Part shown: positions 1-64,000 of the stretch, piece by piece | Numbering within the stretch: position 1 is the stretch's first letter | How the letters are laid out: every line of letters starts with the position of its first letter | NCBI RefSeq assembly: GCF_013315695.1 | Contig: NZ_CP054353.1 | DNA length: 64,000 nucleotides | Source: Escherichia coli | GTDB taxonomy: Bacteria; Pseudomonadota; Gammaproteobacteria; Enterobacterales; Enterobacteriaceae | Direction: 5' to 3' (one strand) | Notes under the pieces: generated by a model | Databases searched by the model: none | Seen by the model: only the letters and a program-made list of their open reading frames with translations | What the model was told of the DNA's origin: nothing | Made by a program: the position numbers and the translations under genes

Positions 1-609
1 GCTGCGTTCGTGCGCTTCGTCAATAATGATGGTGTCGTACTGCATCAGCAGGCGGTCTTGCTGGATCTCTGCCAGCAGGATACCGTCGGTCATCAGCTTG
101 ACCATCGTGTTATCACTTACGTGATCGCTGAAACGCACTTTGTAACCGATGCAACCGCCCGGCTCCGTTTTCAGCTCTTCCGCAATACGGTTAGCCACCG
201 TTCGTGCCGCCAGGCGACGCGGTTGGGTATGACCGATCAGCCCTTTAATACCGCGCCCCAGCTCCATACAGATTTTCGGTAGCTGAGTCGTTTTACCGGA
301 ACCGGTTTCCCCGGCGACGATCACCACCTGGTGATCACGAATCGCGTCGAGAATGTCCTGCTTTTTCTGACTAACCGGCAAATTGTCGGGATAAGTGATT
401 TCCGGTCGTGCCGCTTCACGCAGCAGTACTTTCCCTGCCGCCTGGTCAATCTCTTTCGCCATCTCCTGGAAAATGGCCTGTTGTGCATCAGGATTTTTAA
501 CCTTCTTAACACCGTGCAGACGGCAAGAAAAACGCTGTCTGTCGCGCAGCATCAGCGAATCCAGCCGCTGCTGCAAGGCCGTAAAGGTCAATTTTTGTTG
601 TTCTGTCAT
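1..609 (-). CDS. hrpA: ATP-dependent RNA helicase HrpA, N-terminal part (gene continues beyond window start)
   Basis: Reverse-strand translation from ATG at 607-609 reads MTEQQKLTFTALQQRLDSLMLRDRQRF... with the GETGSGKT Walker A motif; divergent from azoR as in K-12. Not in ORF track because it runs off the window edge. Confidence 0.9.
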   Translation of the reverse strand, partial: MTEQQKLTFTALQQRLDSLMLRDRQRFSCRLHGVKKVKNPDAQQAIFQEMAKEIDQAAGKVLLREAARPEITYPDNLPVSQKKQDILDAIRDHQVVIVAGETGSGKTTQLPKICMELGRGIKGLIGHTQPRRLAARTVANRIAEELKTEPGGCIGYKVRFSDHVSDNTMVKLMTDGILLAEIQQDRLLMQYDTIIIDEAHERS

Positions 610-800
610 AACGTTAGTGGGCAGTAGGCTGCCTGATTAATTTTCTTTTAAATGATAGATATAGAGTACCACATCGCGGCTTTCTATGCGTTGTTCAATA
701 AATTCGAACATAGGCTTCGATTTATTGCGCTATCTCTGTGGCAGGATTGTGAATAAAGTGTCAGCAAGCAACGGGGCATCGCCCATTCAAACATCTATAA

Positions 801-1415
<615 letters not shown>

Positions 1416-1432
1416 CCGGACACGATCTTGAT

Positions 1433-1456
1433 GTGGACTGTAGATATTCAGTCCAC
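1433..1456. terminator. Hairpin between convergent azoR and ynbD (possible bidirectional terminator)
   Basis: Inverted repeat gtggactg / agtccac with 9-nt loop immediately after the azoR stop; no strong T-tract. Confidence 0.3.
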
Positions 1457-1468
1457 ATCTCAATCCGC

Positions 1469-4532
<3,064 letters not shown>

Positions 4533-4547
4533 TTTCTCTATTTTCCT

Positions 4548-5444
4548 TCAGTAACAGCAGTAGCGAATAAAATAAAAAAATACCGGAGCGGTGAAAATTA
4601 ATGAGTCAATCCTGTCAAGGAGTCCGCCATGTCCTGGTAATAGTTTTCCACTATCTTTAACACCAATATCTCGTTTGATGGCTGACATCACTACATCGCC
4701 GCAAAAACCACTTACCCCAATCAGTAACCCCGCCAATAATGCCTGCCAGGCGTTTAAGGGTGTCAATAACGGTCCAATGATCATCGACGCTATCATGGTG
4801 GTGATTACGCCGCCCATCAGACCTTCCAGTGTTTTTCCCGGGCTGACTTTGGGGACCACTTTTCTTCTGCCGCAGGATTTTCCCCATAAATACTGTGCAA
4901 TATCGTTTGACTCGGTTAATGCCAAAAGAAATAACACCAGTAACGCCCCGCCCTGGATATTTGTGGTTGGCAACATTAATAACCAGGCGGCATGACTCAA
5001 GGCGAAAACGGTCATTATCCAGCCACAAAAAATGGCACTCACGGTATGCAGAAAACCAGAGGGGTCACCCACTAAAACTCGCCAGGTGGCTAATATCAGA
5101 AACCCAGCCAAAGGTATAAATAACAGAAACAGCTCAAAGCAATTAAAACCGATAAGCAAATAGTTAAGAGGAATACCCCAATATAACCAACGCGGAAAAT
5201 GTACGGATATAAGCGTACAATATTCTTTCAATGCCAGAAAACTTATCAGCGCAAAAAACGTCAACGTCATCCAGCGTGGACCTGAAATCACCATTGAAAA
5301 ACAAATGACGATGCCCCACCAGGTACGAATACGTAATGTAACCTCACCCCCTTTTCCCTCCGGTAACCGCCATATCAGAAAACGGTTTATCAGCGTTGCT
5401 AAAATTAACAACGCGAAAAGTGTTGCCAGAGATTTTTCCAGCAT
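4548..5444 (-). CDS. ynbB: CDP-diglyceride synthetase (CdsA)-like membrane protein
   Basis: 298-aa polytopic membrane ORF; ATG at 5442-5444 overlaps the ynbA stop by 1 nt (operon coupling). Confidence 0.85.
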   Translation of the reverse strand: MLEKSLATLFALLILATLINRFLIWRLPEGKGGEVTLRIRTWWGIVICFSMVISGPRWMTLTFFALISFLALKEYCTLISVHFPRWLYWGIPLNYLLIGFNCFELFLLFIPLAGFLILATWRVLVGDPSGFLHTVSAIFCGWIMTVFALSHAAWLLMLPTTNIQGGALLVLFLLALTESNDIAQYLWGKSCGRRKVVPKVSPGKTLEGLMGGVITTMIASMIIGPLLTPLNAWQALLAGLLIGVSGFCGDVVMSAIKRDIGVKDSGKLLPGHGGLLDRIDSLIFTAPVFFYFIRYCCY

Positions 5445-6049
5445 TATCTTTCAGCACTCATCAGGAGCACACTTCGACAACGATTAATCGCAGTCCAGAG
5501 AAGCAAAATTGAAGCAATGCTCCATAAAAGATTATTCCATTGCATCCACTGTGGATAAATGGCAACAGCCAGCCCCCACAACCCAAATATTAACGCACGA
5601 TCGCTTTTGCCGAATGGACCGGCATAACTGCGAATACCGTTAATCGTCTGCGCGAGTAAACCGCAAAACTCAGTTAATATGGTGCAAAATAACATGAGTA
5701 TTACGAGTGATGCGTTACTTTCCGGTAAAAATAAAAACGGTAAATAAAGCGCAATATCGGAAATAACATCGCCAGTTTCATTCAAAATCGCCCCAAGACG
5801 TGTTTGCTGATTGCACTCACGCGCCATCATGCCATCCAGCGCATTGAGCGCCATACGGATAAAAAGCACGATAGGCAATAGCAAAAAGAGGATGGGTTGT
5901 GCCACCAACATCAACAGCAATCCGGTAAGAAGAGAAAGCGCCAGTGCAGCAAGAGTGATGTGATTCGCTGTAACATGGTGCTTATTAAGCCAAAACATCG
6001 TCGGCCTTAACAGCGACTGAAAGAGCGGTTTTATCTGGTAGAGCGTCAT
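5444..6049 (-). CDS. ynbA: CDP-alcohol phosphatidyltransferase-family membrane protein
   Basis: ORF track 5444..6055; ATG at 6047-6049 gives 201 aa (MTLYQIKPL...); CDP-alcohol phosphatidyltransferase-like motif region DGMMARE. Confidence 0.8.
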   Translation of the reverse strand: MTLYQIKPLFQSLLRPTMFWLNKHHVTANHITLAALALSLLTGLLLMLVAQPILFLLLPIVLFIRMALNALDGMMARECNQQTRLGAILNETGDVISDIALYLPFLFLPESNASLVILMLFCTILTEFCGLLAQTINGIRSYAGPFGKSDRALIFGLWGLAVAIYPQWMQWNNLLWSIASILLLWTAINRCRSVLLMSAER

Positions 6050-6219
6050 TATCAATCCTTGATAATTCGGTTTGCGCTATGGTGCATCAATTCCCCTGAC
6101 GGAGATATCGCAACACGCCGCTTCATTAAAAATTCAGAATATATCAAGGTATTGGGGACTCACCGTCAGGAATGATTATCCCCAATAAATCAAGTGGTTA
6201 AAAATTATTACGCTGTTAT

Positions 6220-6597
6220 TCAATACAACTCATTAAGTTTTCTCATCGCTTGTTCCCGTATTGCGCGCGTCTTACCGTTAAGCGCCAGCTGGCGGACTAA
6301 ATCCAGTTCAGGGTTAACAAGCTCTAACGCCAGCAAAGGATCACGTTTCAGCCTCGCCTTCAATACATCAACTGGGAAACGGGGATCATTCATCGCCATA
6401 ATCCACCACTCGGGATCAATTTCTGCCGCTAGTGCCGCAGACGGTGTATGGCGATTGTTAAGTGCGCCGAACTTGAAAAATGTAAGATTGCTTTTCGCCA
6501 GCGTACTCCACCATATACGATCCGGTTGTTTTGCCAGTTTATCCAGTTGCGCTAATGCATCGGAGTCAAGTGCATAATAAACACGTAACGCTTCGTT
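6220..6597 (-). pseudogene. ydbD: 3-prime remnant of ydbD, truncated by IS1
   Basis: Reverse-strand frame is open from the IS1 boundary (6597) to TGA at 6220-6222 (...TNEALRVYYALDSDALAQLDKLAKQPDRIWW...KLNELY*), with no start codon; position matches the gene preceding ynbA in K-12. Confidence 0.6.
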
Positions 6598-6652
6598 GGT
6601 GATGCTGCCAACTTACTGATTTAGTGTATGATGGTGTTTTTGAGGTGCTCCA

Positions 6653-6928
6653 GTGGCTTCTGTTTCTATCAGCTGTCCCTCCTGTTCAGCTACTGACGGG
6701 GTGGTGCGTAACGGCAAAAGCACCGCCGGACATCAGCGCTATCTCTGCTCTCACTGCCGTAAAACATGGCAACTGCAGTTCACTTACACCGCTTCTCAAC
6801 CCGGTACGCACCAGAAAATCATTGATATGGCCATGAATGGCGTTGGATGCCGGGCAACAGCCCGCATTATGGGCGTTGGCCTCAACACGATTTTACGTCA
6901 CTTAAAAAACTCAGGCCGCAGTCGGTAA
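6653..6928 (+). CDS. insA: IS1 InsA (transposition inhibitor / N-terminal part of InsAB transposase)
   Basis: 91-aa [42 protein letters not shown]..., zinc-finger CxxC...CxxC; A6C slippery site ttaaaaaac near its 3-prime end. Confidence 0.95.
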
Positions 6929-7350
6929 CCTCGCGCATACAGCCGGGCAGTGACGTCATCGTCTGCGCGGAAATGGACGAACAGTGGGGCTATGTCGGGG
7001 CTAAATCGCGCCAGCGCTGGCTGTTTTACGCGTATGACAGGCTCCGGAAGACGGTTGTTGCGCACGTATTCGGTGAACGCACTATGGCGACGCTGGGGCG
7101 TCTTATGAGCCTGCTGTCACCCTTTGACGTGGTGATATGGATGACGGATGGCTGGCCGCTGTATGAATCCCGCCTGAAGGGAAAGCTGCACGTAATCAGC
7201 AAGCGATATACGCAGCGAATTGAGCGGCATAACCTGAATCTGAGGCAGCACCTGGCACGGCTGGGACGGAAGTCGCTGTCGTTCTCAAAATCGGTGGAGC
7301 TGCATGACAAAGTCATCGGGCATTATCTGAACATAAAACACTATCAATAA
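6847..7350 (+). CDS. insB: IS1 InsB frame (expressed as InsAB by -1 frameshift)
   Basis: 167-aa ORF in -1 frame relative to insA, ending ...HYLNIKHYQ. Confidence 0.9.
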
Positions 7351-7505
7351 GTTGGAGTCATTACCACTTGAACCGATAATAAACGCAGAAATTCTATTTT
7401 GTAGCTCATTGTTGCCTCCTGTGTGAATTGTTCGAATCTACCAGGCTGCGATGAAAGAAGTCGTGTAGTAGAGAGCTATACCCGCAACAAGCGGGGCAGA
7501 CGTTC

Positions 7506-7829
7506 TTATTTCTGTAACCATTTTCCGTTAATGCCCTGCACATATTCTCCTGATTTAGCGCGAGCTACGAGCTTTTGCCCGGCAAGTTTCGCGATATCAT
7601 CTACCGACACATTATTTTGCTTTGCCAGTTGTTGATAGCTCGCTTTACGTTCGGCATTAATGTCGGTTACTAATTTCTCTGTTTCAGCATCTGTTTTCAG
7701 CGCAACCAGATAACCATAAAATGTTTCCCCTACCCGCCCCTGAGTTCTGGCTTCATCCAGAGTCAATGCCATTACATTGCTGCTTACCAAGCCAACAAGA
7801 AATGCACAAAGAAGTAATGTTCTTTTCAT
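7506..7829 (-). CDS. ydbL: Periplasmic protein YdbL (DUF1318)
   Basis: ORF track 7506..7910; start set at MKRTLLLCAFLVG... signal peptide (107 aa), last gene of ydbH-ynbE-ydbL. Confidence 0.85.
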   Translation of the reverse strand: MKRTLLLCAFLVGLVSSNVMALTLDEARTQGRVGETFYGYLVALKTDAETEKLVTDINAERKASYQQLAKQNNVSVDDIAKLAGQKLVARAKSGEYVQGINGKWLQK

Positions 7830-7836
7830 CATCACC

Positions 7837-8022
7837 TCAAAAAAGATCGCTACGGGTCTCAAGCAGCTCTTCGACATCTTTGTCTGCCTTGATGATGATC
7901 TCATGCTCAATTTTAACGTTCATATTGATAGTGATCGGTTCCTTAGGTGCAGCGACTTCAATGCGAGGCGTACAGCCAACCAGCATAAAAGATGACGTCA
8001 ACGCAGCCAGTAAAATTTTCAT
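7837..8022 (-). CDS. ynbE: Lipoprotein YnbE
   Basis: 61-aa ORF MKILLAALTSSFMLVGC... with lipobox LVGC; overlaps the ydbH stop by 4 nt. Confidence 0.85.
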   Translation of the reverse strand: MKILLAALTSSFMLVGCTPRIEVAAPKEPITINMNVKIEHEIIIKADKDVEELLETRSDLF

Positions 8023-10658
8023 TGTTTTTCCTCACACTCTTTTCCTTGCGGACAGTCATTTCCCGGCAGACGCGCGTTCTGCTCCAGCCATGCCTGGAGA
8101 TTATCGCCAAAGCGTAAACTGCGCCACAGCGTAAAAATATTCTCTTCATGATGGTAATTAAGATTTACCGTACCGCTTTTACCATCAACGCGACTGGTAC
8201 CTGTAATGTTGGCCTGCATGGTTAATAAACCGAGATTATCTAAATTAATTTTTGTCGATGAACGGCTAATTTCCATATAGCGCAACCAGTTAATTGCTGA
8301 ACCCGCGGTCATATTGTCTTTCACCACCGCATCTGCGGTGTCTTTATCCAGCCGCAAGGTCATCGGCCCGCTATTTGCCAGCCAGCCGTCTTTCACTATC
8401 CATTTTTCGTTGTTTAGCCATAACGGCAATGCACCACTAAATGCCCCGGACATGGCGAATTGTTTCGGATTGACGGCGCTAACCAGTTCGCTGGAGGAAA
8501 GATTATTCAGCCGCAACAGCGCCGGGTCATGTTGCGGCATACGTAATTGTTTCATCAGCACGTTACCGCCTAACACATCAACGCTAACATCAGTCAACAG
8601 CAATGGTTCTTCTTCAGTCCACGGATAACGACCTTGCAAATCAGCCGTAATATTTTTCGCTGTCACCAGATTAATCACTTCGGCAATTCGCAACGTAACG
8701 GGGCCGCGAGTCCCCAGATGCCAGGCTCCATCGGCAAAACGGAAAGGCAGGACAAAATCGACACCGTTAACCTGATTATCTGGCATCCAGGCACTACCGC
8801 CTTTCAACACACCGTGCCCTCCCGCGCGGAATCCTTGTTCAGGCGCAGCAGAAAATGCGACCTGGGCATATAGTTCGCCATCGCGTAAGTTCATCTTCCA
8901 GTCGGGTGGCACCAGCGGCTGGAATACGGTCAGTGATTGTTTAGGCCACCAGGCGTTACCGCGCAGACGAATACCGTCCCAGCGACCATTTACCCGAACC
9001 GGGCCAATCTCACCAGCATGTAAATCGCCTTTAAAGAGGAAATACGTCGGATCGCGTCCATCGACGCTAAATTTTAAGGTTGATGGCGGTAACACACTGC
9101 CGCCAGTGAACAGCGTTTGCCCGGCGTCCAGTGACAGCGCGCCGCTAAAGGAGGGATGCTGTGCGTCACGTACCCAGACGACGGGCTTGTCGAGAATTAG
9201 TCGCGGCTTTTCAACCGTCATCGTACCGTATTGTAACTGGTCGAAACCGGTGGAGAGATCGGTCAGCGTAATCGTGCTGTCATGCCACTCACCCTTTCCT
9301 GCGACATCCCAGGTGGCATTCATCGGTGTAAAACTGCCTTTTCCCCAGTAGCGCCACTGCCAGCGGCCAGCGTCAGGGAGAAAATCATTCGCCAGTCCAT
9401 CCATATGCAGCACGAAATCGCCCAGTTCATTTTCATGCGCCTGCAAAATGGCCTGCAAACGTCCGTCAACACCACGTTGGGTGACTTTTACACCCGCTAA
9501 AGGCCAGCGGATTTCATCGATGTCCAGCGAATCAATGACTCTTCCCTTTGAACGAAGTAACGCGCCTGGCTCAAAGGTCAACGTTGGGTCAGACAGACTT
9601 CCACTTAGCTGCGCAGGTAAACGGGCATATAAAATGAGGTCCGCCTGTTTCGCTTCACCGGTCAGTTGCATAGGCAGCTGGCTGTTATCCATGCTTAATT
9701 TTCCTGGGCCAAAATTAAGCACCGCGTTGCCTTTACCCGCTTGCCCCTGGGTCAGCACACTCAGTCGTCCGCTGACCAGAGCGTTCTCGAGCCCTGCCTG
9801 CCAGTTGTCGACTTTGACACCCAGTCGGCCACTCAAAGGAAAACCTGCATACGGCCAGCTCCAGCGACCATCGCTTACGGTCAATTGTTGACGAGTAATT
9901 TGCCACGGCAAATCGAGCAACGGATCGCCGTTATCCCGTGCCAGCACGATCAATTGCCCGCTATTTTCCTGCCAGTCCAGCTCTGCATCCACCAGTGACG
10001 GTTCCTGCGGCAAGTTTAACGTCGCAGTAGCATGCCCACTTACCGGAAGTCCATCCGGCACGAGCGGCATAGTAAATTCCCCCTCCAGTTTAACCGGCGG
10101 CTGATTTTCAAACGCGACGACATCCAGTTCGCTGACTGTAAGTTGTTGCCCTTTCAGCTGGCCTTGAAATTTAACTTTTTCGCCCTGATAACGCAGTTGC
10201 TGGATATCGGAGGTTAATGCGAGAGAGAGTTTTCCCTGCCATTCCTGCCAGGGAGAAAAAATCAGTTTATCGATATTGATCCAAGTGTTAGGCAACATGG
10301 CCTGCCACTGCGCGAGGTTTTTTGGAGCGGCTGGCGATTGCTCCGTCTGCGGCAATTTCGCCAGACAAGTAGAATCAAGTTCTACCGTGCCGACGTTCAA
10401 TAACCAGCGGCTGGGATGTGAAAGGCTGGCGTTGGTGATATGCGCAAGCTGACAATCTCCCACCAGATAACGGAGATCGGGAATGATTAAACCTTTACGC
10501 GTAATGCGTGGGCTTTCATCTAATGCAATACGTGTCCCGAGCGGTAGCCAGATGCCCGCCAGCGTGGGAACCCACAGCCCGAGCGTCATCAGCAGCGTCA
10601 ACGGCACAAGAATAATCAGTAATAACAGCGCGAGAACGGCTTTATATTTACCCAGCAT
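8019..10658 (-). CDS. ydbH: AsmA/TamB-like large envelope protein YdbH
   Basis: 879-aa ORF with N-terminal TM anchor (MLGKYKAVLALLLLIILVPL...); divergent from ldhA as in K-12. Confidence 0.9.
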   Translation of the reverse strand: MLGKYKAVLALLLLIILVPLTLLMTLGLWVPTLAGIWLPLGTRIALDESPRITRKGLIIPDLRYLVGDCQLAHITNASLSHPSRWLLNVGTVELDSTCLAKLPQTEQSPAAPKNLAQWQAMLPNTWINIDKLIFSPWQEWQGKLSLALTSDIQQLRYQGEKVKFQGQLKGQQLTVSELDVVAFENQPPVKLEGEFTMPLVPDGLPVSGHATATLNLPQEPSLVDAELDWQENSGQLIVLARDNGDPLLDLPWQITRQQLTVSDGRWSWPYAGFPLSGRLGVKVDNWQAGLENALVSGRLSVLTQGQAGKGNAVLNFGPGKLSMDNSQLPMQLTGEAKQADLILYARLPAQLSGSLSDPTLTFEPGALLRSKGRVIDSLDIDEIRWPLAGVKVTQRGVDGRLQAILQAHENELGDFVLHMDGLANDFLPDAGRWQWRYWGKGSFTPMNATWDVAGKGEWHDSTITLTDLSTGFDQLQYGTMTVEKPRLILDKPVVWVRDAQHPSFSGALSLDAGQTLFTGGSVLPPSTLKFSVDGRDPTYFLFKGDLHAGEIGPVRVNGRWDGIRLRGNAWWPKQSLTVFQPLVPPDWKMNLRDGELYAQVAFSAAPEQGFRAGGHGVLKGGSAWMPDNQVNGVDFVLPFRFADGAWHLGTRGPVTLRIAEVINLVTAKNITADLQGRYPWTEEEPLLLTDVSVDVLGGNVLMKQLRMPQHDPALLRLNNLSSSELVSAVNPKQFAMSGAFSGALPLWLNNEKWIVKDGWLANSGPMTLRLDKDTADAVVKDNMTAGSAINWLRYMEISRSSTKINLDNLGLLTMQANITGTSRVDGKSGTVNLNYHHEENIFTLWRSLRFGDNLQAWLEQNARLPGNDCPQGKECEEKQ

Positions 10659-10865
10659 GGGTAGTTAATATCCTGATTTAGCGAAAAATTAAGCATTCAA
10701 TACGGGTATTGTGGCATGTTTAACCGTTCAGTTGAAGGTTGCGCCTACACTAAGCATAGTTGTTGATGAATTTTTCAATATCGCCATAGCTTTCAATTAT
10801 ATTTGAAATTTTGTAAGATATTTTTAGTAGCTTAAATGTGATTCAACATCACTGGAGAAAGTCTT

Positions 10866-11855
10866 ATGAAACTCGCCGTTTATAGCACAAAACAGTACGA
10901 CAAGAAGTACCTGCAACAGGTGAACGAGTCCTTTGGCTTTGAGCTGGAATTTTTTGACTTTCTGCTGACGGAAAAAACCGCTAAAACTGCCAATGGCTGC
11001 GAAGCGGTATGTATTTTCGTAAACGATGACGGCAGCCGCCCGGTGCTGGAAGAGCTGAAAAAGCACGGCGTTAAATATATCGCCCTGCGCTGTGCCGGTT
11101 TCAATAACGTCGACCTTGACGCGGCAAAAGAACTGGGGCTGAAAGTAGTCCGTGTTCCAGCCTATGATCCAGAAGCCGTTGCTGAACACGCCATCGGTAT
11201 GATGATGACGCTGAACCGCCGTATTCACCGCGCGTATCAGCGTACCCGTGACGCCAACTTCTCTCTGGAAGGTCTGACCGGCTTTACTATGTATGGCAAA
11301 ACGGCAGGCGTTATCGGTACCGGTAAAATCGGTGTGGCGATGCTGCGCATTCTGAAAGGTTTTGGTATGCGTCTGCTGGCGTTCGATCCGTATCCAAGTG
11401 CGGCGGCGCTGGAACTCGGTGTAGAGTATGTCGATCTGCCAACCCTGTTCTCTGAATCAGACGTTATCTCTCTGCACTGCCCGCTGACACCGGAAAACTA
11501 CCACCTGTTGAACGAAGCCGCCTTCGATCAGATGAAAAATGGCGTGATGATCGTCAATACCAGTCGCGGTGCATTGATTGATTCTCAGGCAGCAATTGAA
11601 GCGCTGAAAAATCAGAAAATTGGTTCGTTGGGTATGGACGTGTATGAAAACGAACGCGATCTGTTCTTTGAAGATAAATCCAACGACGTAATCCAGGATG
11701 ACGTATTCCGTCGTCTGTCTGCCTGCCACAACGTGCTGTTTACCGGGCACCAGGCATTCCTGACAGCAGAAGCTCTGACCAGTATTTCTCAGACTACGCT
11801 GCAAAACTTAAGCAATCTGGAAAAAGGCGAAACCTGCCCGAACGAACTGGTTTAA
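10866..11855 (+). CDS. ldhA: Fermentative D-lactate dehydrogenase (NAD-dependent)
   Basis: 329-aa ORF MKLAVYSTKQYDKKYLQQVNESFGFELEFF... with GxGxxG NAD-binding motif (GVIGTGKIG). Confidence 0.97.
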   Translation: MKLAVYSTKQYDKKYLQQVNESFGFELEFFDFLLTEKTAKTANGCEAVCIFVNDDGSRPVLEELKKHGVKYIALRCAGFNNVDLDAAKELGLKVVRVPAYDPEAVAEHAIGMMMTLNRRIHRAYQRTRDANFSLEGLTGFTMYGKTAGVIGTGKIGVAMLRILKGFGMRLLAFDPYPSAAALELGVEYVDLPTLFSESDVISLHCPLTPENYHLLNEAAFDQMKNGVMIVNTSRGALIDSQAAIEALKNQKIGSLGMDVYENERDLFFEDKSNDVIQDDVFRRLSACHNVLFTGHQAFLTAEALTSISQTTLQNLSNLEKGETCPNELV

Positions 11856-11863
11856 TCTTGCCG

Positions 11864-11890
11864 CTCCCCTGCATTCCAGGGGAGCTTATT
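11864..11890 (+). terminator. Putative ldhA terminator hairpin
   Basis: Stem ctcccctg / caggggag with 5-nt loop, 8 nt after the ldhA stop, followed by cttattc. Confidence 0.4.
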
Positions 11891-11965
11891 CAGATAATCC
11901 CCAAAGACCTTTCATCCTCTATTCTTAAAATAGCCCTGAGTCAGAAACTGTAATTGAGAACCACA

Positions 11966-12388
11966 ATGAAGAAAGTAGCCGCGTTTGTTGCGCTAAGCCT
12001 GCTGATGGCGGGATGTGTAAGTAATGACAAAATTGCTGTAACCCCAGAACAGCTACAGCATCATCGCTTTGTGCTGGAAAGCGTAAACGGTAAGCCCGTG
12101 ACCAGCGATAAAAATCCGCCAGAAATCAGCTTTGGTGAAAAAATGATGATTTCCGGCAGCATGTGTAACCGCTTTAGCGGTGAAGGCAAACTGTCTAATG
12201 GTGAACTGACAGCCAAAGGACTGGCAATGACCCGTATGATGTGCGCCAACCCACAGCTTAATGAACTCGATAACACCATTAGCGAAATGCTGAAAGAAGG
12301 TGCACAAGTGGATCTGACCGCGAACCAGTTAACGCTGGCGACCGCGAAACAGACATTAACTTATAAGCTGGCGGATTTAATGAATTAA
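11966..12388 (+). CDS. hslJ: Heat-shock lipoprotein HslJ
   Basis: ORF track 11954..12388; ATG at 11966 gives MKKVAAFVALSLLMAGC... (140 aa) with lipobox. Confidence 0.9.
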   Translation: MKKVAAFVALSLLMAGCVSNDKIAVTPEQLQHHRFVLESVNGKPVTSDKNPPEISFGEKMMISGSMCNRFSGEGKLSNGELTAKGLAMTRMMCANPQLNELDNTISEMLKEGAQVDLTANQLTLATAKQTLTYKLADLMN

Positions 12389-12651
12389 TAGCTGCCACAG
12401 CTCCCGGCGGCAAGTGACTGTTCGCTACAGCGTTTGCCGTTGGGTAATGCACACATCCCAATCGCCGTACCATCCAGTTGACGGGCAACAGAAAGCGAAC
12501 CGCCGATCATTGCACAATTTGCTTCTCCACTACTGGACATCGACGCTTTTAAACCTGGCGCTACGTGCGCCGCAGTCGCCTGCTGAACAGGTTCACTATT
12601 ACACGCCGACAATAATAAAGCGGCACACCCTACCCAAAACGCTGCTCGCAT
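12385..12651 (-). CDS. ydbJ: Small periplasmic/lipoprotein YdbJ (DUF333)
   Basis: 88-aa ORF MRAAFWVGCAALLLSACNSEPVQ...; convergent with hslJ, 4-nt overlap. Confidence 0.85.
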   Translation of the reverse strand: MRAAFWVGCAALLLSACNSEPVQQATAAHVAPGLKASMSSSGEANCAMIGGSLSVARQLDGTAIGMCALPNGKRCSEQSLAAGSCGSY

Positions 12652-12923
12652 CTTTTCTTCCTCTGATCTTCAAGCCAAACGACACCGCCATAAATAATAG
12701 GCAGCACAGAGGGCGACGTCGAGAGCTGTCCTGCGCGTTGCCCCGCATTTTTACTTTTTTATGGCTATTTTTTGCCCTCTGTTTGATCAAAACATTCATT
12801 ACGCTGATGTGGGGGACACAAAAGCGAAAATGCAGAAGAAAGCCATTTGCTAAAATTGAAGGATTACTACTGGGCGCGCAGCAATTTCGTGCGCCCCTCA
12901 TTTGCGCAATGTAAGGGTGTCAT

Positions 12924-15900
12924 ATGATTACTATTGACGGTAATGGCGCGGTTGCTTCGGTGGCGTTTCGCACCAGTGAAGTTATCGCCATCTACCCTAT
13001 TACCCCCAGTTCCACGATGGCAGAACAGGCTGATGCCTGGGCCGGAAACGGCTTGAAGAACGTTTGGGGAGACACACCACGCGTGGTTGAAATGCAGTCG
13101 GAAGCGGGTGCTATCGCTACCGTGCATGGCGCTTTGCAGACGGGTGCCCTTTCAACATCGTTTACGTCATCGCAGGGTTTGCTGCTGATGATCCCGACGC
13201 TGTACAAACTGGCAGGCGAACTGACGCCATTTGTCCTGCATGTAGCGGCACGTACCGTTGCCACACATGCACTCTCTATTTTTGGCGATCATTCCGACGT
13301 TATGGCGGTGCGCCAGACGGGTTGCGCGATGTTGTGTGCGGCTAACGTCCAGGAAGTGCAAGACTTTGCTCTCATTTCGCACATCGCAACGCTGAAGAGC
13401 CGCGTGCCATTTATTCATTTCTTTGATGGTTTCCGCACGTCCCACGAAATCAATAAAATTGTCCCGCTGGCCGATGACACTATTCTTGATCTCATGCCGC
13501 AGGCCGAAATTGATGCTCATCGCGCCCGGGCGCTCAACCCGGAACATCCGGTGATCCGCGGTACGTCCGCCAATCCTGACACTTATTTCCAGTCTCGCGA
13601 AGCCACCAACCCCTGGTACAACGCGGTCTATGACCATGTTGAACAGGCGATGAATGATTTCGCTGCCGCGACAGGTCGTCAGTATCAACCGTTTGAGTAT
13701 TATGGGCATCCGCAAGCGGAACGGGTGATTATCCTGATGGGCTCAGCCATTGGCACCTGTGAAGAAGTGGTTGATGAATTGCTAACCCGTGGCGAAAAAG
13801 TCGGCGTGCTGAAAGTTCGCCTGTACCGTCCCTTCTCCGCCAAACACTTGCTACAAGCTCTGCCGGGATCCGTACGCAGCGTGGCGGTACTGGACAGAAC
13901 CAAAGAACCCGGTGCCCAGGCAGAACCGCTCTATCTGGATGTGATGACCGCACTGGCAGAAGCCTTTAATAATGGCGAGCGCGAAACCCTGCCCCGTGTC
14001 ATTGGTGGGCGCTATGGTCTTTCATCCAAAGAATTTGGCCCGGACTGTGTACTGGCGGTATTTGCCGAGCTCAACGCGGCTAAACCGAAAGCGCGCTTTA
14101 CGGTTGGTATTTACGATGATGTGACCAATCTGTCACTGCCGTTGCCGGAAAACACCCTGCCAAACTCGGCGAAACTTGAAGCCTTGTTTTATGGCCTTGG
14201 TAGTGATGGCAGCGTTTCCGCGACCAAAAACAATATCAAGATTATCGGTAATTCCACGCCGTGGTACGCACAGGGCTATTTTGTTTACGACTCCAAAAAG
14301 GCGGGCGGCCTGACGGTTTCTCATCTTCGTGTGAGCGAACAGCCGATTCGTTCCGCTTATCTGATTTCCCAGGCTGATTTTGTTGGCTGCCACCAGTTGC
14401 AGTTTATCGATAAATATCAGATGGCTGAACGTTTAAAACCTGGCGGCATTTTCCTGCTCAACACGCCGTACAGCGCAGATGAAGTATGGTCGCGCTTGCC
14501 GCAGGAAGTTCAGGCCGTGTTAAACCAGAAAAAAGCGCGCTTCTATGTGATTAACGCGGCGAAAATCGCCCGCGAATGTGGCCTGGCGGCCCGTATTAAT
14601 ACCGTCATGCAGATGGCTTTTTTCCATCTTACGCAAATTCTGCCTGGCGATAGCGCCCTCGCAGAATTGCAGGGTGCGATTGCCAAAAGTTACAGTAGCA
14701 AAGGCCAGGATCTGGTGGAACGCAACTGGCAGGCTCTGGCGCTGGCACGTGAATCCGTAGAAGAAGTTCCGCTGCAACCAGTAAATCCGCACAGCGCCAA
14801 TCGACCGCCAGTGGTTTCCGATGCCGCCCCTGATTTCGTGAAAACCGTAACCGCGGCGATGCTCGCCGGGCTTGGTGATGCCCTCCCCGTTTCGGCGCTG
14901 CCGCCAGACGGCACCTGGCCGATGGGCACCACGCGCTGGGAAAAACGCAATATCGCCGAAGAGATCCCCATCTGGAAAGAGGAACTCTGCACCCAATGTA
15001 ACCACTGCGTCGCTGCTTGCCCACACTCAGCTATTCGCGCAAAAGTGGTACCGCCTGAAGCGATGGAAAACGCCCCTGCCAGCCTGCATTCGCTGGATGT
15101 GAAATCGCGTGATATGCGCGGGCAGAAATATGTCTTGCAGGTGGCTCCGGAAGATTGCACGGGTTGTAACCTGTGCGTCGAAGTTTGCCCGGCGAAAGAC
15201 CGTCAGGATCCAGAGATTAAAGCCATCAATATGATGTCGCGGCTGGAACATGTCGAGGAAGAGAAAATCAATTACGACTTCTTCCTGAATTTACCAGAAA
15301 TCGATCGCAGCAAACTGGAACGTATTGATATTCGTACATCGCAACTGATTACACCGCTGTTTGAATATTCAGGTGCTTGCTCTGGTTGTGGCGAGACGCC
15401 GTATATTAAATTGCTGACTCAGCTCTATGGCGATCGGATGTTGATCGCTAACGCTACGGGTTGTTCTTCAATTTATGGTGGTAACCTGCCCTCCACACCA
15501 TATACCACTGATGCCAACGGTCGTGGACCGGCATGGGCGAACTCGCTGTTTGAAGATAACGCCGAATTCGGCCTTGGTTTCCGCCTTACGGTCGATCAAC
15601 ACCGTGTCCGCGTGCTGCGTCTGCTGGATCAATTTGCCGATAAAATCCCGGCGGAATTACTGACTGCGTTGAAATCAGACGCTACGCCAGAGATTCGTCG
15701 TGAACAGGTTGCAGCTTTACGCCAGCAACTCAACGATGTTGCCGAAGCACATGAACTGCTACGTGACGCAGATGCTCTGGTGGAAAAATCAATCTGGCTG
15801 ATTGGTGGTGACGGCTGGGCTTACGATATCGGCTTTGGTGGTCTGGATCATGTATTGAGTTTGACGGAAAACGTCAACATTCTGGTGCTGGATACGCAAT

Positions 15901-16448
15901 GCTATTCCAACACCGGTGGTCAGGCGTCGAAAGCGACACCGCTGGGTGCAGTAACTAAGTTCGGCGAGCACGGCAAACGTAAAGCGCGTAAAGATCTTGG
16001 CGTCAGTATGATGATGTACGGTCATGTTTATGTGGCGCAGATTTCTCTCGGCGCGCAGCTGAACCAGACGGTGAAAGCGATTCAGGAAGCGGAAGCGTAT
16101 CCGGGACCATCGCTGATCATTGCTTATAGCCCGTGTGAAGAGCATGGTTACGATCTGGCTCTCAGCCACGACCAGATGCGCCAACTCACTGCTACCGGCT
16201 TCTGGCCGCTATATCGCTTCGATCCTCGTCGTGCCGATGAAGGCAAACTGCCGCTGGCGCTGGATTCACGCCCGCCGTCAGAAGCACTGGAAGAAACGTT
16301 ACTTCATGAGCAACGTTTCCGTCGTCTGAATTCGCAGCAGCCAGAAGTGGCAGAACAGTTATGGAAAGATGCTGCAGCTGATTTGCAAAAACGCTATGAC
16401 TTCCTGGCACAAATGGCCGGAAAAGCGGAAAAAAGCAACACCGATTAA
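12924..16448 (+). CDS. ydbK: Pyruvate:flavodoxin/ferredoxin oxidoreductase
   Basis: 1174-aa ORF with tandem 4Fe-4S ferredoxin motifs (CTQCNHCVAACP, CTGCNLCVEVCP) and a TPP-binding region; matches K-12 YdbK (Pfo) in length. Confidence 0.95.
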   Translation: MITIDGNGAVASVAFRTSEVIAIYPITPSSTMAEQADAWAGNGLKNVWGDTPRVVEMQSEAGAIATVHGALQTGALSTSFTSSQGLLLMIPTLYKLAGELTPFVLHVAARTVATHALSIFGDHSDVMAVRQTGCAMLCAANVQEVQDFALISHIATLKSRVPFIHFFDGFRTSHEINKIVPLADDTILDLMPQAEIDAHRARALNPEHPVIRGTSANPDTYFQSREATNPWYNAVYDHVEQAMNDFAAATGRQYQPFEYYGHPQAERVIILMGSAIGTCEEVVDELLTRGEKVGVLKVRLYRPFSAKHLLQALPGSVRSVAVLDRTKEPGAQAEPLYLDVMTALAEAFNNGERETLPRVIGGRYGLSSKEFGPDCVLAVFAELNAAKPKARFTVGIYDDVTNLSLPLPENTLPNSAKLEALFYGLGSDGSVSATKNNIKIIGNSTPWYAQGYFVYDSKKAGGLTVSHLRVSEQPIRSAYLISQADFVGCHQLQFIDKYQMAERLKPGGIFLLNTPYSADEVWSRLPQEVQAVLNQKKARFYVINAAKIARECGLAARINTVMQMAFFHLTQILPGDSALAELQGAIAKSYSSKGQDLVERNWQALALARESVEEVPLQPVNPHSANRPPVVSDAAPDFVKTVTAAMLAGLGDALPVSALPPDGTWPMGTTRWEKRNIAEEIPIWKEELCTQCNHCVAACPHSAIRAKVVPPEAMENAPASLHSLDVKSRDMRGQKYVLQVAPEDCTGCNLCVEVCPAKDRQDPEIKAINMMSRLEHVEEEKINYDFFLNLPEIDRSKLERIDIRTSQLITPLFEYSGACSGCGETPYIKLLTQLYGDRMLIANATGCSSIYGGNLPSTPYTTDANGRGPAWANSLFEDNAEFGLGFRLTVDQHRVRVLRLLDQFADKIPAELLTALKSDATPEIRREQVAALRQQLNDVAEAHELLRDADALVEKSIWLIGGDGWAYDIGFGGLDHVLSLTENVNILVLDTQCYSNTGGQASKATPLGAVTKFGEHGKRKARKDLGVSMMMYGHVYVAQISLGAQLNQTVKAIQEAEAYPGPSLIIAYSPCEEHGYDLALSHDQMRQLTATGFWPLYRFDPRRADEGKLPLALDSRPPSEALEETLLHEQRFRRLNSQQPEVAEQLWKDAAADLQKRYDFLAQMAGKAEKSNTD

Positions 16449-16476
16449 ATGCTCTGGATAAGGATCATCCAATTCT

Positions 16477-16581
16477 AAAAAAAAGCCCGGACGACGGTTC
16501 GGGCTTGTCTCATTATTTGTTGGATAAACAGTAACAAGGGTCCAACAGAAAATAATCTTTGTGACAATAAAGGCATATAAC
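16477..16581 (-). ncRNA. micC: MicC sRNA (Hfq-dependent repressor of ompC)
   Basis: Reverse complement reads GTTATATGCCTTTATTGTCAC... and ends in hairpin GCCCGAACCGTCGTCCGGGC plus T8; the 5-prime seed and terminator match MicC; lies between ydbK and ompN as in K-12. Confidence 0.8.
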
Positions 16582-16838
16582 CCGCGAAGAATAACGCATC
16601 ACTATTTAAATGTATAATTTTTATTTTGTATATGTCGCCAACAATATATTCACCAGACTTATTATCATTTCAGAAGAATTATTTGATTAAGGTTTTACTT
16701 AAGGCGTAACAAATAATATTTATCGTCTAACTGAACTTCTCCTTTAGGATGCTTTCACTCCCCGAAATGGGGATAAAAGGCAAGGTGATGCTGCCAACTT
16801 ACTGATTTAGTGTATGATGGTGTTTTTGAGGTGCTCCA

Positions 16839-17114
16839 GTGGCTTCTGTTTCTATCAGCTGTCCCTCCTGTTCAGCTACTGACGGGGTGGTGCGTAACGG
16901 CAAAAGCACCGCCGGACATCAGCGCTATCTCTGCTCTCACTGCCGTAAAACATGGCAACTGCAGTTCACTTACACCGCTTCTCAACCCGGTACGCACCAG
17001 AAAATCATTGATATGGCCATGAATGGCGTTGGATGCCGGGCAACAGCCCGCATTATGGGCGTTGGCCTCAACACGATTTTACGTCACTTAAAAAACTCAG
17101 GCCGCAGTCGGTAA
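16839..17114 (+). CDS. insA: IS1 InsA
   Basis: 91-aa ORF identical to the InsA of copy 1. Confidence 0.95.
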
Positions 17115-17536
17115 CCTCGCGCATACAGCCGGGCAGTGACGTCATCGTCTGCGCGGAAATGGACGAACAGTGGGGCTATGTCGGGGCTAAATCGCGCCAG
17201 CGCTGGCTGTTTTACGCGTATGACAGGCTCCGGAAGACGGTTGTTGCGCACGTATTCGGTGAACGCACTATGGCGACGCTGGGGCGTCTTATGAGCCTGC
17301 TGTCACCCTTTGACGTGGTGATATGGATGACGGATGGCTGGCCGCTGTATGAATCCCGCCTGAAGGGAAAGCTGCACGTAATCAGCAAGCGATATACGCA
17401 GCGAATTGAGCGGCATAACCTGAATCTGAGGCAGCACCTGGCACGGCTGGGACGGAAGTCGCTGTCGTTCTCAAAATCGGTGGAGCTGCATGACAAAGTC
17501 ATCGGGCATTATCTGAACATAAAACACTATCAATAA
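17033..17536 (+). CDS. insB: IS1 InsB frame
   Basis: 167-aa ORF identical to the InsB of copy 1. Confidence 0.9.
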
Positions 17537-17551
17537 GTTGGAGTCATTACC

Positions 17552-18357
17552 TCGATTACGGACGTAATTATGGCGTAATGTACGACATCGAAGGCTGGAC
17601 CGATATGCTGCCTGAATTTGGCGGTGACTCTTATACCAATGCAGACAACTTTATGACTGGTCGTGCCAACGGCGTCGCGACTTATCGTAATACTGATTTC
17701 TTCGGTCTGGTAAATGGTCTGAACTTCGCAGTGCAGTATCAAGGTAACAACGAAGGTGCCAGTAATGGTCAGGAAGGCACCAACAACGGACGTGATGTTC
17801 GCCATGAAAACGGTGACGGCTGGGGTCTTTCCACAACATATGATTTAGGCATGGGCTTTAGCGCTGGTGCGGCATACACCTCATCTGACCGCACCAATGA
17901 CCAGGTTAACCATACTGCGGCAGGTGGTGATAAAGCAGACGCGTGGACTGCTGGGCTAAAATACGATGCTAACAATATTTACCTGGCAACCATGTATTCA
18001 GAAACACGTAACATGACCCCGTTTGGCGACAGCGATTATGCAGTTGCGAACAAAACCCAGAACTTTGAAGTTACTGCACAGTACCAGTTTGATTTTGGTC
18101 TGCGTCCGGCAGTCTCTTTCCTGATGTCTAAAGGCCGTGACCTTCACGCTGCCGGTGGTGCAGACAACCCGGCAGGTGTTGATGATAAAGATCTGGTTAA
18201 ATACGCCGATGTTGGCGCGACTTACTATTTCAACAAAAATATGTCCACCTACGTTGACTATAAAATCAACCTGTTGGATGAAGATGACAGCTTCTACGCT
18301 GCCAACGGCATCTCTACCGATGATATTGTCGCTTTAGGTCTGGTTTATCAGTTCTAA
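17552..18357 (+). pseudogene. ompN: Outer-membrane porin OmpN, 5-prime-truncated by IS1 (about 110 N-terminal codons missing)
   Basis: Frame is open from the first base after IS1 (..[25 protein letters not shown]...LGLVYQF*), which aligns to the middle and C-terminus of OmpC-family porins; no signal peptide or promoter remains. Confidence 0.85.
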
Positions 18358-18365
18358 ATCCTCCT

Positions 18366-18390
18366 GCCCGCTGTTATGGCGGGCTTTTTC
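18366..18390 (+). terminator. Rho-independent terminator after ompN
   Basis: Stem gcccgc / gcgggc with 6-nt loop followed by TTTTT. Confidence 0.6.
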
Positions 18391-18416
18391 TGCTTATTCT
18401 TCCTCCTTTGATCTAA

Positions 18417-18932
<516 letters not shown>

Positions 18933-18939
18933 CACTAAC

Positions 18940-18965
18940 GCCCGCACATTGCTGCGGGCTTTTTG
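18940..18965 (+). terminator. Rho-independent terminator after uspF
   Basis: Stem gcccgca / tgcgggc with 6-nt loop followed by TTTTT. Confidence 0.6.
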
Positions 18966-19107
18966 ATTCATTTCGCAAATGTGCTGACATTTTCCCCTCT
19001 AATCCGTACCATACACGCCACAGTTTTTATATCAGATTTCTTATGCTGGGCGTTCCGGCATGACGCATACTCTTCTGATGCCATATAACGAATTGAGTCG
19101 CTTTTAA

Positions 19108-19161
19108 ATGTCGCAAAATCAAGAAATTAGTAAGAAAGAACAATACAACCTGAACAAGTAA
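19108..19161 (+). pseudogene. ttcC: ttcA-like 5-prime fragment marking the prophage attR
   Basis: ATG TCG CAA AAT CAA GAA ATT AGT AAG AAA GAA CAA TAC AAC CTG AAC AAG TAA encodes [17 protein letters not shown], a diverged copy of the TtcA N-terminus ([17 protein letters not shown]) at 33431. Confidence 0.7.
19132..19157. repeat. Prophage attachment core, right copy (26-bp direct repeat)
   Basis: aagaaagaacaatacaacctgaacaa, identical to 33455..33480 inside the ttcA start. Confidence 0.75.
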
Positions 19162-19257
19162 GGGCAAAAATCACAACTCTCTGACTCATAAGTATTTTAC
19201 TTATTTTTCAATGTGTTAAATATCATCAGCGACAACAATAAGCTACGATAACCCACT

Positions 19258-19310
19258 CTTTTTTTGCCCCTTTTTTGCCCCTTTTGCAGCGCTTTGCCCC
19301 ATTTTTGCCA
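19258..19310. repeat. Cluster of four TTTTGCC(CC) direct repeats
   Basis: tttttgcccc ttttttgcccc ttttgcagcgc tttgcccc atttttgcca; between attR and the sitA regulatory region. Confidence 0.4.
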
Positions 19311-19421
19311 TCAACAATTTTCCTCATCAAGTCATTTCAAAGCCTAATAGGTGCCCTACTTTTTTCCTCAGTACCACGTCGCCAGCAGGAAACAACCTAA
19401 TCCCGGTTCGGATCTAAAATT

Positions 19422-19440
19422 GCTAATGATAATCATTTTC
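19422..19440 (+). promoter_or_regulatory. Fur box upstream of sitA
   Basis: gctaatgataatcattttc matches the 19-bp Fur consensus GATAATGATAATCATTATC at 16/19 positions. Confidence 0.6.
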
Positions 19441-19462
19441 ATTTTGTATTGCTTATGCTATA

Positions 19463-19484
19463 AAACATAGCCGTTGCTATGTTT
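19463..19484 (+). promoter_or_regulatory. MntR operator upstream of sitA
   Basis: Perfect palindrome aaacatagc-cgtt-gctatgttt, the MntR-box architecture, 33 bp upstream of the sitA ATG. Confidence 0.7.
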
Positions 19485-19516
19485 GTTCTAATTTTGCTCA
19501 CTATAGGTACTAAATT

Positions 19517-20431
19517 ATGTACTCAATAAAAAAAGTAACCATGCTCTTGGGGTGCCTCGCCCTCACCTGCTCGATCGCATTTCAGGCGAGTGCAACTGAA
19601 AAATTCAAGGTCATTACAACATTTACCATCATCGCAGATATGGCCAAAAACGTGGCTGGAGATGCTGCAGAAGTCTCATCCATAACCAAGCCCGGTGCAG
19701 AAATTCATGAGTATCAGCCTACCCCTGGCGATATTAAACGTGCGCAGGAGGCACAACTGATTCTCGCCAATGGTATGAATCTGGAATTGTGGTTCCAACG
19801 CTTTTACCAGCATCTTAATGGGGTTCCAGAAGTAATTGTCTCTTCGGGTGTGACGCCAGTAGGGATCACTGAAGGCCCCTATGAGGGCAAACCTAACCCC
19901 CATGCCTGGATGTCGCCAGATAATGCTCTGATTTACGTCGATAATATTCGTGATGCGTTGATAAAATACGATCCGGCAAATGCACAAACCTACCAACGTA
20001 ATGCCGATACTTATAAAGCCAAGATTACCCAAACCCTTGCCCCCCTGCGTAAGCAGATTGCTGAACTCCCTGAGAATCAGCGATGGATGGTCACCAGTGA
20101 AGGGGCTTTTTCTTATCTCGCACGCGATTTGGGGCTAAAAGAGCTTTATCTGTGGCCGATTAATGCCGATCAACAAGGCACGCCGCAGCAGGTACGTAAG
20201 GTTGTTGATATGGTGAAGAAAAATCATATCCCGGCAGTCTTTAGCGAGAGTACGATTTCCGATAAACCAGCGCGTCAGGTTGCGCGTGAAACCGGCGCGC
20301 ACTACGGCGGTGTACTCTATGTCGATTCCCTGAGCACAGAAAACGGCCCGGTACCTACGTATATCGACCTTCTGAAGGTTACTACCAGTACGCTGGTACA
20401 GGGAATTAAAGCCGGGAAAAGGGAGAAATAA
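19517..20431 (+). CDS. sitA: Mn/Fe ABC transporter periplasmic substrate-binding protein SitA
   Basis: 304-aa ORF with signal peptide, cluster-9 metal-binding family (SitA/YfeA/MntC-like). Confidence 0.9.
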
Positions 20432-21258
20432 TGATGCAATCTGCGGGCATTGTCGTTAATGATGTTACTGTCACCTGGCGTAACGGGCACACAGCACTGC
20501 GCGATGCATCCTTCACAGTACCAAGTGGATCTATTGCCGCTCTGGTTGGGGTAAACGGTTCCGGAAAATCGACGTTGTTTAAAGCGATTATGGGATTTGT
20601 GCGTCTGACCAGCGGAAAGATATCTGTTCTGGGTATTCCCACGCGACAGGCGCTACAGAAAAACCTGGTTGCCTACGTCCCTCAGTCAGAAGAGGTTGAC
20701 TGGTCATTTCCTGTACTAGTGGAAGATGTGGTGATGATGGGCCGCTATGGGCACATGGGTATGTTGCGTATAGCCAAAAAGAGGGATCGTCAGATTGTCA
20801 CCGATGCGCTGGAACGTGTCGATATGGTGGATTTTCGCCATCGACAAATCGGCGAGCTTTCCGGTGGACAAAAGAAACGCGTCTTTCTGGCGAGAGCGAT
20901 TGCACAGCAGGGTGATGTGATCCTGCTGGATGAACCTTTTACCGGCGTTGATGTGAAAACCGAAGCGAAAATCATCAGCCTGTTGAGGGAGTTACGCGCG
21001 GAAGGCAAGACGATGCTTGTCTCAACGCACAATCTCGGCTCAGTCACGACATTTTGCGATTATACGGTCATGGTCAAAGGCACCGTCCTGGCAAGCGGGC
21101 CGACAGACACCACTTTTACAGCCGAGAACCTGGAGCTGGCTTTTAGCGGCGTACTGCGCCATGTCACACTTAACGCCTCGGAAGAAAGCATTATTACTGA
21201 CGATGAACACCCTTTTGTGGCACATCGACCGTCAGCGGTGCAGAGGGAAGCAAGATGA
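20431..21258 (+). CDS. sitB: Mn/Fe ABC transporter ATP-binding protein SitB
   Basis: 275-aa ORF with Walker [13 protein letters not shown] signature LSGGQKKR and Walker B ILLDEP. Confidence 0.9.
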
Positions 21259-22112
21259 ACGTGCTACTGGAACCCTTCAGCTATGAATATATGCTCAATG
21301 CGATGTGGGTCTCGGCGATGGTCGGCGGTCTCTGCGCTTTCCTGTCATGCTATCTGATGCTAAAAGGCTGGTCGCTGATTGGCGATGCGCTGTCGCACTC
21401 TATTGTCCCGGGTGTTGCGGGGGCATATATGCTGGGGCTTCCGTTTTCTCTGGGAGCCTTCTTTTCCGGCGGACTGGCAGCGGGCAGCATGCTGTTTCTT
21501 AACCAACGCACTCGCTTAAAAGAAGATGCCATCATCGGCCTGATCTTCTCCTCCTTTTTTGGCCTGGGGCTGTTTATGGTGTCATTGAACCCGACATCCG
21601 TGAACATTCAGACCATCGTCCTAGGCAATATTCTGGCAATCGATCCGGCGGATATCCTGCAACTCACTATCATTGGCATTCTCTCGATCATCGTGCTTTT
21701 TTTCAAATGGAAAGATCTTATGGTGACCTTTTTCGACGAGAATCACGCCCGTGCTATTGGATTGCATCCGGGCAGATTAAAAATCCTCTTCTTCACCCTG
21801 CTGTCGGTTTCGACCGTTGCGGCGCTGCAAACGGTTGGTGCCTTTCTGGTGATCTGTCTGGTGGTGACTCCCGGTGCAACAGCATGGTTGTTAACCGATC
21901 GTTTTCCCCGCCTGCTCATAATTGCTGTAACTATTGGCAGTGTAACCAGTTTCCTCGGCGCGTGGGTCAGTTACTTTCTGGACGGCGCGACAGGTGGAAT
22001 CATCGTGGTGGCGCAGACACTGCTGTTTCTTTTAGCATTTGTATTTGCGCCCACCCATGGGCTTTTGGCAAATCGTCGGCGTGCGCATAAAGCGCTGGAG
22101 GATCGCTCATGA
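21255..22112 (+). CDS. sitC: Mn/Fe ABC transporter permease SitC
   Basis: 285-aa polytopic membrane ORF; start overlaps the sitB stop. Confidence 0.9.
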
Positions 22113-22966
22113 TGGCATTATTACTGGAGCCACTGCAGTTCACCTTTATGAGTCACGCACTGCTGATTTCACTGGTAGTTTCCATACCCTGTGCGCTGCT
22201 GTCGGTCTTTCTGGTCCTGAAAGGTTGGGCACTGATGGGTGACGCGATGAGTCATGCGGTTTTTCCTGGCATCGTGCTTGCCTGGATTCTGGGGTTACCT
22301 CTGGCTACAGGGGCATTTATCGCCGGAGTATTCTGCGCGGTGGCGACGGGATACCTGAAAGACAACAGCCGAATCAAGCAAGATACAGTGATGGGGATTG
22401 TTTTTTCTGGCATGTTTGCCGCAGGTCTGATCTTGTATATTGCAGTCAAACCAGACATACATCTTGACCATATTCTTTTCGGCGACATGCTCGGGGTAAC
22501 CATCGGCGATATAATCCAGACGATGATTATTGCCGGGCTGGTTACACTTGTTATTAGCGTAAAATGGCGGGATTTTTTGCTGTTCAGCTTTGATTATCAA
22601 CAGGCGCAGGTAAGCGGTTTGCATACGCGATGGCTGCATTATGGGCTGCTGTGCATGGTTTCCCTGACCATTGTGGCGACGCTGAAAGCAGTAGGTATCA
22701 TTCTCTCCATTTCTCTGCTCATTGCGCCTGGCGCCATTGCGGTACTCCTGACACAACGCTTTCATATTGCACTCCTACTGGCGACTGGCATATCGGTAAT
22801 AGTCTCAATGACTGGTGTTTGGCTGTCCTTTTTTATCGACAGCGCACCCGCTCCGACGATTGTCGTCTTATTCGCGGTTGTGTTCATCATGACGTTTACC
22901 GTTATCAGTTTCAACGCACGCACAAAGGGAAACGCTCATAGACAGGATCTGTTATCCCCCAATTAG
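22109..22966 (+). CDS. sitD: Mn/Fe ABC transporter permease SitD
   Basis: 285-aa polytopic membrane ORF paralogous to SitC; start overlaps the sitC stop. Confidence 0.9.
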   Translation: MMALLLEPLQFTFMSHALLISLVVSIPCALLSVFLVLKGWALMGDAMSHAVFPGIVLAWILGLPLATGAFIAGVFCAVATGYLKDNSRIKQDTVMGIVFSGMFAAGLILYIAVKPDIHLDHILFGDMLGVTIGDIIQTMIIAGLVTLVISVKWRDFLLFSFDYQQAQVSGLHTRWLHYGLLCMVSLTIVATLKAVGIILSISLLIAPGAIAVLLTQRFHIALLLATGISVIVSMTGVWLSFFIDSAPAPTIVVLFAVVFIMTFTVISFNARTKGNAHRQDLLSPN

Positions 22967-23077
22967 CACAACATCCGAGGGCAGCATTGTCCGCTAGTAC
23001 ACTGCAGTCCAGAAAGTCATGGGCGGACGTTGGGAGGAGGCGCTAATCCTTTCATACAAAAAATATGTAAAATCAAT

Positions 23078-23150
23078 AACGGCTGTAAATCATTCAATAC
23101 TCGCACTATCGGAAGTTCACCAGCCAGCCGCAGCACGTTCTTGCATACGA
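23078..23150. repeat. Diverged direct repeat, left copy (3-prime end of a small membrane-protein gene plus downstream sequence)
   Basis: aatcattcaatactcgcactatcg matches 24557..24580 at 22/24; similarity continues through cttgcatacgacgtg. Reverse strand encodes ...LALSIVIGGLVKLKPQTRRMQERAAAGW* with no start codon. Confidence 0.5.
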
Positions 23151-23417
23151 CGTGTCTGCGGTTTCAACTTCACCAGTCCACCAATCACGATGGACAGTGC
23201 CAAGACAGCACTAGCAAAAACAGGAAATTAGCAGTCTCAGCAGAACACCGACCAGACGGTGAAGAAACAAAAAAGGATACGCAAAGGGGCCGCAGTTCCC
23301 GATTGATAAAAAAGCCAGCTTATGCGCTTTTTTTTCATGTATTATTAAGTATTGGTTAGCGTCTTTTTAATCAGAACTTTAAAGACAAGCCATTTGTAAG
23401 AAAACCGACAGATTCGG

Positions 23418-24233
23418 TTGACAAGCAGGAGTAATACTTTGGACATAAGAAAAGATTTGGAATCAGTAGCCCAATATATAAGTAGACTGTTATCGATAGG
23501 GTACGAATTTAGCCGTTTTGATAAAGACTGGGTCCATTTAAAAAATGAAGAGGATTTTCGTTTTATTTCAAGAATACCATTTGCAACACGGAATAAAGTG
23601 GAAGCAGTATATGCGGAAGGCAGAGATATGGCACTTTATATGTCTGATGAGTTACTATCCATTAATAGTGATTTCAGTAAATTTCCAACGTTGACAGCTA
23701 TTATCGAAAGATTCAAGGACACTTGGGTTTATGGTAATTATGATTCGGAAGTGCCAAATATAGCTAAAAAAACATGCGAAGAAAATGCAGTTCAGCTTTG
23801 GTCTGTAGAACAGATGTGTTCCTTATTCAAAAAGCAAGAACAACTATTAGCAGCAGTACGTATCACATTGCAGATGCTACAAGATAGTGACCTATACAAG
23901 ATGGAGAATGGTTTACCTCTTATGAAACAAGAAGCTAATATTCATGTCAGTGGAATTTCCGGTTCTAGTATCAATATACATTCTTCAGGTGCTACGGCAA
24001 CTACTACGACAAATTATAATGAGCCCACAATATTTAATGAAATGATTGAGGCAATAAAATCGAAAAACTTTGATGGCGCGACAGAATCACACCTTATAGA
24101 TAATGTACAGGCACTGGCAGCCAGTCACCAAAGCGGCTGTTTTAAAGAAGCATATAAGGACTTTATTAATAATGTATCTGCACACATTACAGTATTTACT
24201 CCATTTCTTGCTGGCATATCATCTTTACTATAA
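23418..24233 (+). CDS. Orphan hypothetical protein in AT-rich islet (function unknown)
   Basis: 271-aa ORF from the track; no in-frame ATG near the 5-prime end, likely start TTG at 23439 with AGGAG 8 nt upstream; AT-rich codon usage unlike flanking genes; C-terminal low-complexity Ser/Thr stretch and hydrophobic tail. Confidence 0.5.
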   Translation: MTSRSNTLDIRKDLESVAQYISRLLSIGYEFSRFDKDWVHLKNEEDFRFISRIPFATRNKVEAVYAEGRDMALYMSDELLSINSDFSKFPTLTAIIERFKDTWVYGNYDSEVPNIAKKTCEENAVQLWSVEQMCSLFKKQEQLLAAVRITLQMLQDSDLYKMENGLPLMKQEANIHVSGISGSSINIHSSGATATTTTNYNEPTIFNEMIEAIKSKNFDGATESHLIDNVQALAASHQSGCFKEAYKDFINNVSAHITVFTPFLAGISSLL

Positions 24234-24556
24234 AATAAGTGACAGATACATTAATACATAACGAAAAATCTTTTTAGCTACTCATTCATATCAATAGTGC
24301 CCTACCATAGGGCACATTATTCGTGGAACTCGTTTATGACAAAAGAATTTTGATGGTCTGCCTGATGCAACAGATATAATTCTGGGAGTGTTGAGTAAGA
24401 GTATTCACCGGCGCTCAACACAAATGCCAGCAAGCACGAGAAAGAGCAGGTAAGCCTGAGTGTTCAGGAAATGTTTGAAAAGGCTAATATGTGGCTGGTT
24501 TCAGATTAAACGCCTTGAACCGTCATATTACTTAAGTACAATCCGCCTAGACTAGC

Positions 24557-24630
24557 AATCATTCAATAGTAGCACTATCGAGCGCTCGCCAGTCGAGCGC
24601 AATCATGCTCCTTGCATACGGCGTGCAGCA
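24557..24630. repeat. Diverged direct repeat, right copy
   Basis: aatcattcaatagtagcactatcg ... cttgcatacggcgtg; partner of 23078..23150. Confidence 0.5.
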
Positions 24631-24778
24631 TATCACAAAACGATTACGCCATGACGGACTGCAGGCTACTCAATATCTGGCTCGATTAGCGTATTGGCAT
24701 GATTTAACAGACCCCGGCGCTTATTCCCAGCAACCTGAAGCGGCACCTCTTCCTGTGTTGCGTTTACAACTCCCTTTT

Positions 24779-25072
24779 TCACCCACGATTAACCAACAGC
24801 CAGACCAGCAGACAAGCCACCACCGGCACAGAAAAATCCATCAGGCTTGCCACATCCCACACGCGCGGATCAAAACCACCCCACCACGGCATATTCATAC
24901 GCTTGCCATGCCCGAACATTTCAATCCAGCGATATTCTGCCTGGGTATGTTCACGAGCAATGAAGAACGTACAACCGGCTATCGCCCCGTAAGCCCAGTT
25001 TCCGGTAAAAAGACCAACCAGTACCTGCGCAGCCACAGCACAAAGTGCATGAAGGAAAGGTGTTATATCCAT
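24779..25072 (-). CDS. Small hydrophobic (probable inner-membrane) protein, function unknown
   Basis: ORF track 24779..25087; ATG at 25070-25072 preceded by AGGA; MDITPFLHALCAVAAQVLVGLF... with about three predicted TM segments; its C-terminus is homologous to the fragment encoded by the left direct repeat. Confidence 0.5.
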   Translation of the reverse strand: MDITPFLHALCAVAAQVLVGLFTGNWAYGAIAGCTFFIAREHTQAEYRWIEMFGHGKRMNMPWWGGFDPRVWDVASLMDFSVPVVACLLVWLLVNRG

Positions 25073-25148
25073 TTTCATCCTACCCAATAAAACGAGGCGC
25101 TCGGCCCCTTAATATTATTTAGACGCAAGCGTCGGTAATGACTCCAAC

Positions 25149-25652
25149 TTATTGATAGTGTTTTATGTTCAGATAATGCCCGATGACTTTGTCATGCAGC
25201 TCCACCGATTTTGAGAACGACAGCGACTTCCGTCCCAGCCGTGCCAGGTGCTGCCTCAGATTCAGGTTATGCCGCTCAATTCGCTGCGTATATCGCTTGC
25301 TGATTACGTGCAGCTTTCCCTTCAGGCGGGATTCATACAGCGGCCAGCCATCCGTCATCCATATCACCACGTCAAAGGGTGACAGCAGGCTCATAAGACG
25401 CCCCAGCGTCGCCATAGTGCGTTCACCGAATACGTGCGCAACAACCGTCTTCCGGAGCCTGTCATACGCGTAAAACAGCCAGCGCTGGCGCGATTTAGCC
25501 CCGACATAGCCCCACTGTTCGTCCATTTCCGCGCAGACGATGACGTCACTGCCCGGCTGTATGCGCGAGGTTACCGACTGCGGCCTGAGTTTTTTAAGTG
25601 ACGTAAAATCGTGTTGAGGCCAACGCCCATAATGCGGGCTGTTGCCCGGCAT
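25149..25652 (-). CDS. insB: IS1 InsB frame
   Basis: 167-aa ORF identical to the other InsB copies. Confidence 0.9.
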
Positions 25653-25846
25653 CCAACGCCATTCATGGCCATATCAATGATTTTCTGGTGCGTACCGGGT
25701 TGAGAAGCGGTGTAAGTGAACTGCAGTTGCCATGTTTTACGGCAGTGAGAGCAGAGATAGCGCTGATGTCCGGCGGTGCTTTTGCCGTTACGCACCACCC
25801 CGTCAGTAGCTGAACAGGAGGGACAGCTGATAGAAACAGAAGCCAC
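25571..25846 (-). CDS. insA: IS1 InsA
   Basis: 91-aa ORF identical to the other InsA copies. Confidence 0.95.
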
Positions 25847-25925
25847 TGGAGCACCTCAAAAACACCATCATACACTAAATCAGTAAGTTGGCAGCATCAC
25901 CCCCGGCGTTAAGGGGAGAGATAAG

Positions 25926-26060
25926 ATGGTGCATTACGAAGTAGTTCAGTATTTGATGGATTGTTGCGGTATCACTTACAACCAGGCTGTGCAGGCTTTA
26001 CGCAGCAACGCCTGGGATCTCTGGCAGGCAGAAGTCGCTATACGTAGCAACAAGATGTGA
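25926..26060 (+). CDS. ydaG: Rac-prophage small protein (YdaG-like, 44 aa)
   Basis: Below the ORF-track cutoff; ATG 25926 to TGA 26058-26060 encodes MVHYEVVQYLMDCCGITYNQAVQALRSNAWDLWQAEVAIRSNKM; assigned by size and position next to sieB. Confidence 0.5.
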   Translation: MVHYEVVQYLMDCCGITYNQAVQALRSNAWDLWQAEVAIRSNKM

Positions 26061-26070
26061 GATTCGCAAA

Positions 26071-26226
26071 ATGCAAAAAATCGACCTCGGCAACAACGAA
26101 TCCCTGGTGTGCGGCGTGTTCCCCAACCAGGATGGAACGTTCACTGCCATGACGTATACCAAAAGCAAAACATTTAAAACCGAAACTGGTGCGCGCCGAT
26201 GGTTGGAGAAGCACACAGTAAGCTAA
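26071..26226 (+). CDS. ydaF: Rac-prophage small protein (YdaF-like, 51 aa)
   Basis: Below the ORF-track cutoff; ATG 26071 to TAA 26224-26226 encodes MQKIDLGNNESLVCGVFPNQDGTFTAMTYTKSKTFKTETGARRWLEKHTVS; convergent with sieB. Confidence 0.5.
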   Translation: MQKIDLGNNESLVCGVFPNQDGTFTAMTYTKSKTFKTETGARRWLEKHTVS

Positions 26227-26711
26227 CGATTAAAACGTCTACTCCTGCTGTTCCAGAATAACTTCATAAAATGGGAGTATTTTTCGGTGACGAGATAATA
26301 AGAACAGTTTGCGCTATCACTCTGATGTTGAATGATGCCCTTCCGTTCTAATTTTTTCATAACCGGGTTACGGCAAGGAGAAGTGATAATAAGATTTCCT
26401 GTTTTAAGGAAATCTTTAAATACAGCGATTTCTTTCTCAGATAAACGAAGCAATACTCGTTGCTCTGGTAGTAATGAATAATGCTTTTGAATATGTGCTC
26501 GCAATCTTGAGAAGGAAATGGCGACCACGAAAGAAAAGGCAAAAACGATAATCTGAAAGAGCCAAGGTATTTCAGTATAAGCATTGAATGCGACAGTAAA
26601 CTCTTTCGGTATCAGCCAGAGAGTGAGACCAAAAATGATAATCGTATACATAAGTCTTTCGAGTGGCTCGTTAGCAAAAAGTTTCAATAATGGAGTAGAT
26701 ACATCCAACAT
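26223..26711 (-). CDS. sieB: Superinfection exclusion protein B
   Basis: ORF track 26223..26834; ATG at 26709-26711 gives MLDVSTPLLKLFANEPLERLMYTIIIFGLTLWLIP... (162 aa) with two TM helices. Confidence 0.85.
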   Translation of the reverse strand: MLDVSTPLLKLFANEPLERLMYTIIIFGLTLWLIPKEFTVAFNAYTEIPWLFQIIVFAFSFVVAISFSRLRAHIQKHYSLLPEQRVLLRLSEKEIAVFKDFLKTGNLIITSPCRNPVMKKLERKGIIQHQSDSANCSYYLVTEKYSHFMKLFWNSRSRRFNR

Positions 26712-27151
26712 ATCAATAACTCTCAACTGTAAGGGTATTGAAATGTTAACACAAGCTCTCGCTGTAGGGGTATAGCCGAGACCACCGAAGCCCGGAGGTG
26801 GTGAAATAAAACCGGGCACAACACGAAGGCGCATTTCCGATATCCATAAAGAGTCGGTCTTGTCTGTTAAATTTAAATGGTGGGAGTGCGCCTCCGGTTG
26901 TAAATAACGACATTGCTGTGTGTAGTCCTGGCGGCATCAGTTTTTTCTTGAAGTTCGGCTGATGTCCGCCCTTTTTTAAGTGAATTTTGTGATGCGGTGA
27001 ATGCGGCTAAGCGCACGTGGCACAGTTAAAAGTCATGTTAGTCCTTATTGGTTTGGGTGGGAAAGCCGACTGTAATTGTTAACTGGTTGCAGTCACCTGG
27101 AGGCACCAGGCACCGCATCAACAAAGTTCATTTGTAAAAATGGAGATAATT

Positions 27152-27373
27152 ATGATTGCACATCACTTCGGAACTGATGAAATACCACGTCAGTGTGTGA
27201 CTCCTGGCGATTATGTTCTTCATGAAGGCCGGACATATATTGCCTCGGCAAACAATATTAAAAAGCGAAAACTATATATTCGTAACCTGACCACAAAAAC
27301 ATGCATTACTGACCGCATGATTAAAGTCTTCCTCGGTCGTGATGGTTTACCTGTAAAGGCGGAGTCATGGTGA
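27152..27373 (+). CDS. kilR: Rac-prophage killing protein KilR (FtsZ inhibitor)
   Basis: ORF track 27140..27373; ATG at 27152 after GGAG gives [42 protein letters not shown]... (73 aa). Confidence 0.9.
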
Positions 27374-27543
27374 TGACTAAGAAAATAAAATGTGCTTACC
27401 ACCTTTGCAAAAAAGACGTTGAAGAAAGCAAAGCTATTGAAAGAATGCTTCACTTCATGCACGGGATTTTATCAAAAGACGAACCGAGAAAATATTGCAG
27501 TGAATCTTGTGCCGAAAAAGACCAGATGGCACATGAACTTTAA
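27373..27543 (+). CDS. ydaE: Rac-prophage small zinc-binding protein YdaE
   Basis: Below the ORF-track cutoff; ATG overlaps the kilR TGA (TGATG); [56 protein letters not shown] (56 aa) with a Cys-rich motif. Confidence 0.7.
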   Translation: MTKKIKCAYHLCKKDVEESKAIERMLHFMHGILSKDEPRKYCSESCAEKDQMAHEL

Positions 27544-27617
27544 TTAATTGACTATTCGAAACTGAATTTATGCCAGAAATGGCAGGTATTCGCTCAACCT
27601 TAATTAAGGAGAAAAAC

Positions 27618-27893
27618 ATGATTACCAATTATGAAGCCACTGTTGTAACTACCGATGACATTGTTCACGAGGTGAATCTGGAAGGAAAGCGCATTGGCTA
27701 CGTAATTAAAACAGAAAATAAAGAAACCCCATTCACTGTGGTTGATATCGATGGTCCATCAGGCAACGTAAAAACACTTGATGAAGGTGTCAAAAAAATG
27801 TGCCTGGTGCATATCGGAAAGAATCTGCCCGCAGAAAAAAAAGCCGAATTTCTGGCAACTCTAATTGCAATGAAATTAAAAGGTGAAATCTGA
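27618..27893 (+). CDS. racC: Rac-prophage protein RacC
   Basis: ORF track 27570..27893; ATG at 27618 gives MITNYEATVVTTDDIVHEVNLEGKRIGYVIKTENKETPF... (91 aa). Confidence 0.85.
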   Translation: MITNYEATVVTTDDIVHEVNLEGKRIGYVIKTENKETPFTVVDIDGPSGNVKTLDEGVKKMCLVHIGKNLPAEKKAEFLATLIAMKLKGEI

Positions 27894-27994
27894 AAGAAAT
27901 AGCCTGCGTATGGCGCAGGCTATGAACAGTGTGTATCCGGCAAGATCATTCACTGAACAAAACGAATTTTAATCTGAGTTGAGGTTAAAAAACA

Positions 27995-30595
27995 ATGAGC
28001 ACAAAACCACTCTTCCTGTTACGGAAAGCGAAAAAATCATCCGGTGAACCTGACGTCGTCCTGTGGGCAAGCAACGATTTTGAATCGACCTGTGCCACTC
28101 TGGACTACCTGATCGTTAAGTCAGGTAAAAAACTGAGCAGCTATTTTAAAGCTGTTGCCACGAATTTTCCTGTCGTTAATGACCTGCCCGCTGAAGGTGA
28201 GATCGATTTTACCTGGAGTGAACGCTATCAACTCAGCAAAGACTCCATGACATGGGAACTAAAACCGGGAGCAGCACCAGACAACGCTCACTATCAAGGC
28301 AATACCAACGTCAACGGCGAAGACATGACTGAGATTGAGGAGAATATGCTACTCCCAATTTCTGGCCAGGAACTGCCCATTCGTTGGCTTGCTCAACACG
28401 GCAGCGAAAAACCGGTAACGCACGTTTCACGCGACGGACTCCAGGCATTACACATTGCTCGGGCTGAAGAACTACCGGCTGTTACTGCCCTGGCTGTTTC
28501 CCACAAAACCAGCCTGCTCGACCCGCTGGAAATTCGCGAACTCCACAAACTGGTTCGTGACACTGACAAAGTTTTCCCTAATCCTGGTAATTCAAACCTG
28601 GGACTGATAACTGCTTTTTTCGAAGCATACCTGAACGCTGACTACACCGATCGAGGACTGCTGACAAAAGAGTGGATGAAGGGTAATCGTGTTTCACACA
28701 TCACTCGCACGGCTTCCGGTGCTAATGCTGGCGGCGGAAACCTCACCGATCGCGGCGAAGGTTTCGTACACGATCTGACGTCACTGGCGCGCGACGTAGC
28801 CACTGGCGTACTGGCCCGTTCAATGGATCTGGACATCTATAACCTTCATCCGGCACACGCTAAACGCATTGAGGAAATTATCGCTGAAAATAAACCGCCC
28901 TTTTCTGTTTTCCGCGACAAATTCATCACCATGCCTGGCGGGCTGGATTATTCCCGCGCCATCGTGGTTGCGTCCGTAAAAGAAGCACCAATTGGGATCG
29001 AGGTCATCCCCGCGCACGTCACTGAATATCTGAACAAAGTACTGACTGAAACCGATCATGCCAACCCTGATCCGGAAATCGTGGATATTGCCTGCGGTCG
29101 CTCCTCTGCCCCGATGCCGCAGCGAGTAACAGAAGAAGGAAAACAGGATGATGAAGAAAAACCGCAACCATCTGGAACAACGGCAGTTGAACAGGGAGAG
29201 GCTGAAACAATGGAACCGGACGCAACTGAACATCATCAGGACACGCAGCCGCTGGATGCTCAGTCACAGGTAAATTCTATTGATGCGAAATATCAGGAAC
29301 TGCGGGCAGAACTCCATGAAGCCCGGAAAAACATTCCATCAAAAGATCCTGTCGATGCCGATAAATTGCTTGCTGCATCACGTGGTGAATTTGTTGACGG
29401 AATTAGCGACCCGAACGATCCGAAATGGGTAAAGGGGATCCAGACTCGCGATTGTGTGTACCAGAACCAGCCAGAAACGGAAAAAACCAGCCCGGATATG
29501 AATCAACCTGAGCCAGTAGTGCAACAGGAACCGGAAATAGCCTGCAATGCCTGCGGCCAGACTGGCGGGGATAACTGCCCTGACTGTGGTGCGGTGATGG
29601 GCGACGCAACATACCAGGAAACATTCGATGAAGAGAGTCAGGTTGAAGCTAAGGAAAATGATCCGGAGGAAATGGAAGGCGCTGAACATCCGCACAATGA
29701 GAATGCTGGCAGCGATCCGCATCGCGATTGCAGTGATGAAACTGGCGAAGTCGCAGATCCCGTAATCGTAGAAGACATAGAGCCAGGTATTTATTACGGA
29801 ATTTCGAATGAGAATTACCACGCGGGTCCCGGTGTCAGTAAGTCTCAGCTCGATGACATTGCTGATACTCCGGCACTATATTTGTGGCGTAAAAATGCCC
29901 CCGTTGACACCACAAAGACAAAAACGCTCGATTTAGGAACCGCTTTCCACTGCCGGGTACTTGAACCGGAAGAATTCAGTAACCGCTTTATCGTAGCACC
30001 TGAATTTAACCGCCGTACAAACGCCGGAAAAGAAGAAGAGAAAGCGTTTCTGATGGAATGCGCAAGCACAGGAAAAACAGTTATCACTGCGGAAGAAGGC
30101 CGGAAAATTGAACTCATGTATCAAAGCGTTATGGCTTTGCCGCTGGGGCAATGGCTTGTTGAAAGCGCCGGACACGCTGAATCATCAATTTACTGGGAAG
30201 ATCCTGAAACAGGAATTTTGTGTCGGTGCCGTCCGGACAAAATTATCCCTGAATTTCACTGGATCATGGACGTGAAAACTACGGCGGATATTCAACGATT
30301 CAAAACCGCTTATTACGACTACCGCTATCACGTTCAGGATGCATTCTACAGTGACGGTTATGAAGCACAGTTTGGAGTGCAGCCAACTTTCGTTTTTCTG
30401 GTTGCCAGCACAACTATTGAATGCGGACGTTATCCGGTTGAAATTTTCATGATGGGCGAAGAAGCAAAACTGGCAGGTCAACAGGAATATCACCGCAATC
30501 TGCGAACCCTGTCTGACTGCCTGAATACCGATGAATGGCCAGCTATTAAGACATTATCACTGCCCCGCTGGGCTAAGGAATATGCAAATGACTAA
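27995..30595 (+). CDS. recE: Exodeoxyribonuclease VIII (RecE)
   Basis: 866-aa [44 protein letters not shown]...; full length with the C-terminal nuclease domain; overlaps the recT start by 8 nt. Confidence 0.95.
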
Positions 30596-31397
30596 GCAAC
30601 CACCAATCGCAAAAGCCGATCTGCAAAAAACTCAGGGAAACCGTGCACCAGCAGCAGTTAAAAATAGCGACGTGATTAGTTTTATTAACCAGCCATCAAT
30701 GAAAGAGCAACTGGCAGCAGCTCTTCCACGCCATATGACGGCTGAACGTATGATCCGTATCGCCACCACAGAAATTCGTAAAGTTCCGGCGTTAGGAAAC
30801 TGTGACACTATGAGTTTTGTCAGTGCGATCGTACAGTGTTCACAGCTCGGACTTGAGCCAGGTAGCGCCCTCGGTCATGCATATTTACTGCCTTTTGGTA
30901 ATAAAAACGAAAAGAGCGGTAAAAAGAACGTTCAGCTAATCATTGGCTATCGCGGCATGATTGATCTGGCTCGCCGTTCTGGTCAAATCGCCAGCCTGTC
31001 AGCCCGTGTTGTCCGTGAAGGTGACGAGTTTAGCTTCGAATTTGGCCTTGATGAAAAGTTAATACACCGCCCGGGAGAAAACGAAGATGCCCCGGTTACC
31101 CACGTCTATGCTGTCGCAAGACTGAAAGACGGAGGTACTCAGTTTGAAGTTATGACGCGCAAACAGATTGAGCTGGTGCGCAGCCTGAGTAAAGCTGGTA
31201 ATAACGGGCCGTGGGTAACTCACTGGGAAGAAATGGCAAAGAAAACGGCTATTCGTCGCCTGTTCAAATATCTGCCCGTATCAATTGAGATCCAGCGTGC
31301 AGTATCAATGGATGAAAAGGAACCACTGACAATCGATCCTGCAGATTCCTCTGTATTAACCGGGGAATACAGTGTAATCGATAATTCAGAGGAATAA
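30588..31397 (+). CDS. recT: Single-strand annealing recombinase RecT
   Basis: ORF track 30531..31397; ATG at 30588 gives [35 protein letters not shown]... (269 aa). Confidence 0.95.
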
Positions 31398-31453
31398 TTC
31401 AGCCTGGCGGTGTAATGCACCGCCAACTTGAAATATTTTTTATGAGAAAAATT

Positions 31454-31648
31454 ATGAGATATGACAATGTTAAACCATGTCCATTTTGTGGTTGTCCATC
31501 AGTAACGGTGAAAGTCATTTCAGGATATTACCGAGCGAAGTGTAACGGATGCGAATCCCGAACCGGTTATGGTGGAAGTGAAAAAGAAGCACTCGAAAGA
31601 TGGAATAAACGAACCACTGGAAATAATAACGGAGGTGTTCATGTATAA
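31454..31648 (+). CDS. ralR: Restriction-alleviation protein / type I toxin RalR (Lar)
   Basis: ORF track 31415..31648; ATG at 31454 gives MRYDNVKPCPFCGCPSVTVKVISGYYRAKCNGCESRTGYGG... (64 aa). Confidence 0.85.
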   Translation: MRYDNVKPCPFCGCPSVTVKVISGYYRAKCNGCESRTGYGGSEKEALERWNKRTTGNNNGGVHV

Positions 31649-31829
31649 AATTACCGCCACTATTGAAAAGGAAGGTGGCACTCCTACTAACTGGACAAGA
31701 TATTCAAAATCTAAACTAACGAAATCAGAATGCGAAAAAATGCTCTCAGGTAAAAAAGAAGCAGGCGTTTCCAGAGAGCAGAAAGTAAAACTGATAAATT
31801 TTAATTGCGAGAAACTTCAGTCCTCGTGA
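31641..31829 (+). CDS. ydaC: Rac-prophage protein YdaC
   Basis: ORF track 31569..31829; ATG at 31641 (GGAGG upstream) gives MYKITATIEKEGGTPTNWTRYSKSKL... (62 aa); overlaps the ralR 3-prime end by 8 nt. Confidence 0.7.
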   Translation: MYKITATIEKEGGTPTNWTRYSKSKLTKSECEKMLSGKKEAGVSREQKVKLINFNCEKLQSS

Positions 31830-31928
31830 ATTGCATTGTATTCAAATTAAAACTTCATAGCTGATTATTAATAATCAACATCGGGCGTCAATTTCAGTCT
31901 AACATTGGCGCCTGCCAGAGGTGATGCG

Positions 31929-32144
31929 ATGGCACAAGTAATCTTTAATGAAGAGTGGATGGTTGAATACGGCCTGATGCTTCGCACTGGTCTGGGGGCC
32001 AGACAAATTGAAGCATACCGCCAGAACTGTTGGGTGGAGGGCTTCCACTTCAAACGAGTATCTCCTTTAGGTAAGCCAGACAGCAAACGAGGGATTATCT
32101 GGTACAACTATCCAAAGATAAATCAGTTTATCAAAGACTCATGA
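31929..32144 (+). CDS. xisR: Rac-prophage excisionase
   Basis: ORF track 31905..32144; ATG at 31929 gives [44 protein letters not shown]... (71 aa); stop overlaps the intR start region. Confidence 0.8.
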
Positions 32145-32145
32145 T

Positions 32146-33379
32146 ATGTCTAAATTACCAACAGGTGTCGAGATTAGAGGTAGATACATTCGCATCTGGT
32201 TCATGTTTCGAGGAAAACGATGTCGGGAAACATTAAAAGGCTGGGAGATTACAAACAGTAATATTAAAAAGGCCGGAAATTTAAGAGCGCTGATAGTTCA
32301 TGAAATAAACTCCGGTAAATTTGAGTATTTAAGACGTTTTCCCCAGTCCAGCACTGGGGCAAAAATGGTGATAACGAGAGTCATAAAAACGTTCGGAGAG
32401 CTTTGTGATATCTGGACAAAAATTAAAGAGACAGAGTTAACAACAAACACAATAAAGAAAACGAAATCACAATTAAAAACACTCAGAATAATAATTTGTG
32501 AAAGTACCCTGATATCACATATTCGTTATAGCGATATCTTAAACTACCGGAATGAACTGCTGCATGGAGAAACGCTTTACCTGGATAATCCAAGATCCAA
32601 CAAAAAAGGAAGAACCGTGCGCACAGTTGATAACTATATCGCCCTGCTCTGTTCGCTGTTACGTTTTGCGTATCAGTCGGGATTTATATCAACCAAACCA
32701 TTTGAAGGAGAAAAAATTACAGCGAAACAGAATAAAGCCTGATCCGTTATCTAAAACAGAATTCAATGCATTAATGGAAAGTGAAAAAGGACAGAGCCAG
32801 AACATGTGGAAATTTGCAGTTTACTCAGGACTTCGTCACGGGGAACTGGCAGCTCTGGCGTGGGAGGATGTGGATCTCGAAAAGGGAATAGTGAATGTCA
32901 GAAGAAACCTGACGATACTTGATATGTTCGGTCCCCCAAAAACAAATGCCGGGATCCGGACAGTAACACTACTGCAGCCTGCTCTTGAAGCACTGAAGGA
33001 GCAATACAAACTGACCGGGCATCATCGCAAAAGCGAAATCACCTTTTATCATCGGGAGTACGGCAGAACCGAAAAGCAAAAACTGCATTTTGTTTTCATG
33101 CCCAGGGTGTGTAACGGAAAACAAAAACCTTATTACTCGGTAAGCAGTTTGGGGGCAAGGTGGAATGCAGCAGTAAAACGTGCTGGTATTCGCCGCCGTA
33201 ATCCGTACCATACGCGGCATACTTTTGCCTGCTGGCTGTTGACGGCAGGAGCGAACCCGGCATTTATAGCCAGCCAAATGGGGCATGAAACTGCGCAGAT
33301 GGTGTATGAAATTTACGGTATGTGGATTGATGACATGAACGACGAACAGATAGCCATGTTGAATGCGCGGTTATCATAG
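32146..33379 (+). pseudogene. intR: Rac-prophage tyrosine integrase, apparently split by a +/-1 frameshift near 32709-32716
   Basis: ORF 32146..32742 (198 aa, ...STKPFEGEKITAKQNKA*) and ORF 32552..33379 carry the N- and C-terminal parts (catalytic ...HTRHTFACWLL...) in adjacent frames; frames switch in the run gagaaaaaatt; the sum of the parts is about 411 codons. Confidence 0.7.
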
Positions 33380-33430
33380 TTGCAAAGTTTGCCCCCAATT
33401 TGCCCCATTTAGTACCAGAGAACTGAAATA

Positions 33431-34366
33431 ATGCAAGAAAATCAACAAATTACAAAGAAAGAACAATACAACCTGAACAAATTACAAAAACGTCTGCGTC
33501 GTAACGTGGGCGAAGCCATTGCTGACTTCAATATGATTGAAGAAGGCGATCGCATCATGGTTTGCCTCTCCGGGGGTAAAGACAGCTATACCATGCTGGA
33601 AATTCTGCGCAATTTGCAGCAAAGCGCGCCAATCAATTTTTCGCTGGTGGCTGTTAACCTCGATCAAAAACAACCGGGCTTCCCGGAACACGTTCTGCCC
33701 GAGTATCTTGAAAAGCTGGGCGTTGAGTACAAGATTGTGGAAGAGAACACTTACGGTATCGTGAAAGAGAAGATTCCGGAGGGCAAAACCACTTGCTCAC
33801 TGTGTTCTCGTCTTCGTCGCGGTATCCTTTATCGCACCGCAACGGAACTGGGGGCGACGAAGATCGCGTTGGGTCACCATCGTGACGATATCCTGCAAAC
33901 GCTGTTCTTAAATATGTTCTACGGCGGCAAGATGAAAGGTATGCCTCCGAAACTGATGAGCGATGATGGCAAACATATCGTGATTCGCCCGCTGGCCTAC
34001 TGCCGCGAGAAAGATATTCAGCGCTTTGCCGATGCAAAAGCGTTCCCGATTATTCCGTGCAACCTGTGCGGTTCACAGCCTAACCTGCAACGTCAGGTGA
34101 TTGCTGACATGTTGCGTGACTGGGATAAACGTTATCCGGGGCGTATCGAGACGATGTTCAGCGCGATGCAGAATGTGGTGCCATCGCATCTGTGCGATAC
34201 CAACCTGTTCGATTTCAAAGGCATTACCCACGGTTCTGAAGTGGTTAACGGGGGTGATCTGGCGTTTGATCGCGAAGAGATCCCTCTACAACCGGCGGGT
34301 TGGCAGCCTGAAGAAGATGAAAATCAGTTGGATGAGTTACGACTGAATGTGGTTGAAGTGAAATAA
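33431..34366 (+). CDS. ttcA: tRNA 2-thiocytidine(32) synthetase TtcA
   Basis: 311-aa ORF with PP-loop SGGKDS and CxxC motifs; the att core lies inside its first 50 nt. Confidence 0.95.
33455..33480. repeat. Prophage attachment core, left copy (26-bp direct repeat)
   Basis: aagaaagaacaatacaacctgaacaa, identical to 19132..19157. Confidence 0.75.
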
Positions 34367-34371
34367 CCCGG

Positions 34372-34450
34372 ATAGCGCCCGATGCGCAAGCTTATCGGGC
34401 TACTCTTATGGAGGCCGGAGAAGACGCGGCCAGCGTCGCATCCGGCAATC
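34372..34450. repeat. REP/BIME-type extragenic palindromes
   Basis: cccgatgcgcaagcttatcgggc and gcggccagcgtcgcatccggc resemble REP consensus units in opposite orientations, between convergent ttcA and dbpA. Confidence 0.5.
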
Positions 34451-34494
34451 CCGAAGAAGATGTTTACTCTTGCACCCGGCAATTCAACATTTCA

Positions 34495-35868
34495 TTATTT
34501 TAATAACCGCACCCGGCACGTTTTTCCTTTAATCTTCCCGCCCTGTAACTGTTTCCATGCTTTATGAGCAACAGCCTGACGCACCGCGACATAGACATGC
34601 GCCGGATGCACGGCGATTTTGCCAATATCTGCGCCATCAAGCCCGATGTCTCCTGTCAGCGCACCTAATACATCACCCGGGCGCATTTTGGCTTTTTTCC
34701 CGCCATCGATACATAACGTTGCCATTTCTGCTTCCAGCGGCACAATGGAACTATTAACTGGCGGCGTTTGCCAGTTAAGTTTTATCTGCAACATGTCAGA
34801 AATGATATTGGCCCGCTGTGCTTCTTCCGGGGCACAGAAACTGATCGCCAGACCGCTATTTCCTGCACGAGCTGTACGGCCGATGCGATGTACATGAACT
34901 TCAGGGTCCCACGCCAGCTCAAAGTTCACCACCAGCTCAAGCGATTTTATATCCAGACCACGCGCAGCAACATCAGTCGCGACCAGTACACGGGCGCTAC
35001 CGTTAGCAAAACGGACCAGGGTCTGATCGCGATCACGTTGCTCCAGATCGCCGTGTAACGACAATGCACTTTGCCCTACTTCATTCAGCGCGTCGCAGAC
35101 AGCCTGGCAATCTTTTTTGGTATTGCAAAACACCACGCAAGAGGATGGCTGATGCAAACTTAATAACCGTTGCAACAGCGGAATTTTGCCTTTGCTGGAT
35201 GTCTCATAAAATTGTTGTTCAATGGGAGGCAGAGCATCTGTTGAGTCAATTTCAATCGCCAATGGATCGCGTTGCACTCGTCCGCTGATTGCGGTGATGG
35301 CTTCCGGCCAGGTTGCCGAAAACAGAAGCGTCTGTCGAGATGCTGGCGCAAAACGGATAACATCATCAATGGCATCGCTAAATCCCATATCCAGCATGCG
35401 ATCGGCTTCATCCATCACCAGCATATTCAACGCATCCAGTGATACCGTGCCTTTTTGCAGATGGTCCAGCAAACGACCCGGGGTTGCCACGATAATATGC
35501 GGCGCATGTTGCAACGAATCACGCTGCATACCGAACGGTTGACCACCGCACAACGTCAAAATTTTGGTATTTGGCAGAAAACGCGCCAGCCGACGCAATT
35601 CACCTGCTACCTGATCCGCCAGTTCACGCGTAGGACACAGCACTAAAGCCTGGGTTTGAAATAGCGACGCATCAATTTGCTGTAACAAGCCGAGGCCAAA
35701 AGCCGCCGTTTTGCCACTGCCGGTTTTCGCCTGCACGCGAACATCTTTTCCGGCAAGGATCGCCGGAAGCGCGGCGGCCTGCACCGGCGTCATGGTTAAA
35801 TAACCCAACTCATTAAGGTTCGTGAGTTGGGCGGGAGGCAAAACATTCAGGGTAGAAAAAGCGGTCAC
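34495..35868 (-). CDS. dbpA: ATP-dependent 23S rRNA helicase DbpA (DEAD-box)
   Basis: 457-aa ORF with AKTGSGKT, DEAD and SAT motifs. Confidence 0.95.
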   Translation of the reverse strand: MTAFSTLNVLPPAQLTNLNELGYLTMTPVQAAALPAILAGKDVRVQAKTGSGKTAAFGLGLLQQIDASLFQTQALVLCPTRELADQVAGELRRLARFLPNTKILTLCGGQPFGMQRDSLQHAPHIIVATPGRLLDHLQKGTVSLDALNMLVMDEADRMLDMGFSDAIDDVIRFAPASRQTLLFSATWPEAITAISGRVQRDPLAIEIDSTDALPPIEQQFYETSSKGKIPLLQRLLSLHQPSSCVVFCNTKKDCQAVCDALNEVGQSALSLHGDLEQRDRDQTLVRFANGSARVLVATDVAARGLDIKSLELVVNFELAWDPEVHVHRIGRTARAGNSGLAISFCAPEEAQRANIISDMLQIKLNWQTPPVNSSIVPLEAEMATLCIDGGKKAKMRPGDVLGALTGDIGLDGADIGKIAVHPAHVYVAVRQAVAHKAWKQLQGGKIKGKTCRVRLLK

Positions 35869-35897
35869 AATCTATTCTCGTGGTCATCGACGCAAAG

Positions 35898-36071
35898 TCA
35901 GCAGGCACGTATCCTCGCAGATCTACGCTCACGATGCGACAATTTAATCGGTTCTTCATCGGGGGGTGGGTCAGGCATGGGTTGCGGGCGAGGGATCGGA
36001 TCGGGCACAGGAACAGGATCGCCAGGAATCGGTTCAGGGACAGGAATTTGCAAATAAATGAGTGTCGTCAT
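35898..36071 (-). CDS. Candidate proline-rich small protein (57 aa), unannotated
   Basis: Below the ORF-track cutoff; ATG at 36069-36071 preceded by GGAGGG; encodes MTTLIYLQIPVPEPIPGDPVPVPDPIPRPQPMPDPPPDEEPIKLSHRERRSARIRAC*; co-oriented with zntB, fnrS and dbpA. Confidence 0.35.
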   Translation of the reverse strand: MTTLIYLQIPVPEPIPGDPVPVPDPIPRPQPMPDPPPDEEPIKLSHRERRSARIRAC

Positions 36072-36128
36072 ATTTCCCTCCGGTCATTGGGTGGACTCTT
36101 AAAGGGTAGACGCTGATATATAACAGGC

Positions 36129-36250
36129 AAAAAAAAGCCGACTCATCAAAGTCGGCGTCGTACGAATCAATTGTGCTATGCAGTAATTCAAAAAAGGAAG
36201 TAAGACAATATGGAGCGCAACGCCCATCGCTTGACGTTGCATTCACCTGC
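36129..36250 (-). ncRNA. fnrS: FnrS sRNA (FNR-activated, Hfq-dependent)
   Basis: Reverse complement starts GCAGGTGAATGCAACGTCAAGCGATGGGCG... and ends in hairpin GCCGACTTTGATGAGTCGGC plus T8; 122 nt; lies between zntB and dbpA as in K-12. Confidence 0.8.
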
Positions 36251-36285
36251 AAGGGAGATATTGCCCTGAATGGGTAGAGAGTTTA

Positions 36286-36299
36286 TTGACTTCGCTCAA
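36286..36299. promoter_or_regulatory. FNR binding site of the fnrS promoter
   Basis: ttgacttcgctcaa (TTGAT-N4-ATCAA type), centred about 42 bp upstream of the inferred FnrS 5-prime end. Confidence 0.6.
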
Positions 36300-36345
36300 A
36301 CTTTGCGGCGTTTTTGTATACAGACAGCCGGGAAAATTGCTTTTG

Positions 36346-37350
<1,005 letters not shown>

Positions 37351-37583
37351 TTATTTTGTAGTCTAGCCTTCTGGCCCTGTTACGCAACATCTCATCACCC
37401 CATTACCCTGAAATGATTAATAAAATTCTGTCTAAATTGAATACAAAAAGCAAAATGCTTTTCCATATACAAACCGTGTGAAGTGTTAAATAGCGTCTAT
37501 CATTATCAGAATTATCTGATCATATGACGTGGCTTTTTTGCGATCGGATAGCAACAAAAATTGATAAAAATAACGGGATCTCA

Positions 37584-38816
37584 ATGATTACGCACAACTT
37601 CAATACCCTGGACTTACTCACCAGTCCTGTCTGGATCGTTTCGCCCTTTGAGGAACAGTTAATTTATGCCAACAGCGCGGCGCGACTGTTGATGCAAGAC
37701 CTCACGTTTAGTCAGCTACGAACCGGTCCCTATTCCGTCTCCTCACAAAAAGAACTGCCGAAATACCTCTCCGATCTGCAAAACCAACACGATATTATCG
37801 AAATCCTCACCGTTCAACGTAAAGAAGAGGAAACAGCATTAAGCTGTCGGCTTGTTTTGCGAGAGCTGACAGAAGCAGAACCGGTGATTATTTTCGAAGG
37901 TATCGAAGCGCCGGCAACGCTGGGTTTAAAAGCCAGTCGCTCGGCAAATTATCAGCGCAAAAAACAAGGTTTTTATGCGAGCTTTTTTCTGACTAACTCT
38001 GCACCAATGTTGTTGATTGCCCCCTCACGAGATGGCCAAATCGTTGATGCTAACCTCGCCGCGCTCAATTTCTATGGTTATAACCATGAAACGATGTGCC
38101 AGAAACATACCTGGGAAATAAATATGCTCGGGCGTCGCGTCATGCCTATCATGCATGAAATTTCGCATTTACCCGGTGGCCATAAGCCTTTGAATTTTGT
38201 TCATAAACTGGCGGATGGTTCGACTCGTCATGTGCAGACCTATGCCGGTCCGATTGAAATTTATGGCGACAAGCTCATGTTATGTATTGTGCATGATATT
38301 ACTGAGCAAAAACGGCTGGAGGAGCAGCTGGAACATGCTGCCCACCATGACGCGATGACCGGATTACTGAATCGGCGACAGTTTTATCACATTACCGAGC
38401 CAGGCCAAATGCAGCACCTCGCCATCGCTCAGGATTACAGCTTGTTGCTCATCGACACCGATCGTTTTAAACACATTAACGATCTCTATGGGCATTCTAA
38501 AGGTGATGAGGTGTTATGCGCCCTCGCCCGCACCCTCGAAAGTTGCGCTCGCAAAGGCGATTTGGTGTTTCGTTGGGGAGGCGAAGAGTTTGTCTTATTG
38601 CTACCAAGAACCCCACTGGATACCGCGCTTTCGCTGGCTGAAACTATCCGCGTAAGCGTGGCAAAAGTGAGTATTTCGGGCTTACCACGCTTTACCGTCA
38701 GCATTGGTGTGGCGCATCACGAAGGAAATGAAAGCATCGATGAGCTGTTTAAACGCGTTGATGATGCTTTGTATCGGGCGAAAAATGATGGACGCAACCG
38801 CGTGCTGGCGGCATAA
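37584..38816 (+). CDS. dgcM: Diguanylate cyclase DgcM (PAS-PAS-GGDEF)
   Basis: ORF track 37524..38816; ATG at 37584 gives MITHNFNTLDLL... (410 aa) with an intact RWGGEEF active-site motif. Confidence 0.9.
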   Translation: MITHNFNTLDLLTSPVWIVSPFEEQLIYANSAARLLMQDLTFSQLRTGPYSVSSQKELPKYLSDLQNQHDIIEILTVQRKEEETALSCRLVLRELTEAEPVIIFEGIEAPATLGLKASRSANYQRKKQGFYASFFLTNSAPMLLIAPSRDGQIVDANLAALNFYGYNHETMCQKHTWEINMLGRRVMPIMHEISHLPGGHKPLNFVHKLADGSTRHVQTYAGPIEIYGDKLMLCIVHDITEQKRLEEQLEHAAHHDAMTGLLNRRQFYHITEPGQMQHLAIAQDYSLLLIDTDRFKHINDLYGHSKGDEVLCALARTLESCARKGDLVFRWGGEEFVLLLPRTPLDTALSLAETIRVSVAKVSISGLPRFTVSIGVAHHEGNESIDELFKRVDDALYRAKNDGRNRVLAA

Positions 38817-38836
38817 GCCGCGGATGCGTCTCGAGA

Positions 38837-39400
38837 TCAACGACTGCGCTTAGCGTGGCGCTCCCAGTTTTCTTGCTTTGCCTGTGCCGTTTTACGTAGT
38901 GCGACGTAACACGCCCCGCTGCCGCCATGATGCGGTAGCGCGGTACAATATGCCTGGACATCATCAAATTCGGTCAACCAGCGCGCCACATAGCTGCGGA
39001 CAATATTGGCATGTGATTTATCTTCCCGCCCTTTACCATGAATAATCAGCACATTACGCAAACCATCCGCCAGGGCTTGTTGAATGAAACTGAACACCAT
39101 TTTGCGGCACTCTTCCACCGGCTGGCGCAAAAGATTCAGGCTCGCCTGTTGCGGATATTTACCACTGCGCAGCTTATCCAGCACCCCATGTTGCAACCCT
39201 TCCCGCCGAAACTCCAGCGGCTGAGTTAGCGGGATGATGTCGAGAAATCCAGTGGTGAGGAAATTATCAAGTTGCAGCGTGTCGATACGCTGCGGCGCAC
39301 GTTGGTTACGCGTGGGATGCCAGTGGACATCTGTAGCATGTTTCAGCGGCTGGACATCTTCCATGGCGTCAAGAAACAGCGATTTGTCGTCAAGGTTCAT
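38837..39400 (-). CDS. smrA: Smr-domain DNA endonuclease SmrA
   Basis: 187-aa ORF with C-terminal Smr domain (...LIIHGKGREDKSHANIVRSYVARWL...). Confidence 0.9.
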   Translation of the reverse strand: MNLDDKSLFLDAMEDVQPLKHATDVHWHPTRNQRAPQRIDTLQLDNFLTTGFLDIIPLTQPLEFRREGLQHGVLDKLRSGKYPQQASLNLLRQPVEECRKMVFSFIQQALADGLRNVLIIHGKGREDKSHANIVRSYVARWLTEFDDVQAYCTALPHHGGSGACYVALRKTAQAKQENWERHAKRSR

Positions 39401-39627
39401 GTTACATCCTCCCGCAATTAAGAGCGCGATATGATAACCAGACCGGGCTGGTCCAACAACGTATTACCCAAATTTCCAGTAATAAGTTCCAAATGTTGCC
39501 GATATTTTAAGCAAAATGCTTATGCATGATTATTCATTCACTATATTAATAATGTAACTTATATTTTCGTGAAATCTGTCACTGAAGAAAATTGGCAACT
39601 AAAGGTTAAAACCGTTATAACACAGTC

Positions 39628-39722
39628 ACCGGCGCAGAGGAGACCATGCCGGATTTAAGACGCGGATGCACTGCTGTGTGTACTGTAGAGTCTGGCGGAT
39701 GTCGACAGACTCTATTTTTTTA
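39628..39722 (+). ncRNA. mcaS: McaS (IsrA) sRNA
   Basis: ACCGGCGCAGAGGAGACCATGCCGGATTTAAGACGCGGATGCACTGCTGTGTGTACTGTAGAGTCTGGCGGATGTCGACAGACTCTATTTTTTT; matches McaS and its terminator; lies between smrA and abgR as in K-12. Confidence 0.8.
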
Positions 39723-39729
39723 TGCAGTT

Positions 39730-40638
39730 TTAACTTTGCAGATAGCCGCATTCTCGCCGAAATTGCGTGATTAATGACGCGGTCAGTGGTGTCTGGCGAC
39801 TATCACGCCGCTGAATCAAATAATAGGTCGCTTTCGGTAAAATTTCGCTAACCGGCAACATCACCAGCCCCTGTCCGTGCAAGGGATCGCAGCCCATTTC
39901 TTCAGGTAGTATGCTGAGAAAATCGCTTTTTGCCACCAGACTGATACAGGCTGAGAACGTCTCGCAGACTACGCCGACCTGTGGCGTTTGCGCCTGCTCG
40001 TCAAGCAATTCACTCAACTGTTTGTAGTAGCTGCCGTGTGGCGTCGGCATTGTCCAGCTGTAGTCCAGTAACTGTTTGATCGAACGGGCACCAATGGCGG
40101 GATGTCCCGGGCGGCAAAAGATCGCGAATTGCTTTTCCAGTAATTTCTCAAAAGTAAATTCGTGGTCGTAGGGTCCCTGATAATAGGTATTGATGGTGAA
40201 ATCCAGTTCTCCCTGGCGCAATTCATTAATCATCGACACCAGTTGCCCTTCCATAATGCGTACTTTTACCTGTGGATGCTGCTGATGAAAACGAGATATG
40301 ACAGCTGGCATCAGACTGCGGGAAATACTGGCCCCCATGCCGATATTAATTTGCCCTGCCAGTTGCCCTTGTCGTTGGCGAATATCCTCTTGCGCTGCGC
40401 GCAGCTCTTCAAGAATAAGACTGGCGTGCTGATAAAAACTTTCACCGGCATCAGTTAACGTCACGCCTTTACTACGGCGAAAAAAGAGTTGCGCCGCTAA
40501 CCCTTCTTCCAGCTCCTGAATAGATTTACTCAGTGCCGGTTGCGACATATTCAACATTCGGCTCGCTCCGCGAATGCTGCCCTGACGAGCCACTTCAACA
40601 AAAGCCCGAATTTGATGAATTTTTACCTGAAAAGCCAT
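39730..40638 (-). CDS. abgR: LysR-family regulator of the abg operon
   Basis: 302-aa ORF with N-terminal helix-turn-helix; divergent from abgA. Confidence 0.9.
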   Translation of the reverse strand: MAFQVKIHQIRAFVEVARQGSIRGASRMLNMSQPALSKSIQELEEGLAAQLFFRRSKGVTLTDAGESFYQHASLILEELRAAQEDIRQRQGQLAGQINIGMGASISRSLMPAVISRFHQQHPQVKVRIMEGQLVSMINELRQGELDFTINTYYQGPYDHEFTFEKLLEKQFAIFCRPGHPAIGARSIKQLLDYSWTMPTPHGSYYKQLSELLDEQAQTPQVGVVCETFSACISLVAKSDFLSILPEEMGCDPLHGQGLVMLPVSEILPKATYYLIQRRDSRQTPLTASLITQFRRECGYLQS

Positions 40639-40813
40639 GACGCCACCGATAACCGTTATTTATCAGACCAAAGAAACTGGCATCTACTTTAATGCAGATG
40701 ATTGTGTCAGGGTAATTTATGAACGGTTAAAACTGTGAAAAATCAGTTAGTGATAAGTAAAAACTATCGCTACGTGAACCGGGTCACACTTTTTACTGAT
40801 GACGGGAAAGGTT

Positions 40814-42124
40814 ATGGAGTCTTTGAATCAATTTATTAATTCGCTTGCCCCAAAATTATCGCACTGGCGACGTGATTTTCACCACTATGCAGAGTCTGGC
40901 TGGGTGGAATTCCGCACTGCCACCGTTGTTGCGGAAGAATTGCACCAGCTCGGTTATTCACTGGCGCTGGGCCGCGAAGTCGTTAATGAAAGTAGCCGGA
41001 TGGGATTACCTGATGAATTCACTCTACAACGCGAATTCGAGCGCGCTCGTCAACAGGGGGCGCTAGAACAATGGATTGCGGCTTTTGAAGGCGGTTTCAC
41101 TGGCATCGTCGCTACCCTGGATACCGGTCGCCCCGGTCCGGTGATGGCTTTCCGTGTCGATATGGACGCGCTGGATCTCAGTGAAGAGCAGGATGTCAGC
41201 CATCGCCCCTACCGCGACGGTTTTGCGTCATGTAACGCCGGAATGATGCATGCCTGTGGTCATGATGGACATACCGCCATTGGGCTTGGGCTGGCGCATA
41301 CCCTTAAACAGTTCGAGTCCGGACTACATGGCGTCATCAAACTGATTTTTCAACCTGCAGAGGAAGGTACGCGTGGCGCGCGGGCGATGGTCGATGCAGG
41401 AGTAGTGGATGATGTTGATTATTTTACTGCCGTGCACATTGGCACTGGCGTACCTGCGGGCACCGTGGTGTGCGGCAGTGATAATTTTATGGCAACCACC
41501 AAATTTGACGCGCACTTCACCGGAACCGCCGCTCACGCAGGCGCAAAACCAGAAGACGGTCACAATGCCTTGTTGGCTGCAGCACAAGCAACTCTTGCAC
41601 TGCATGCAATCGCCCCGCACAGCGAAGGAGCTTCCAGAGTAAACGTGGGCGTTATGCAGGCAGGAAGCGGTCGTAATGTTGTTCCTGCCTCGGCGTTGCT
41701 GAAAGTGGAAACACGCGGGGCCAGCGACGTCATTAATCAATATGTTTTTGAACGTGCACAACAAGCGATTCAGGGCGCAGCAACCATGTATGGTGTCGGC
41801 GTTGAAACTCGTCTGATGGGTGCAGCTACCGCCAGTTCTCCTTCGCCGCAATGGGTCGCATGGTTGCAAAGTCAGGCGGCTCAGGTCGCGGGGGTCAATC
41901 AGGCCATTGAACGTGTTGAAGCGCCTGCGGGTTCCGAAGATGCCACATTAATGATGGCCCGCGTGCAGCAACATCAAGGGCAAGCCTCCTATATGGTGTT
42001 TGGCACACAGCTGGCGGCAGGTCATCACAACGAAAAATTCGATTTTGACGAGCAGGTTCTCGCTATTGCCGTCGAAACGCTGGCGCGCACCGCGCTCAAT
42101 TTTCCCTGGACGCGAGGTATCTGA
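40814..42124 (+). CDS. abgA: p-Aminobenzoyl-glutamate hydrolase subunit A (M20 peptidase)
   Basis: ORF track 40799..42124; ATG at 40814 gives MESLNQFINSLAPKL... (436 aa). Confidence 0.9.
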   Translation: MESLNQFINSLAPKLSHWRRDFHHYAESGWVEFRTATVVAEELHQLGYSLALGREVVNESSRMGLPDEFTLQREFERARQQGALEQWIAAFEGGFTGIVATLDTGRPGPVMAFRVDMDALDLSEEQDVSHRPYRDGFASCNAGMMHACGHDGHTAIGLGLAHTLKQFESGLHGVIKLIFQPAEEGTRGARAMVDAGVVDDVDYFTAVHIGTGVPAGTVVCGSDNFMATTKFDAHFTGTAAHAGAKPEDGHNALLAAAQATLALHAIAPHSEGASRVNVGVMQAGSGRNVVPASALLKVETRGASDVINQYVFERAQQAIQGAATMYGVGVETRLMGAATASSPSPQWVAWLQSQAAQVAGVNQAIERVEAPAGSEDATLMMARVQQHQGQASYMVFGTQLAAGHHNEKFDFDEQVLAIAVETLARTALNFPWTRGI

Positions 42125-43569
42125 TGCAGGAAATCTATCGTTTTATCGACGATGCGATTGAAGCCGATCGCCAACGTTATACCGATATTGCCGATCAAAT
42201 CTGGGATCATCCAGAAACACGTTTTGAAGAGTTCTGGTCAGCGGAGCATCTGGCTTCGGCGCTGGAGTCTGCAGGCTTCACCGTTACCCGCAACGTAGGC
42301 AATATCCCAAATGCCTTTATTGCTTCGTTTGGTCAAGGCAAACCGGTTATCGCCCTGCTGGGGGAATATGACGCCCTGGCAGGTTTAAGTCAGCAAGCAA
42401 GTTGCGCGCAACCTACATCCGCGACGCCCGGTGAAAATGGTCACGGTTGCGGACACAATTTGCTGGGAACCGCCGCCTTTGCCGCAGCAATAGCCGTCAA
42501 GAAATGGCTGGAACAATATGGGCAAGGCGGCACGGTGCGCTTTTATGGTTGTCCTGGCGAAGAAGGCGGCTCGGGTAAAACGTTCATGGTCCGCGAGGGG
42601 GTATTTGATGATGTGGATGCGGCACTCACCTGGCACCCGGAAGCCTTTGCCGGTATGTTCAATACCCGCACGCTGGCAAACATTCAGGCATCATGGCGCT
42701 TTAAAGGGATCGCAGCACATGCCGCGAATTCCCCTCATTTGGGACGCAGCGCCCTTGATGCCGTAACGTTGATGACCACTGGCACCAACTTCCTCAACGA
42801 ACATATTATTGAAAAAGCGCGCGTACACTATGCCATCACAGAGAGCGGCGGGATCTCGCCCAACGTGGTCCAGGCGCAGGCAGAAGTGCTTTATCTTATC
42901 CGCGCCCCCGAAATGACCGACGTGCAGCATATTTATGATCGGGTCGCCAAAATCGCCGAAGGTGCGGCATTGATGACCGAAACCACGGTTGAATGCCGCT
43001 TCGACAAAGCCTGTTCCAGTTATCTCCCGAATCGCACCTTAGAAAATGCCATGTACCAGGCCCTATCCCATTTTGGTACTCCGGAATGGAACTGCGAAGA
43101 ACTGGCTTTTGCGAAACAAATTCAGGCTACGCTCACCCCCAACGATCGGCAAAACAGTCTGAATAATATCGCTGCAACCGGTGGCGAAAACGGCAAGGCT
43201 TTTGCACTACGTCATCGTGAAACGGTACTGGCGAATGAAGTCGCTCCATATGCCGCCACCGATAACGTGCTTGCGGCATCGACTGATGTCGGCGACGTCA
43301 GTTGGAAACTGCCTGTTGCCCAGTGTTTCAGCCCCTGCTTTGCCGTCGGTACCCCGCTACATACGTGGCAACTGGTTAGCCAGGGGCGAACATCTATTGC
43401 TCATAAAGGAATGCTGCTGGCGGCGAAAACTATGGCAGCAACCACACTTAATCTCTTCATTGATTCAGGGCTATTGCAAGAATGCCAACAAGAGCATCAG
43501 CAAGTTACGGACACGCAACCGTATCACTGCCCTATCCCGAAAAACGTGACACCGTCACCTTTAAAATAA
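42124..43569 (+). CDS. abgB: p-Aminobenzoyl-glutamate hydrolase subunit B (M20 peptidase)
   Basis: 481-aa ORF; start overlaps the abgA stop. Confidence 0.9.
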   Translation: MQEIYRFIDDAIEADRQRYTDIADQIWDHPETRFEEFWSAEHLASALESAGFTVTRNVGNIPNAFIASFGQGKPVIALLGEYDALAGLSQQASCAQPTSATPGENGHGCGHNLLGTAAFAAAIAVKKWLEQYGQGGTVRFYGCPGEEGGSGKTFMVREGVFDDVDAALTWHPEAFAGMFNTRTLANIQASWRFKGIAAHAANSPHLGRSALDAVTLMTTGTNFLNEHIIEKARVHYAITESGGISPNVVQAQAEVLYLIRAPEMTDVQHIYDRVAKIAEGAALMTETTVECRFDKACSSYLPNRTLENAMYQALSHFGTPEWNCEELAFAKQIQATLTPNDRQNSLNNIAATGGENGKAFALRHRETVLANEVAPYAATDNVLAASTDVGDVSWKLPVAQCFSPCFAVGTPLHTWQLVSQGRTSIAHKGMLLAAKTMAATTLNLFIDSGLLQECQQEHQQVTDTQPYHCPIPKNVTPSPLK

Positions 43570-43605
43570 CAACAACAACGCAAACACAACAAACGAGGAA
43601 TGCCC

Positions 43606-45132
43606 ATGAGTATGTCATCCATACCGTCGTCCTCCCAATCCGGGAAGCTCTATGGCTGGGTCGAAAGAATTGGTAACAAGGTTCCCCATCCTTTTTTGCT
43701 CTTTATCTATTTGATTATCGTACTCATGGTGACGACGGCAATTTTGTCGGCCTTTGGCGTCAGTGCGAAAAACCCGACCGATGGTACGCCGGTGGTGGTG
43801 AAAAACCTGCTCAGTGTGGAAGGATTACACTGGTTTTTACCCAATGTTATTAAAAACTTTAGCGGTTTTGCTCCACTTGGCGCGATCCTGGCGCTGGTTT
43901 TAGGTGCCTGTCTGGCGGAGCGCGTCGGCTTACTGCCAGCGTTGATGGTTAAAATGGCATCGCATGTGAATGCCCGCTACGCCAGTTATATGGTGCTGTT
44001 TATTGCTTTTTTCAGCCACATTTCTTCCGATGCGGCGTTAGTGATCATGCCACCGATGGGTGCGCTAATTTTTCTGGCGGTGGGCAGGCATCCAGTTGCA
44101 GGTTTACTGGCTGCCATTGCAGGCGTAGGTTGCGGTTTTACGGCTAATTTACTGATTGTCACAACCGACGTGTTGCTGTCGGGGATCAGCACGGAGGCTG
44201 CGGCTGCGTTCAATCCGCAAATGCACGTCAGTGTAATTGATAACTGGTATTTTATGGCCAGCTCCGTAGTCGTACTGACGATTGTTGGCGGCCTGATAAC
44301 CGACAAAATCATTGAGCCACGTTTAGGTCAATGGCAGGGAAACAGCGATGAGAAACTGCAGACATTGACCGAAAGTCAGCGTTTTGGTTTACGCATAGCA
44401 GGTGTCGTATCGCTACTTTTTATTGCTGCGATTGCGCTGATGGTGATCCCGGAAAACGGGATATTGCGCGATCCGATTAATCACACCGTGATGCCATCAC
44501 CCTTTATTAAAGGTATCGTGCCACTGATCATTCTTTTTTTCTTTGTGGTCTCGCTGGCTTATGGCATCGCTACCCGCACAATTCGACGTCAGGCGGATTT
44601 ACCGCATTTAATGATTGAACCGATGAAAGAGATGGCGGGATTTATCGTGATGGTTTTTCCCCTCGCCCAGTTTGTCGCCATGTTTAACTGGAGCAACATG
44701 GGGAAATTCATCGCCGTGGGGCTGACCGATATACTGGAAAGTTCAGGGCTTAGCGGCATCCCGGCGTTTGTCGGTCTGGCGTTGCTTTCCTCTTTCTTAT
44801 GCATGTTTATCGCCAGCGGTTCCGCAATCTGGTCGATTCTGGCCCCCATTTTCGTACCAATGTTTATGCTACTTGGCTTTCACCCGGCATTTGCGCAAAT
44901 CCTCTTTCGTATTGCCGACTCATCCGTATTGCCTTTAGCACCAGTATCTCCTTTTGTTCCACTGTTTCTTGGATTCCTGCAACGCTACAAACCAGACGCG
45001 AAACTGGGTACTTACTATTCGTTAGTTTTGCCCTATCCACTTATCTTTTTGGTGGTATGGCTGCTGATGTTGCTGGCGTGGTATCTTGTCGGTCTGCCGA
45101 TAGGTCCGGGGATTTACCCACGTTTGTCTTAA
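43606..45132 (+). CDS. abgT: p-Aminobenzoyl-glutamate transporter
   Basis: ORF track 43600..45132; [30 protein letters not shown]...; polytopic AbgT-family membrane protein. Confidence 0.9.
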
Positions 45133-45142
45133 GAGAGAACGG

Positions 45143-45658
45143 ATGCTGAGATTACTTGAAGAAAAAATTGTCACGCCACTGGGTCCACTGTGGGTGATTT
45201 GCGATGAGCAATTTCGCCTGCGGGCGGTTGAATGGGAAGAGTACAGCGAACGCATGGTGCAGCTGCTGGACATCCATTACCGCAAAGAAGGCTATGAACG
45301 CATTTCTGCCACCAACCCAGGTGGTTTAAGTGACAAGCTTCGTGAATATTTTGCCGGTAATCTTAGCATTATTGATACGCTTCCCACTGCCACGGGGGGG
45401 ACGCCATTTCAGCGCGAAGTCTGGAAAACACTACGTACTATCCCCTGCGGGCAGGTAATGCATTACGGCCAACTGGCTGAACAATTGGGCCGCCCCGGTG
45501 CGGCGCGTGCCGTAGGTGCGGCAAATGGATCGAATCCCATCAGCATTGTTGTGCCTTGTCATCGGGTCATTGGCAGAAACGGTACCATGACCGGATATGC
45601 AGGCGGAGTTCAGCGAAAAGAGTGGTTATTACGCCACGAAGGTTATCTTTTGCTGTAA
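45143..45658 (+). CDS. ogt: O6-alkylguanine-DNA alkyltransferase
   Basis: 171-aa ORF with active-site PCHRV motif. Confidence 0.95.
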
Positions 45659-45819
45659 ACATTAAACAATTTGTGCCAGCTTGTTCACACTTTTATGTAA
45701 AGTCACCCTTAACAACTTAAGGGTTTTCAAATAGATAGACATATATTTACATCTAATATCGGAATTCTCTGCTGTTAAGGTTTGCTTAGACTTACTTGCT
45801 CCCTAAAAAGATGTTAAAA

Positions 45820-45833
45820 TTGACAAATATCAA
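45820..45833. promoter_or_regulatory. FNR autoregulatory site in the fnr promoter
   Basis: ttgacaaatatcaa (TTGAT-N4-ATCAA), 20 bp upstream of the fnr ATG. Confidence 0.6.
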
Positions 45834-45852
45834 TTACGGCTTGAGCAGACCT

Positions 45853-46605
45853 ATGATCCCGGAAAAGCGAATTATACGGCGCATTCAGTCTGGCGGTTGT
45901 GCTATCCATTGCCAGGATTGCAGCATCAGCCAGCTTTGCATCCCGTTCACACTCAACGAACATGAGCTTGATCAGCTTGATAATATCATTGAGCGGAAGA
46001 AGCCTATTCAGAAAGGCCAGACGCTGTTTAAGGCTGGTGATGAACTAAAATCGCTTTATGCCATCCGCTCCGGTACGATTAAAAGTTATACCATTACTGA
46101 GCAAGGCGACGAGCAAATCACTGGTTTCCATTTAGCTGGTGACCTGGTGGGATTTGATGCAATCGGCAGCGGTCATCACCCGAGCTTCGCGCAGGCGCTG
46201 GAAACCTCGATGGTATGTGAAATCCCGTTCGAAACGCTGGACGATTTGTCCGGTAAAATGCCGAATCTGCGTCAGCAGATGATGCGTCTGATGAGCGGTG
46301 AAATCAAAGGCGATCAGGACATGATCCTGCTGTTGTCGAAGAAAAATGCCGAGGAACGTCTGGCTGCATTCATCTACAACCTGTCCCGTCGTTTTGCCCA
46401 ACGCGGCTTCTCCCCTCGTGAATTCCGCCTGACGATGACTCGTGGCGATATCGGTAACTATCTGGGCCTGACGGTAGAAACCATCAGCCGTCTGCTGGGT
46501 CGCTTCCAGAAAAGCGGTATGCTAGCAGTCAAAGGTAAATACATCACCATCGAAAATAACGATGCGCTGGCCCAGCTTGCTGGTCACACGCGTAACGTTG
46601 CCTGA
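45853..46605 (+). CDS. fnr: Anaerobic global regulator FNR
   Basis: ORF track 45796..46605; ATG at 45853 gives [32 protein letters not shown]... (250 aa) with the Cys cluster and C-terminal helix-turn-helix. Confidence 0.97.
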
Positions 46606-46625
46606 TTCTTCCGCATAACTCACTA

Positions 46626-46674
46626 TCCTTCTGTCATATCATTAAATTTTTCTGATTTATTGATCTGACAGAAG
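46626..46674. repeat. Perfect 10-bp inverted repeat with a 29-bp AT-rich spacer downstream of fnr
   Basis: ccttctgtca (46626-46635) ... tgacagaagg (46665-46674). Confidence 0.4.
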
Positions 46675-46756
46675 GTTCATCACTGTTTCATTCACCAGAT
46701 ATGGGTTAATCTTTTAATTACAAACTGCGTTGACAGTTGTTGTAAGGAGACCCTGT

Positions 46757-47707
46757 ATGGCTATGTATCAGAACATGCTCGTTGTTATCGATCCTAACCA
46801 GGACGACCAACCAGCATTGCGGCGAGCTGTTTATTTACATCAACGGATTGGTGGCAAAATTAAAGCCTTTTTGCCGATCTATGACTTCTCATACGAAATG
46901 ACCACCCTGCTCTCTCCGGACGAACGTACCGCTATGCGTCAGGGCGTCATCAGCCAGCGTACAGCCTGGATCCACGAGCAGGCAAAATATTATCTCAATG
47001 CTGGCGTTCCCATTGAAATTAAAGTGGTCTGGCATAACCGTCCTTTCGAAGCCATCATTCAGGAAGTGATCAGCGGCGGGCACGATTTGGTGCTAAAAAT
47101 GGCGCACCAACATGACCGTCTGGAAGCGGTGATTTTTACGCCAACGGACTGGCATCTGTTACGCAAATGCCCAAGCCCCGTGTGGATGGTGAAAGACCAG
47201 CCGTGGCCGGAAGGGGGTAAGGCGCTGGTGGCGGTGAATCTCGCCAGTGAAGAGCCGTACCATAATGCGCTCAATGAAAAACTGGTCAAAGAGACGATCG
47301 AACTGGCGGAACAAGTCAACCATACCGAAGTTCATCTGGTTGGCGCTTATCCGGTAACGCCAATTAATATCGCGATTGAACTGCCGGAATTTGATCCGAG
47401 CGTTTATAACGATGCCATTCGTGGGCAACATTTGCTGGCAATGAAAGCCCTGCGGCAGAAATTCGGCATTAATGAAAACATGACGCACGTAGAAAAAGGT
47501 CTGCCAGAAGAGGTGATTCCTGATTTGGCGGAGCACTTACAGGCGGGGATTGTGGTTCTGGGCACGGTCGGACGTACCGGTATTTCAGCAGCATTCCTCG
47601 GCAACACGGCGGAACAGGTGATTGATCATCTTCGCTGCGACCTGCTGGTCATTAAACCTGACCAGTATCAAACACCCGTTGAACTGGATGACGAAGAAGA
47701 CGATTAA
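46757..47707 (+). CDS. uspE: Universal stress protein E (tandem Usp domains)
   Basis: ORF track 46730..47707; ATG at 46757 (GGAGA upstream) gives [25 protein letters not shown]... (316 aa). Confidence 0.9.
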
Positions 47708-47727
47708 CGACTCTTCAATAACTGACA

Positions 47728-47756
47728 AGGCCCGAGTTATCGGGCCTATTTTTTAC
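47728..47756 (+). terminator. Rho-independent terminator after uspE
   Basis: Stem aggcccg / cgggcct with 6-nt loop followed by ATTTTTT; abuts the ynaJ stop. Confidence 0.6.
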
Positions 47757-48014
47757 TTACTGCTCTTCGCCGCCAAGAAAATAAATTCCCAACGGTATTG
47801 CCAGCAACACAGTAAAGACCAGGCTATAAACAAAAATCATCGATGACTGAATCACATACATTGATGTCGTCCACTCAGACAGCGGAATATTGTACTGTTC
47901 TATAACGCCGCCGATGGTCGCGCGAGTCACAACCGACGCCGCAATAATGAAAACCGCCAACAAACCAAAGAGAAATTTCTTCCCTTTCGCTGACTTCAGT
48001 TTCGCCATAATCAT
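47757..48014 (-). CDS. ynaJ: Small inner-membrane protein YnaJ
   Basis: 85-aa ORF MIMAKLKSAKGKKFLFGLLAVFIIAASVV... with two TM helices. Confidence 0.85.
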   Translation of the reverse strand: MIMAKLKSAKGKKFLFGLLAVFIIAASVVTRATIGGVIEQYNIPLSEWTTSMYVIQSSMIFVYSLVFTVLLAIPLGIYFLGGEEQ

Positions 48015-48257
48015 GATGTAATCCTTGTGCAGACAAATTTCTTGTTACCTAAACGTAACAATACCATGACATTTCACTCTTGTCTGCTCTGAAAACCTCA
48101 CCTCTTAGCTGGATTTACAATCAATGCATTGATTTGTTAGCTAATGTTGCTACTTACTTCCCTGACTATTGATGATCTGAATGAATTGTCGCGGTAAAAT
48201 AGCCCCGCCAGGGGTTTCCGGCATGACGACAATTATCTGGAGGAGCCTGATAAAACA

Positions 48258-49289
48258 ATGATCGCTGAACTGTTTACAAATAATGCGCTTAATCTGGTCA
48301 TTATTTTCGGTAGCTGCGCAGCATTGATTCTGATGAGCTTTTGGTTTCGCCGTGGAAATCGTAAAAGAAAAGGATTTTTATTCCATGCGGTGCAATTTTT
48401 AATCTACACCATAATTATTAGTGCTGTTGGTAGCATCATTAACTATGTTATAGAAAACTATAAACTCAAATTTATCACCCCAGGCGTTATCGATTTTATC
48501 TGTACGTCCCTGATTGCGGTTATTCTGACGATTAAGCTATTTCTGCTGATTAATCAGTTTGAAAAACAGCAGATTAAAAAAGGTCGCGATATCACCAGTG
48601 CGCGGATCATGTCGCGCATTATCAAAATCACCATTATTGTGGTGCTTGTTCTGCTTTATGGCGAACATTTCGGCATGAGCCTTTCTGGCTTGTTGACCTT
48701 TGGTGGTATTGGTGGTCTGGCTGTCGGTATGGCCGGTAAAGATATTCTGAGTAACTTCTTTTCCGGGATTATGCTCTATTTCGACCGTCCTTTCAGTATT
48801 GGCGACTGGATCCGTTCACCGGACAGAAATATCGAAGGTACAGTAGCGGAAATTGGCTGGCGAATTACCAAAATTAAGACCTTTGATAATCGTCCATTGT
48901 ACGTACCGAACTCGCTGTTTTCGTCGATCAGCGTAGAAAATCCTGGACGAATGACCAACCGGCGCATTACCACGACCATTGGTTTACGTTATGAGGATGC
49001 GGCAAAAGTGGGCGTTATTGTCGAAGCCGTACGTGAGATGCTGAAAAATCACCCGGCCATCGACCAGCGACAAACCTTACTGGTTTATTTCAACCAGTTT
49101 GCTGATTCGTCATTAAATATTATGGTTTATTGCTTTACCAAAACCACGGTATGGGCTGAATGGCTTGCTGCACAGCAAGACGTTTATTTGAAGATTATCG
49201 ATATTGTACAGTCACACGGCGCGGACTTTGCCTTCCCCAGCCAGACGCTGTATATGGATAACATTACACCGCCGGACCAGGGTCGCTAA
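48258..49289 (+). CDS. ynaI: MscS-family mechanosensitive channel YnaI
   Basis: 343-aa ORF with N-terminal TM helices and the MscS beta-domain. Confidence 0.9.
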
Positions 49290-49339
49290 ATCAGACATCA
49301 CTGGCGTTATCCACAAGGGTAACGCCAGTTCCCATCACA

Positions 49340-50953
49340 TCAATGCTTCACAATATACATAGTCCGACTGTACGCCACATCTTCAGGGTTATTAATGGGA
49401 TAACCTTTCAGCCACGGCTTGATTAATCGTCCATTGGTATATTGATAAATTGGTGCAATCGGTGCTTGCTCCATGAGGATTTTTTCTGCCGCGTTGTAAT
49501 CGGCATTACGCGCTTTAACGGTATTTTCCATCGATGCCTGGGCCAGAACTTTGTCATATGCCGGATTGTTAAAGCGTGAAATATTCCCGGAATGCGTTGA
49601 CGTTAATAATGTCAGGAAAGTGGAGGGTTCATTATAATCCCCTACCCACGAGGCTCGGATAACATCAAAATTGCCGGTGTTACGGCTATCGATATAGGTT
49701 TTCCATTCCTGATTTTGCAATTTAACATCTACGCCAAGGTTCTTTTTCCACATTGATGCTACAGCAATCGCAATTTTTTGATGGTTTTCTGAAGTGTTAT
49801 ACAAAAGCGTCAGCTTCAGCGGTTTTTGCGGACCATAACCAGCTGCGCTCAACAAAGTTTTTGCCTGCGCATTCAGTTCTTCCTGACTCATTTGTTCAAA
49901 CGGCGAAGGTTCCGGCGTAAATCCCGCGGTAACATCTGGTGTAAAATGCCACGCTGGCTTTTCGCCCGTCCCCAACACTTTTTCGGTCATCAGGCGGCGA
50001 TCTATCGTCATACTTAATGCCAGACGAACGCGCTGATCTGCCGTCGGCCCTTTTTGCGTGTTAAACGCATAATAATAGGTCCCGAGCTGCGGCGGCGTAT
50101 AAACCTGCCCCGGAATATCCTTCAACAGCTTCTGATACATATTTTTCGGGAAGGATTCGGTGATATCAATATCCCCCGCGAGGTAACGCTTAGTGGCTGC
50201 GGATTCCTGATTAATTGGCAGGAAGGTCACTTTTTGCAGTACCGTTTTGGCGTTATCCCAATAATGGGTATTCGGCACCACGACCAGTTTTTCATTGACT
50301 ACGCGCTCTTTAAGAACATAAGCGCCATTGCCGATCAGATTTCCGGGTTTCGTCCACTCTTTACTGCTTTCTACGTTGGCTTTTTGCACCGGGAAGAAGG
50401 CAAAGTTAGCGGTTAAATTCACAAACCACGGCAACGGTTTATCAAGCTGGATTTTCAAAGTATGGGCATCAACTGCGGTGACGCCAAGCTGGTCAGGCGC
50501 GGCTTTACCATCAATAATCGCCTGTGCGTTGTTGATTCCCGCCAGCGCGGCAAACCATGCAAATGGCGATAGCGTTTTCGGGTCCACCAGACGTTGCCAG
50601 CTGTAGACAAAATCTTGCGCCGTTACCGGTGTGCCATCCGCCCATTTTGCGTTATCGCGCAGGGTAAAAGTCCAGATACGGTTGTCATTACTTTTCCACT
50701 GAGTCGCAACGCCGGGGACAATCTCCCCTTTCTCGTTCTGATTCACCAGTCCTTCAAACAGATCGCGAATGACCTGAATCTCTGGCAGACCCACGGCTTT
50801 AGCGGGATCCAGCGACGCTGGCTCATCTTTAATGTGGCGCACCAGCTCCTGCTTCTCTGCCAGTACTGTGCCGCTCGGAACTTCAGCAGCATACGAAAGA
50901 GAAATGCTGCTGACCAACAGCGCACAACACGTGACTGAAACAGAGTGCTTCAT
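49340..50953 (-). CDS. mppA: Murein tripeptide ABC-transporter periplasmic binding protein
   Basis: ORF track 49340..50974; ATG at 50951-50953 gives MKHSVSVTCCALLVSSISLSYA... (537 aa), OppA-like. Confidence 0.9.
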   Translation of the reverse strand: MKHSVSVTCCALLVSSISLSYAAEVPSGTVLAEKQELVRHIKDEPASLDPAKAVGLPEIQVIRDLFEGLVNQNEKGEIVPGVATQWKSNDNRIWTFTLRDNAKWADGTPVTAQDFVYSWQRLVDPKTLSPFAWFAALAGINNAQAIIDGKAAPDQLGVTAVDAHTLKIQLDKPLPWFVNLTANFAFFPVQKANVESSKEWTKPGNLIGNGAYVLKERVVNEKLVVVPNTHYWDNAKTVLQKVTFLPINQESAATKRYLAGDIDITESFPKNMYQKLLKDIPGQVYTPPQLGTYYYAFNTQKGPTADQRVRLALSMTIDRRLMTEKVLGTGEKPAWHFTPDVTAGFTPEPSPFEQMSQEELNAQAKTLLSAAGYGPQKPLKLTLLYNTSENHQKIAIAVASMWKKNLGVDVKLQNQEWKTYIDSRNTGNFDVIRASWVGDYNEPSTFLTLLTSTHSGNISRFNNPAYDKVLAQASMENTVKARNADYNAAEKILMEQAPIAPIYQYTNGRLIKPWLKGYPINNPEDVAYSRTMYIVKH

Positions 50954-51135
50954 AAGTTTCCCTCTAACCGACATTAAAATTGATGCGTAATTATTTGTTT
51001 CGCCTTAAAGAAATGCAAACAACTTCCATCAAAAAAGTGATACAAGATCGATAACATAGCGTTGAAGAAAAGGATTTGATAATCCGCAAAATTTGCACAA
51101 CACTGCCTGTAATACTTCCTGAACCAGAGACGATC

Positions 51136-51864
51136 ATGACCGTAACTCGCCCACGCGCCGAACGCGGCGCATTTCCGCCCGGTACAGAACATTACGGACG
51201 TTCATTATTGGGCGCGCCGTTAATCTGGTTTCCGGCCCCTGCAGCCAGTCACGAAAGTGGTTTGATTCTGGCTGGCACTCACGGTGATGAAAACTCTTCG
51301 ATCGTCACGCTCTCCTGTGCTCTGCGGACTTTGACACCGTCTTTGCGCCGCCATCATGTGGTGCTGTGTGTGAATCCTGACGGCTGCCAGTTAGGGTTAC
51401 GGGCCAATGCTAATGGTGTGGATTTAAACCGAAACTTTCCGGCAGCGAACTGGAAGGAAGGTGAAACAGTTTATCGCTGGAACAGCGCCGCTGAAGAACG
51501 TGATGTCGTTTTACTGACAGGTGGCAAACCTGGCTCCGAACCTGAAACCCAGGCGCTGTGCCAACTTATACACCGCATTCAACCTGCCTGGGTGGTCTCA
51601 TTCCACGATCCGCTGGCCTGTATTGAAGATCCCAGACACAGCGAATTAGGTGAATGGCTGGCCCAGGCGTTTGAATTGCCTCTGGTAACCAGCGTCGGTT
51701 ATGAAACACCTGGCTCTTTCGGCAGTTGGTGTGCAGATCTCAACTTGCATTGCATCACCGCAGAGTTTCCACCCATCTCCTCCGACGAAGCCAGCGAAAA
51801 ATATCTCTTTGCGATGGCAAACTTGCTGCGCTGGCATCCTAAAGATGCAATTCGCCCGTCGTGA
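51136..51864 (+). CDS. mpaA: Murein peptide amidase A (gamma-D-Glu-Dap amidase, M14 family)
   Basis: ORF track 51076..51864; ATG at 51136 gives MTVTRPRAERGAFPPGTEHYGRSLLG... (242 aa) with zinc-ligand HGDE motif. Confidence 0.9.
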   Translation: MTVTRPRAERGAFPPGTEHYGRSLLGAPLIWFPAPAASHESGLILAGTHGDENSSIVTLSCALRTLTPSLRRHHVVLCVNPDGCQLGLRANANGVDLNRNFPAANWKEGETVYRWNSAAEERDVVLLTGGKPGSEPETQALCQLIHRIQPAWVVSFHDPLACIEDPRHSELGEWLAQAFELPLVTSVGYETPGSFGSWCADLNLHCITAEFPPISSDEASEKYLFAMANLLRWHPKDAIRPS

Positions 51865-52804
51865 ACTGAAGCGCCGGTTCCACATCTACCGCCAGCCAGG
51901 TCGGTCCGTCAAGATCGGCGAAACTGACCTGCGGCACCAGCGGTAAAGCGGCGCTAATGGCACGAGAGGTACACAACATGCAGCCCAGCATCAGACGAAA
52001 ACCTTGTGCACGCGCTTCAGTCGCCAGCGCCAGCGCTTCCGTCAGACCACCGGTTTTATCAAGCTTAATGTTAACCATCTCATAGCGCCCTTTCAGCGCC
52101 TTCAGATTGCTACGAGTATGACAACTTTCATCAGCACAAATCGGTAACGGATGAATAAAATTCTCCAGCGCCGCATCGTCCTGCGCAGAAAGCGGTTGTT
52201 CAAGCATCGCAACGCCTAAATCTGCCAATAGCTGGCAACGCGCCGCCAACCCTTCTGCACGCCAGGATTCATTTGCATCAACGATCAGCGTCGCATCGGG
52301 CACAGCGGTGCGAATTGCCACCATCCGCTCACTGATAAGATGGTTATCCAGCTTCACTTTCAGTAATTTCGCGCCTGCCTGCCAGAGTGTTGATGCACTA
52401 TTGGCCATCTGATCAGGCGTACCGATGACTATCGTCTGTGCCGTGGTGACTGTCTCGGGAAGCGTTATGCCGATCAAAGCAGCCAGCGATTGCTGCTGTT
52501 TTCGCGCCGCCAGATCCCACAATGCACAATCCAGCGCATTACGTGCTGCGCCGGCAGGGAGGATTTTTTGCAACTCCTCCCGTGTCAGCCCTTTCTCTAA
52601 TTGCGGCACGACGCTCATAATTTGCGCCATTACCGAGGCATCACTTTCTCCATAACGCGGATACGGCGTGCATTCACCGGTGCCTTTAATACCTTCTTCT
52701 TCCAGTTCAACCACCACCACGCGCGCTTCACTGCGACTTCCCCGAGCAATCACAAACGGGGTATGTAAGGGCCAGGCCTCCTCAAATACCTTAACGGTTC
52801 TCAT
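51839..52804 (-). CDS. ycjG: L-Ala-D/L-Glu epimerase (enolase superfamily)
   Basis: ORF track 51839..52846; ATG at 52802-52804 gives MRTVKVFEEAWPLHTPFVIARGSR... (321 aa); 26-nt convergent overlap with mpaA. Confidence 0.9.
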   Translation of the reverse strand: MRTVKVFEEAWPLHTPFVIARGSRSEARVVVVELEEEGIKGTGECTPYPRYGESDASVMAQIMSVVPQLEKGLTREELQKILPAGAARNALDCALWDLAARKQQQSLAALIGITLPETVTTAQTIVIGTPDQMANSASTLWQAGAKLLKVKLDNHLISERMVAIRTAVPDATLIVDANESWRAEGLAARCQLLADLGVAMLEQPLSAQDDAALENFIHPLPICADESCHTRSNLKALKGRYEMVNIKLDKTGGLTEALALATEARAQGFRLMLGCMLCTSRAISAALPLVPQVSFADLDGPTWLAVDVEPALQFTTGELHL

Positions 52805-52922
52805 CTTTACTCCTTGTTGTCGCGGTGGTCTGCGGATTAAGCGCAAATAGCGTTTGCTGTGTTATTGACAGTTAGCATAAACTAGGTGTGACGTTAACTA
52901 TATGTAAACAGGAAAGATAATC

Positions 52923-53429
52923 ATGTCACAAACCGTTCATTTCCAGGGCAACCCGGTTACAGTCGCCAATTCCATCCCGCAGGCGGGTAGCAAAGCGCAG
53001 ACTTTTACTCTCGTGGCAAAAGATCTGTCTGACGTCACCCTCGGTCAGTTTGCGGGTAAACGCAAAGTGCTGAACATTTTCCCGAGTATTGATACCGGTG
53101 TTTGCGCCGCATCAGTACGTAAGTTTAACCAACTGGCAACCGAGATCGACAACACCGTTGTGCTGTGTATCTCTGCCGATCTGCCGTTCGCCCAGTCTCG
53201 TTTCTGCGGCGCAGAAGGTCTGAACAACGTTATCACCCTCTCCACTTTCCGTAACGCTGAATTCCTGCAAGCCTACGGTGTGGCAATTGCTGATGGCCCA
53301 CTGAAAGGTCTGGCAGCGCGTGCCGTTGTGGTTATTGATGAAAATGACAATGTGATTTTCAGCCAGCTGGTGGATGAAATCACCACCGAGCCGGATTACG
53401 AAGCAGCTCTGGCTGTACTGAAAGCATAA
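52923..53429 (+). CDS. tpx: Thiol peroxidase (atypical 2-Cys peroxiredoxin)
   Basis: 168-aa [22 protein letters not shown]... with peroxidatic Cys in IDTGVC. Confidence 0.97.
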
Positions 53430-53432
53430 GTT

Positions 53433-53468
53433 AATATGCCTGATGGTGTTGCACCATCAGGCATATTC
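53433..53468. terminator. Bidirectional terminator between tpx and tyrR
   Basis: 15-bp perfect stem atatgcctgatggtg / caccatcaggcatat with 3-nt loop. Confidence 0.6.
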
Positions 53469-53472
53469 ACGC

Positions 53473-55014
53473 TTACTCTTCGTTCTTCTTCTGACTCAGA
53501 CCATATTCCCGCAACTTATTGGCAATCGCGGTATGTGAAACGCCGAGACGTTTTGCCAGTTTGCGCGTGCTGGGATAATTGCGATAAAGCTGGGTTAATA
53601 CCGAGCGTTCAAAACGGCTGGTGATTTCGTCCAGCGAACCTTCCATCGCATCTTCGCCCACGGCTACCGTTGCGGCGTCATAATCCGGCAACAAAATATC
53701 CTGTGGACGCAGCTCATAACCGTCCAGTTGTGTCAGTGCACGATAGATAGCGTTCTTTAACTGCCGCACATTTCCCGGCCACGCATAACGCGTAAGTACA
53801 GTATTCAGATCAGCGGCCAGTTTCGGACGCGGCACGCCCTGCTCGTCGGCAAAGCGGGCGACGAACAGCTCGGTTAACGGCATGATGTCCTGCGGACAGT
53901 CACGTAGCGGCGGCAGATTGAGCGTCAACACGTTCAGACGATAATAGAGATCTTCACGGAACACGCCTTTTTGCACCAGTTCGACCAGATTCTTCTGCGT
54001 AGCACAAATCACCCGCACATCGACATGCACCTCATGGTCTTCGCCAACCCGACGGAAGGTGCCATCATTAAGGAAACGCAGTAATTTCGCCTGCATCCGT
54101 GGTGACATTTCCCCTATTTCATCCAACAGCACCGAACCACCGTTCGCCTGCTCAAAGAACCCTTTCTTCCCTTCCGGAGCATGACCAAACAGTTCACTCT
54201 CGACCGCATCTTCCGGTATGGACGCACAGTTCAGCGCCAGGTAAGGTTTGCTCGCTCTGGGGCTTGCCTGATGACAGGCGTAGGCAAAGAGATCTTTTCC
54301 GGTGCCGGTATCACCCGTAATCAGCAGTGGCGCGCTTAGCATCGCCAGTTTCTGCGCCTGTTCGACAACATGCTTCATTTTCGGGCTGACGGCGACAATT
54401 TGACTAAAGGCGCTGACGTCCTGGGCAGCGACATTTTGCAACTGACGGCCCATACGAATCGTTGATCGCAGCATCACCACCGCACCGGTCAGGACGTGTT
54501 GATCATTTTCATCCTGAAGATAAACAGGCGTAATCTCCATCAGGAAATTCTGCCCATTAATAACGACATGCTCGTTATGCGAATCTTGCGGTTCGCTTTC
54601 CAGCCAGCGTAAAAAATTAAAGCCGTTAATCAATTGCGCGGCGGTATGGTTGCGCAGGCGATCCAATTTTTGCCCAAAAAGCTGACAGCTCGCCGGGTTC
54701 GCCATATCCACTTTGCTTTTCATATCGACAGAAAGCACAGGTTCAGGCAACGCCTCCAGTAACGCGCTCAACGCCAGATGCTCACGTTCGGAAGGCATCC
54801 ACGGGACAGTACGCACATCGGTAACACCTGCAATACGGCGTATTTCGGCCATCAGAGTGCTGAAACTCTCAAACTCCAGTTCAGCAAAATTGAGGTAGAT
54901 TCGCCCAATGGGGTCAATCTCAATACCGCGTAAATCAATGCCTCTTAGCACGAGTAGATCGAGTAATTCGCGGGTCAGACCGAGTCGGTCTTCACAAAAG
55001 ACTTCCAGACGCAT
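53473..55014 (-). CDS. tyrR: Aromatic amino-acid regulator TyrR (sigma-54-type AAA+ domain)
   Basis: ORF track 53473..55041; ATG at 55012-55014 gives MRLEVFCEDRLGLTRELLDLLVLRGIDL... (513 aa). Confidence 0.95.
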   Translation of the reverse strand: MRLEVFCEDRLGLTRELLDLLVLRGIDLRGIEIDPIGRIYLNFAELEFESFSTLMAEIRRIAGVTDVRTVPWMPSEREHLALSALLEALPEPVLSVDMKSKVDMANPASCQLFGQKLDRLRNHTAAQLINGFNFLRWLESEPQDSHNEHVVINGQNFLMEITPVYLQDENDQHVLTGAVVMLRSTIRMGRQLQNVAAQDVSAFSQIVAVSPKMKHVVEQAQKLAMLSAPLLITGDTGTGKDLFAYACHQASPRASKPYLALNCASIPEDAVESELFGHAPEGKKGFFEQANGGSVLLDEIGEMSPRMQAKLLRFLNDGTFRRVGEDHEVHVDVRVICATQKNLVELVQKGVFREDLYYRLNVLTLNLPPLRDCPQDIMPLTELFVARFADEQGVPRPKLAADLNTVLTRYAWPGNVRQLKNAIYRALTQLDGYELRPQDILLPDYDAATVAVGEDAMEGSLDEITSRFERSVLTQLYRNYPSTRKLAKRLGVSHTAIANKLREYGLSQKKNEE

Positions 55015-55084
55015 GGGAACCTTCACCTGAAAAAAGAACAATTAATATGATGATATGACACTATTTGGATAGCAGGAAGGTTTC

Positions 55085-55102
55085 TGTCAACAATCATTGA
55101 CA
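55085..55102. promoter_or_regulatory. Candidate TyrR box in the tyrR promoter
   Basis: tgtcaacaatcattgaca resembles TGTAAA-N6-TTTACA, about 70 bp upstream of the tyrR start. Confidence 0.4.
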
Positions 55103-55161
55103 CAAAGACGGAAAAACGGGCACTTCGGCGTAAAGATATCCGGTCAGCACCCGATATTGCA

Positions 55162-64000: not shown

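Follow-up and report, generated by a model that had tools for sequence, protein, structure and literature searches.

A single-gene cargo module in a Rac-type prophage remnant of Escherichia coli, bordered by two copies of a structured non-coding element and probably encoding an anti-phage protein

The window, a 64,000-nucleotide stretch of Escherichia coli DNA (contig NZ_CP054353.1 of assembly GCF_013315695.1), contains a defective Rac-type prophage remnant of roughly 14 kb. Two attachment-site copies delimit it: a ttcC-type attR of a Rac-site prophage at 19108..19158 (minus strand), where window positions 19216-18918 match the K-12 Rac end and ttcC at 99.7%, and a ttcA-type copy at ~33438-33480; attR lies at ~19.1 kb and attL at ~33.4 kb, with sieB and recE between both copies. 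The position of attR places sitABCD and the module described here inside the prophage cargo (b) region, which has attR and sitABCD on one side and the tail-fibre end on the other. The left side of the module adjoins sitD, the last gene of sitABCD (22109..22966, plus strand, from the ORF list and the RefSeq annotation of identical DNA), and the right-hand limit of the region is an IS1 copy that truncates the prophage (25135..25902, minus strand, recognized by its InsA/InsB ORFs and the RefSeq label "IS1A family transposase", with its ends read from the sequence). As the first-pass annotation had indicated, the segment between them is AT-rich, with a GC content of 0.33-0.39 across ~23250-24450 versus ~0.5 in the flanks.

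The cargo gene occupies 23439..24233 on the plus strand and encodes a protein of 264 residues (WP_000354607.1), as defined by the ORF list, RefSeq and an alignment of homologs. The earlier proposal of one ORF at 23418..24233 was right in that a single long frame ends at 24233, but RefSeq and the alignment of 29 homologs favor the TTG at 23439 as the start over that at 23418. A Shine-Dalgarno sequence, AGGAG (23427..23431, plus strand), can be read seven nucleotides ahead of this TTG, while no convincing sigma-70 promoter was found upstream of 23439. Sixty-four nucleotides past the stop lies a perfect 8-bp stem-loop (24297..24315, plus strand), already noticed in the first reading and recovered by a terminator scan, which makes it a candidate terminator of the cargo gene; since the scan found two such sites versus 1.7 expected, its position is the sole argument for this function. 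The E. coli copies of the gene, from 104 genomes at ≥99% identity, amount in essence to a single clone-like allele and, therefore, within-species conservation is uninformative on selection. A tblastn search of 50,697 phage and 72,556 plasmid records did not find the gene, and a full-text literature search with the protein accession returned no paper.

Downstream of the cargo gene, at ~24323..24509 on the plus strand, there is a frameshifted dinI-like pseudogene that had been missed initially. It is annotated by RefSeq as "DinI-like family protein" on 99.9%-identical DNA and shares ~75% DNA identity with the dinL region of phage phi80, so that homology to the DinI family is present and an intact frame is absent. 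In phi80, dinL is followed by the same repeated element that is found here (denoted E, see below) and by a convergent tail-fibre gene. Next comes the 3'-end remnant of a tail-fibre-assembly gene, tfa (24637..24778, minus strand), identified by its match to lambda (window 24624-24680 versus lambda 22577-22519, the 3' end of orf-194/tfa) and by the ES1 equivalent, annotated as a partial tail fiber assembly protein. The adjacent 97-residue membrane ORF (24779..25072, minus strand; phrog_1443, function unassigned) is found beside tail-fibre genes in >1900 E. coli genomes, and belongs to the tail-fibre block, outside the module. With moderate confidence, the region ~23013-24747 can be delineated as a b-region cargo module, made of one intact gene and the decayed dinI-like gene, with two copies of E around them. 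Phage accessory genes of this kind are covered by the "moron" concept of Hendrix. Indeed, the module is flanked by conserved phage blocks (the tail-fibre/tfa remnant and attR), its base composition departs from that of its neighbors, and its presence varies among related prophages: 103-105 genomes have the cargo gene, 137 of the ES1 type lack it, and further ones show a plain deletion. The view of the module as horizontally acquired single-gene cargo at a prophage spot, with repeats on both sides, is thus supported.

The two repeats are two subtypes of one structured non-coding element of 89 nt, here named E. The first-pass annotation had described them as diverged direct repeats of about 70 bp, and repeat detection recovered them (23088-23132 and 24557-24601 at 76%; 23140-23154 and 24611-24625 at 93%), whereas a covariance model lengthened both to 89 nt. 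In the left copy (23078..23166, plus strand, 109.7 bits), which is of the lambda/e14 subtype, a 5-bp outer stem is combined with a loop of 38 nt that is invariant and, at 23128-23161, with a bulged hairpin of 13 bp. The right copy (24547..24636, plus strand, 67.8 bits) is of the HK446 subtype, being 85-87% identical to the HK446 and mEp234 copies, and the 3' arm of its hairpin is partly decayed. A census yielded 18,577 copies in 5408 of 5426 E. coli genomes, plus 206 phage records; carriers include lambda, phi80, HK446 and Stx phages, as well as e14-, Qin- and Rac-type prophages. In the model-based alignment, 93.2% of the cells are paired, against 24-50% in slid controls, and 15 of the 18 base pairs show compensatory changes; the 13-bp hairpin stem covaries. 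Cells with double changes numbered 133 versus 40.6 in shuffles, and none of 500 shuffles attained the observed value. The fold was recovered by RNAalifold on nine copies and on the model-based alignment, and was lost on a plain MAFFT alignment of 47 copies, which misaligns the bulge.

The plus strand, on which E and the cargo genes share their orientation, is favored as the folding strand by the excess of G-U over A-C pairs (153 vs 44). On this strand, about half of the copies terminate in a hairpin and T-run resembling a terminator: at least four T are found within the 8 nt after the hairpin in 40 of 84 distinct copies and not in the remainder, and the other strand has no T-run. In the left copy of the window, TTTCAA comes next after the hairpin. 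A scan of 22900-25200 against Rfam gave no family match, the hits being sub-threshold and at chance level (CssrB, 23 bits with a gathering threshold of 76; IS009, 20 bits with one of 117). In the records inspected, E is unannotated or called a "capsid protein" fragment by PGAP; a full-text search with its sequence returned no paper, and its function is not described in the sources searched. The invariant loop was also considered as a Pin/Hin-type crossover site; its imperfect palindrome, TTCAATA-N7-TATCGAA, does not fit the 12+2+12 layout of such sites.

The surroundings of E in other phages and prophages reveal a recurrent slot. A conserved segment of ~320 bp upstream of the cargo gene (23013..23335, plus strand), defined by its identity to other cargo loci, includes, besides the left copy of E, a stretch that resembles an attP arm. 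It is 89% identical to a segment preceding a type II restriction-modification (R-M) system in strain B27, and 81% identical to one preceding a DUF4145 gene in strain S56. Within it, 23015-23161 matches lambda 24308-24162 at 86%, and 23158-23333 matches, at 85%, sequence beside the ssrA-type attP of phage LLS. Lambda itself has a full E at 24,162-24,251, on the leftward strand, between ea31 and ea47; a second copy, reduced to the hairpin, immediately follows the stop of tfa, and ea47 is thus flanked in a like manner. In K-12, the Qin copy of E is located at 1,632,481-1,632,568. Elsewhere (HK446, phi80, Chris1, e14-like prophages), E immediately follows the 3' end of the last late gene or that of the pin invertase gene, and the cargo beside or between its copies includes ea47 in lambda, ynfT-ydfK in Qin, type II R-M (REase_II, E=2.8e-233), DUF4145, an HTH+ImmA pair and PD-T4-3 (E=2.6e-140); loci L042, L096 and L114 are two-copy arrays. 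From these contexts, E is taken to mark the junction between late operon and cargo, as a predicted conserved boundary element. Because the slot at this junction holds such varied genes elsewhere (ea47, R-M, PD-T4-3, DUF4145), the two repeats of the window are regarded as boundary elements and not as target-site duplications.

The 264-residue protein is made of an N-terminal helical domain (residues 1-160), a disordered linker rich in Ser, Asn and Ile (163-193) and a C-terminal three-helix module with a hydrophobic tail (197-262). In the AF2 model (mean pLDDT 83), residues 1-160 are all-helical with pLDDT >90. The N-domain carries the motifs IRxDF, W-HLKNxEDF, Y..GRD.A, YPTL and LYK.E.G, and in the homolog alignment the glutamates E38 and E55 are invariant and E156 nearly so. 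The C-terminal module ends in the conserved hydrophobic tail SAHITVFTPFLxGLxxLL, the last 19 residues, also conserved, having a mean hydropathy of 1.53. The close family consists of 85 clusters across gamma-proteobacteria, in which a length of 261-267 residues and 29 invariant columns are maintained at 32-76% identity (Pseudomonas, Vibrio, Serratia, Klebsiella, Marinomonas and others). Homologs stand alone, as solitary genes, in P4-like satellites and an ICE, as well as in another prophage region and a Vibrio islet. That the ORF fits no characterized family, as first stated, holds for profile searches of Pfam, PHROGs and NCBIfam, and neither the ORF nor its family matched the PDB by sequence; no known effector domain, nuclease or other catalytic signature was detected in the protein.

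Profile relatives are numerous: 1388 cluster representatives at E≤1e-3, many of which align to residues 1-160 only (when the N-domain alignment was used for a word-indexed profile search, only the close family was recovered). In hundreds of them the N-domain is found ahead of TIR, CHAT, SEFIR, PNP or REase effector domains, the partners counted among 50 fusions scanned being TIR_2 (6), TIR (4), CAP12-PCTIR_TIR (2), CHAT (2), SEFIR and PNP_UDP_1. PADLOC matches in relatives (bSEFIR, PDC-S35, PDC-S66, ThsB, RT-TIR, chat) are all confined to the C-terminal parts, and Foldseek neighbors of the model carry the annotations "Restriction endonuclease" and "ADP-ribosyl cyclase". In the protein itself, residues 170-258 match PADLOC PDC-M14B weakly (E=0.0017, 16 bits); of 10 further homologs one matched this profile (E=0.0064) and nine did not, and no conserved neighbor that could be the component A partner of PDC-M14 was present in the window or in the contexts of five other homologs.

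Taken together, the 264-residue protein is probably a single-gene anti-phage defence protein of the abortive-infection type, combining sensor and effector. In this scheme, an infection cue would be perceived or relayed by the N-domain, and the C-terminal module would carry out the response, possibly acting at the membrane. An anti-phage or abortive-infection cargo had been suggested from the outset, and this role, as a proposal derived from sequence, is now the best supported one, because the N-domain is fused to TIR, CHAT, SEFIR, PNP and REase domains in relatives, and because the conserved upstream segment precedes R-M and DUF4145 genes, and E copies precede PD-T4-3, at other loci. Alternatively, the protein might serve the prophage otherwise, through counter-defence, as a regulator of lysogeny or induction, or as a lysogenic-conversion factor. 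Lambdoid b-regions do also hold cargo unrelated to defence, such as sitABCD in the window, dinI/msgA-like and cold-shock genes and an acetyltransferase, and the absence of a known effector domain in the protein would suit this option. However, the partners of the N-domain are immune-effector types and the homologs recur as solitary genes in the variable regions of satellites, ICEs and prophages, and a non-defence role is considered unlikely, although it retains some weight.

As for how such modules move, the mosaic junctions suggest that they would be swapped, stacked and lost via inter-phage recombination in short conserved sequences and in tfa/tail-fibre homology. Enzymes of the Red/RecET type would be the likely agents, through relaxed homologous recombination, and neither transposition nor site-specific insertion is indicated; Red-beta recombination between lambda and Rac or Qin on short diverged homology has been experimentally shown (PMC3945230). 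A different notion is that E is itself an active recombination site, either an attC-like fold of single-stranded DNA or the target of a Pin/Fin-type invertase, with a dedicated recombinase arraying cargo cassettes. This would account for a structure conserved over a variable stem sequence with a bulged base, for arrays in direct orientation with one cargo unit per element (as in the loci named above), for hairpin-only copies and mosaic junctions at the hairpin end (the homology with lambda stops at 23161), and for the serine invertase gene that adjoins E in the e14-like and Chris1 loci. Nevertheless, many phages with E, lambda and HK446 among them, have no invertase, and junctions also occur outside E (the right one at ~24748, and a deletion by microhomology at locus L024). 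An integron-type integrase is missing as well: no integrase ORF is present at 20-28 kb, and the hairpin arms, which read CCGCAG.../...CTGCGG, lack the R'/R'' core sites (RYYYAAC / GTTRRRY). Considering, in addition, that an RNA element better accounts for the invariance of the 38-nt loop and for the frequent T-run, an active recombination site is decidedly improbable, and relaxed homologous recombination at a boundary element remains the preferred reading.

Two further accounts concern the ORF and the origin of the repeats. According to the first, the ORF is a decaying, functionless passenger on a mosaic DNA segment, as its company (a dinI-like pseudogene, a tfa remnant and an IS1-truncated prophage) and the single near-identical allele of E. 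coli might suggest; this is very improbable, given an intact frame preceded by a Shine-Dalgarno sequence, and a length and invariant columns that are kept across genera. The second account is that of the first-pass annotation, which took the repeats for 3' ends of a small membrane-protein gene, the left one as a start-less fragment and the right one tied to the 97-residue ORF, and explained them by a site-specific or duplication-generating insertion. The repeats are indeed direct, they stand on both sides of AT-rich DNA, and some genomes have just one copy in the interval from sitD to the tfa remnant. However, the repeated unit is non-coding, with base-pair covariation and ~18,500 copies in E. 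coli genomes; the frame of the left copy runs into attP-arm-like non-coding DNA and is unconserved among copies, and the right copy lies ~143 nt beyond the stop of the 97-residue ORF (24779), with the tfa remnant between them. Identity between the two copies is just ~75%, and each represents a different subtype. The comparison with empty sites that had been recommended yielded no isogenic empty site in the collection: the 137 one-copy genomes of the ES1 type have flanks only 82-85% identical and are, for this reason, not empty sites of this insertion. Moreover, the stretch 24520-24747, which covers the right repeat and most of the tfa remnant, is confined to the same ~103 ORF-bearing genomes, which places the right junction near 24748 and not at the repeat, and the IS1 transposase is the only recombinase gene in the 20-28 kb ORF list. 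Insertion of a cassette into the 3' end of a membrane gene with duplication of its target is, hence, scarcely credible, and of the proposed cassette signature what stands is the horizontally acquired cargo between repeats.

The readings of E and of the protein could be integrated in a more ambitious concept: that E, as folded RNA or single-stranded DNA, is the recognition or expression platform of a new cassette system of enterobacterial temperate phages, insulating and mobilizing cargo (much of it anti-phage) at the end of the late operon, and that the 264-residue protein represents a new immune-sensor family, its short helical C-terminal module acting as a novel cell-killing effector. As a whole, this concept is speculative and rather improbable. 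If the protein is protective, it would add a defence family, whose ~160-residue N-domain, without a Pfam or PDB match, is present in ~1400 cluster representatives and would offer a good handle on infection sensing by single-protein systems. E, in turn, is an unannotated structured element with strong covariation that phage lambda itself carries, and provides a simple landmark for prophage cargo slots (~3 per E. coli genome), which hold validated systems (R-M, PD-T4-3) together with many unknown genes.

Several known systems invite comparison. AbiTii has an alpha+beta fold with a highly conserved glutamate in its N-terminal ~180 residues, which are fused to variable C-terminal effector domains, originally described as HEPN (Anantharaman et al. 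2013, PMC3710099). The 264-residue protein resembles the AbiTii/AbiJ-NTD modular proteins of that work in that an N-domain of ~160-180 residues and unassigned activity precedes swappable effectors in a single polypeptide, and several Foldseek neighbors of its model are annotated as "AbiTii domain-containing" (E 8e-8 to 0.1). In contrast, its N-domain is predicted to be all-helical, and the partners are TIR, CHAT, SEFIR, PNP, REase or a short helical tail, with no HEPN in the 50 fusions scanned. The Pfam AbiTii profile had no match at E≤0.1 in the ORF or in 99 family members (29 + 50 + 20), and the UniRef label "AbiTii domain-containing" on one homolog was not reproducible with Pfam on these members.

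With the integron attC site, E shares an imperfect bulged hairpin, a structure kept over stem sequence and the separation of cargo in direct arrays; unlike attC, it has no IntI integrase nearby, and its long invariant loop and frequent T-run suggest an RNA element. P4-like satellites contain homologs of 55% identity as solitary genes in variable regions (Serratia and Pseudomonas), the Pseudomonas region also holding beta and cII homologs. Nonetheless, the Serratia homolog lies at the primase-proximal end and not in the psu-int hotspot defined by Rousset et al. 2022 (PMC9122126), and the locus of the window is a lambdoid prophage. PD-T4-3 (GIY-YIG) and the McrA of e14, which have no sequence or domain kinship with the 264-residue protein (itself without a nuclease signature), are found, like it, right after an E copy, by the pin or tail-fibre end of e14- or lambda-type prophages, as solitary genes of atypical composition. 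PD-T4-3 was reportedly validated by experiment in the selection across the E. coli pangenome from which the PD-T4 systems take their name. Finally, while the cargo gene is unrelated to the b-region genes of lambda, its slot also holds sitABCD and its prophage is truncated by IS1, the module has positional counterparts in ea47, ea31 and ea59, leftward accessory genes of the tfa-to-att slot that are dispensable and variable between phages.

Within this window of E. coli DNA, the gene under study sits in an IS1-truncated, Rac-type lambdoid prophage of about 14 kb, given that window 19216-18918 is a 99.7% match to the ttcC-bearing end of the Rac prophage in K-12, that a second, ttcA-type copy is found at about 33438-33480, and that sieB, recE and one IS1 lie between them. 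The sitABCD genes (19517-22966), adjoined by uspF/ompN, fall inside this prophage, with the ttcC-type attR some 300 bp away (19108-22966), so the iron/manganese transporter is itself b-region cargo of this Rac-type prophage. The module (about 23013-24747) likewise lies in the b-region, flanked by attR and by the end of the late operon that holds the tail-fibre genes. The 97-aa membrane ORF next to it (24779-25072; phrog_1443) is widespread: over 1900 genomes of E. coli have it beside tail-fibre genes.

The AT-rich character of the segment was borne out (GC of 0.33-0.39 across about 23250-24450 vs. about 0.5 outside), as was the perfect 8-bp hairpin at 24297-24315. The first-pass annotation correctly saw a single long ORF with its stop at 24233, but its start at 23418, giving about 265-271 residues, is not favoured: the RefSeq start of WP_000354607.1 is the TTG at 23439 (+ strand), AGGAG stands 7 nt before it, and M-x-I/V-R-x-D is found at the equivalent start in 28 of 28 aligned homologs; therefore, the protein has 264 residues, not 271. 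Downstream, RefSeq annotates a frameshifted dinI-like pseudogene (about 24323-24509), and the order of dinI-like gene, repeat and convergent tail-fibre gene at this right side is that of phi80, whose dinL carries a LexA box.

The diverged direct repeats flanking the ORF are real (76% identity over 45 nt and 93% over 15 nt). They had been taken to carry the 3' end of a small membrane-protein gene, which does not hold; comparison with other genomes shows both to be members of one family of structured elements of about 89 nt, here called E, the left copy (23078-23166) being of the lambda/e14 type and the right one (24547-24636) of the HK446 type, its 3' arm decayed. Nine copies went into a covariance model, which then retrieved 106 copies in 100 loci. 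Across 84 distinct sequences, in an alignment fitted to the model and hence biased toward the structure, 93.2% of cells were paired, 15 of the 18 base pairs showed compensatory changes, and 133 double-change cells were observed vs. 40.6 in shuffles, a value reached by none of 500 shuffles; sliding the partner columns lowered pairing to 24-50%. Compensatory variants are also visible in the raw sequences (for example, CCGCAG/CTGCGG, CCGCAA/TTGCGG, CCGCCG/CGGCGG and GCGGTAC/GTACCGC). Briefly, E consists of an outer stem of 5 bp enclosing an invariant 38-nt sequence (AAATCATTCAATACTCGCACTATCG...) and a bulged 13-bp hairpin with a conserved loop (TTGCATAC). There are more G-U than A-C pairs (153 vs. 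44), so the folding strand is the + strand of the window, which is also that of the cargo genes. On this strand, at least four T occur within 8 nt past the hairpin in 40 of the 84 copies, while none of the 84 has such a run on the opposite strand. On the simplest reading, E would act as RNA and close with a terminator-like hairpin, a role that we infer.

With the 89-nt query, 5408 of the 5426 complete genomes of E. coli yielded 18,577 E places (median of three per genome), and E was present in 206 phage records. In lambda, a full copy lies between ea31 and ea47 (24162-24251; 4658-4746 of the record used, L015), window 23015-23161 being 86% identical to lambda 24308-24162, and a hairpin-only copy (22573-22606; L015 3074-3107) directly follows the stop of tfa (orf-194); thus, ea47 is bracketed as the window ORF is. 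About 80 bp from the full copy, between ea47 and ea31, the record carries a misc_recomb feature (24389-24390; L015 4890-4891). Elsewhere, E is found directly past the 3' end of either a pin-type invertase gene or the last late gene (HK446, phi80, Citrobacter phage Chris1 and e14-like prophages), in K-12 Qin upstream of ynfT-ydfK-pinQ (1632481-1632568, unannotated) and, as a partial copy, near the K-12 Rac end. With few exceptions, E places carry either no annotation or a wrong one, as 'capsid protein' fragments. PGAP puts such pseudogene fragments on non-coding parts of E, as at 7050-7130 of the strain S56 locus (L012) and at several other places, a label that is probably an annotation artefact. 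A strongly covarying element shared by lambda and almost all genomes of E. coli thus goes without annotation, or is mislabelled, in the records inspected; it had no match in Rfam, and a full-text literature search found no paper with its sequence.

The module was found in 103-105 of 5426 genomes, always at the same locus and with at least 99% identity. Insertion between pre-existing repeats is rejected, as is the site-specific or duplication-generating recombination that the first-pass annotation proposed, because ORF-bearing genomes alone have the right E together with most of the tfa (tail-fibre-assembly) remnant (24520-24747). The predicted one-repeat site does have a counterpart in 137 genomes (ES1 type: sitD, one E and a tfa remnant), but these differ from the window in their flanks (82-85% identity only); in another allele, a simple deletion at microhomology has taken out E and the tfa remnant. 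Since genomes lacking the ORF match the window only from about 24748 onward, the module entered as a mosaic block of larger size, whose junctions lie near the end of sitD and inside the tfa/97-aa region, not at the repeats, whose subtypes differ. The exchange would have relied on recombination over short diverged homology, a process that experiments have demonstrated between lambda and both Rac and Qin, via Red-beta (PMC3945230). Window 23158-23333 is 85% identical to the stretch of phage LLS that borders its ssrA-type attP and 'tmRNA pseudogene', which suggests that part of the module stems from a phage with another integration site, namely from its att-proximal arm.

The region upstream of the ORF (about 320 bp, 23013-23335) recurs in e14-like prophages, being 89% identical to that preceding a type II R-M system in strain B27 and 81% identical to that preceding a DUF4145 gene in strain S56. 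In both loci the cargo starts 240-250 nt past E, as does ea47 in lambda. Cargo genes gave matches to REase_II (E-value 2.8e-233) and PD-T4-3 (E-value 2.6e-140), and one viral contig presents the array E, HTH and ImmA-like pair, E, PD-T4-3 and pin, a protease gene preceding the first E in a second one. Genes stacked between E copies in viral contigs (L042 673-1461 and 2258-3147; L114 1-1047 and 1679-3661) include the HTH and ImmA-like metallopeptidase pair, a trypsin-like protease with weak PADLOC matches to profiles of the RT-Protease/LmuA type, a Cys-rich protein of 262 aa and, without a PADLOC match, a protein of 253 aa, all possible further defence candidates.

Homologs of the ORF were solitary in all five contexts, with no conserved partner gene: in the variable region of a Pseudomonas P4-like element, together with beta and cII homologs; beside the primase gene of a Serratia P4-like satellite; between the replication genes and Q of an E. 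coli lambdoid prophage; after traC in a Klebsiella ICE; and in a Vibrio chromosomal islet. The Serratia gene lies at the opposite end of its satellite from the P4 psu-int hotspot defined by Rousset et al. (PMC9122126), so that hotspot is not claimed for it. The gene itself was not found in 50,697 phage and 72,556 plasmid records.

The close family (85 clusters from Pseudomonas, Vibrio, Serratia, Klebsiella, Edwardsiella, Marinomonas and others) is constant in length, with 29 invariant columns. The AlphaFold2 model (mean pLDDT 83) shows a helical N-domain (residues 1-160, pLDDT >90) joined to three C-terminal helices (197-262) by a disordered linker rich in Ser, Asn and Ile (163-193). With their alternating hydrophobic/Gly/Asn/Gln look, the linker (window 23925-24017; SGISGSSINIHSSGATATTTT) and the equivalent 'INI..NFQG.LGNV..STV.QNL' stretch of related proteins may resemble amyloid-type signalling motifs. 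A hydrophobic tail, conserved and with a mean hydropathy of 1.53, closes the C-terminal module, which gives a weak, collinear PADLOC match to the candidate PDC-M14B and might execute the response at the membrane. An exhaustive profile search yielded 1388 representatives at E-value ≤1e-3, many of them longer and matched over residues 1-160 alone. Across 50 of the longer representatives, the C-terminal parts included TIR_2 (6), TIR (4), CAP12-PCTIR_TIR (2), CHAT (2), SEFIR and PNP_UDP_1, and PADLOC profiles (bSEFIR, PDC-S35, PDC-S66, ThsB-type TIR, RT-TIR and CHAT) matched only there.

The initial observation was largely right, and the anti-phage or abortive-infection role guessed for the gene is its best-supported function, in view of these TIR, CHAT, SEFIR and PNP parts. 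Most likely, the ORF encodes a single-gene, sensor-plus-effector defence protein of the abortive-infection type, housed in the cargo slot that E marks in a lambdoid prophage, and the 264-residue protein would act in defence. Among its Foldseek neighbors are proteins annotated as restriction endonuclease and as ADP-ribosyl cyclase, along with several labelled 'AbiTii domain-containing'. A profile test did not support membership of AbiTii; the likeness lies in the architecture, the relatives of the protein following a logic like that described for the N-terminal domains of AbiTii and AbiJ (PMC3710099).

Follow-up and report, generated by a model that had tools for sequence, protein, structure and literature searches.

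A PHROG 1443 membrane-protein gene, normally found behind phage tail fiber and tailspike genes, stranded by IS1 at an Escherichia coli prophage end

An open reading frame (ORF) of 97 codons in a 64,000-nucleotide stretch of Escherichia coli DNA (contig NZ_CP054353.1; hereafter, the window) is the gene that closes the late region of a lambdoid, Rac-type prophage that lies at ttcA and carries sitABCD. An IS1-linked deletion has stranded this gene, leaving it whole but separated from the late promoter. Its product is a member of PHROG 1443, a widespread and uncharacterized phage family whose gene is normally located directly 3′ of tail fiber or tailspike genes in lambdoid, P22-like, P2-like, and other phages. 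We assign the ORF its identity and its genomic context, as an orphaned gene of a fiber module, with high confidence. The explanation that we favor overall, in which this terminal fiber-module gene encodes an accessory inner membrane factor, has in our judgment a little less than an even chance of being correct.

The ORF occupies positions 24779 to 25072 on the minus strand, with its ATG at 25072 and its stop codon at 24779-24781, and is intact, as an earlier note on this DNA had reported; an alternative upstream start, a TTG at 25087, would give a product of 102 residues. The translation is a 100% match to RefSeq WP_001405873.1, the RefSeq coding sequence, and the DNA is 100% identical to that of E. 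coli MSB1_4I. A ribosome-binding region (AGGATGAAA, minus strand, 25073 to 25081) precedes the ATG and coincides with the 5′ limit of a mosaic module described below. The protein was said to be small, helical, and hydrophobic, with three helices and a prophage origin, and this description holds. Two hydrophobic blocks span residues 4 to 39 and 74 to 96, and AlphaFold2 predicts helices at residues 4 to 23, 26 to 53, and 74 to 96 (mean pLDDT, 95; pTM, 0.80). The protein is predicted to be a three-helix inner membrane protein with almost no soluble domain.

The reported proximity to IS1 is likewise real, since a 768-bp IS1A (25134 to 25901, transposase on the minus strand, by RefSeq annotation and comparison) lies 61 nt upstream of the ATG. 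Comparison with L002 (NZ_CP023820) identifies the minus-strand segment from 25115 to 25133 as the last 19 nt (TLASK plus the stop codon) of a 346-residue Peptidase_S74 tail fiber gene. Between this stop and the ORF, also on the minus strand, an intrinsic-terminator-like hairpin followed by a T-run is found at 25094 to 25108, its stem being perfect in an IS1-free relative. IS1A bridges the fiber-gene stub and a Rac-type early region (a 44-residue ORF, ydaF, sieB, kilR, and recE), the rest of the fiber gene and the whole late region being deleted; the remnant runs from ttcA and a frameshifted intR through recET, kilR, sieB, and ydaF to IS1. In IS1-free genomes, the order is sitABCD, a hypothetical ORF, a dinI pseudogene, and the ORF, and upstream on the strand of the ORF follow the S74 fiber gene, a 93-residue gene, further fiber genes, Lom, and J. 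Hundreds of genomes carry the same gene at this locus with no IS1, and the IS1 junction of the window was seen in 2 of 5,426.

This arrangement bears on the proposal that the gene was either the target or the cargo of the insertion element. The first part fails because the insertion point of IS1 falls within the final codons of the tail fiber gene upstream. As for the second, the element is a plain 768-bp IS1 whose 9-bp flanks differ (GCAAGCGTC versus CCCGGCGTT), without a 9-bp target duplication, and genomes free of IS1 have the gene at this very position. An IS1 composite transposon was rejected on the same grounds, the other IS1 copies being at distances of 7.6 kb and 17.8 kb, with core genes (uspF, ompN, and nifJ) in between.

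The earlier note had also seen a truncated, diverged paralog of the ORF at 23107 to 23220, on the minus strand, and hence a duplicated small membrane-protein gene. We find no duplicate or paralog in the window, and the alleged fragment is unrelated to the ORF, with similarity at the level of chance. Neither blastn (word size 7) nor tblastn (E values up to 1,000) with the ORF against the whole window returned anything at this place. Protein Smith-Waterman comparison with the three minus frames of 23095 to 23235 gave a best score of 26, against 23.5 ± 3.9 for random window fragments, 26% of which reach that score; the nucleotide local score was 21, against 16.7 ± 2.4, with 6% of random fragments scoring at least as high, and the nucleotide alignment is out of register. 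Moreover, all three minus frames contain stop codons, although the minus-strand translation does have a hydrophobic run. The region is instead a composite: positions 23013 to 23145 match, at about 80% identity, a stretch that lies upstream of sitA in phage 21, and positions 23158 to 23335, on the plus strand, form a degenerate copy of the 3′ end of ssrA, an attachment-site-type scar with 84% identity to the last 28 nt of ssrA and 155 nt beyond it (the terminator region). This scar belongs to a noncoding element found at a median of four places per E. coli genome. It lies within a 1.76-kb segment (22987 to 24747) that is absent from phage 21 and also holds a low-GC orphan ORF (23439 to 24233, plus strand) and a frameshifted dinI-like gene; in phage 21, the homolog of our gene is directly convergent with sitD.

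A type I toxin-like gene of the Hok, Ldr, or TisB kind, with a single transmembrane (TM) segment, fewer than 60 residues, and a cis-antisense RNA, fits poorly with an ORF of 97 residues and three helices. Rfam detected no antisense or toxin-antitoxin RNA at threshold, the subthreshold matches being CssrB (23.4 bits; gathering cutoff, 76) and IS009 (19.9 bits; gathering cutoff, 117). Although IS1 does adjoin the ORF, a reading as a duplicated or toxin-like gene that was the target or the cargo of IS1 appears to us to have next to no chance of being right, given the chance-level similarity, the composite scar, the cut in the fiber gene, and the undisturbed locus in IS1-free genomes.

Membership in PHROG 1443 is secured by an HMM match (E = 7.2e-59) in which residues 1 to 96 align onto positions 1 to 96 of a 97-position profile. 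The gene is present in 2,067 of 5,426 complete E. coli genomes (38%), with a median of two copies, and the family spans five or more bacterial genera and lambdoid, P22-like, P2-like, and jumbo phages alike. We found 570 clusters of homologs of the 97-residue protein, and a profile search of 1.84 billion representatives yielded 540 relatives (clusters at 50% identity); the best 150 of these 540 are all stand-alone proteins of 66 to 147 residues without fusion to a known domain. Residues R40, E41, Q44, W72, and P83 do not vary among 110 representatives sharing at most 50% mutual identity, and H8 and E46 are nearly invariant in the family; in the family alignments, the window protein carries all of these together with D79. 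The invariant residues hold down to about 30% identity among the 540 clusters. By their conservation, the invariant and nearly invariant residues indicate a specific polar site. At the codon level, 406 synonymous versus 209 nonsynonymous differences among 50 E. coli alleles reveal purifying selection.

The copies of some hosts deserve separate mention. Two virulent phages, HC6 and KFSST3, have decayed copies, interrupted by in-frame stops, after their tailspike genes. The copy is intact in Aeromonas jumbo phages, presumed virulent from their large genomes. Several Aeromonas species possess stand-alone chromosomal copies in a conserved, nonphage context, with no fiber gene nearby; these adjoin lipid A acyltransferase genes. 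A meaningful link to the RIO1-like kinase of Aeromonas was rejected, as this is a PA4780-family protein kinase and not a lipopolysaccharide kinase.

Outside the family, homology searches of proteins and profiles gave no characterized relative, a result that counts against the mechanism proposed below. They likewise revealed no identity to a housekeeping membrane protein. Pfam gave only subthreshold matches to two domains with TM hairpins, PhoR_N (in 7 of 110 members) and VirB3 (in 6 of 110), which reflect composition only; NCBIfam and PADLOC searches with the 97-residue protein returned no match, the PDB sequence-profile search gave a single match, at E = 0.5, and no fold match was found. In the literature, WP_001405873.1, the other accessions, and the PHROG number are mentioned in no paper that we found. 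Mathieu et al. (2020) note that lambdoid phages of the gut carry sitABCD and numerous morons for membrane proteins, without discussing this gene. The small RNA svsR of prophage NC-SV is unrelated and sits in cI.

The distribution of charge suggests an orientation for the protein. Across 181 members of PHROG 1443, the side formed by the N-terminal tail and the loop of residues 40 to 73 carries a mean of 5.9 Lys plus Arg residues, against 0.64 on the opposite side; the C-terminal tail averages 3.4 residues with 0.5 Lys plus Arg, and the window protein ends in LLVNRG. This bias would place the polar site on the cytoplasmic face of the inner membrane. The GenBank note on the phage 21 homolog reports two TM segments with both termini inside (TMHMM) and a 29-residue signal peptide (SignalP), a topology that makes the conserved loop periplasmic, opposite to the charge-based one. 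The periplasmic loop of that GenBank note, like the intact copies in Aeromonas jumbo phages, is at odds with our proposed mechanism.

The family shows synteny with receptor-binding genes, the linkage being tighter than to anything else. The homolog of phage 21 follows the side fiber gene and a 92-residue gene and adjoins sitABCD; in the P22-like phage JEP4, the gene overlaps the tailspike stop codon; in Halomonas phage phiHAP-1, it comes after a tail fiber assembly gene; in Aeromonas P2-like prophages, it comes after the tail fiber gene; and in a Comamonas prophage, it comes after J. One phage-plasmid and the Rac prophage of E. coli B likewise carry it 3′ of receptor-binding genes. Among E. 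coli-type viral contigs, 78 of 80 have a same-strand ORF ending just upstream, which in 76 cases is one of three fiber-module gene types and in the other two is an IS1 transposase ORF and a fiber-gene fragment. In diverse metagenomic clusters, a same-strand ORF of at least 378 residues occupies one of the two upstream slots in 26 of 32; the upstream PHROG matches are mostly tail fiber and tailspike, and the downstream neighbors are heterogeneous. A functional link to sitABCD was discarded, since that adjacency is confined to lambdoid coliphages and absent in P22-like, P2-like, and other phages.

DNA similarity between phages further delimits a mosaic module that starts at the ATG or at most 9 nt before it and ends about 30 nt past the stop codon. 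The shared module joins different upstream fiber genes in different phages, and copies of P22-like and lambdoid phages are 82 to 86% identical within unrelated flanks. Because the module starts so close to the ATG, the gene lacks a promoter of its own, and we found no promoter-like site on the minus strand of 24200 to 25300; a moron with its own promoter and terminator was rejected for the same reason. In several phages, the start overlaps the upstream stop codon, the 4-nt overlaps amounting to translational coupling.

Strict conservation of a position directly 3′ of receptor-binding genes, together with this coupling, might suggest an assembly factor or chaperone for the adjacent tail fiber or tailspike, by analogy with Tfa, gp38, and P2 G, which are encoded just 3′ of fiber genes. 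Such a role would nevertheless be very unlikely: the protein is integral to the membrane and has hardly any soluble part. There is no structural relationship among the receptor-binding proteins encoded upstream (P22 Head_binding tailspike, S74 fibers, Laminin_G side fiber, and J), S74 fibers are self-chaperoning, and many phages with the same fiber types lack the gene. Furthermore, the stand-alone Aeromonas copies and the decay in HC6 and KFSST3 argue for a cell-autonomous function rather than a fiber chaperone.

The same mosaicism would also suit a selfish or neutral hitchhiker, physically linked to the most frequently exchanged cassette of phage genomes, that of the receptor-binding gene; the copy in the window would then be a silent relic without current function. 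The module limits at the gene ends, the resemblance between P22-like and lambdoid copies, the decayed copies in virulent phages, the deletion of the late promoter region, and the terminator-like hairpin before the ORF all agree with this. We nonetheless regard it as improbable. Purifying selection among E. coli alleles, residues that stay invariant across distant members, and conserved chromosomal copies across Aeromonas species argue that the family has a selected biochemical function, even if the window copy is silent.

For that function, we tentatively propose the following mechanism, which we consider possible, with the balance of probability against it. In the inner membrane, the protein would form a hairpin of TM1 and TM2, with TM3 after it, and its polar cluster (H8, R40, E41, Q44, E46, W72, D79, and P83) and amphipathic, Trp-rich loop would lie at the cytoplasmic leaflet. 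Intact phages would make it from the late operon together with the fibers or tailspikes, as an accessory factor dispensable for virion assembly, and it would bind or modify a conserved inner membrane or lipid-linked component of the envelope. The phage would probably benefit through exclusion of further infection or through altered receptor or envelope biogenesis. Classical exclusion genes are active in the lysogen or at an early stage of infection; expression from the late operon only would leave little time for exclusion or envelope remodeling to pay off, which weighs against the mechanism. That the protein is highly conserved beside very variable receptor-binding proteins argues against receptor-specific masking.

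A more specific version, which we hold to be quite unlikely, would make PHROG 1443 a hitherto overlooked class of miniature inner membrane enzyme or ligand-binding protein with its pocket (H, R-E-x-x-Q-x-E, W, D, and P) at the cytoplasmic leaflet. Its target might be a universal lipid-linked precursor of the envelope, for example a glycan carried on undecaprenyl phosphate or an intermediate of lipid A/core. If true, this would explain both the travel with receptor-binding genes in many phage types and the domestication in Aeromonas beside lipid A acyltransferase genes.

Late expression of a small three-helix membrane protein at the end of an operon could alternatively point to lysis, the protein acting as an accessory holin, an antiholin, or a modulator of lysis timing. 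In the Comamonas prophage, the gene is immediately followed by those for two TM proteins, an SLT-like endolysin (phrog_3108), and Rz/Rz1-like spanins, and in Aeromonas phage 62AhydR11PP, it follows a phrog_3108-family endolysin and a Gly-rich TM protein; the 65 downstream neighbors examined include 4 endolysins and 1 holin. The T7 gp17.5 and T4 T holins also follow tail fiber genes. We consider a lysis role unlikely, all the same. Lysis genes lie downstream at about 15% of loci, which is near chance adjacency, and the lysis cassette of the coliphages (phage 21 and P22-like phages) is complete and located elsewhere. Endolysin or spanin adjacency is limited to the Comamonas prophage and the one Aeromonas phage; none was found in the window, in IS1-free E. 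coli prophages, in phage 21, in JEP4, or in phiHAP-1. No member matches a holin Pfam or PHROG family above noise (1 of 110 matches Phage_holin_8, at E = 0.0036), holins rarely keep an invariant R-E-x-x-Q-x-E motif across genera, and the stand-alone Aeromonas chromosomal copies would be hard to explain. A length of 97 residues and three predicted TM helices would suit a holin; a highly charged C-terminal cytoplasmic tail is lacking in the 181 members, the tail being about three residues long, so a classical holin reading of the sequence would fit only partly. The location of the gene within or beside a lysis cassette in two distant phages is also an observation contrary to the envelope-directed mechanism.

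The locus itself is an ordinary prophage end truncated by IS1, and the family is modestly interesting. Carried by 38% of complete E. coli genomes, frequently in several prophages of one genome, PHROG 1443 is a reasonable target for study, and an exclusion, envelope, or lysis-timing phenotype, if found, would annotate thousands of "hypothetical proteins." Since the gene is often carried along with phage receptor-binding cassettes, it may also have a bearing on their engineering.

Among known systems, HK97 gp15, P22 SieA, and T4 Imm are inner membrane superinfection-exclusion proteins (general knowledge; PMC3594210 and PMC10883804). They resemble our protein in being small, integral to the inner membrane, and, like the role we propose, dispensable for virion production, and HK97 gp15 is likewise embedded in a tail-gene region. 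Such exclusion proteins are defined by function and have no sequence signature in common, and no sequence or fold similarity to the three was detected. HK97 gp15 is a moron that lysogens express from its own promoter, whereas the PHROG 1443 module has no room for a promoter.

Linkage to a receptor-binding protein gene is shared with T5 llp, located next to pb5, and with cor of T1, phi80, and N15. Their products are outer membrane lipoproteins specific for one receptor (FhuA), whereas the 97-residue protein lacks a lipobox, is predicted to have hardly any periplasmic part, and stays conserved beside very different receptor-binding proteins. The seroconversion factors P22 GtrA, epsilon15 gp22, and D3 Iap, which act on O-antigen assembly linked to undecaprenyl phosphate, are similarly small hydrophobic inner membrane proteins encoded next to tailspike genes. 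However, they show no homology to our protein and are expressed in lysogens, and PHROG 1443 is also found next to protein-binding fibers and in phages able to plate on rough K-12 strains. Class I holins (lambda S105), T7 gp17.5, and T4 T are comparable in size, helical membrane character, and late expression and sometimes in position after fiber genes, but PHROG 1443 differs by the absence of a charged C-terminal tail, by its strong polar motif, and by having no endolysin neighbor in coliphages.

The phage 21 counterpart is CPT_21_24, annotated as a "putative membrane protein" (UMO75439.1), which is 95% identical in amino acid sequence and also belongs to PHROG 1443. It shares the position after fiber genes and next to sitABCD, and the window copy differs from the phage 21 locus only in its context, with IS1 and the deletion upstream and the 1.76-kb insert downstream.

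The 97-aa ORF is intact on the minus strand of the window (24779-25072), its call and translation giving an ATG at 25072 and a stop at 24779-24781; an alternative in-frame TTG at 25087, upstream of the ATG, would give 102 aa. Its product is RefSeq WP_001405873.1, a "hypothetical protein," and it belongs to PHROG 1443 (function unknown), which it matches over its full length (E=7e-59). This is its sole demonstrable membership: all matches to Pfam, NCBIfam, and PADLOC lie at noise level, and a PDB sequence-profile search gave no match. The homologue search proposed in the earlier note thus leads to a family already catalogued and uncharacterised. A word-indexed search yielded 570 clusters at 90% identity, none of them named, in Escherichia, Shigella, Salmonella, Citrobacter, Enterobacter, Leclercia, Aeromonas, and Comamonas, and an exhaustive profile search turned up 540 clusters at 50% identity, the best 150 of which are all stand-alone proteins of 66 to 147 aa. 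Of 5426 complete E. coli genomes, 2067 have the gene; the median carrier has two copies, and the highest count is eight. When 50 distinct alleles of the E. coli type are compared with that of the window, synonymous codon differences number 406 and non-synonymous ones 209, a pattern that indicates purifying selection. The family has conserved polar residues. In 110 representatives, R40, E41, Q44, W72, and P83 never vary; H8, A45, E46, and R58 reach 90% conservation or more, and D79 comes close to that. The core motif reads H...[GA]RE(H)xQAEYRW...PWWGGFD.R.W...D...P. What gives the family some interest is how widely it occurs, how unusually well this polar motif is conserved, and how closely the gene is tied to receptor-binding genes.

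Hydropathy resolves two hydrophobic blocks (residues 4-39 and 74-96), and a very confident AlphaFold2 model built from 29 homologues (mean pLDDT 95, pTM 0.80) predicts three helices (4-23, 26-53, and 74-96), bearing out the suggestion of a three-helix membrane protein. Across 181 members, the N-tail and the 40-73 loop carry on average 5.9 Lys+Arg, versus 0.64 in the TM1-TM2 turn and the C-tail, so that the positive-inside rule predicts an N-in topology. The N terminus would then lie inside; TM1 and TM2 would form a hairpin that turns tightly on the periplasmic side; the conserved amphipathic helix and the loop rich in Trp would sit at the cytoplasmic face; and TM3 would end outside in a C terminus of about three residues. 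This charge-based model puts H8, R40/E41, and D79 at much the same depth, close to the cytoplasmic leaflet, with H8, A12, and Q16 on one face of TM1, which suggests a polar pocket and not an anchor whose only role in the membrane is structural. For the phage 21 homologue, the GenBank note cites two TM segments by TMHMM (N-in, C-in) and a 29-aa signal peptide by SignalP, which would make the conserved loop periplasmic, contrary to the charge-based cytoplasmic placement.

The ORF does adjoin IS1, as had been noticed: an IS1A of 768 bp (25134-25901) ends 61 nt upstream of its ATG. The window matches E. coli MSB1_4I at 100% identity and holds ttcA, a frameshifted intR, xisR, ralR, recT, recE, racC, ydaE, kilR, sieB, ydaF, a 44-aa ORF, IS1A, and the ORF, and past it a frameshifted dinI-like gene, a 264-aa orphan ORF, sitDCBA, uspF, and ompN. 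The locus is a Rac-type prophage remnant at ttcA without its entire late region. In hundreds of IS1-free genomes the right arm is intact, and J, Lom, tail-fibre genes, a 93-aa gene, and a 346-aa fibre gene with a Peptidase_S74 chaperone domain precede the ORF in the same orientation. All that the window retains of that fibre gene is its final 19 nt (25115-25133; codons TLASK and the stop), which abut the IS1 end. The earlier reading of the ORF as the IS1 insertion target therefore does not hold, nor is it IS1 cargo, since it sits in the intact right arm of those IS1-free genomes and the 768-bp IS1A has no target duplication, its 9-bp flanks being different (GCAAGCGTC versus CCCGGCGTT). Three IS1A copies, 100% identical, lie within 19 kb (6598-7365, near ydbL; 16784-17551, between ompN and nifJ; and 25134-25901, in the prophage), which points to a recent IS1 expansion in this strain and to substrates for more deletions. 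In the simplest reading, the late genes were removed by an IS1-mediated deletion or by recombination between IS1 copies. The IS1/fibre-stub junction occurs in 2 of 5426 complete genomes. The IS1-associated locus is an ordinary truncated prophage end, and the ORF, having lost its upstream operon there, is probably silent.

The Rac-type early region (about 25900-33400) keeps kilR, sieB, ralR, recET, racC, ydaE, and ydaF, with intR frameshifted and all late genes gone, a typical "domesticated" Rac core. Just past IS1, the 44-aa ORF (25926-26060, plus strand; WP_001571370.1, phrog_14709) has a borderline UBA-like match to PF14555 (21.7 bits against a cut-off of 21.8).

On the other side, the truncated paralogue of the ORF that had been proposed at 23107-23220 is not one: its similarity to the ORF is at chance level. 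With the ORF as query, neither blastn (word size 7) nor tblastn (E up to 1000) on the full window gave a match within 23000-23420. The best protein Smith-Waterman score against the three minus frames of that stretch was 26, a score reached by 26% of random fragments of the same size (23.5 +/- 3.9). At the nucleotide level the local score was 21, against 16.7 +/- 2.4 for random fragments, 6% of which score as high; the alignment is out of register, pairing the wrong ends of the two sequences, and all three minus frames contain stop codons. This DNA is of different origin, an ssrA-like scar plus a phage-21-like sit-flank patch. Positions 23013-23145 are about 80% identical to a phage 21 piece upstream of sitA (ORF CPT_21_29), suggesting a repeat that once flanked the sit cassette; in the window the patch lies downstream of sitD and inverted relative to sit. 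Positions 23158-23335 (plus strand) match the final 28 nt of ssrA and the ~155 nt beyond, ssrA terminator included, at 84% identity; this degenerate copy looks like the attachment-site scar of an ssrA-integrating element. The scar sits within prophage DNA beside sitD, and the median E. coli genome has related sequence at four places. A 1.76-kb segment (22987-24747) absent from phage 21 holds the 264-aa orphan ORF (23439-24233, plus strand; WP_000354607.1; GC 0.36 versus 0.49 for the window), which matches nothing in Pfam, PHROG, or NCBIfam and has a weak PADLOC match to the candidate defence protein PDC-M14B (E=0.0017). Between it and the 97-aa ORF lie a terminator-like hairpin (24297-24315) and then the frameshifted dinI-like pseudogene (about 24323-24509, plus strand).

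The sole constant feature of the family is its position directly 3' of receptor-binding protein genes. In phage 21 it follows the side tail fibre and a 92-aa gene and is convergent with sitD; in the P22-like JEP4 its start overlaps the tailspike stop, with int next; in the Halomonas myovirus phiHAP-1 it is overlapped by the tail-fibre assembly gene, ahead of the sheath gene. Aeromonas P2-like prophages have Baseplate_J, Tail_P2_I, an 875-964-aa fibre, and then the family gene; a Comamonas prophage has J, a 72-aa gene, and the family gene; and the position is alike in a phage-plasmid and in the E. coli B Rac prophage. A same-strand ORF ends just upstream in 78 of 80 E. coli-type IMG/VR contigs, and 76 of these ORFs belong to one of three fibre-module gene types, the rest being an IS1 transposase ORF and a fibre-gene fragment. 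Distant metagenomic relatives (33 clusters, ~30-45% identity) follow suit: of the 32 with upstream sequence, 26 have, within the two slots preceding the gene, an ORF on its strand that is 378 aa or longer, and upstream PHROG matches are mostly to tail fibre, tailspike, and tail families. Their downstream neighbours are mixed (head scaffolding, major head, four endolysins, one holin, and others). In nearly all E. coli lambdoid prophages examined, an 89-93-aa protein, phrog_1361 (function unknown; starting MKDLTLKF), is interposed between one fibre gene and the next shortly before the family gene (L003, 3710-3988; the IS1-free relative NZ_CP023820, L002, 11266-11547; and L012-L091).

Between phages with unlike fibre genes, DNA similarity begins at the ATG or at most 9 nt before it and ends ~30 nt past the stop. 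The exchangeable module is thus RBS plus ORF, with no room for a promoter of its own, and start/stop overlaps with the upstream gene are frequent. The window variant has a terminator-like hairpin (25094-25108) between the fibre stop and the RBS, past which transcription would need to be antiterminated late transcription; expression is presumably late only. That the gene is a mostly neutral hitch-hiker of receptor-binding cassettes seems quite unlikely, given the purifying selection and its deep conservation. We tentatively propose instead an accessory inner-membrane factor, made together with receptor-binding proteins, whose conserved polar pocket at the cytoplasmic leaflet would bind or modify a conserved membrane or lipid-linked envelope component, so that further infection might be excluded or receptor and envelope biogenesis altered.

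Copies outside the temperate coliphages bear on what the protein might do. After the tailspike genes of the virulent phages HC6 (L092, 3501-3659) and Salmonella Kuttervirus KFSST3 (L094, 3001-3156), the gene is decayed, with in-frame stops, and unannotated, consistent with receptor-binding cassettes acquired from temperate phages. From this decay it follows that neither production of those receptor-binding proteins nor lytic growth requires the gene. In Aeromonas jumbo phages an intact 87-aa version persists. In several Aeromonas species a copy stands alone on the chromosome in conserved, non-phage surroundings (L010 and L180-L183, 4001-4309) and appears domesticated: preceded by a 130-nt spacer, it lies in the order polB, a 270-aa gene, pirin, the family gene, a PA4780-type RIO1-like kinase, and two MsbB-like lipid A acyltransferases. 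The protein can thus act alone in the cell. A fibre chaperone is highly improbable in view of these decayed and stand-alone copies, the membrane nature of the protein, and how diverse the receptor-binding proteins are.

A lysis-timing, holin, or antiholin-like role draws on occasional lysis-cassette neighbours: in the Comamonas prophage and in Aeromonas phage 62AhydR11PP the gene lies beside an SLT-like endolysin (phrog_3108), TM proteins, and spanins. We nevertheless consider this role doubtful, as the protein lacks a charged C-tail and has an invariant motif, coliphages have separate, complete lysis cassettes, and there are domesticated Aeromonas copies. The phrog_3108 proteins, labelled "unknown function," have an SLT-like GLQESR...FWQFE motif and are encoded between TM proteins and Rz/Rz1-like ORFs (L009, 6300-8033, in Comamonas; L005, 1554-3001, in 62AhydR11PP); they probably form an unannotated endolysin family.

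For the accessory inner-membrane factor that we favour, known systems offer partial parallels. Morons are defined by their own promoter, which the family module, when tested, lacks. Holins have a charged C-tail, absent from the family protein, and an endolysin neighbour, absent from its coliphage copies. By analogy, the protein may work most like products of the small membrane accessory genes that phages carry at their receptor-binding end, among them the exclusion proteins HK97 gp15, P22 SieA, and T4 Imm, seroconversion factors encoded beside tailspikes, and the T7 and T4 holins that adjoin fibre genes; it belongs to none of these families and shares neither sequence nor fold with them.

Follow-up and report, generated by a model that had tools for sequence, protein, structure and literature searches.

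The DNA analysed here, hereafter the window, is a 64,000-nt stretch of Escherichia coli (NZ_CP054353.1). It contains a 14.4-kb remnant of a Rac-family prophage, inserted at the ttcA attachment site, the same site that Rac occupies in K-12. The attR core (19115–19157), which repeats 43 bp of the 3′ end of ttcA, adjoins uspF, and the attL core (33438–33480) lies within the 3′ end of ttcA itself. The attR core matches both attL and positions 900–942 of the K-12 Rac locus at 93%. Since the duplicated 43-bp cores bound the element, with ttcA and uspF as its flanks, it is assigned to the Rac family and to the K-12 Rac site. On the basis of the RefSeq annotation of the identical strain MSB1_4I and the open reading frames of the window, the order is uspF, att, sitABCD, a 264-aa protein gene, a dinI-like gene, a 97-aa protein gene, IS1, ydaG, ydaF, sieB, kilR and so on to intR and ttcA. 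Window positions 24400–28000 are 100% identical to E. coli MSB1_4I (NZ_LR898874.1; human rectal swab) and near-identical to one further genome.

The right arm carries the iron/manganese transporter genes sitABCD as cargo (19517–22966, plus strand; annotated by RefSeq in MSB1_4I, and including the sitC and sitD open reading frames). Three leftovers follow between 23439 and 25072: a 264-aa hypothetical protein gene (plus strand), a frameshifted dinI-like gene (plus strand), and a 97-aa hypothetical protein gene (minus strand). Neither hypothetical protein matches a Pfam or NCBIfam family in a profile search. On the other side of IS1, the arm from ydaG to intR is collinear with that of K-12 Rac, and all 12 arm proteins searched for by tblastn are recovered; window positions 25902–34379 are 99.39% identical to the K-12 Rac left arm over 8,481 bp. 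The part of this early-left arm beyond kilR (27373–33379, plus strand) comprises ydaE, racC, recE, recT, ralR, an rcbA-like gene, xisR, and a frameshifted intR, with RalA antisense to ralR at 31647–31825.

The genes ydaG, ydaF, sieB, kilR, and ydaE are full length and 97.7–100% identical to those of K-12. YdaG (44 aa; 25926–26060, plus strand) shares 43 of its 44 residues with the K-12 protein, the exception being D29A, and YdaF (DUF1391; 26071–26226, plus strand) shares 51 of 51. The superinfection exclusion protein SieB (162 aa; 26223–26711, minus strand) differs by F5S only (161/162) and matches Pfam PF14163 with 109.4 bits, relative to a cutoff of 26. YdaE retains 55 of the 56 residues found in K-12. 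The kilR gene (27152–27373, plus strand) encodes a 73-aa protein that matches NCBIfam NF008465 over residues 1–73 of 73 with 161.5 bits (cutoff 92); judged by this profile, it is a member of the FtsZ-inhibitor family, with the single substitution F51C relative to the K-12 protein (72/73). Expression of KilR in K-12 inhibits division, and excess FtsZ relieves the inhibition (PMC12482147, PMC5793797). A preliminary description of this DNA had listed both kilR and sieB as retained, and the lengths, identities, and family scores bear this out. It had also allowed for inactivating changes in kilR, and none is present. The KilR allele (WP_000560223.1) is encoded as well in EEC_W5, where racR is kept, and in CAVP776, which has another complete immunity module. 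Because these prophages have complete immunity, the protein is a common allele.

The IS1 copy between the two arms (25134–25901, minus strand) is 768 bp long, contains insA and insB, and has terminal inverted repeats. Two further copies with the identical sequence lie in the window (6598–7365 and 16784–17551). Its IRL end abuts the ydaG side, and insA and insB, being on the minus strand, point away from ydaG; therefore, IS1 transcription runs away from ydaG. IS1 ends at 25901 and the ydaG ATG is located at 25926, so that the 24-bp distance given in the preliminary description is correct. These 24 nt (25902–25925, plus strand) are the last part of a conserved leader that, in K-12, spans from a PL-like promoter to ydaG. 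On the opposite side of IS1, the 19 nt at 25115–25133 (minus strand) are the 3′-terminal nucleotides of a tail-fibre gene and mark the left breakpoint of a deletion. In some 100 genomes, this flank leads on into a tail-fibre gene and an entire lambdoid late region; in strain 7/2, for example, it runs on into the tail-fibre gene at positions 21816–22856 of the compared locus. Strain 7/2, which combines a sit-bearing arm with a complete lambdoid late region, was considered as an intact ancestor of the right arm and rejected. The other end of its element is a Qin-type left arm at rspB, so that the element is no clean ancestor.

IS1 is not surrounded by a 9-bp target-site duplication (flanks GCAAGCGTC and CCCGGCGTT), which fits IS1-mediated deletion or recombination between two IS1 copies. 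After inspection of the matches of a junction search, the exact IS1–ydaG junction is found in only two genomes. The further matches were rejected as sharing the junction: they have IS1 in ydaE, in sieB, or after racC, and each retains an intact immunity module.

Of the 308 bp that separate the racR stop codon from the ydaG start codon in K-12, the window retains only the 24 bp next to ydaG, where its homology to K-12 ends; the other 284 bp of the spacer are missing too. The earlier statement that IS1 ends exactly where racR would follow is thus inaccurate. The sequences lost upstream of 25902 are the 284 bp of spacer, PL/OL, racR, OR, ydaS, ydaT, and those beyond. As described previously, racR, ydaS, and ydaT are jointly absent: the K-12 proteins RacR, YdaS, YdaT, YdaU, YdaV, YdaW, and TrkG, as well as those of the tail region and of pinR, give no tblastn match in the 64-kb window. 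In this respect the element departs from a Rac-family prophage, the RacR/YdaS/YdaT immunity module being missing. The RacR operator motif likewise has no copy in the whole window, even with one mismatch allowed. The preliminary description had further considered that racR might be present elsewhere in the genome. The K-12 racR–IGR–ydaS sequence was appended to a rare flank query and searched against the chromosome at megablast level, which reaches near-identical copies only. The extended and the original query each matched the MSB1_4I chromosome at six places. No near-identical racR is therefore detected on that chromosome.

What was lost with the 284 bp can be judged from the racR–ydaG spacer of K-12 (1,419,457–1,419,764). 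It contains a near-consensus σ70 promoter (TTGACA-17-TATAGT; 11 of 12 positions) directed towards ydaG and kilR. A TTAGGC-N4-CCTA site (ATTAGGCATAGCCTAT) abuts the −35 element, and a second one (ATTAGGCATTACCTAT) extends into the −10 element. This motif agrees with the published RacR operator consensus, (T/A)TAGGC-n3-GCCTA(T/A), which is derived from DNase footprints (PMC9638921). Rac has five such sites within 25 kb, two in the spacer and three in the racR–ydaS intergenic region, corresponding to 8 strand-wise matches with 0.9 expected; no shuffle reached 8.

CAVP776 and 573 carry the same ydaG–kilR block beside a different repressor/cro pair. Their sequence is identical to K-12 from just past the −10 element to ydaG and is unrelated to K-12 upstream of this point. 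Their spacer has its own promoter (TTTACA-17-CATTAT), flanked by AGTACAT half-sites that recur in their own repressor–cro intergenic region; four of the five AGTACAT occurrences in 16.8 kb lie in the spacer and in that intergenic region. The operators thus co-vary with the repressor at both positions, and the mosaic boundary falls at the promoter, which is the signature of a lambdoid OL/PL. By sequence, a lambda-type PL/OL is present in K-12 and in these different-repressor relatives and is missing from the window.

Published expression data point in the same direction. When RacR is lowered in K-12, ydaG, ydaF, ydaE, and racC increase by about 40-fold and kilR by more than 70-fold, and the racR mRNA itself drops in that RNA-seq dataset (PMC6765115). 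The relevance of RacR to the kilR operon in K-12, as stated in the preliminary description, is upheld by this rise of 40–70-fold. As the early-left genes rise while the racR mRNA falls, a RacR-sensitive promoter is required between racR and ydaG. From the consensus match, the operator motif, the co-variation, and this indirect RNA-seq evidence, we infer that the K-12 spacer promoter is a functional PL under RacR control; a search of the literature for a mapped early-left promoter of Rac (sbcA, ydaG promoter) yielded nothing usable. The two putative RacR sites of the spacer, which appear to be unreported, are separated from the three OR-like sites by about 640 bp, and this arrangement would imply lambda-like looping by a RacR octamer in K-12.

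To place the locus among other E. coli, we counted matches covering at least 80% of each query in 5,426 complete genomes. The ydaG–ydaF pair is found in about 1,480 genomes, the ydaG-to-kilR block in 1,365, the conserved PL leader with ydaG in 1,337, and the K-12-type spacer–racR–IGR in 1,086. These counts, which are marginal and not joint, suggest that about three quarters of the carriers have the K-12-type repressor, about one sixth another repressor with the same leader, and at most about one tenth no leader, as in the window. In 154 strains, Krishnamurthi et al. found kilR in 48% and ydaS/racR in 33.7% (PMC5700373).

The region immediately upstream of kilR is preserved. Its main feature is kilS, a small RNA gene from the kilR 5′ region (26880–26976, plus strand; K-12 annotation) that ends at an intrinsic terminator. 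KilS has been verified by northern blot, with a start site at K-12 position 1,418,502 (PMC8175672), which corresponds to window position 26880. Our own scan identifies an extended −10 element, TGtTAAATT (26865–26873, plus strand), identical to K-12 and 7 nt upstream of this mapped start. From IS1 to the kilR start codon, the plus strand offers just one other TG-extended −10 candidate; this one, at 27136, is unrelated to the KilS start. Given that KilS is seen by northern blot in wild-type K-12, its promoter fires under repression.

The KilS terminator consists of a 13-bp GC-rich hairpin (26930–26970) followed by six U residues (26972–26977), and its predicted fold has a free energy of −34.4 kcal/mol (z = −2.8). 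Between the terminator and the kilR ATG there is a 175-nt leader. A structured, STnc100-like segment (26960–27159, plus strand) covers this leader, and its score remains below the Rfam threshold: the STnc100 model (RF02076) aligns with the full-length leader at 37.7 bits, relative to a gathering score of 47. The DicF model (RF00039) reaches 37.6 bits, relative to a gathering score of 48, and aligns with the terminator hairpin only. The sieB–kilR intergenic region up to the KilS start (26712–26879) has zero differences from K-12. Three small differences are found in the KilS 3′ end and the leader: the T-run in the hairpin loop is 1 nt shorter than in K-12, an A-to-T change makes the terminator U-tract one U longer, and one change is present in the leader. 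The preliminary description had called the upstream regions of both genes apparently intact. This is true of the sieB–kilR intergenic region, and not of the operon promoter and operator upstream of ydaG, which are deleted.

The gene content, the breakpoints, the absence of racR and of the operator motif, and the conservation of the KilS promoter and terminator are seen directly. We consider it probable that one IS1-bounded deletion took RacR together with the promoter and operators that it controlled, leaving the ydaG–kilR–recET operon orphaned from its promoter and not derepressed. A single IS1-associated deletion would have extended from the 3′ end of the tail-fibre gene to 24 bp before ydaG, removing the genes for tail, lysis, and replication as well as the entire immunity module, with both operator clusters and the early-left promoter. 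IS1 would now join the cargo end of the right arm, with sitABCD and the three small genes, to the early-left arm ydaG–intR. In the same event as the loss of RacR, the ydaG-ydaF-kilR-ydaE-racC-recET operon would have lost its RacR-repressed promoter. As the predicted RacR-controlled promoter was deleted with RacR, nothing is left for derepression. The weak local extended −10 promoter of KilS would be the sole promoter remaining upstream of kilR; most of its transcripts would stop at the intrinsic terminator of KilS, 175 nt short of kilR, and read-through would cross an untranslated leader where Rho and NusG can act, as in K-12. Silencing of kilR by Rho/NusG, independent of RacR, is documented in K-12 (PMC4150792, PMC5793797). 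We infer that Rho acts on the kilR leader here too, and kilR is probably near-silent in this strain.

Loss of PL is sufficient, and perhaps not necessary, to explain why the loss of racR is tolerated. Three engineered K-12 strains without racR and with kilR are viable: a sieB–ydaU deletion, a racR–IGR–ydaS deletion, and a racR deletion in a ydaS–T-deleted background (PMC5700373). The last of these probably has the spacer intact, and its viability argues that loss of PL is not needed for tolerating the loss of racR. The terminator and Rho layers may suffice.

A second reading is possible, in which kilR serves as a domesticated, RacR-independent stress brake. Read-through from the KilS promoter would reach kilR when NusG/Rho activity drops, for example upon induction of OxyS by peroxide, and would cause a transient division arrest of the kind seen in K-12. 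This is compatible with the loss of the promoter and differs only on whether the residual expression of kilR matters. It draws on a conserved KilS promoter, terminator, and leader (with 26712–26879 unchanged and the U-tract one U longer), on a full-length kilR whose allele also resides in prophages with complete immunity modules, on the activity of the KilS promoter in wild-type K-12 as seen by northern blot, and on the OxyS–NusG–kilR relay and the Rho silencing documented in K-12 (PMC5793797, PMC4150792). However, Shashni et al. ascribe the expression of kil to transcripts that start at the racR promoter and read through a Rho terminator within racR (PMC4150792). The deletion has removed both the racR promoter and the racR-internal terminator, to which the transcripts stopped by Rho/NusG in K-12 were assigned, and may thereby have deprived the relay of its source. 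Moreover, 99.4% identity over 8.5 kb may reflect recent descent and does not imply selection, and the frameshift in the neighbouring intR indicates ongoing decay.

An outward or hybrid promoter at the IS1 end, from which ydaG-ydaF-kilR would be transcribed constitutively at a low level, is very unlikely. IS1 is said to create −35 elements at its ends (a finding attributed to Prentki et al. in 1986), and the IRL end indeed has TTGGCA, a possible −35 element, 8 nt from its tip. However, the hexamers 16–18 nt from it (TAAGGG, AAGGGG, and AGGGGA) bear no resemblance to a −10 element, and neither a promoter tool nor our own permissive scan finds a plus-strand promoter-like site between the IS1 end and ydaF. 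The sole promoter-like site at the junction belongs to insA, lies on the minus strand, and points into IS1. The IS1–ydaG junction is thus predicted to form no outward promoter, and any such transcripts would still face the KilS terminator. That kilR is tolerated as functionally dead through F51C, its single residue difference from K-12, is equally improbable, as the identical protein is kept beside racR in EEC_W5 and beside a complete immunity module in CAVP776 and matches its family profile over the full length.

Under the preferred reading, loss of the controlled promoter together with its repressor, the locus is a case of ordinary prophage decay, with kilR orphaned rather than unleashed. 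The preliminary description had left the control of kilR as an open question. A question remains, and it is a much smaller one: the predicted promoter is gone, racR deletions are viable in K-12, Rho/NusG silencing operates there, and the KilS promoter and terminator are kept. With the loss of the 284 bp included, the puzzle of a repressor lost and a toxin kept dissolves. The case shows that keeping a toxic prophage gene after its repressor is gone can be safe if one deletion takes both the repressor and the promoter under its control, and that gene lists alone overstate the puzzle. Beyond such bookkeeping the observation has little importance. The strain nevertheless offers a natural setting for asking whether control of kilR by OxyS, NusG, and Rho works through the local KilS promoter or through the racR-side transcription of K-12. 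It may serve as a separation-of-function background, since any stress induction of kilR would have to come from KilS-promoter read-through; a continued response of kilR to peroxide or to Rho inhibition, which we regard as doubtful, would make the KilS attenuator, in place of the prophage repressor circuit, the real control point of this division brake and kilR a domesticated host gene.

The closest known system is Rac of K-12 (b1345–b1375). It shares with the remnant the ttcA site, the ydaG–intR arm (99.39% over 8,481 bp), kilS–kilR, sieB, recET, and ralR/RalA. The remnant differs in that it has no racR, neither operator cluster, and no ydaS/T, replication genes, trkG, tail genes, or pinR; instead, it has a sitABCD right arm, a frameshifted intR, and one IS1 that bridges the arms. 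The K-12 deletions of Krishnamurthi et al. (PMC5700373) resemble the window in that racR and ydaS/T are gone, kilR is intact, and the cells are viable. In contrast to them, the deletion in the window is natural, IS1-bounded, and far larger, and it keeps sieB, ydaF, and ydaG. Some of the K-12 deletions probably keep the racR–ydaG spacer, which is removed in the window.

The immunity region of lambda and that of K-12 Rac are alike in several respects. In each, the repressor gene lies between two operator clusters (in Rac, three sites on the cro side and two early-left), the operators of the early-left cluster overlap a strong leftward promoter, the early-left operon contains kil along with genes for recombination and excision, sieB has the opposite orientation, and a mosaic boundary falls right at the promoter. 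The two differ in the spacing between the OL-like and OR-like sites, which is about 640 bp in Rac and 2.3 kb in lambda, and RacR has no sequence relation to CI. The window retains nothing of this layout.

The arrangement that does persist is comparable to dicF–dicB of prophage Qin. The 5′ part of DicF that pairs with the ftsZ mRNA is not conserved in KilS, and KilR and DicB are unrelated proteins; in both prophages, however, a small RNA with a GGCGG.ATCAG...CTGAT..CCGCC terminator hairpin precedes a small division-inhibitor gene within the early-left operon.

In the K-12 Rac prophage locus (L001), the segment L001 8627-8669 (K-12 NC_000913 1,419,626-1,419,668) holds the predicted early-left promoter of Rac, TTGACA-17-TATAGT. 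Two operators matching the consensus for RacR, the Rac repressor, overlap this promoter. The RacR papers covered describe the protein as an octamer and treat as operator sites only those in the racR-ydaS intergenic region. Because the predicted early-left operators lie about 640 bp from the three intergenic ones and RacR is octameric, a lambda-like OL-OR loop in K-12 Rac seems plausible. This promoter/operator segment is not present in the window. The ydaG gene comes first after PL, in the N-like position. YdaG (44 aa; window 25926-26057) is uncharacterised, apart from a match to the Pfam UBA_4 (UBA-like) domain that falls narrowly below the cutoff (21.7 bits; cutoff, 21.8).

Farther along the left arm, the RalR toxin and its antitoxin small RNA RalA form an intact pair (window 31454-31825), RalA scoring 225 bits in Rfam, above the gathering score. 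A frameshift splits the intR gene (window 32146-33379), and xisR is intact. The prophage remnant is probably locked in place.

The right arm carries the sitABCD iron/manganese transporter (window 19517-22966) within the prophage boundaries, adjoining attR, as cargo in place of the right arm of K-12 Rac; a sitABCD-bearing right arm is common to about 100 genomes. Two ORFs of the right arm, of 264 aa (window 23439-24230) and 97 aa (window 24782-25072), have no family in Pfam or NCBIfam, and the 97-aa product looks like a membrane protein. In strain 7/2 (L006/L007; NZ_CP023820.1 1,792,000-1,849,000), the right arm of the Rac side, again carrying sit, connects with a complete lambdoid late region, beyond which a Qin-type early region (dicB, ydfA, relBE, and hokD) terminates at rspB. 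This arrangement looks like inter-prophage recombination or an inversion between the Rac site and the Qin site.

Three mutually identical (100%) copies of IS1 are present in the 64 kb, at window 6598-7365, 16784-17551, and 25134-25901. Queries containing IS1 match at least 40 places in the matching genome, strain MSB1_4I, indicating recent IS1 expansion there. A DUF2773 gene is truncated by another IS1 copy.

The kilR leader (window 26960-27159) aligns with the whole of Rfam STnc100; its 37.7 bits fall short of the gathering score (47). The match suggests a conserved structured leader that Salmonella prophages also have. The terminator hairpin of the small RNA KilS (window 26917-26971) gives a sub-threshold match to Rfam DicF (37.6 bits; E-value about 1e-6 to 2e-5, varying with the span searched). 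As in dicF-dicB of Qin, KilS-kilR in the window places a small RNA directly 5' of a division-inhibitor gene. The seed region of DicF is not kept in KilS.

Follow-up and report, generated by a model that had tools for sequence, protein, structure and literature searches.

In Escherichia coli K-12, the Rac prophage lies between ttcA and ttcC′, and intR adjoins the attachment site in ttcA (PMC4632033). XisR is the Rac excisionase, and excision in K-12 is induced when excisionase and integrase are overproduced (PMC4632033). Immobilisation of cryptic prophages by mutations in the recombinase gene or in the att sites is termed "grounding", and intQ′ of Qin is one example (Ramisetty and Sudhakari, 2019; PMC6379469). 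A further system that resembles the locus described here is IS1, in which InsAB′ arises by a programmed frameshift at A6C.

The window analysed here, a 64,000-nt stretch of an E. coli genome (contig NZ_CP054353.1 of assembly GCF_013315695.1), contains an intR gene that sits between xisR and ttcA, as does the gene for IntR of K-12 Rac (b1345, 411 aa). When its reading frame is repaired in silico, the gene differs from a K-12-like intR at 9 of 1236 nt and at five amino acids, and it shares with K-12 IntR the order of arm-binding, core-binding and catalytic domains as well as the 26-bp att core in ttcA. By the xisR-intR-ttcA synteny and this near-identity, the gene is evidently the orthologue of Rac intR, and its place beside xisR and ttcA bears out an earlier note on this DNA, which had named it intR of a prophage remnant. 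Unlike in K-12 intR, the frame is broken at codon 189, which separates the catalytic domain from the DNA-binding domains. The prophage also departs from K-12 Rac, in that it is cut to the segment from intR to ydaG and carries sitABCD in place of the late region.

The locus resembles grounded prophages in that the integrase gene of a defective lambdoid prophage is apparently inactivated while cargo genes stay chromosomal; unlike grounded examples with multiple mutations, it has a single, very recent lesion, and the att cores and the excisionase are intact. Its likeness to IS1, of which three copies in the window are annotated "programmed frameshift", lies in two overlapping frames that switch at six A. 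In IS1 the shift is −1 and is conserved throughout its copies, whereas intR would need a shift of +1 or −2, in one clone that has a single-ORF ancestor.

Table 1. Positions of the intR reading frames, the excision determinants and the flanking features in the window
Feature	Position	Strand	Basis
intR pseudogene, Rac prophage tyrosine integrase, 1234 nt (1236 nt when intact)	32146..33379	+	Match to PGAP-annotated identical sequence
N-terminal ORF, 198 aa: 188 native codons, 10 out-of-frame codons and TGA	32146..32742	+	Translation
Premature TGA of the N-terminal frame	32740..32742	+	Sequence reading
Catalytic-domain coding part in the +1 frame, otherwise undamaged	32717..33379	+	Pfam Phage_integrase, E 5.9e-24
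2-bp deletion site: TA missing between G32710 and the A6 run 32711-32716	32710..32716	+	Alignment with intact alleles
xisR, excisionase gene, intact	31929..32144	+	Protein WP_000079604.1, same as in the K-12-like strain
int-proximal att core, 26 bp, within the 5′ end of ttcA	33455..33480	+	Exact repeat
Distal att core, identical 26 bp, adjoining uspF in the ttcC′ remnant	19132..19157	+	Exact repeat
IS1 copy truncating Rac 24 bp upstream of the ydaG-like ORF	25134..25901	-	Comparison with K-12-like genome; annotation
sitABCD, iron/manganese transporter genes, inside the 14.3-kb att-bounded segment	19517..22966	+	Annotation; position relative to the att cores
ttcA, host gene containing the Rac attachment site	33431..34366	+	Annotation; PMC4632033

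The break in intR

The intR region holds two overlapping ORFs in adjacent frames on the plus strand (Table 1). In the first, which opens at the ATG at 32146, the native IntR residues end with ...KPFEG at codon 188 and are followed by the out-of-frame residues EKITAKQNKA; the +1 frame is open from far 5′ of the break until the stop at 33377-33379, and the C-terminal part of the protein begins in it with KKLQRNRIKPD.... The N-terminal ORF matches the arm-binding domain Arm-DNA-bind_2 (PF12167) at residues 5-69 (E 9.8e-27) and, more weakly, a SAM-like core-binding domain at residues ~82-189, whereas the C-terminal frame matches Phage_integrase (PF00589) with 85.2 bits against a gathering cut-off of 27.1. 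Because the arm-binding match lies in the first frame and the Phage_integrase match in the second, the two frames are clearly the halves of one tyrosine integrase. The ORFs, their translation and the Pfam matches to one integrase thus agree with the earlier note, in which intR had been described as split into adjacent frames with 188 native N-terminal codons.

The break falls between the core-binding domain, which ends at about residue 189, and the catalytic domain, which starts at about residue 205 according to the Pfam limits. In the repaired translation, the motifs GLRHGEL (229), HTRHTF (356), MGHET (379) and VYEIYG (387) all lie 3′ of the break and have counterparts in Int of PDB entry 6emy, by an alignment that covers residues 150-393. 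From this alignment and general knowledge, we take these motifs to contain the individual catalytic residues (Arg, His-x-x-Arg, His/Trp and the Tyr nucleophile). Because the break separates the core-binding from the catalytic domain, the 198-aa product lacks every catalytic residue and could at most bind DNA. One continuous frame that joins the DNA-binding to the catalytic domain is absent, the frames switching at 32710/32711, and the gene is to all appearances a pseudogene of the tyrosine recombinase family rather than a working member. An Rfam scan returned nothing that overlaps intR.

In the alignment, GGAGTAAAAAAATTA of the intact alleles corresponds to GGAGAAAAAATTA in the window; across the site, the intact allele is GAGTAAAAAAATT. 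The change is from GAG-TA-AAAAAATT to GAGAAAAAATT, that is, T is deleted together with one A from the A7 run next to it, which affects codons 189-190 and leaves six A in the window. Comparison with intact alleles including K-12 intR, as had been proposed, confirms the disrupted frame and identifies it as a 2-bp deletion. The switch had been placed within gagaaaaaatt at 32709-32719; the string is correct, and its actual position is 32708-32718. Re-insertion of TA in silico gives a 411-aa protein. Gain of one A leaves the gene out of frame, loss of one A gives 410 codons, and gain of two bases gives 411; the test that had been suggested, a continuous 411-codon frame after a change of one A in either direction, was therefore mis-specified for a lesion of 2 bp.

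The nearest intact allele, that of GN06156, differs from the repaired gene by 2 nt, which correspond to E58K and T76I, and by none 3′ of the break. Because the distance is so small and nothing differs 3′ of the break, inactivation is recent and without further decay. An origin in two steps, in which a T-to-A change gave an A8 run that then lost two bases by slippage, is unsupported; the A8 intermediate was found at 100% identity in none of the complete genomes. At the equivalent of window 32708-32718, strain LR-17-1 (NZ_AP027479.1, 1521-1569) carries a separate +1 frameshift, with T followed by A8 instead of A7, and its intR is likewise annotated "frameshifted". The A7 run of intR may be a recurrent site of indels, or LR-17-1 may contain a homopolymer assembly error.

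Distribution of the allele and alternative readings

When 5426 complete E. coli genomes were searched with the gene by megablast, 2918 gave matches, and every match listed is annotated intR. Identity of 100% over 1234 nt was found in only two of these complete genomes, and the next-best matches are all 1236 nt long. A 91-nt probe across the site found the deleted allele in two of the 1867 complete genomes that have the region; the intact 93-nt allele is present at 100% identity in 1111, including K-12. The two carriers are AF3 (NZ_OZ547117.1), from a blood culture in the UK, and MSB1_4I (NZ_LR898874.1), from a rectal swab in Australia, and PGAP gives the gene the label "intR, tyrosine-type recombinase/integrase, frameshifted" in both. 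Neither of the two is the source of the window, which represents a third genome of the same clone: against MSB1_4I it shows 3 SNPs and lacks 362 bp adjacent to IS1, and against AF3 it shows 3 SNPs over 36 kb together with that 362-bp deletion. In a public protein collection, 631 contigs (1108 index blocks) carry exactly this 198-aa product, down to the 10 out-of-frame residues; among their sources are the draft genomes KTE69 and KTE143 as well as metagenome assemblies from the gut. The diagnostic DNA string is present in all five further loci that were checked, so that the allele has been seen at the DNA level in at least eight assemblies (the window, AF3, MSB1_4I and the five others).

These data bear on whether intR is in reality an intact gene of 411 codons and the break an error of sequencing or assembly, an alternative that the earlier note had offered. 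The site does adjoin an A run, such runs are often mis-called by long-read assemblies, and the A8 run of LR-17-1 at the same place is itself a possible homopolymer error. Because T is lost in addition to A, the change is not an error of run length. Moreover, the assemblies checked at the DNA level come from different laboratories and countries and are of different types (draft, complete and metagenome), and both the recurrence of the exact truncated product on so many contigs and the co-segregation of the allele with a clone-specific IS1 junction speak against a sequencing error. Since the deletion of T and A is shared by many independent assemblies of different kinds, it is an inherited clonal mutation, and an error as its source is rejected as exceedingly improbable.

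The remaining alternatives accept the deletion and assign it a function. A functional integrase of ~410 aa could be made at a low and possibly tuned level by recoding, either through +1 slippage of tRNA-Lys on G-AAA-AAA-TT or through transcriptional slippage on the A6 run. The site would suit the former, because a +1 move of tRNA-Lys from the AAA at 32713-32715 to that at 32714-32716 preserves perfect pairing and leads into TTA-CAG-CGA in the native KLQRNR frame, and the catalytic frame 3′ of the break is undamaged. The A-site codon ATT is, however, neither rare nor a stop codon. Efficient transcriptional slippage is known for runs of about nine or more, and the A6 run of intR is shorter. The single ORF is the ancestral and overwhelmingly common state, and because the frameshifted arrangement is limited to one clone, the hallmark of recoding, which is conservation across diverged homologues, is absent; recoding is accordingly judged highly improbable.

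It has also to be considered whether the 198-aa fragment is kept because it is useful, either as a non-catalytic blocker that binds att or as part of a split integrase whose catalytic domain is made separately from the ATG at 32774 or 32804. The fragment retains two complete DNA-binding domains, gene callers predict a downstream ORF of 201 or 191 aa that holds the whole catalytic domain, and the truncated allele is stable in many isolates of the clone. Such stability within one recent clone is, however, already predicted by neutrality, neither internal ATG is preceded by a well-placed Shine-Dalgarno sequence, and the search of complete genomes found the same split architecture in no diverged lineage. 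A useful fragment is thus very unlikely. Like recoding, it was rejected for want of conservation and of translation signals. There is correspondingly only a slim chance that the split intR is not dead, whether because rare +1 slippage gives tuned, low excision of the sitABCD remnant or because the 198-aa fragment, as an inert att-binding protein, hinders Rac-like phages or helps to keep the island stable.

The reading preferred here is that intR is very probably a true pseudogene, caused by a recent clonal 2-bp deletion, and that the remnant, for want of a competent integrase, should be grounded. The deletion arose in an ancestor of one E. coli clone and shifts the frame at the hinge that separates the core-binding domain from the catalytic one. 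The protein translated from the native start has 198 aa, with the arm- and core-binding domains and without Arg, His-x-x-Arg, His and Tyr, so that no integrase competent for strand exchange would be produced. As a consequence, the 14.3-kb IS1-truncated Rac remnant, with sitABCD, recET, kilR, sieB and ralR/RalA, would be fixed ("grounded") in the chromosome.

The excision machinery and the Rac remnant

The att cores and xisR are intact. A 43-bp similarity connects ttcA, at its 5′ end, with the region adjacent to uspF, and 26 bp of it, AAGAAAGAACAATACAACCTGAACAA, form an identical core; this core occurs as two exact copies in the window and in none of 100 shuffles. From the distal core, homology to K-12 reaches ~150 bp into the prophage, and on the int side it is continuous. 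An initial repeat search, limited to 22000-34500, had found nothing relevant; loss of the distal att together with the IS1 deletion was considered and rejected, because comparison with K-12 located the distal core at the position given in Table 1. Two matching att cores and an intact XisR are present, and an intact integrase is absent. Since the att cores and xisR are undamaged, the frameshift in intR is, as judged from the sequences of these elements, the only visible lesion in the excision machinery; a further defect in cis, as in the arm-type Int and Xis binding sites, may exist. No second copy of intR was found in AF3 or MSB1_4I by a search that covered homologues of roughly 85% DNA identity or more. 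It is a reasonable inference that Int activity is lost and that the 14.3-kb segment, including sitABCD, is locked in place with no excision by its own integrase, although a heterologous integrase from another locus might in principle supply the function in trans.

The gene order, established from how AF3 and MSB1_4I are annotated and from a comparison with a K-12-like genome, is uspF, the distal att, sitABCD, two hypothetical genes, a frameshifted dinI-like gene and IS1, followed by ydaG-like, ydaF, sieB, kilR, ydaE, racC, recE, recT, ralR, DUF1187, xisR, intR and ttcA. The Rac part (25902-33379) is 99.2% identical to K-12 Rac. The genes racR and ydaS/T, those for replication and lysis, trkG and the tail genes are missing. 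Because IS1 removed the repressor, replication, lysis and structural genes, the remnant was probably already dead as a phage. The nearest intact intR allele, that of GN06156, by comparison lies in a Rac prophage that retains racR, ydaS, ydaT and more genes. Among the complete genomes, the IS1-Rac junction occurs only in AF3 and MSB1_4I, the same two that carry the frameshift; because both lesions are confined to this pair, both mark one clone.

Several smaller features of the segment were recorded. The virulence-associated cargo sitABCD is embedded in a Rac-derived element (19132-33480). The IS1 truncation also removed the racR-ydaG intergenic region, and kilR, sieB, recE and recT are intact though the repressor is gone. 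Between the sit genes and IS1, the DinI-like gene (24323-24509) is a frameshifted pseudogene in the two reference genomes. Within 31454-31825, the position of rcbA holds a 189-nt DUF1187 ORF as against the 210-nt rcbA of K-12.

Significance and neighbouring lesions

The state of intR is ordinary prophage decay ("grounding"), and its status as a pseudogene is already annotated in RefSeq; the lesion has little importance beyond correct annotation and opens no new question. Within these limits, it provides a stable marker for a single E. coli clone, and together with the IS1 truncation it would explain why the 14.3-kb Rac remnant should be permanently fixed beside ttcA. The locus may also serve as a clean example of grounding, with a single recent integrase mutation and with the att cores and the excisionase retained, and the strain would offer a convenient natural intR-null background for complementation of Rac excision.

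Further lesions lie elsewhere in the window. Three identical 768-bp copies of IS1A occur within 20 kb (6598-7365, 16784-17551 and 25134-25901), and each adjoins a truncated or rearranged gene, namely a DUF2773 pseudogene, ompN and Rac, respectively. The 362 bp that are missing relative to AF3 and MSB1_4I lie immediately to the right of the second copy, at 17551/17552, and comprise the first 328 nt of ompN and 34 nt upstream of it, the ompN remnant beginning at 17552. This loss looks like an IS1-mediated adjacent deletion that truncated the porin gene ompN; the MicC sRNA is retained on the minus strand (16469-16584). On the minus strand at ~61524-63278, with a junction near 63053, the annotation of the corresponding stretch in MSB1_4I shows a partial ABC permease fused to a kojibiose phosphorylase (ycjT) truncated at its N terminus, which suggests a deletion inside the ycjM-V sugar operon.

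Follow-up and report, generated by a model that had tools for sequence, protein, structure and literature searches.

The 57-codon open reading frame found between fnrS and dbpA in the analysed window, a 64,000-nt stretch of Escherichia coli DNA, is the known small-protein gene ynaL of the Enterobacteriaceae and Erwiniaceae, formerly listed as the "sRNA" C0343. Taken as a whole, the evidence is probably best explained by a translated small-protein gene with a free-standing cytoplasmic product, the 3' end of which doubles as the promoter of dbpA. A conserved promoter of its own, placed directly after the FnrS terminator and with a transcription start detected only in stationary phase, serves ynaL, the transcripts of which should continue into dbpA; dbpA itself is transcribed during exponential growth from an extended -10 promoter embedded in ynaL codons 41-46 and 50-57. 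YnaL would act in the cytoplasm as a protein in its own right, with a core presumably forming an acidic, extended polyproline-type rod of net charge -6 that most likely offers a binding surface to a putative partner protein. The features of the locus are listed in Table 1.

Table 1. Features of the fnrS-ynaL-dbpA locus (positions refer to the window).
Feature	Position	Strand	Evidence or remark
FnrS sRNA, upstream neighbour	36133..36250	-	Rfam RF01796, 134.8 bits
ynaL promoter	36096..36130	-	conservation in ynaL loci and EDL933 TSS
ynaL promoter parts	-35 TTGCCT 36130..36125; 16-nt spacer; C-13 36109; -10 TACCCT 36108..36103	-	
ynaL Shine-Dalgarno GGAGGG	36076..36081	-	sequence; 4 nt before ATG
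ynaL CDS, 57 codons + TGA	35898..36071	-	ORF list, sequence, RefSeq, Pfam PF23677
Proline-rich core, codons 16-40, PGDPVPVPDPIPRPQPMPDPPPDEE	35952..36026	-	codon-position variability, dN/dS
DPPPD, codons 34-38, overlapping DPP/PPP/PPD polyproline motifs	35958..35972	-	sequence
Frozen block 1, codons 41-46, CCGATTAAATTGTCGCAT	35934..35951	-	upstream dbpA promoter part, about -47 to -30
Frozen block 2, codons 50-57, dbpA promoter core	35904..35924	-	dS 0.010
dbpA promoter parts	TG 35919-35918; -10 GAGGAT 35916..35911; discriminator ACGTGC 35910..35905; predicted +1 C 35904	-	
dbpA Shine-Dalgarno GAGAA	35875..35879	-	GAGA invariant, leader alignment of 25 genera
dbpA, ATP-dependent RNA helicase, downstream neighbour	34495..35868	-	ORF list, RefSeq; GTG start

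The position of the reading frame and its 57-residue product are precisely those of the original prediction, the ORF list and the sequence placing the start ATG at 36071..36069 and the stop TGA at 35900..35898. The label "unannotated" that came with it is wrong: RefSeq already names the gene ynaL, Pfam holds the family PF23677 and detection of the SPA-tagged protein has been published. The RefSeq product, "proline-rich small protein YnaL" (WP_001296046.1), has an accession shared between K-12-like strains and the strain matching at 100%, and the annotation is present in approximately 5,390 of 5,426 complete E. coli genomes. The Pfam match is full length (136.8 bits, i-E 2.2e-40, query 1-57 against model 1-57/57), and a search of NCBIfam with YnaL returned compositional matches only and no YnaL model. 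The 57-aa K-12 YnaL tabulated by VanOrsdel et al. 2018 (PMC6001520) is identical to the product of the window ORF and occupies the same position between fnrS and dbpA; that the ORF is genuinely translated is borne out by the detection of this protein in the same study, by SPA-tag immunoblot and tetracycline ribosome profiling, and by a ribosome coverage value of 2.49 for the C0343 ORF in EHEC RIBOseq (Neuhaus et al. 2017, PMC5331693). The suggested correspondence to C0343 is also confirmed, as Neuhaus et al. 2017, citing RNAcode 2011, state that C0343 codes for the 57-aa protein (PMC5331693).

Evolutionary rates and promoter counts were obtained from 80 dbpA loci, 67 of which carry ynaL. The ORF is far beyond chance. 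YnaL contains 16 prolines in 57 residues, the highest proline fraction among the 276 window ORFs of at least 40 aa. Within codons 16-40, variability at third codon positions ranges from 0.2 to 0.66 and is about 0 at the first two, all four proline codons occur in the alignment of ynaL loci, and a dS of 1.36 is accompanied by a dN/dS of 0.076, compared with 0.044-0.051 for dbpA. The conservation and dN/dS check proposed for the ORF thus yields a clear coding signature in the core, which lends the published evidence of translation indirect support, and, judged by these substitution patterns, codons 16-40 are under purifying selection at the peptide level, comparable in strength to that acting on dbpA. 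The N-terminus, short and variable, is the least conserved part of the protein. The ribosome-binding site originally proposed is present and strong, and its GGAGG, together with the ATG, is conserved across genera in the alignment of ynaL-bearing loci.

In the last third of ynaL the constraint acts on the DNA and not on the peptide, and codons 41-46 and 50-57 carry the dbpA promoter. In codons 41-46 dS falls to 0.07 with essentially no third-position variation, and Kluyvera, which has no ynaL ORF, still keeps the DNA of this block and of the tail. The elements TGn and nAGnAT are found in 78 of the 80 dbpA loci, the discriminator ACGCGC in 71 and the +1 C in 77; within the discriminator, ynaL of the window strain differs from that of K-12 by a synonymous C-to-T change at 35907, leaving the protein unchanged. 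In published Cappable-seq data from EHEC EDL933, a strain other than that of the window, TSS 2177448 coincides with the homologous C, which follows GAGGAT by 7 nt and precedes the dbpA GTG by 36 nt. This start, which is seen in all four exponential conditions, puts the hexamer at -12 to -7 and the TG at -15/-14, as in a sigma-70 extended -10 promoter. The DbpA protein, too, is at a higher level in exponential phase. GAGGAT agrees with the -10 consensus at three of six positions and the -35 is weak. A default promoter scan of the window called no promoter between fnrS and dbpA, because both promoters described here score below its 9-of-12 threshold; in the outgroups Dryocola and Cedecea the scanner does call the homologous ATGACC-17-TAGAAT with TG.

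No conserved RNA structure was found in the 3' third of ynaL and the dbpA leader (RNAalifold, 0 pairs over 25 genera; single-sequence z-score of -0.99), and a constraint at the DNA (promoter) level is therefore preferred. The basic tail RSARIRAC is thus largely a by-product of codons 50-57 being the dbpA promoter read in frame. It is also dispensable, since 13 lineages (13 of the 67 loci) have tail-less forms of YnaL that stop before it. Other candidates for this stretch were discarded: a mimic of 23S rRNA hairpin 92 serving DbpA autoregulation was dropped as no hairpin whatever is predicted, sigma-54 has a GG..GC spacing that fits in E. coli but a GG that, by eye, is not conserved in the outgroups, and sigma-E, sigma-32 and sigma-28 were rejected on inspection by eye.

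Upstream of ynaL, the pattern TTGNNN-N16-TAnnnT with a C at -13 occurs in 64 of the 67 loci, the spacer being of 16 nt in every case. The predicted +1, a G at 36096, gives a 5'UTR of 25 nt; TSS 2177640 of EDL933 falls on the homologous G, which follows TACCCT by 7 nt and precedes the ATG by 25 nt; this start was detected in stationary phase alone, in all four of its conditions. The supplementary tables covered for SMRT-Cappable-seq and for Cappable-seq (Ettwiller 2016) gave no match. The promoter looks sigma-S-like, given the C at -13, present in 64 of 64 promoter-bearing loci, and the A/T-rich stretch that follows TACCCT, an appearance with which the growth-phase pattern is consistent. At the other end of the gene, 29 nt separate the ynaL stop from the dbpA GTG (35868), and a terminator scan detected no terminator between the two genes, so that ynaL transcripts should also run into dbpA.

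YnaL has no predicted signal peptide, lipobox or transmembrane segment (maximum 19-residue Kyte-Doolittle mean of 0.63), and a PDB sequence search with it returned 0 matches at E values up to 10. The AF2 model has a pLDDT of about 90 for residues 21-40 with neither helix nor strand, in favour of an extended conformation, high pLDDT on proline-rich stretches being no proof of stable structure. Modelling of YnaL with DbpA, joined by a Gly-Ser tether and based on a paired alignment of 12 rows, gave a mean pLDDT of 41 with DbpA itself unfolded, a model too poor to speak for or against binding. The net charge of -6 of the proline-rich region, together with the lack of an export signal and of PDB relatives, led to rejection of a ribosome binder resembling proline-rich antimicrobial peptides. 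The three prolines of DPPPD are 96-100% conserved in the 67 loci, except that E. albertii and C. youngae have PSP and one Citrobacter has PPQ. Translation of XPPX motifs needs EF-P. From its sequence, DPPPD is expected to share this need and, given the PxP periodicity in addition to DPPPD, synthesis of YnaL is probably gated by EF-P/EfpL; the EF-P dependence of such polyproline motifs is supported by PMC11611912. The portion of the EfpL ribosome-profiling tables that was covered has no ynaL row.

Four other explanations of the locus were weighed. That the region is a non-coding sRNA, or that constraint on the DNA merely happens to keep its frame open with no protein function, is scarcely credible. 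Its catalogue entry as sRNA C0343 and the partial constraint of codons 41-57 as DNA point in that direction, but the codon-position test and the published detection of the protein (PMC5331693, PMC6001520) refute it: synonymous change in the core is saturated at a low dN/dS, the ribosome-binding site and ATG are conserved, the Rfam scan matches FnrS only, the C0343 family is reported as withdrawn from Rfam (PMC5331693), and the part that was folded shows no conserved RNA structure. The original prediction also likened the protein to periplasm-spanning or polyproline linkers, on account of its PxP periodicity and basic tail. Read as a TonB-like spacer with a basic anchor, it has weak compositional matches to TonB proline-rich regions in its favour as well. 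This idea fails because YnaL lacks a signal peptide or membrane segment, and is very improbable also in view of its poorly conserved N-terminus, of scores far from significance (NCBIfam TonB NF008084, 20.8 bits against a cutoff of 315; Pfam TonB_N, E=0.75) and of a "basic tail" that is in-frame promoter DNA missing in 13 lineages; the TonB likeness is compositional only.

Two further explanations accept the protein and tie it to one of its neighbours. The ORF begins 61 nt past FnrS on the same strand, and read-through from FnrS had been proposed to couple it to anaerobic induction. Such read-through is not needed, since ynaL has its own conserved promoter and TSS, yet the synteny of fnrS and ynaL, conserved in two families, still hints at some connection. 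YnaL might be a functional partner of FnrS, the two genes forming a module that serves oxygen limitation and stationary phase, with YnaL made in part from a bifunctional sRNA-mRNA transcript that reads through the terminator, as in SgrS/SgrT; we consider this unlikely. The YnaL family always lies downstream of fnrS, Erwiniaceae included, the two being adjacent in 67 of the 80 Enterobacteriaceae loci and also, whatever gene comes next, in Erwinia psidii, Phytobacter and an unclassified Enterobacter; besides, the ynaL -35 overlaps the end of the FnrS U-tract, and each of the four stationary-phase conditions shows the FnrS TSS as well as that of ynaL. Against this stand the primary TSS of ynaL itself, the strength of the FnrS terminator (stem at 36156..36137 with 8 bp, 5 of them GC pairs, followed by eight Us) and the predicted pairing of FnrS to the ynaL and dbpA translation starts, whose duplex energies do not go beyond those of mononucleotide shuffles (fractions 0.31 and 0.06). 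Also, a lacZ fusion over the entire zntB-dbpA intergenic region gave low activity and just marginal FNR dependence in Grainger et al. 2007 (PMC1802558), with which the FNR site AAAGTTTGAGCGAAGTCAATAAAC at 36304..36281 agrees, and adjacency alone may be historical. On the dbpA side, ynaL could be mainly a cis-acting leader, in which pausing at PxP/DPPPD, sensitive to EF-P, EfpL or prolyl-tRNA, sets the number of ribosomes reaching the stop 29 nt ahead of the weak GTG/GAGAA start; if so, expression of DbpA, the helicase that remodels 23S rRNA in its peptidyl-transferase region, would be coupled to the capacity for Pro-Pro bond making. This is quite improbable. In its favour, 67 of 80 species have the ynaL stop 14-63 nt ahead of dbpA and no intervening terminator, the GTG start of dbpA comes with a weak Shine-Dalgarno, about 25 residues are strongly conserved at the peptide level as in an arrest or sensor peptide, XPX/XPPX motifs are dense and stationary-phase ynaL transcripts must extend into dbpA. 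Against it, the dbpA promoter and TSS lie downstream of nearly the entire ORF, so that the main exponential-phase dbpA mRNA lacks ynaL; the stop-to-start distance varies over the range just given, no remodellable RNA structure is conserved, and Kluyvera and the outgroups express dbpA with no ynaL. Coupling to dbpA is not obligate either: Phytobacter and genomes like that of Enterobacter sp. BIGb0383 retain an ORF with intact core and promoter that is followed by a terminator and convergent ttcA (loci L084 and L088), with no dbpA downstream, and ttcA sits between the ORF and dbpA in Erwinia psidii, an insertion ahead of dbpA seen in loci L085-87. As ynaL persists where dbpA is no longer the next gene, a free-standing protein is preferred over a dbpA leader.

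The find as such was already known and, being a rediscovery of ynaL, adds nothing to the gene catalogue. The new detail, drawn from the 80 dbpA loci, concerns the selection on the core peptide, the frozen blocks of the dbpA promoter and the conserved ynaL promoter. YnaL emerges as a deeply conserved small protein, the core of which matches an essential-type enzyme in its low dN/dS. Where a coding sequence and the promoter of its neighbour share bases, a signature is left behind, namely a collapse of the synonymous rate and a "peptide" that survives in-frame stops and loss of the ORF, and this signature could help to locate promoters embedded in other genes. The 400 bp upstream of the gene for a ribosome-assembly helicase bring together one promoter used in stationary phase, another used in exponential phase and an anaerobic sRNA, a layout that yields simple testable predictions on the growth-phase control of dbpA. 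In a wider reading, which is speculative and to our judgment rather unlikely, YnaL would be a small protein of stationary phase or oxygen limitation whose acidic polyproline rod binds a translation or ribosome-biogenesis component, and its own synthesis would report EF-P capacity. Were this true, the candidate partners would be DbpA, EF-P/EfpL or a 50S assembly intermediate; ynaL would have grown through a pre-existing dbpA promoter, a single 50-bp stretch serving as coding sequence and growth-rate-type promoter; and stationary-phase ynaL transcription would cross the exponential dbpA promoter, interfering with it or replacing it, thereby providing the ribosome-assembly helicase with a built-in growth-phase switch.

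Several known systems resemble parts of this arrangement. The TonB spacer (PF16031 TonB_N; NF008084) shares with YnaL its X-Pro periodicity and, probably, an extended conformation of the polyproline-II type, but YnaL, at only 57 aa, has no membrane anchor or C-terminal TonB domain and scores far under the HMM thresholds, and its proline region is purely acidic where the spacer has Glu-Pro and Lys-Pro halves. As with SgrS/SgrT, a small-protein gene first catalogued as a non-coding RNA is tied to a regulatory sRNA; unlike there, ynaL is transcribed from a TSS of its own and lies outside the sRNA, past its terminator. Leader ORFs with proline codons and arrest peptides are known from mgtP/mgtL of Salmonella mgtCBR and mgtA and from SecM. 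These likewise consist of a short ORF before a larger gene, with proline motifs, EF-P-dependent speed (the link between MgtL and EF-P is mentioned in PMC11611912) and peptide conservation, whereas ynaL holds the dbpA promoter within the ORF, lacks an alternative RNA structure, outlives its downstream gene and encodes a protein that builds up to detectable levels. Finally, the dbpA promoter is comparable to those of rRNA and ribosomal-protein genes by sequence and growth phase, having TGn, a -10 with invariant A-11 and T-7, the GC-rich discriminator ACGCGC, a weak -35, a TSS 7 nt downstream and mainly exponential use at a ribosome-assembly gene. Promoters embedded in the 3' part of the preceding gene are a known kind, as are extended -10 promoters with GC-rich discriminators at rRNA and ribosomal-protein genes.

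The 57-codon reading frame between fnrS and dbpA opens with ATG, encodes MTTLIYLQIPVPEPIPGDPVPVPDPIPRPQPMPDPPPDEEPIKLSHRERRSARIRAC and agrees exactly, in coordinates and product, with the original prediction; it is the already known gene ynaL, correctly sighted. For a 501-nt query around it, matches covering 80% or more of the query occur in 5,390 of the 5,426 complete E. coli genomes, the annotation beneath the match being "ynaL: proline-rich small protein YnaL" or "protein YnaL". Both a K-12-like genome and the 100% identical genome list the product as WP_001296046.1, and Pfam PF23677 ("YnaL") matches the product end to end (136.8 bits). In K-12, ynaL lies at 1409308-1409481 between fnrS and dbpA and encodes an identical 57-aa sequence, which has been detected as a chromosomally SPA-tagged protein and is also noted as an unassigned positive of a tetracycline ribosome-profiling screen (VanOrsdel et al. 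2018, PMC6001520). The frame had therefore been wrongly taken as unannotated. Its suggested identity with C0343 is right: this former sRNA contains the ynaL ORF, its 57-aa protein was shown with RNAcode (Washietl 2011, as stated there), the ribosome coverage value is 2.49 in EHEC, and C0343 has been removed from Rfam (Neuhaus et al. 2017, PMC5331693). Consistent with this removal, an Rfam 15 search returned no match at ynaL. A translated ORF corresponding to C0343 is thus what stands of the earlier interpretation, everything beyond that being unsupported.

Coordinates of ynaL, its signals and neighboring features in the window
Feature	Position	Strand	Basis or remark
ynaL ORF	35898..36071	-	window sequence and ORF list
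GGAGGG (Shine-Dalgarno of ynaL)	36081..36076	-	window sequence
ynaL promoter -35	36130..36125	-	overlaps end of FnrS U-tract
ynaL promoter -10	36108..36103	-	
ynaL promoter +1	36096	-	homologous to TSS 2177640
FnrS, upstream of ynaL	36133..36250	-	Rfam RF01796, 134.8 bits
dbpA promoter TG	35919-35918	-	homologous element
dbpA promoter -10 GAGGAT	35916..35911	-	homologous element
dbpA promoter +1	35904	-	homologous to TSS 2177448
dbpA start codon GTG	35868	-	29 nt downstream of ynaL stop
76-aa glycine-rich ORF	35827..36057	+	opposite ynaL
15-codon ORF	37343..37390	-	13 nt upstream of zntB
RalA antitoxin sRNA	31647..31825	-	225 bits; 30000..42000 searched
McaS sRNA	39628..39723	+	117 bits; 30000..42000 searched

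Other small features occur nearby. The glycine-rich ORF opposite ynaL, which contains …GGGSGMGCGRGIGSGTGTGSPGIGSGTG…, was rejected as an independent gene candidate, being the mirror image of the ynaL proline codons. The 15-codon ORF, named ydaN/'protein YnaN' in RefSeq, is possibly a zntB leader. RalA belongs to the Rac prophage.

It had been suggested that ynaL could be coupled to anaerobic induction by read-through from FnrS, whose terminator is a strong intrinsic one (eight U after a stem of 8 bp). Such read-through is not needed, since ynaL has its own conserved promoter and start site. Within the otherwise variable 60-nt fnrS-ynaL spacer, 64 of 67 loci carry TTGCCT-N16-cTACCCT followed by A/T-rich sequence, with a spacing of always 16 nt and always C at -13. 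In EHEC, TSS 2177640 was recovered only in the four stationary-phase conditions, and the FnrS +1 (2177794) in exponential LB and all stationary conditions (PMC10469882). On the EDL933 sequence the former is a G that lies 7 nt past TACCCT, leaving 25 nt to the ynaL ATG. A C at -13 and a stationary-only pattern are typical of sigma-S promoters, a class to which the ynaL promoter may belong. When the entire zntB-dbpA intergenic region was fused to lacZ, activity was low and depended only marginally on fnr (Grainger 2007, PMC1802558).

The conservation of ynaL was analyzed in 80 dbpA loci, one per species. Synteny of zntB-fnrS-dbpA holds in 72-73 of them, and an intact YnaL of 44-64 aa occurs in 67, ending 14-63 nt before dbpA; the GGAGG Shine-Dalgarno and ATG are conserved among relatives, the first ~15 residues are not. 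When the 67 ynaL-bearing loci are aligned by codon without gaps, change in the Pro-rich core (codons 16-40) is nearly confined to third positions, with all four Pro codons occurring (dS 1.36, dN/dS 0.076; dbpA in the same genomes, 1.26-1.46 and 0.044-0.051). Synonymous change is essentially absent from codons 41-46 (dS 0.07, dN/dS 0.87) and 50-57 (dS 0.010, dN/dS 8.3), codons 47-49 between these frozen blocks are nearly free (dS 1.06, dN/dS 0.72), and no indels occur in codons 41-57. This sharp split, together with a tail free of indels, indicates that selection acts on the peptide in the core and on the DNA or RNA in the tail. Thirteen lineages have a stop directly after "...PIK(L/M)S(H)R", in three of which "RGRSERIRAC" is still readable beyond it, and Kluyvera has lost the ORF (fnrS-to-dbpA distance 118-119 nt vs 256-285 nt) while keeping both frozen blocks, which shows that the peptide sequence of the tail is dispensable. 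Length variants also occur in E. coli: E69 (L005, about 2270-2470) has lost 33 nt in frame between PVPxPIP repeats and encodes a 46-aa YnaL, and O157:H7 EDL933 (L083, 1546..1716) has TGA in place of the TGC codon for Cys57, which shortens the protein to 56 aa.

The dbpA promoter accounts for the frozen blocks. RNA structure was rejected as their cause (0 consensus pairs, z-score -0.99). The bases invariant in all genera are TGn + nAGnAT, then a GC-rich stretch, and the same element occurs in the outgroups Cedecea, Dryocola, Siccibacter and Atlantibacter, where the upstream neighbor of dbpA differs. Of the 80 loci, 78 carry this motif (hexamer GAGGAT in 72, discriminator ACGCGC in 71, start-base C in 77). 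A consensus promoter scanner missed it in E. coli and called the homologous ATGACC-17-TAGAAT with upstream TG in Dryocola and Cedecea. Cappable-seq of EHEC EDL933 assigned minus-strand TSS 2177448 to dbpA (PMC10469882, Table S5; NZ_CP008957 coordinates), detected in 4/4 exponential and 2/4 stationary conditions, a pattern that fits the higher exponential-phase level of DbpA protein (PMC13393375). This base is a C exactly 7 nt past the T of GAGGAT, so that the hexamer spans -12..-7 and TG occupies -15/-14; it lies 36 nt before the dbpA GTG, within the last sense codon of ynaL. GC-rich discriminators of rRNA-type promoters are linked to growth-rate or stringent control, which by analogy suggests that the dbpA promoter may be controlled likewise.

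Five loci from Kluyvera and relatives (L072, L074, L076, L079, L081), in which the proline-rich ORF is deleted and both frozen blocks are retained ~120 nt upstream of dbpA, offer a natural control for a promoter that lacks the ORF. At window position 35907 (-) the present sequence has T vs C in 71/78 species (ACGTGC instead of ACGCGC; synonymous, ynaL codon 55), a minority haplotype, since identity of 99% or more over 35800-36300 is reached by only 32 of 5,392 E. coli genomes; the substitution might alter promoter kinetics. Dryocola and Cedecea (L073, L082; 2472..2499 +) have a second, better-consensus promoter-like site, CCGACA-16-TATAAT, abutting the dbpA GTG, which if used would imply a leaderless or internal dbpA start.

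A role of ynaL purely as a dbpA leader is unlikely, given its synteny, the separate dbpA promoter, the unconserved distance from ynaL stop to dbpA start and the absence of RNA switches, taken together. Among three fetched contexts of YnaL-like relatives, Phytobacter and Enterobacter sp. have zntB-fnrS-ynaL with an intact ynaL promoter element, followed by a terminator and convergent ttcA with no dbpA downstream, and Erwinia psidii has ttcA between ynaL and dbpA. The ORF thus goes with fnrS rather than dbpA, and it persists where there is no downstream gene for it to regulate. A contribution to dbpA expression on the long stationary-phase transcript is possible.

As a protein, YnaL has the highest proline fraction (16 of 57 residues) among the 276 window ORFs of at least 40 aa, and a net charge of -6 over residues 1-42 and +5 over 43-57. 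Analysis of the 57-aa sequence found no TM or signal segment, a PDB search found no relative, and a relationship to TonB was rejected, the matches being compositional only. The AF2 model (24 homologs) has no helix or strand, pLDDT ~90 only at residues 21-40 and pTM 0.23, indicating a probable extended rod, not a globule; a tethered YnaL-DbpA model was uninterpretable and counts neither way. DPPPD comprises DPP, PPP and PPD, the remainder being a series of XPX motifs, and these belong to the classes relieved by EF-P and EfpL (PMC11611912), so that YnaL synthesis may reasonably be expected to depend on EF-P.

A word-seeded search recovered 164 relatives, all small and with PF23677; those with a named source are from Escherichia, Citrobacter, Salmonella, Enterobacter, Klebsiella, Raoultella, Kosakonia, Leclercia, Lelliottia and other Enterobacteriaceae. 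An exhaustive profile search over 1.84 billion representatives gave only 32 matches, tiny proteins except one of 1,597 aa (P0121), whose 19 separate matching stretches (116 bits in total) presumably reflect the composition of a repetitive Pro-rich protein. Weaker matches are YnaL-like proteins from Phytobacter, Scandinavium, unclassified Enterobacter, Mixta and Erwinia, sharing the core DPVPTDPVPxPDPIPxPQPxPDPP with different tails.

In the best-supported model, YnaL would act on its own as an acidic polyproline ligand made in stationary phase. New relative to the published record are the division of ynaL between a core selected as peptide and a tail selected as promoter, the synteny of fnrS and ynaL in two families, and the assignment of two published EHEC start sites to conserved promoter elements.

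Follow-up and report, generated by a model that had tools for sequence, protein, structure and literature searches.

The minus strand of positions 36129–36299 of the window almost certainly carries the canonical fnrS gene of Escherichia coli, which encodes a 122-nt Hfq-dependent sRNA and is preceded by a class II FNR-dependent sigma-70 promoter; the window is the whole 64-kb stretch of DNA that was analysed. fnrS is a known and near-universal E. coli gene and nothing new, and the sequence offers no counter-argument to this identification. Of 5426 complete E. coli genomes, 5392 carry the gene, and in 5389 of these 5392 its identity is 99% or higher. With fnr also present in the window, the strain carries the complete FNR-FnrS pair of the K-12 model in identical form, and K-12 knowledge therefore transfers directly. 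The finding itself matters little beyond correct annotation. The comparison of the fnrS promoter across species illustrates the FNR class II promoter cleanly, and the remodelling of the neighbouring Rac remnant by IS1 and sitABCD left the FNR-FnrS pair untouched.

The elements of the fnrS locus are the following:

36250..36129, minus strand: fnrS (122-nt FnrS sRNA), with +1 at 36250 and the last terminator U at 36129
36129..36156, minus strand: rho-independent terminator, from the terminator scan, the MFE fold and the Rfam consensus structure
36254, minus strand: T to C relative to K-12 at -4, in the discriminator region, from direct comparison
36258..36263, minus strand: -10 hexamer CAATAT (-13 to -8)
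36286..36299, minus strand: FNR box TTGAGCGAAGTCAA, from identity to K-12, published ChIP-seq and in-register conservation
36311..36315, minus strand: A-tract AAAAA (-65 to -61), just upstream of the FNR box, from cross-species conservation

In a direct comparison, fnrS of the window is identical to fnrS of K-12 MG1655 (b4699, annotated at 1409129-1409250) at 122 of 122 positions. Read on the minus strand from 36250 to 36129, it begins with GCAGGTGAATGC and ends with GAGTCGGCTTTTTTTT. The Rfam scan, which covered the whole 64-kb window at gathering thresholds, returned four matches above threshold, one of which is FnrS (RF01796). This match spans 36250..36133 and the full length of the model (positions 1-119 of 119), with a score of 134.8 bits (E=4.4e-24) against a gathering score of 60. 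The first-pass annotation of this DNA had described FnrS as recognisable in full, and both the covariance score and the identity to K-12 bear this out. The limits that it gave, 36129-36299, are exact, with 36129 being the last U of the tail and 36299 the far edge of the FNR box. The alignment to K-12 fnrS, which it had named as a check, was run and contains no mismatch at the seed or at any other position, the seed positions being taken from conservation and secondary sources. Compared with the K-12 locus, the window thus shares the entire RNA, the FNR box at -42.5, the -10 hexamer and the terminator, and differs by the T to C substitution at -4 of the promoter and by three more substitutions in the flanking intergenic DNA. 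The RNA, the FNR box and the -10 hexamer are free of substitutions.

The fnrS promoter

The FNR box TTGAGCGAAGTCAA is 14 bp long and is read from 36299 to 36286 on the transcribed strand; counted from +1 at 36250, its centre falls at -42.5. The computed centre agrees with the position of about -42 proposed in the first-pass annotation and equals the published one: in Table 1 of Myers et al., 2013 (PMC3688515), fnrS has an FNR ChIP-seq peak in its upstream region, and -42.5 is given for the site that scores highest. From -60 to +1, the substitution at -4 is the single difference from the K-12 promoter. A generic promoter scan detected no stand-alone sigma-70 -35/-10 consensus at fnrS. The missing -35 consensus is consistent with activator dependence rather than with the absence of a promoter. 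The class II FNR promoters of narK, nrfA and caiF are built in the same way, with intact TTGA/TCAA cores that overlap the -35 position, a weak -10 element and, likewise, no match to the -35 consensus. These three promoters have the box centred at the commoner -41.5, whereas ydhY shares the -42.5 spacing with fnrS (PMC3688515).

To compare the promoter across species, FnrS loci were gathered with a degenerate pattern inside stem-loop 1, using one genome per species, which yielded at least 120 loci. The upstream sequences were aligned ungapped on +1 and comprise 118 distinct Enterobacterales sequences among the matches listed. The genera covered include Escherichia, Citrobacter, Enterobacter, Serratia, Yersinia, Pantoea and Erwinia, as well as Dickeya, Pectobacterium, Edwardsiella, Photorhabdus, Arsenophonus and Sodalis. 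Among these 118 sequences from the matches listed, the promoter columns behave as follows:

TGA-N6-TCAA: 111 of 118 have it at one and the same ungapped distance from +1
T(-48), G(-47), T(-39), C(-38), A(-37) and A(-36): 99-100% conserved
Columns -31 to -18 (spacer): practically no information
G(-14), C(-13), A(-12) and T(-8): 99% conserved
Columns -64 to -61 (A-tract): A in 73-94%, with the adjoining columns unconserved

The two positions that matter most in a -10 hexamer correspond to A(-12) and T(-8), and the CAATAT of the window retains both. The combination of a box in fixed register, fixed -10 bases and a free spacer is, as a pattern in the alignment, what characterises activator-dependent promoters of class II. 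The conserved A-tract upstream of the box may be a candidate contact for the C-terminal domain of the RNA polymerase alpha subunit (alpha-CTD).

The substitution at -4 invites another reading, in which fnrS is intact but the change from T to C alters the promoter output, making it weaker, stronger or less strictly FNR-dependent, and the circuit would be the same in sequence yet quantitatively different. T occupies this position in K-12 and in 91% of the 118 species sequences (among the matches listed), and the window has C. However, -4 lies outside both the FNR box and the -10 hexamer, C is also seen in further species such as Citrobacter youngae, and the exact 70-nt promoter allele of the window with C at -4 is common, with 1355 carriers among 5255 complete E. 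coli genomes (~26%). A large effect of this position is also not expected from established promoter knowledge, and we regard an altered output as quite unlikely.

The FNR box as the element that drives fnrS does not rest on motif frequency. Matches to TTGAT-N4-ATCAA with up to two mismatches are not enriched in the window (53, against 40.4 ± 7.0 in shuffled sequences); since this number is at chance level, the count was dropped as evidence, and positional conservation and the published ChIP data were used. The same count would suit the explanation that the FNR-like box matches the consensus by chance and that something else drives FnrS, but the box does not differ from the K-12 site under the ChIP-seq peak at -42.5 (PMC3688515), its core keeps its register in the 111 of 118 sequences among the matches listed while the spacer beside it is unconserved, and the promoter scan detected no alternative sigma-70 promoter. 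Identity to the K-12 ChIP-seq site and the fixed register effectively refute the chance-motif explanation, which we consider extremely improbable, and it is on K-12 identity, published ChIP-seq and in-register conservation that the FNR box is accepted as real.

Structure and predicted action of the FnrS RNA

In the minimum free energy (MFE) fold of FnrS, which resembles the Rfam consensus structure, stem-loop 1 at nt 10-35 and stem-loop 2 at nt 62-87 flank a C/U-rich linker that is unpaired, and a terminator hairpin at nt 95-114 leads into U8. The terminator hairpin (36156..36137) has an 8-bp stem, GCCGACUU/GAGUCGGC, with five G-C pairs and a UGAU loop, and the U8 tail occupies 36136..36129. 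A terminator with a U-tail is the Hfq-binding module of the sRNA class to which FnrS belongs. The z-score of the fold energy is unremarkable (-1.67), so that stability alone is insufficient for identification; FnrS is instead identified by the covariance model and by its sequence identity.

Outside the stems, nt 1-12 and the linker at nt 43-60 are the most conserved parts of the RNA, with 80-100% conservation in ~109 distinct sequences among the matches listed. Both segments fall outside the region that was fixed by the search pattern, and their conservation is consistent with a role as pairing regions. FnrS of the window has the consensus base at every position because it is identical to K-12 FnrS. 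The mechanical list of open reading frames holds two minus-strand ORFs over this stretch, 36034..36252 (72 aa) and 36243..36398 (51 aa), but the chance that the stretch is protein-coding rather than an sRNA is practically nil, and both ORFs are rejected as spurious: they start with TTG, overlap the strong RF01796 match and the terminator, and are annotated neither in K-12 nor in related genomes, and the conservation in the ~109 sequences (among the matches listed) is RNA-like, with invariant stems and linker, and not codon-like.

By analogy with the identical K-12 sequences, the expected action of the sRNA FnrS can be outlined. Without oxygen, [4Fe-4S]-FNR dimers would bind the box at -42.5 and recruit RNA polymerase. 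The resulting FnrS transcript would end at the GC-rich hairpin and U8 and be bound by Hfq. Through its invariant 5´ end and the C/U-rich single-stranded linker, FnrS would pair with the ribosome-binding regions of mRNAs for functions that are unneeded anaerobically, with sodB, gpmA, cydDC, yobA and iscR as the targets expected from K-12, and the pairing would block translation of the targets and lower their mRNA levels. At the other end of the circuit, FNR would repress its own promoter through the -0.5 site. In the published work, sodB, gpmA, cydDC and yobA are among the FnrS-dependent operons of Table 5 (PMC3688515), and a 2024 PNAS paper describes the anaerobic expression of FnrS and its direct, Hfq-assisted pairing with iscR (PMC11572966).

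The fnr gene and the neighbourhood of fnrS

The features that define the surroundings of fnrS are the following:

45853..46605, plus strand: fnr coding sequence (250 aa), whose translation is identical to K-12 FNR
45820..45833, plus strand: FNR autoregulatory site TTGACAAATATCAA in the fnr promoter, with one mismatch to the consensus
36346..37329, minus strand: zntB (ydaN), the upstream neighbour of fnrS, from the ORF list and the annotation of K-12 and MSB1_4I
35898..36071, minus strand: ynaL, the downstream neighbour, encoding a 57-aa proline-rich small protein identical to K-12 YnaL
33438..33480, strand not assigned: Rac attachment repeat, within ttcA at its 5´ end, from a 43-bp repeat and the Rac boundary of K-12, which maps here

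The fnr gene lies 9.6 kb from fnrS. The autoregulatory site TTGACAAATATCAA is located 20 nt upstream of the fnr ATG at 45853, in surroundings identical to K-12, and a second FNR-like sequence, TTAAGGGTTTTCAA, is present at 45717-45730, 103 bp upstream of TTGACAAATATCAA. TTAAGGGTTTTCAA agrees with the upstream fnr site reported at -103.5 by Mettert and Kiley, 2007. The ogt-fnr intergenic region is identical to K-12 at 193 of 194 positions, with the lone substitution, at 45704, outside both FNR-like sites; the negative autoregulation of fnr in K-12 is thus matched by the same site and an identical FNR protein, and the window differs from it by this one substitution. The autoregulatory site that the first-pass annotation had placed at 45820-45833 is therefore present. 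Table 1 of Myers et al., 2013 lists the fnr promoter as repressed, with an FNR site at -0.5 (PMC3688515), to which TTGACAAATATCAA at 45820-45833 corresponds as judged by its placement in the sequence.

Both genes of the pair are part of a single 22-kb block (window 25902-48140) that is collinear with K-12 and 98.7% identical to it, although the orientation of the window is the reverse of the K-12 map. The block runs through Rac ydaG, recET, ralR/ralA, xisR and intR to ttcA, dbpA, ynaL, fnrS, zntB, dgcM, smrA, mcaS, abg, ogt, fnr, uspE and ynaJ, so that fnrS sits between zntB and dbpA in the order zntB-fnrS-ynaL-dbpA, as in K-12. The first-pass annotation had placed the sRNA next to a prophage boundary. 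This holds loosely, in that the Rac repeat is the nearest boundary, whereas direct adjacency does not: 2.65 kb separate the Rac repeat from the 3´ end of FnrS, with ynaL, dbpA and ttcA between them, exactly as in K-12. The partner of the Rac repeat is at 19115-19157, with 93% identity over 43 bp. Conservation of the anaerobic circuit, the other part of the claim, stands, but the qualification that it was conserved despite surrounding rearrangements is worded too strongly, as the rearrangements (sitABCD and IS1 within Rac, and the truncation of ompN by IS1) all lie outside the collinear block and none of them is closer than ~10 kb. With rearrangements at least about 10 kb away from fnrS, there is no particular reason to expect damage.

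On the downstream side, ynaL begins 57-58 nt past the FnrS terminator on the same strand and lies directly upstream of dbpA. The gene is annotated in K-12 and relatives, and YnaL has been detected as a protein (2018 Proteomics paper, PMC6001520). Read-through of the FnrS terminator could place ynaL under FNR control. Taken jointly, the refinements of the fnrS locus would be that C at -4 changes the dosage of FnrS in roughly one in four E. coli lineages, that the A-tract is a needed docking element for the alpha-CTD, and that terminator read-through couples ynaL and dbpA to FNR and anaerobiosis; this combined proposal is unlikely.

The Rac remnant and the IS1 copies

The Rac remnant of the window (19158-33480) measures 14.3 kb, compared with 23 kb in K-12. 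The K-12 segment from racR to pinR is replaced by sitABCD, a few hypothetical genes and IS1, and the recET/ralR-ralA/xisR side is kept. The sitABCD operon, which encodes an iron/manganese transporter, is at about 19517-22966, and the IS1 copy is at 25134-25901. Few complete E. coli genomes (103 of 5426) contain at least 80% of this Rac-sitABCD arrangement in one place. The gene for the Rac integrase, intR (window 32146-33379), is frameshifted, with K-12 residues 1-190 and 169-411 encoded in different frames. The frameshift suggests that the Rac remnant probably lacks an integrase of its own and has likely become fixed.

IS1 is present as three identical 768-bp copies (6598-7365, 16784-17551 and 25134-25901), the third of which is inverted. 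The second copy abuts codon 110 of ompN (ompN region 16784-18355), so that ompN lacks the promoter and codons 1-109. In MSB1_4I, the complete genome closest to the window, the same IS1 is present but ompN is intact and there are 362 additional bp, which points to a deletion next to IS1 in the window. The divergent sRNA gene by ompN, micC (16469-16584, minus strand), is intact by Rfam. The IS1 copies are potential substrates for more deletions or inversions across the micC-ompN-Rac region.

Besides FnrS, the matches above the Rfam gathering thresholds are the Rac antitoxin RNA RalA (31647-31825, minus strand; 225 bits), McaS (39628-39723, plus strand; 117 bits) and MicC (104 bits), the last of which has a 7-nt deletion relative to the model in the first hairpin loop. 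At the far end of the collinear block, the IS5 element that lies between ynaJ and ynaI in K-12 is absent from the window, and the alignment with K-12 stops (48140) exactly at the IS5 end. In the stretch of MSB1_4I that matches ~61-63 kb of the window, fragments of the ycj genes are annotated, namely parts of a permease gene and of ycjT, and a deletion there seems likely from these fragments.

Follow-up and report, generated by a model that had tools for sequence, protein, structure and literature searches.

The McaS small RNA locus between smrA and abgR in an Escherichia coli strain close to MSB1_4I, and its minor allele at nucleotide 18

The analyzed window, a stretch of 64,000 nucleotides of Escherichia coli DNA (contig NZ_CP054353.1), carries on its plus strand a short intergenic element flanked by smrA (ydaL) and abgR and convergent with the latter. 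Judging from the open reading frames and the RefSeq annotation of near-identical strains, dgcM lies upstream of this locus and the genes abgA-abgB-abgT lie downstream. An earlier note on this DNA had placed the small RNA McaS between smrA and abgR, and this placement holds: gene order and orientation are as in K-12, the arrangement as a whole being reversed relative to NC_000913.3. The window is closely similar to the genome of E. coli MSB1_4I (NZ_LR898874.1), with 100% identity over positions 11962-17551 and 99.996% identity over positions 17552-40950. The features of the locus are as follows.

38837-39400, minus strand: smrA (ydaL), from open reading frames and the RefSeq annotation of near-identical strains
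39568-39583, plus strand: CRP-like site CGTGAAATCTGTCACT, from a pattern search, with 2 outer mismatches to TGTGA-N6-TCACA
39592-39597, plus strand: -35 hexamer TTGGCA, 5 of 6 bases matching the consensus, read from the sequence
39616-39621, plus strand: -10 hexamer TATAAC, 5 of 6 bases matching the consensus, read from the sequence
39628-39722, plus strand: McaS (IsrA/IS061) small RNA gene, from Rfam RF00115 and identity to K-12 b4426
39629-39652, plus strand: stem-loop 1 (RNA nt 2-25), whose 12-nt loop holds the 5'-most GGA, from the Rfam consensus structure
39639-39641, plus strand: GGA motif 1 (nt 12-14), a candidate CsrA contact, from the sequence
39645, plus strand: sole difference from K-12 (C for A at RNA nt 18), in the loop of stem-loop 1, from the alignment
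39651-39653, plus strand: GGA motif 2 (nt 24-26), from the sequence, not conserved in all homologues from other species
39660-39679, plus strand: stem-loop 2 (nt 33-52)
39662-39683, plus strand: csgD-pairing region (nt 35-56), from a predicted duplex, overlapping stem-loop 2
39664-39666, plus strand: GGA motif 3 (nt 37-39), from the sequence, invariant in 13 homologues
39685-39721, plus strand: intrinsic terminator, from folding, consisting of a hairpin (nt 58-88, 39685-39715) and seven U (39715-39721)
39697-39699, plus strand: GGA motif 4 (nt 70-72) in the terminator loop, from the sequence, invariant in 13 homologues
39730-40638, minus strand: abgR, from open reading frames and the RefSeq annotation of near-identical strains

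The whole window was searched against Rfam 15 with cmscan at gathering thresholds, and 4 small RNA matches were obtained, McaS among them. The McaS family model, RF00115, matched at 39628-39723 on the plus strand with 117.0 bits (E 3.9e-21; gathering score (GA) of the family, 42 bits). This match, which is far beyond chance, covers model positions 1-96 of 96 and is not truncated. Read directly, the plus strand at 39628-39722 is ACCGGCGCAGAGGAGACCATGCCGGATTTAAGACGCGGATGCACTGCTGTGTGTACTGTAGAGTCTGGCGGATGTCGACAGACTCTATTTTTTTA. The curated K-12 MG1655 ncRNA mcaS (b4426; NC_000913.3, 1405658-1405751; 94 nt) aligns with its first base at 39628 and its last at 39721, and 95 of 96 nucleotides are identical, the one mismatch being C instead of A at RNA nt 18, corresponding to window position 39645. 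Over 360 bp around the gene, the alignment to K-12 contains six differences, of which one is within the RNA. Both the family model and the alignment to the reference, with its shared start base, bear out the identification of the element as McaS in the earlier note. The proposed start at 39628 on the plus strand stands as well, whereas the proposed end, 39722, is one base past the K-12 annotation, an immaterial difference that still falls inside the Rfam model. Almost certainly, the element is the mcaS gene on the chromosome of an E. coli strain very closely related to MSB1_4I, and comparison of the sequences identifies it as an already known gene with a common minor allele.

The mcaS feature is missing from the automatic RefSeq annotation of the strains examined. 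The other three small RNAs matched in the window, FnrS, MicC and RalA, likewise have no feature in the automatic RefSeq annotations of three strains examined, MSB1_4I included; among the records studied, mcaS and fnrS are annotated solely in the curated K-12 record. Recognizing McaS here fills an annotation gap and is otherwise of little consequence. FnrS (36133-36250, minus strand; RF01796, 134.8 bits versus GA 60) occupies its usual place, between zntB and ynaL/dbpA. MicC (16469-16584, minus strand; 104 bits versus GA 90) is located 200 bp from an IS1 copy (16784-17551) that lies between MicC and ompN. Beside this IS1 (junction 17552), 362 bp are missing compared with MSB1_4I; since the loss removes about the first 328 nt of ompN, this gene appears to be 5'-truncated in the present strain. 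Altogether, the window carries three identical IS1 copies (6598-7365, 16784-17551 and 25134-25901), the first of which replaces a ydbD-pdxI-paaY segment found in strain 2016C-3878. RalA, the antitoxin small RNA of ralR (31647-31825, minus strand; 225 bits), is located inside a Rac-type prophage remnant of 14.2 kb (19157-33379) between uspF and ttcA, which carries sitABCD (an iron/manganese transporter), sieB, kilR, racC, recE, recT, ralR, xisR and intR, the last annotated as frameshifted in MSB1_4I. Just 5 of the 5,426 complete E. coli genomes covered at least 80% of this remnant in one place.

Upstream of the RNA, the promoter elements are arranged as TTGGCA, 18 nt, TATAAC and 6 nt before A39628 (+1). 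Both hexamers are identical to those of K-12 and are invariant in six divergent E. coli alleles, while neighboring intergenic bases vary; furthermore, the TATAA core of the -10 element is kept in homologues of the Escherichia and C. amalonaticus types. A consensus promoter and terminator scanner did not find the McaS promoter, because the scanner requires T at position 6 of the -10 element and the hexamer here ends in C.

The CRP-like site CGTGAAATCTGTCACT is centered at about -52.5 from the McaS start site. This is neither the class I nor the class II textbook position for CRP. In the pattern search, matches to the CRP consensus were not enriched in the window (17 found versus 27.8 expected); the best of them, CGTGAACCGGGTCACA, with 1 mismatch, lies elsewhere, at 40773-40788 in the divergent abgR-abgA intergenic region. 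The site upstream of mcaS is identical to that of K-12, invariant in the six E. coli alleles and largely kept in E. albertii, E. whittamii and Citrobacter. Its conservation agrees with the reported activation of McaS by cAMP-CRP (PMC3634460). From this conservation and the literature we infer that CGTGAAATCTGTCACT may be the site used by CRP, and we word this cautiously because consensus matches are unenriched and the center is not at a textbook distance.

At its 3' end, the element closes with a hairpin (-15.8 kcal/mol, z = -4.57) and then the U7 tract, in line with the earlier note, which had included a terminator in the gene. Across homologues, the terminator varies only by changes of U:G to U:A and of A:U to G:U. 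The consensus scanner did not find it, probably owing to a 1x1 internal loop in the stem that its stem rule disallows, and the terminator was confirmed by folding. The U-tail of such a terminator is, in addition, the 3' end to which Hfq is expected to bind.

Only 8 nt separate the abgR stop codon (39730-39732, minus strand) from the last U of the tract, and the palindrome folds on the minus strand as well (-15.9 kcal/mol), as would be expected if the hairpin and U-tract did no more than mark the 3' end of the convergent abgR, or formed a structural element between genes, with no independent gene. On the minus strand, however, the hairpin is followed by ACAGUACAC instead of a U-tract, and the terminator therefore serves the plus strand rather than abgR. 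Moreover, a conserved plus-strand promoter lies upstream at the proper spacing, the roughly 57 nt preceding the hairpin show conservation across genera, the unit as a whole scores as McaS, and ST131-type genomes keep the element despite deletion of abgR. Given the wrong orientation of the U-tract and the persistence of the element without abgR, we rejected the explanation that the hairpin only ends abgR, to which we give hardly any credence.

The RNA bounded by this promoter and terminator contains four GGA motifs (beginning at nt 12, 24, 37 and 70), equal to the number published for McaS, which is reported to bind two CsrA in vitro and to co-purify with CsrA (PMC10729762). According to the same source, the 5'-most GGA is important for CsrA binding and enhanced csgD repression. 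When isolated, the 5' end of the RNA folds as stem-loop 1 with -8.4 kcal/mol. Pairing with target leaders was evaluated by a 22-nt sliding scan, which superseded whole-molecule RNAduplex runs against the csgD and flhD leaders that had yielded unrealistic end-to-end duplexes; the K-12 csgD sequence was used, csgD of the present strain lying outside the window. The scan predicted a duplex of -33.6 kcal/mol between McaS nt 35-56 and positions -97 to -72 of the csgD 5'UTR, equal for both alleles at nt 18, and yielded only weak and ambiguous sites in the flhD leader.

A 42-codon open reading frame on the plus strand (39646-39774), with its AUG inside the McaS RNA, was also listed, and a Shine-Dalgarno-like GAGGAG precedes this AUG by 3-4 nt, as though the locus encoded a small protein. 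However, the frame crosses the terminator and ends 52 nt past the RNA 3' end, so the transcript would lack a stop codon; the examined alleles of B2-type E. coli and homologues from other species have AGG, AUA or other sequences where the AUG would be; and the GGAG in front of it is the conserved CsrA-type GGA motif. With a transcript that has no stop codon and a start codon that is not conserved, the small-protein explanation was rejected, its probability being negligible, and the RNA gene mcaS is retained as the identity of the locus.

Natural variation of the gene was surveyed in 5,426 complete E. coli genomes. A recognizable McaS copy was present in 5,304 genomes and a McaS match was absent from 122; in E. 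coli A10, the McaS-abgR region is replaced by a gene for a SEFIR-domain protein and an IS3 element. The exact K-12 allele was found in 2,250 genomes and the exact 96-nt allele of the window in 362 (about 6.7%). When six divergent E. coli alleles were aligned, the differences within the RNA clustered at nt 6-20, and one change each was seen at nt 27, 36 and 82. The mismatch to the reference thus lies within natural variation, the C18 allele being shared unchanged by 362 genomes and C at nt 18 being present in B2-type alleles as well. Accordingly, the alignments mark C18 as natural variation because it falls in the 5' third of the RNA, which is variable between alleles and species.

Ten further McaS copies were identified by a pattern scan covering one genome per species, in E. 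albertii, E. whittamii, other Escherichia, Citrobacter amalonaticus, Pseudescherichia vulneris and an Enterobacteriaceae MAG, all of them scoring above the Rfam threshold (75-109 bits). In the resulting alignment of 13 homologues, nt ~37-94, and likewise nt 43-96, are essentially invariant and the 5' third is highly variable, although the invariance of the 3' part is partly a matter of ascertainment, since the search pattern fixed 26 bases there; the 11 free positions are also invariant. High variability of the 5' third has been reported (PMC4824073). Per-sequence folding showed that most homologues keep a 5' hairpin with another stem (CCGGC/GCCGG versus CCCG/CGGG) and a GGA in or near its loop. 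Stem 1 was missed by RNAalifold on the MAFFT alignment of the 13 homologues, a consequence of misalignment of the 5' third across genera. The conserved 3' part offered no base pair with both partners changed; as this part is invariant, covariation is neutral on stems 2 and 3.

The 5' third is a polymorphic hot spot, and the one difference between the window and MSB1_4I in 23.4 kb falls there. Across the 23,399 aligned bases (17552-40950), the single differing base is 39633, that is, McaS nt 6 in stem 1, where the window has C as in K-12 and MSB1_4I has T, which replaces a C-G pair by U-G; some B2-type alleles have T here too. The location of this difference inside McaS could be a coincidence, with a probability of about 0.4% for a random site, or could reflect a mutational or selective hot spot.

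In the predicted folding of the RNA, the C18 allele departs from K-12. The minimum free energy structure of the window allele is an alternative long-range fold of -33.1 kcal/mol, compared with -30.2 kcal/mol for the Rfam three-hairpin structure. In the partition function, the pair probability of stem 1 is 0.24 with C18 versus 0.87 in K-12, and the probability that the 5'-most GGA is unpaired is 0.44 versus 0.86. For the csgD core, mean accessibility is little affected (0.34 versus 0.42). The three-hairpin structure remains compatible with the window allele, in which the terminator is a robust feature and folding of the isolated 5' end yields stem 1. That C18 would favor an alternative fold hiding the 5'-most GGA is a mildly new point to come from this modeling.

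These numbers raise an explanation in which the gene, although McaS in origin, yields a functionally altered C18 RNA, with weaker or re-balanced CsrA titration and target choice: a C18-G41 pair would stabilize a fold between the 5' third and the central part, hiding GGA motif 1 and part of the csgD-pairing region. The predicted preference for the alternative fold, the lower probability of stem 1 and the reduced exposure of the first GGA all point in this direction, as does the reported importance of the 5'-most GGA for CsrA binding (PMC10729762). Nevertheless, the prediction is purely one of equilibrium, with a gap of about 3 kcal/mol, and stem-loop 1, being transcribed first, would form co-transcriptionally; Hfq and CsrA remodel McaS in vivo; the allele persists unchanged in the 362 genomes; B2-type alleles with C at the same position have stem 1 predicted as fully formed; and the csgD core is nearly unaltered in accessibility. 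We therefore regard a functionally altered RNA as unlikely. Quantitatively, the behavior of C18 McaS might still differ from that of the K-12 RNA. A more specific version, slightly less probable again, is that C18 is a natural tuning variant, in which masking of the first GGA by the long-range fold would lessen the capture of CsrA and change the weight of base pairing (csgD, flhD) relative to the sponge function (pgaABCD). If so, the allele would contribute to biofilm differences between strains.

For the preferred reading, a known McaS gene with a minor natural allele, we infer that the RNA is expressed and acts as the K-12 RNA does, because the mapped elements are all present and the substitution falls in the loop of the naturally variable stem-loop 1. 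The published mechanism should then apply, given the near-identity of the two RNAs. The sigma-70-type promoter, with the CRP-like site upstream, would start transcription at A39628, and the strong hairpin with its U7 tract would end it at ~39721, giving an RNA of 94-95 nt. By the K-12 literature, to which the 95 of 96 shared nucleotides link the present gene, this RNA would depend on Hfq and be induced by cAMP-CRP at low nutrients. Its central, invariant part (nt ~35-56) would pair with the csgD 5'UTR and bring about endonucleolytic cleavage, shutting down curli; both the direct pairing of McaS with csgD and the cleavage have been published (PMC6061853, PMC3634460), and the cleavage directed to an upstream A/U-rich region of the leader is reported as the main repressive effect on curli (PMC6061853). 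Pairing with two regions of the flhD 5'UTR would open an inhibitory structure and raise flagellar expression, consistent with the description of McaS as an Hfq-dependent small RNA of the CRP regulon that pairs with two flhD leader regions and activates flagellar synthesis (PMC3634460). Binding of CsrA by the GGA motifs would relieve CsrA repression of pgaABCD (PGA polysaccharide), in agreement with the reported titration of CsrA through GGA motifs and activation of pgaA (PMC10729762). McaS is furthermore reported to bind the RNA polymerase core via stem 2 (PMC4824073). The strain has an intact copy of this characterized regulator, through which nutrient status, signaled by cAMP-CRP, bears on whether cells opt for motility, curli or PGA biofilm.

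Compared with McaS/IsrA/IS061 of K-12 (b4426, RF00115), the window gene has the same locus, start base, promoter and terminator, four GGA motifs and csgD-pairing core, and differs in carrying, in place of A18, a minority natural allele that in silico favors the alternative fold. McaS of B2/ST131-type E. coli, E. albertii, E. whittamii, C. amalonaticus and P. vulneris shares the invariant part from nt ~37 to the terminator, a 5' hairpin in most cases, a GGA near nt 11-12 in all and a score above the Rfam threshold, but has many changes in the 5' third, with both sides of the stem altered, and some of these RNAs are without the second GGA. The surroundings differ as well, as seen in two ST131-type and two other B2-type genomes: in B2-type E. 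coli, genes for an AraC-family regulator and an HlyD-family protein and a frameshifted MFS efflux gene lie between smrA and McaS, and ST131-type genomes are without abgR-abgA-abgB, with an abgT fragment alone left, while McaS and its promoter are kept and the 5' third has strongly diverged.

Among unrelated RNAs, CsrB and CsrC share with McaS the GGA motifs that bind and titrate CsrA (PMC10729762). They have 22 and 14 such motifs, respectively, act as sponges only and bear no sequence relationship to McaS, whereas McaS, with four GGA and two CsrA bound, adds Hfq-dependent base pairing. RprA, OmrA/B, GcvB, RydC and RybB are, like McaS, Hfq small RNAs that converge on the long csgD 5'UTR, and RprA and GcvB also induce the upstream csgD cleavage seen with McaS (PMC6061853), but these RNAs are encoded by unrelated genes and respond to other inducing signals. 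Among the small RNAs targeting csgD, additional reports of flhDC activation and CsrA titration single out McaS (PMC3634460).
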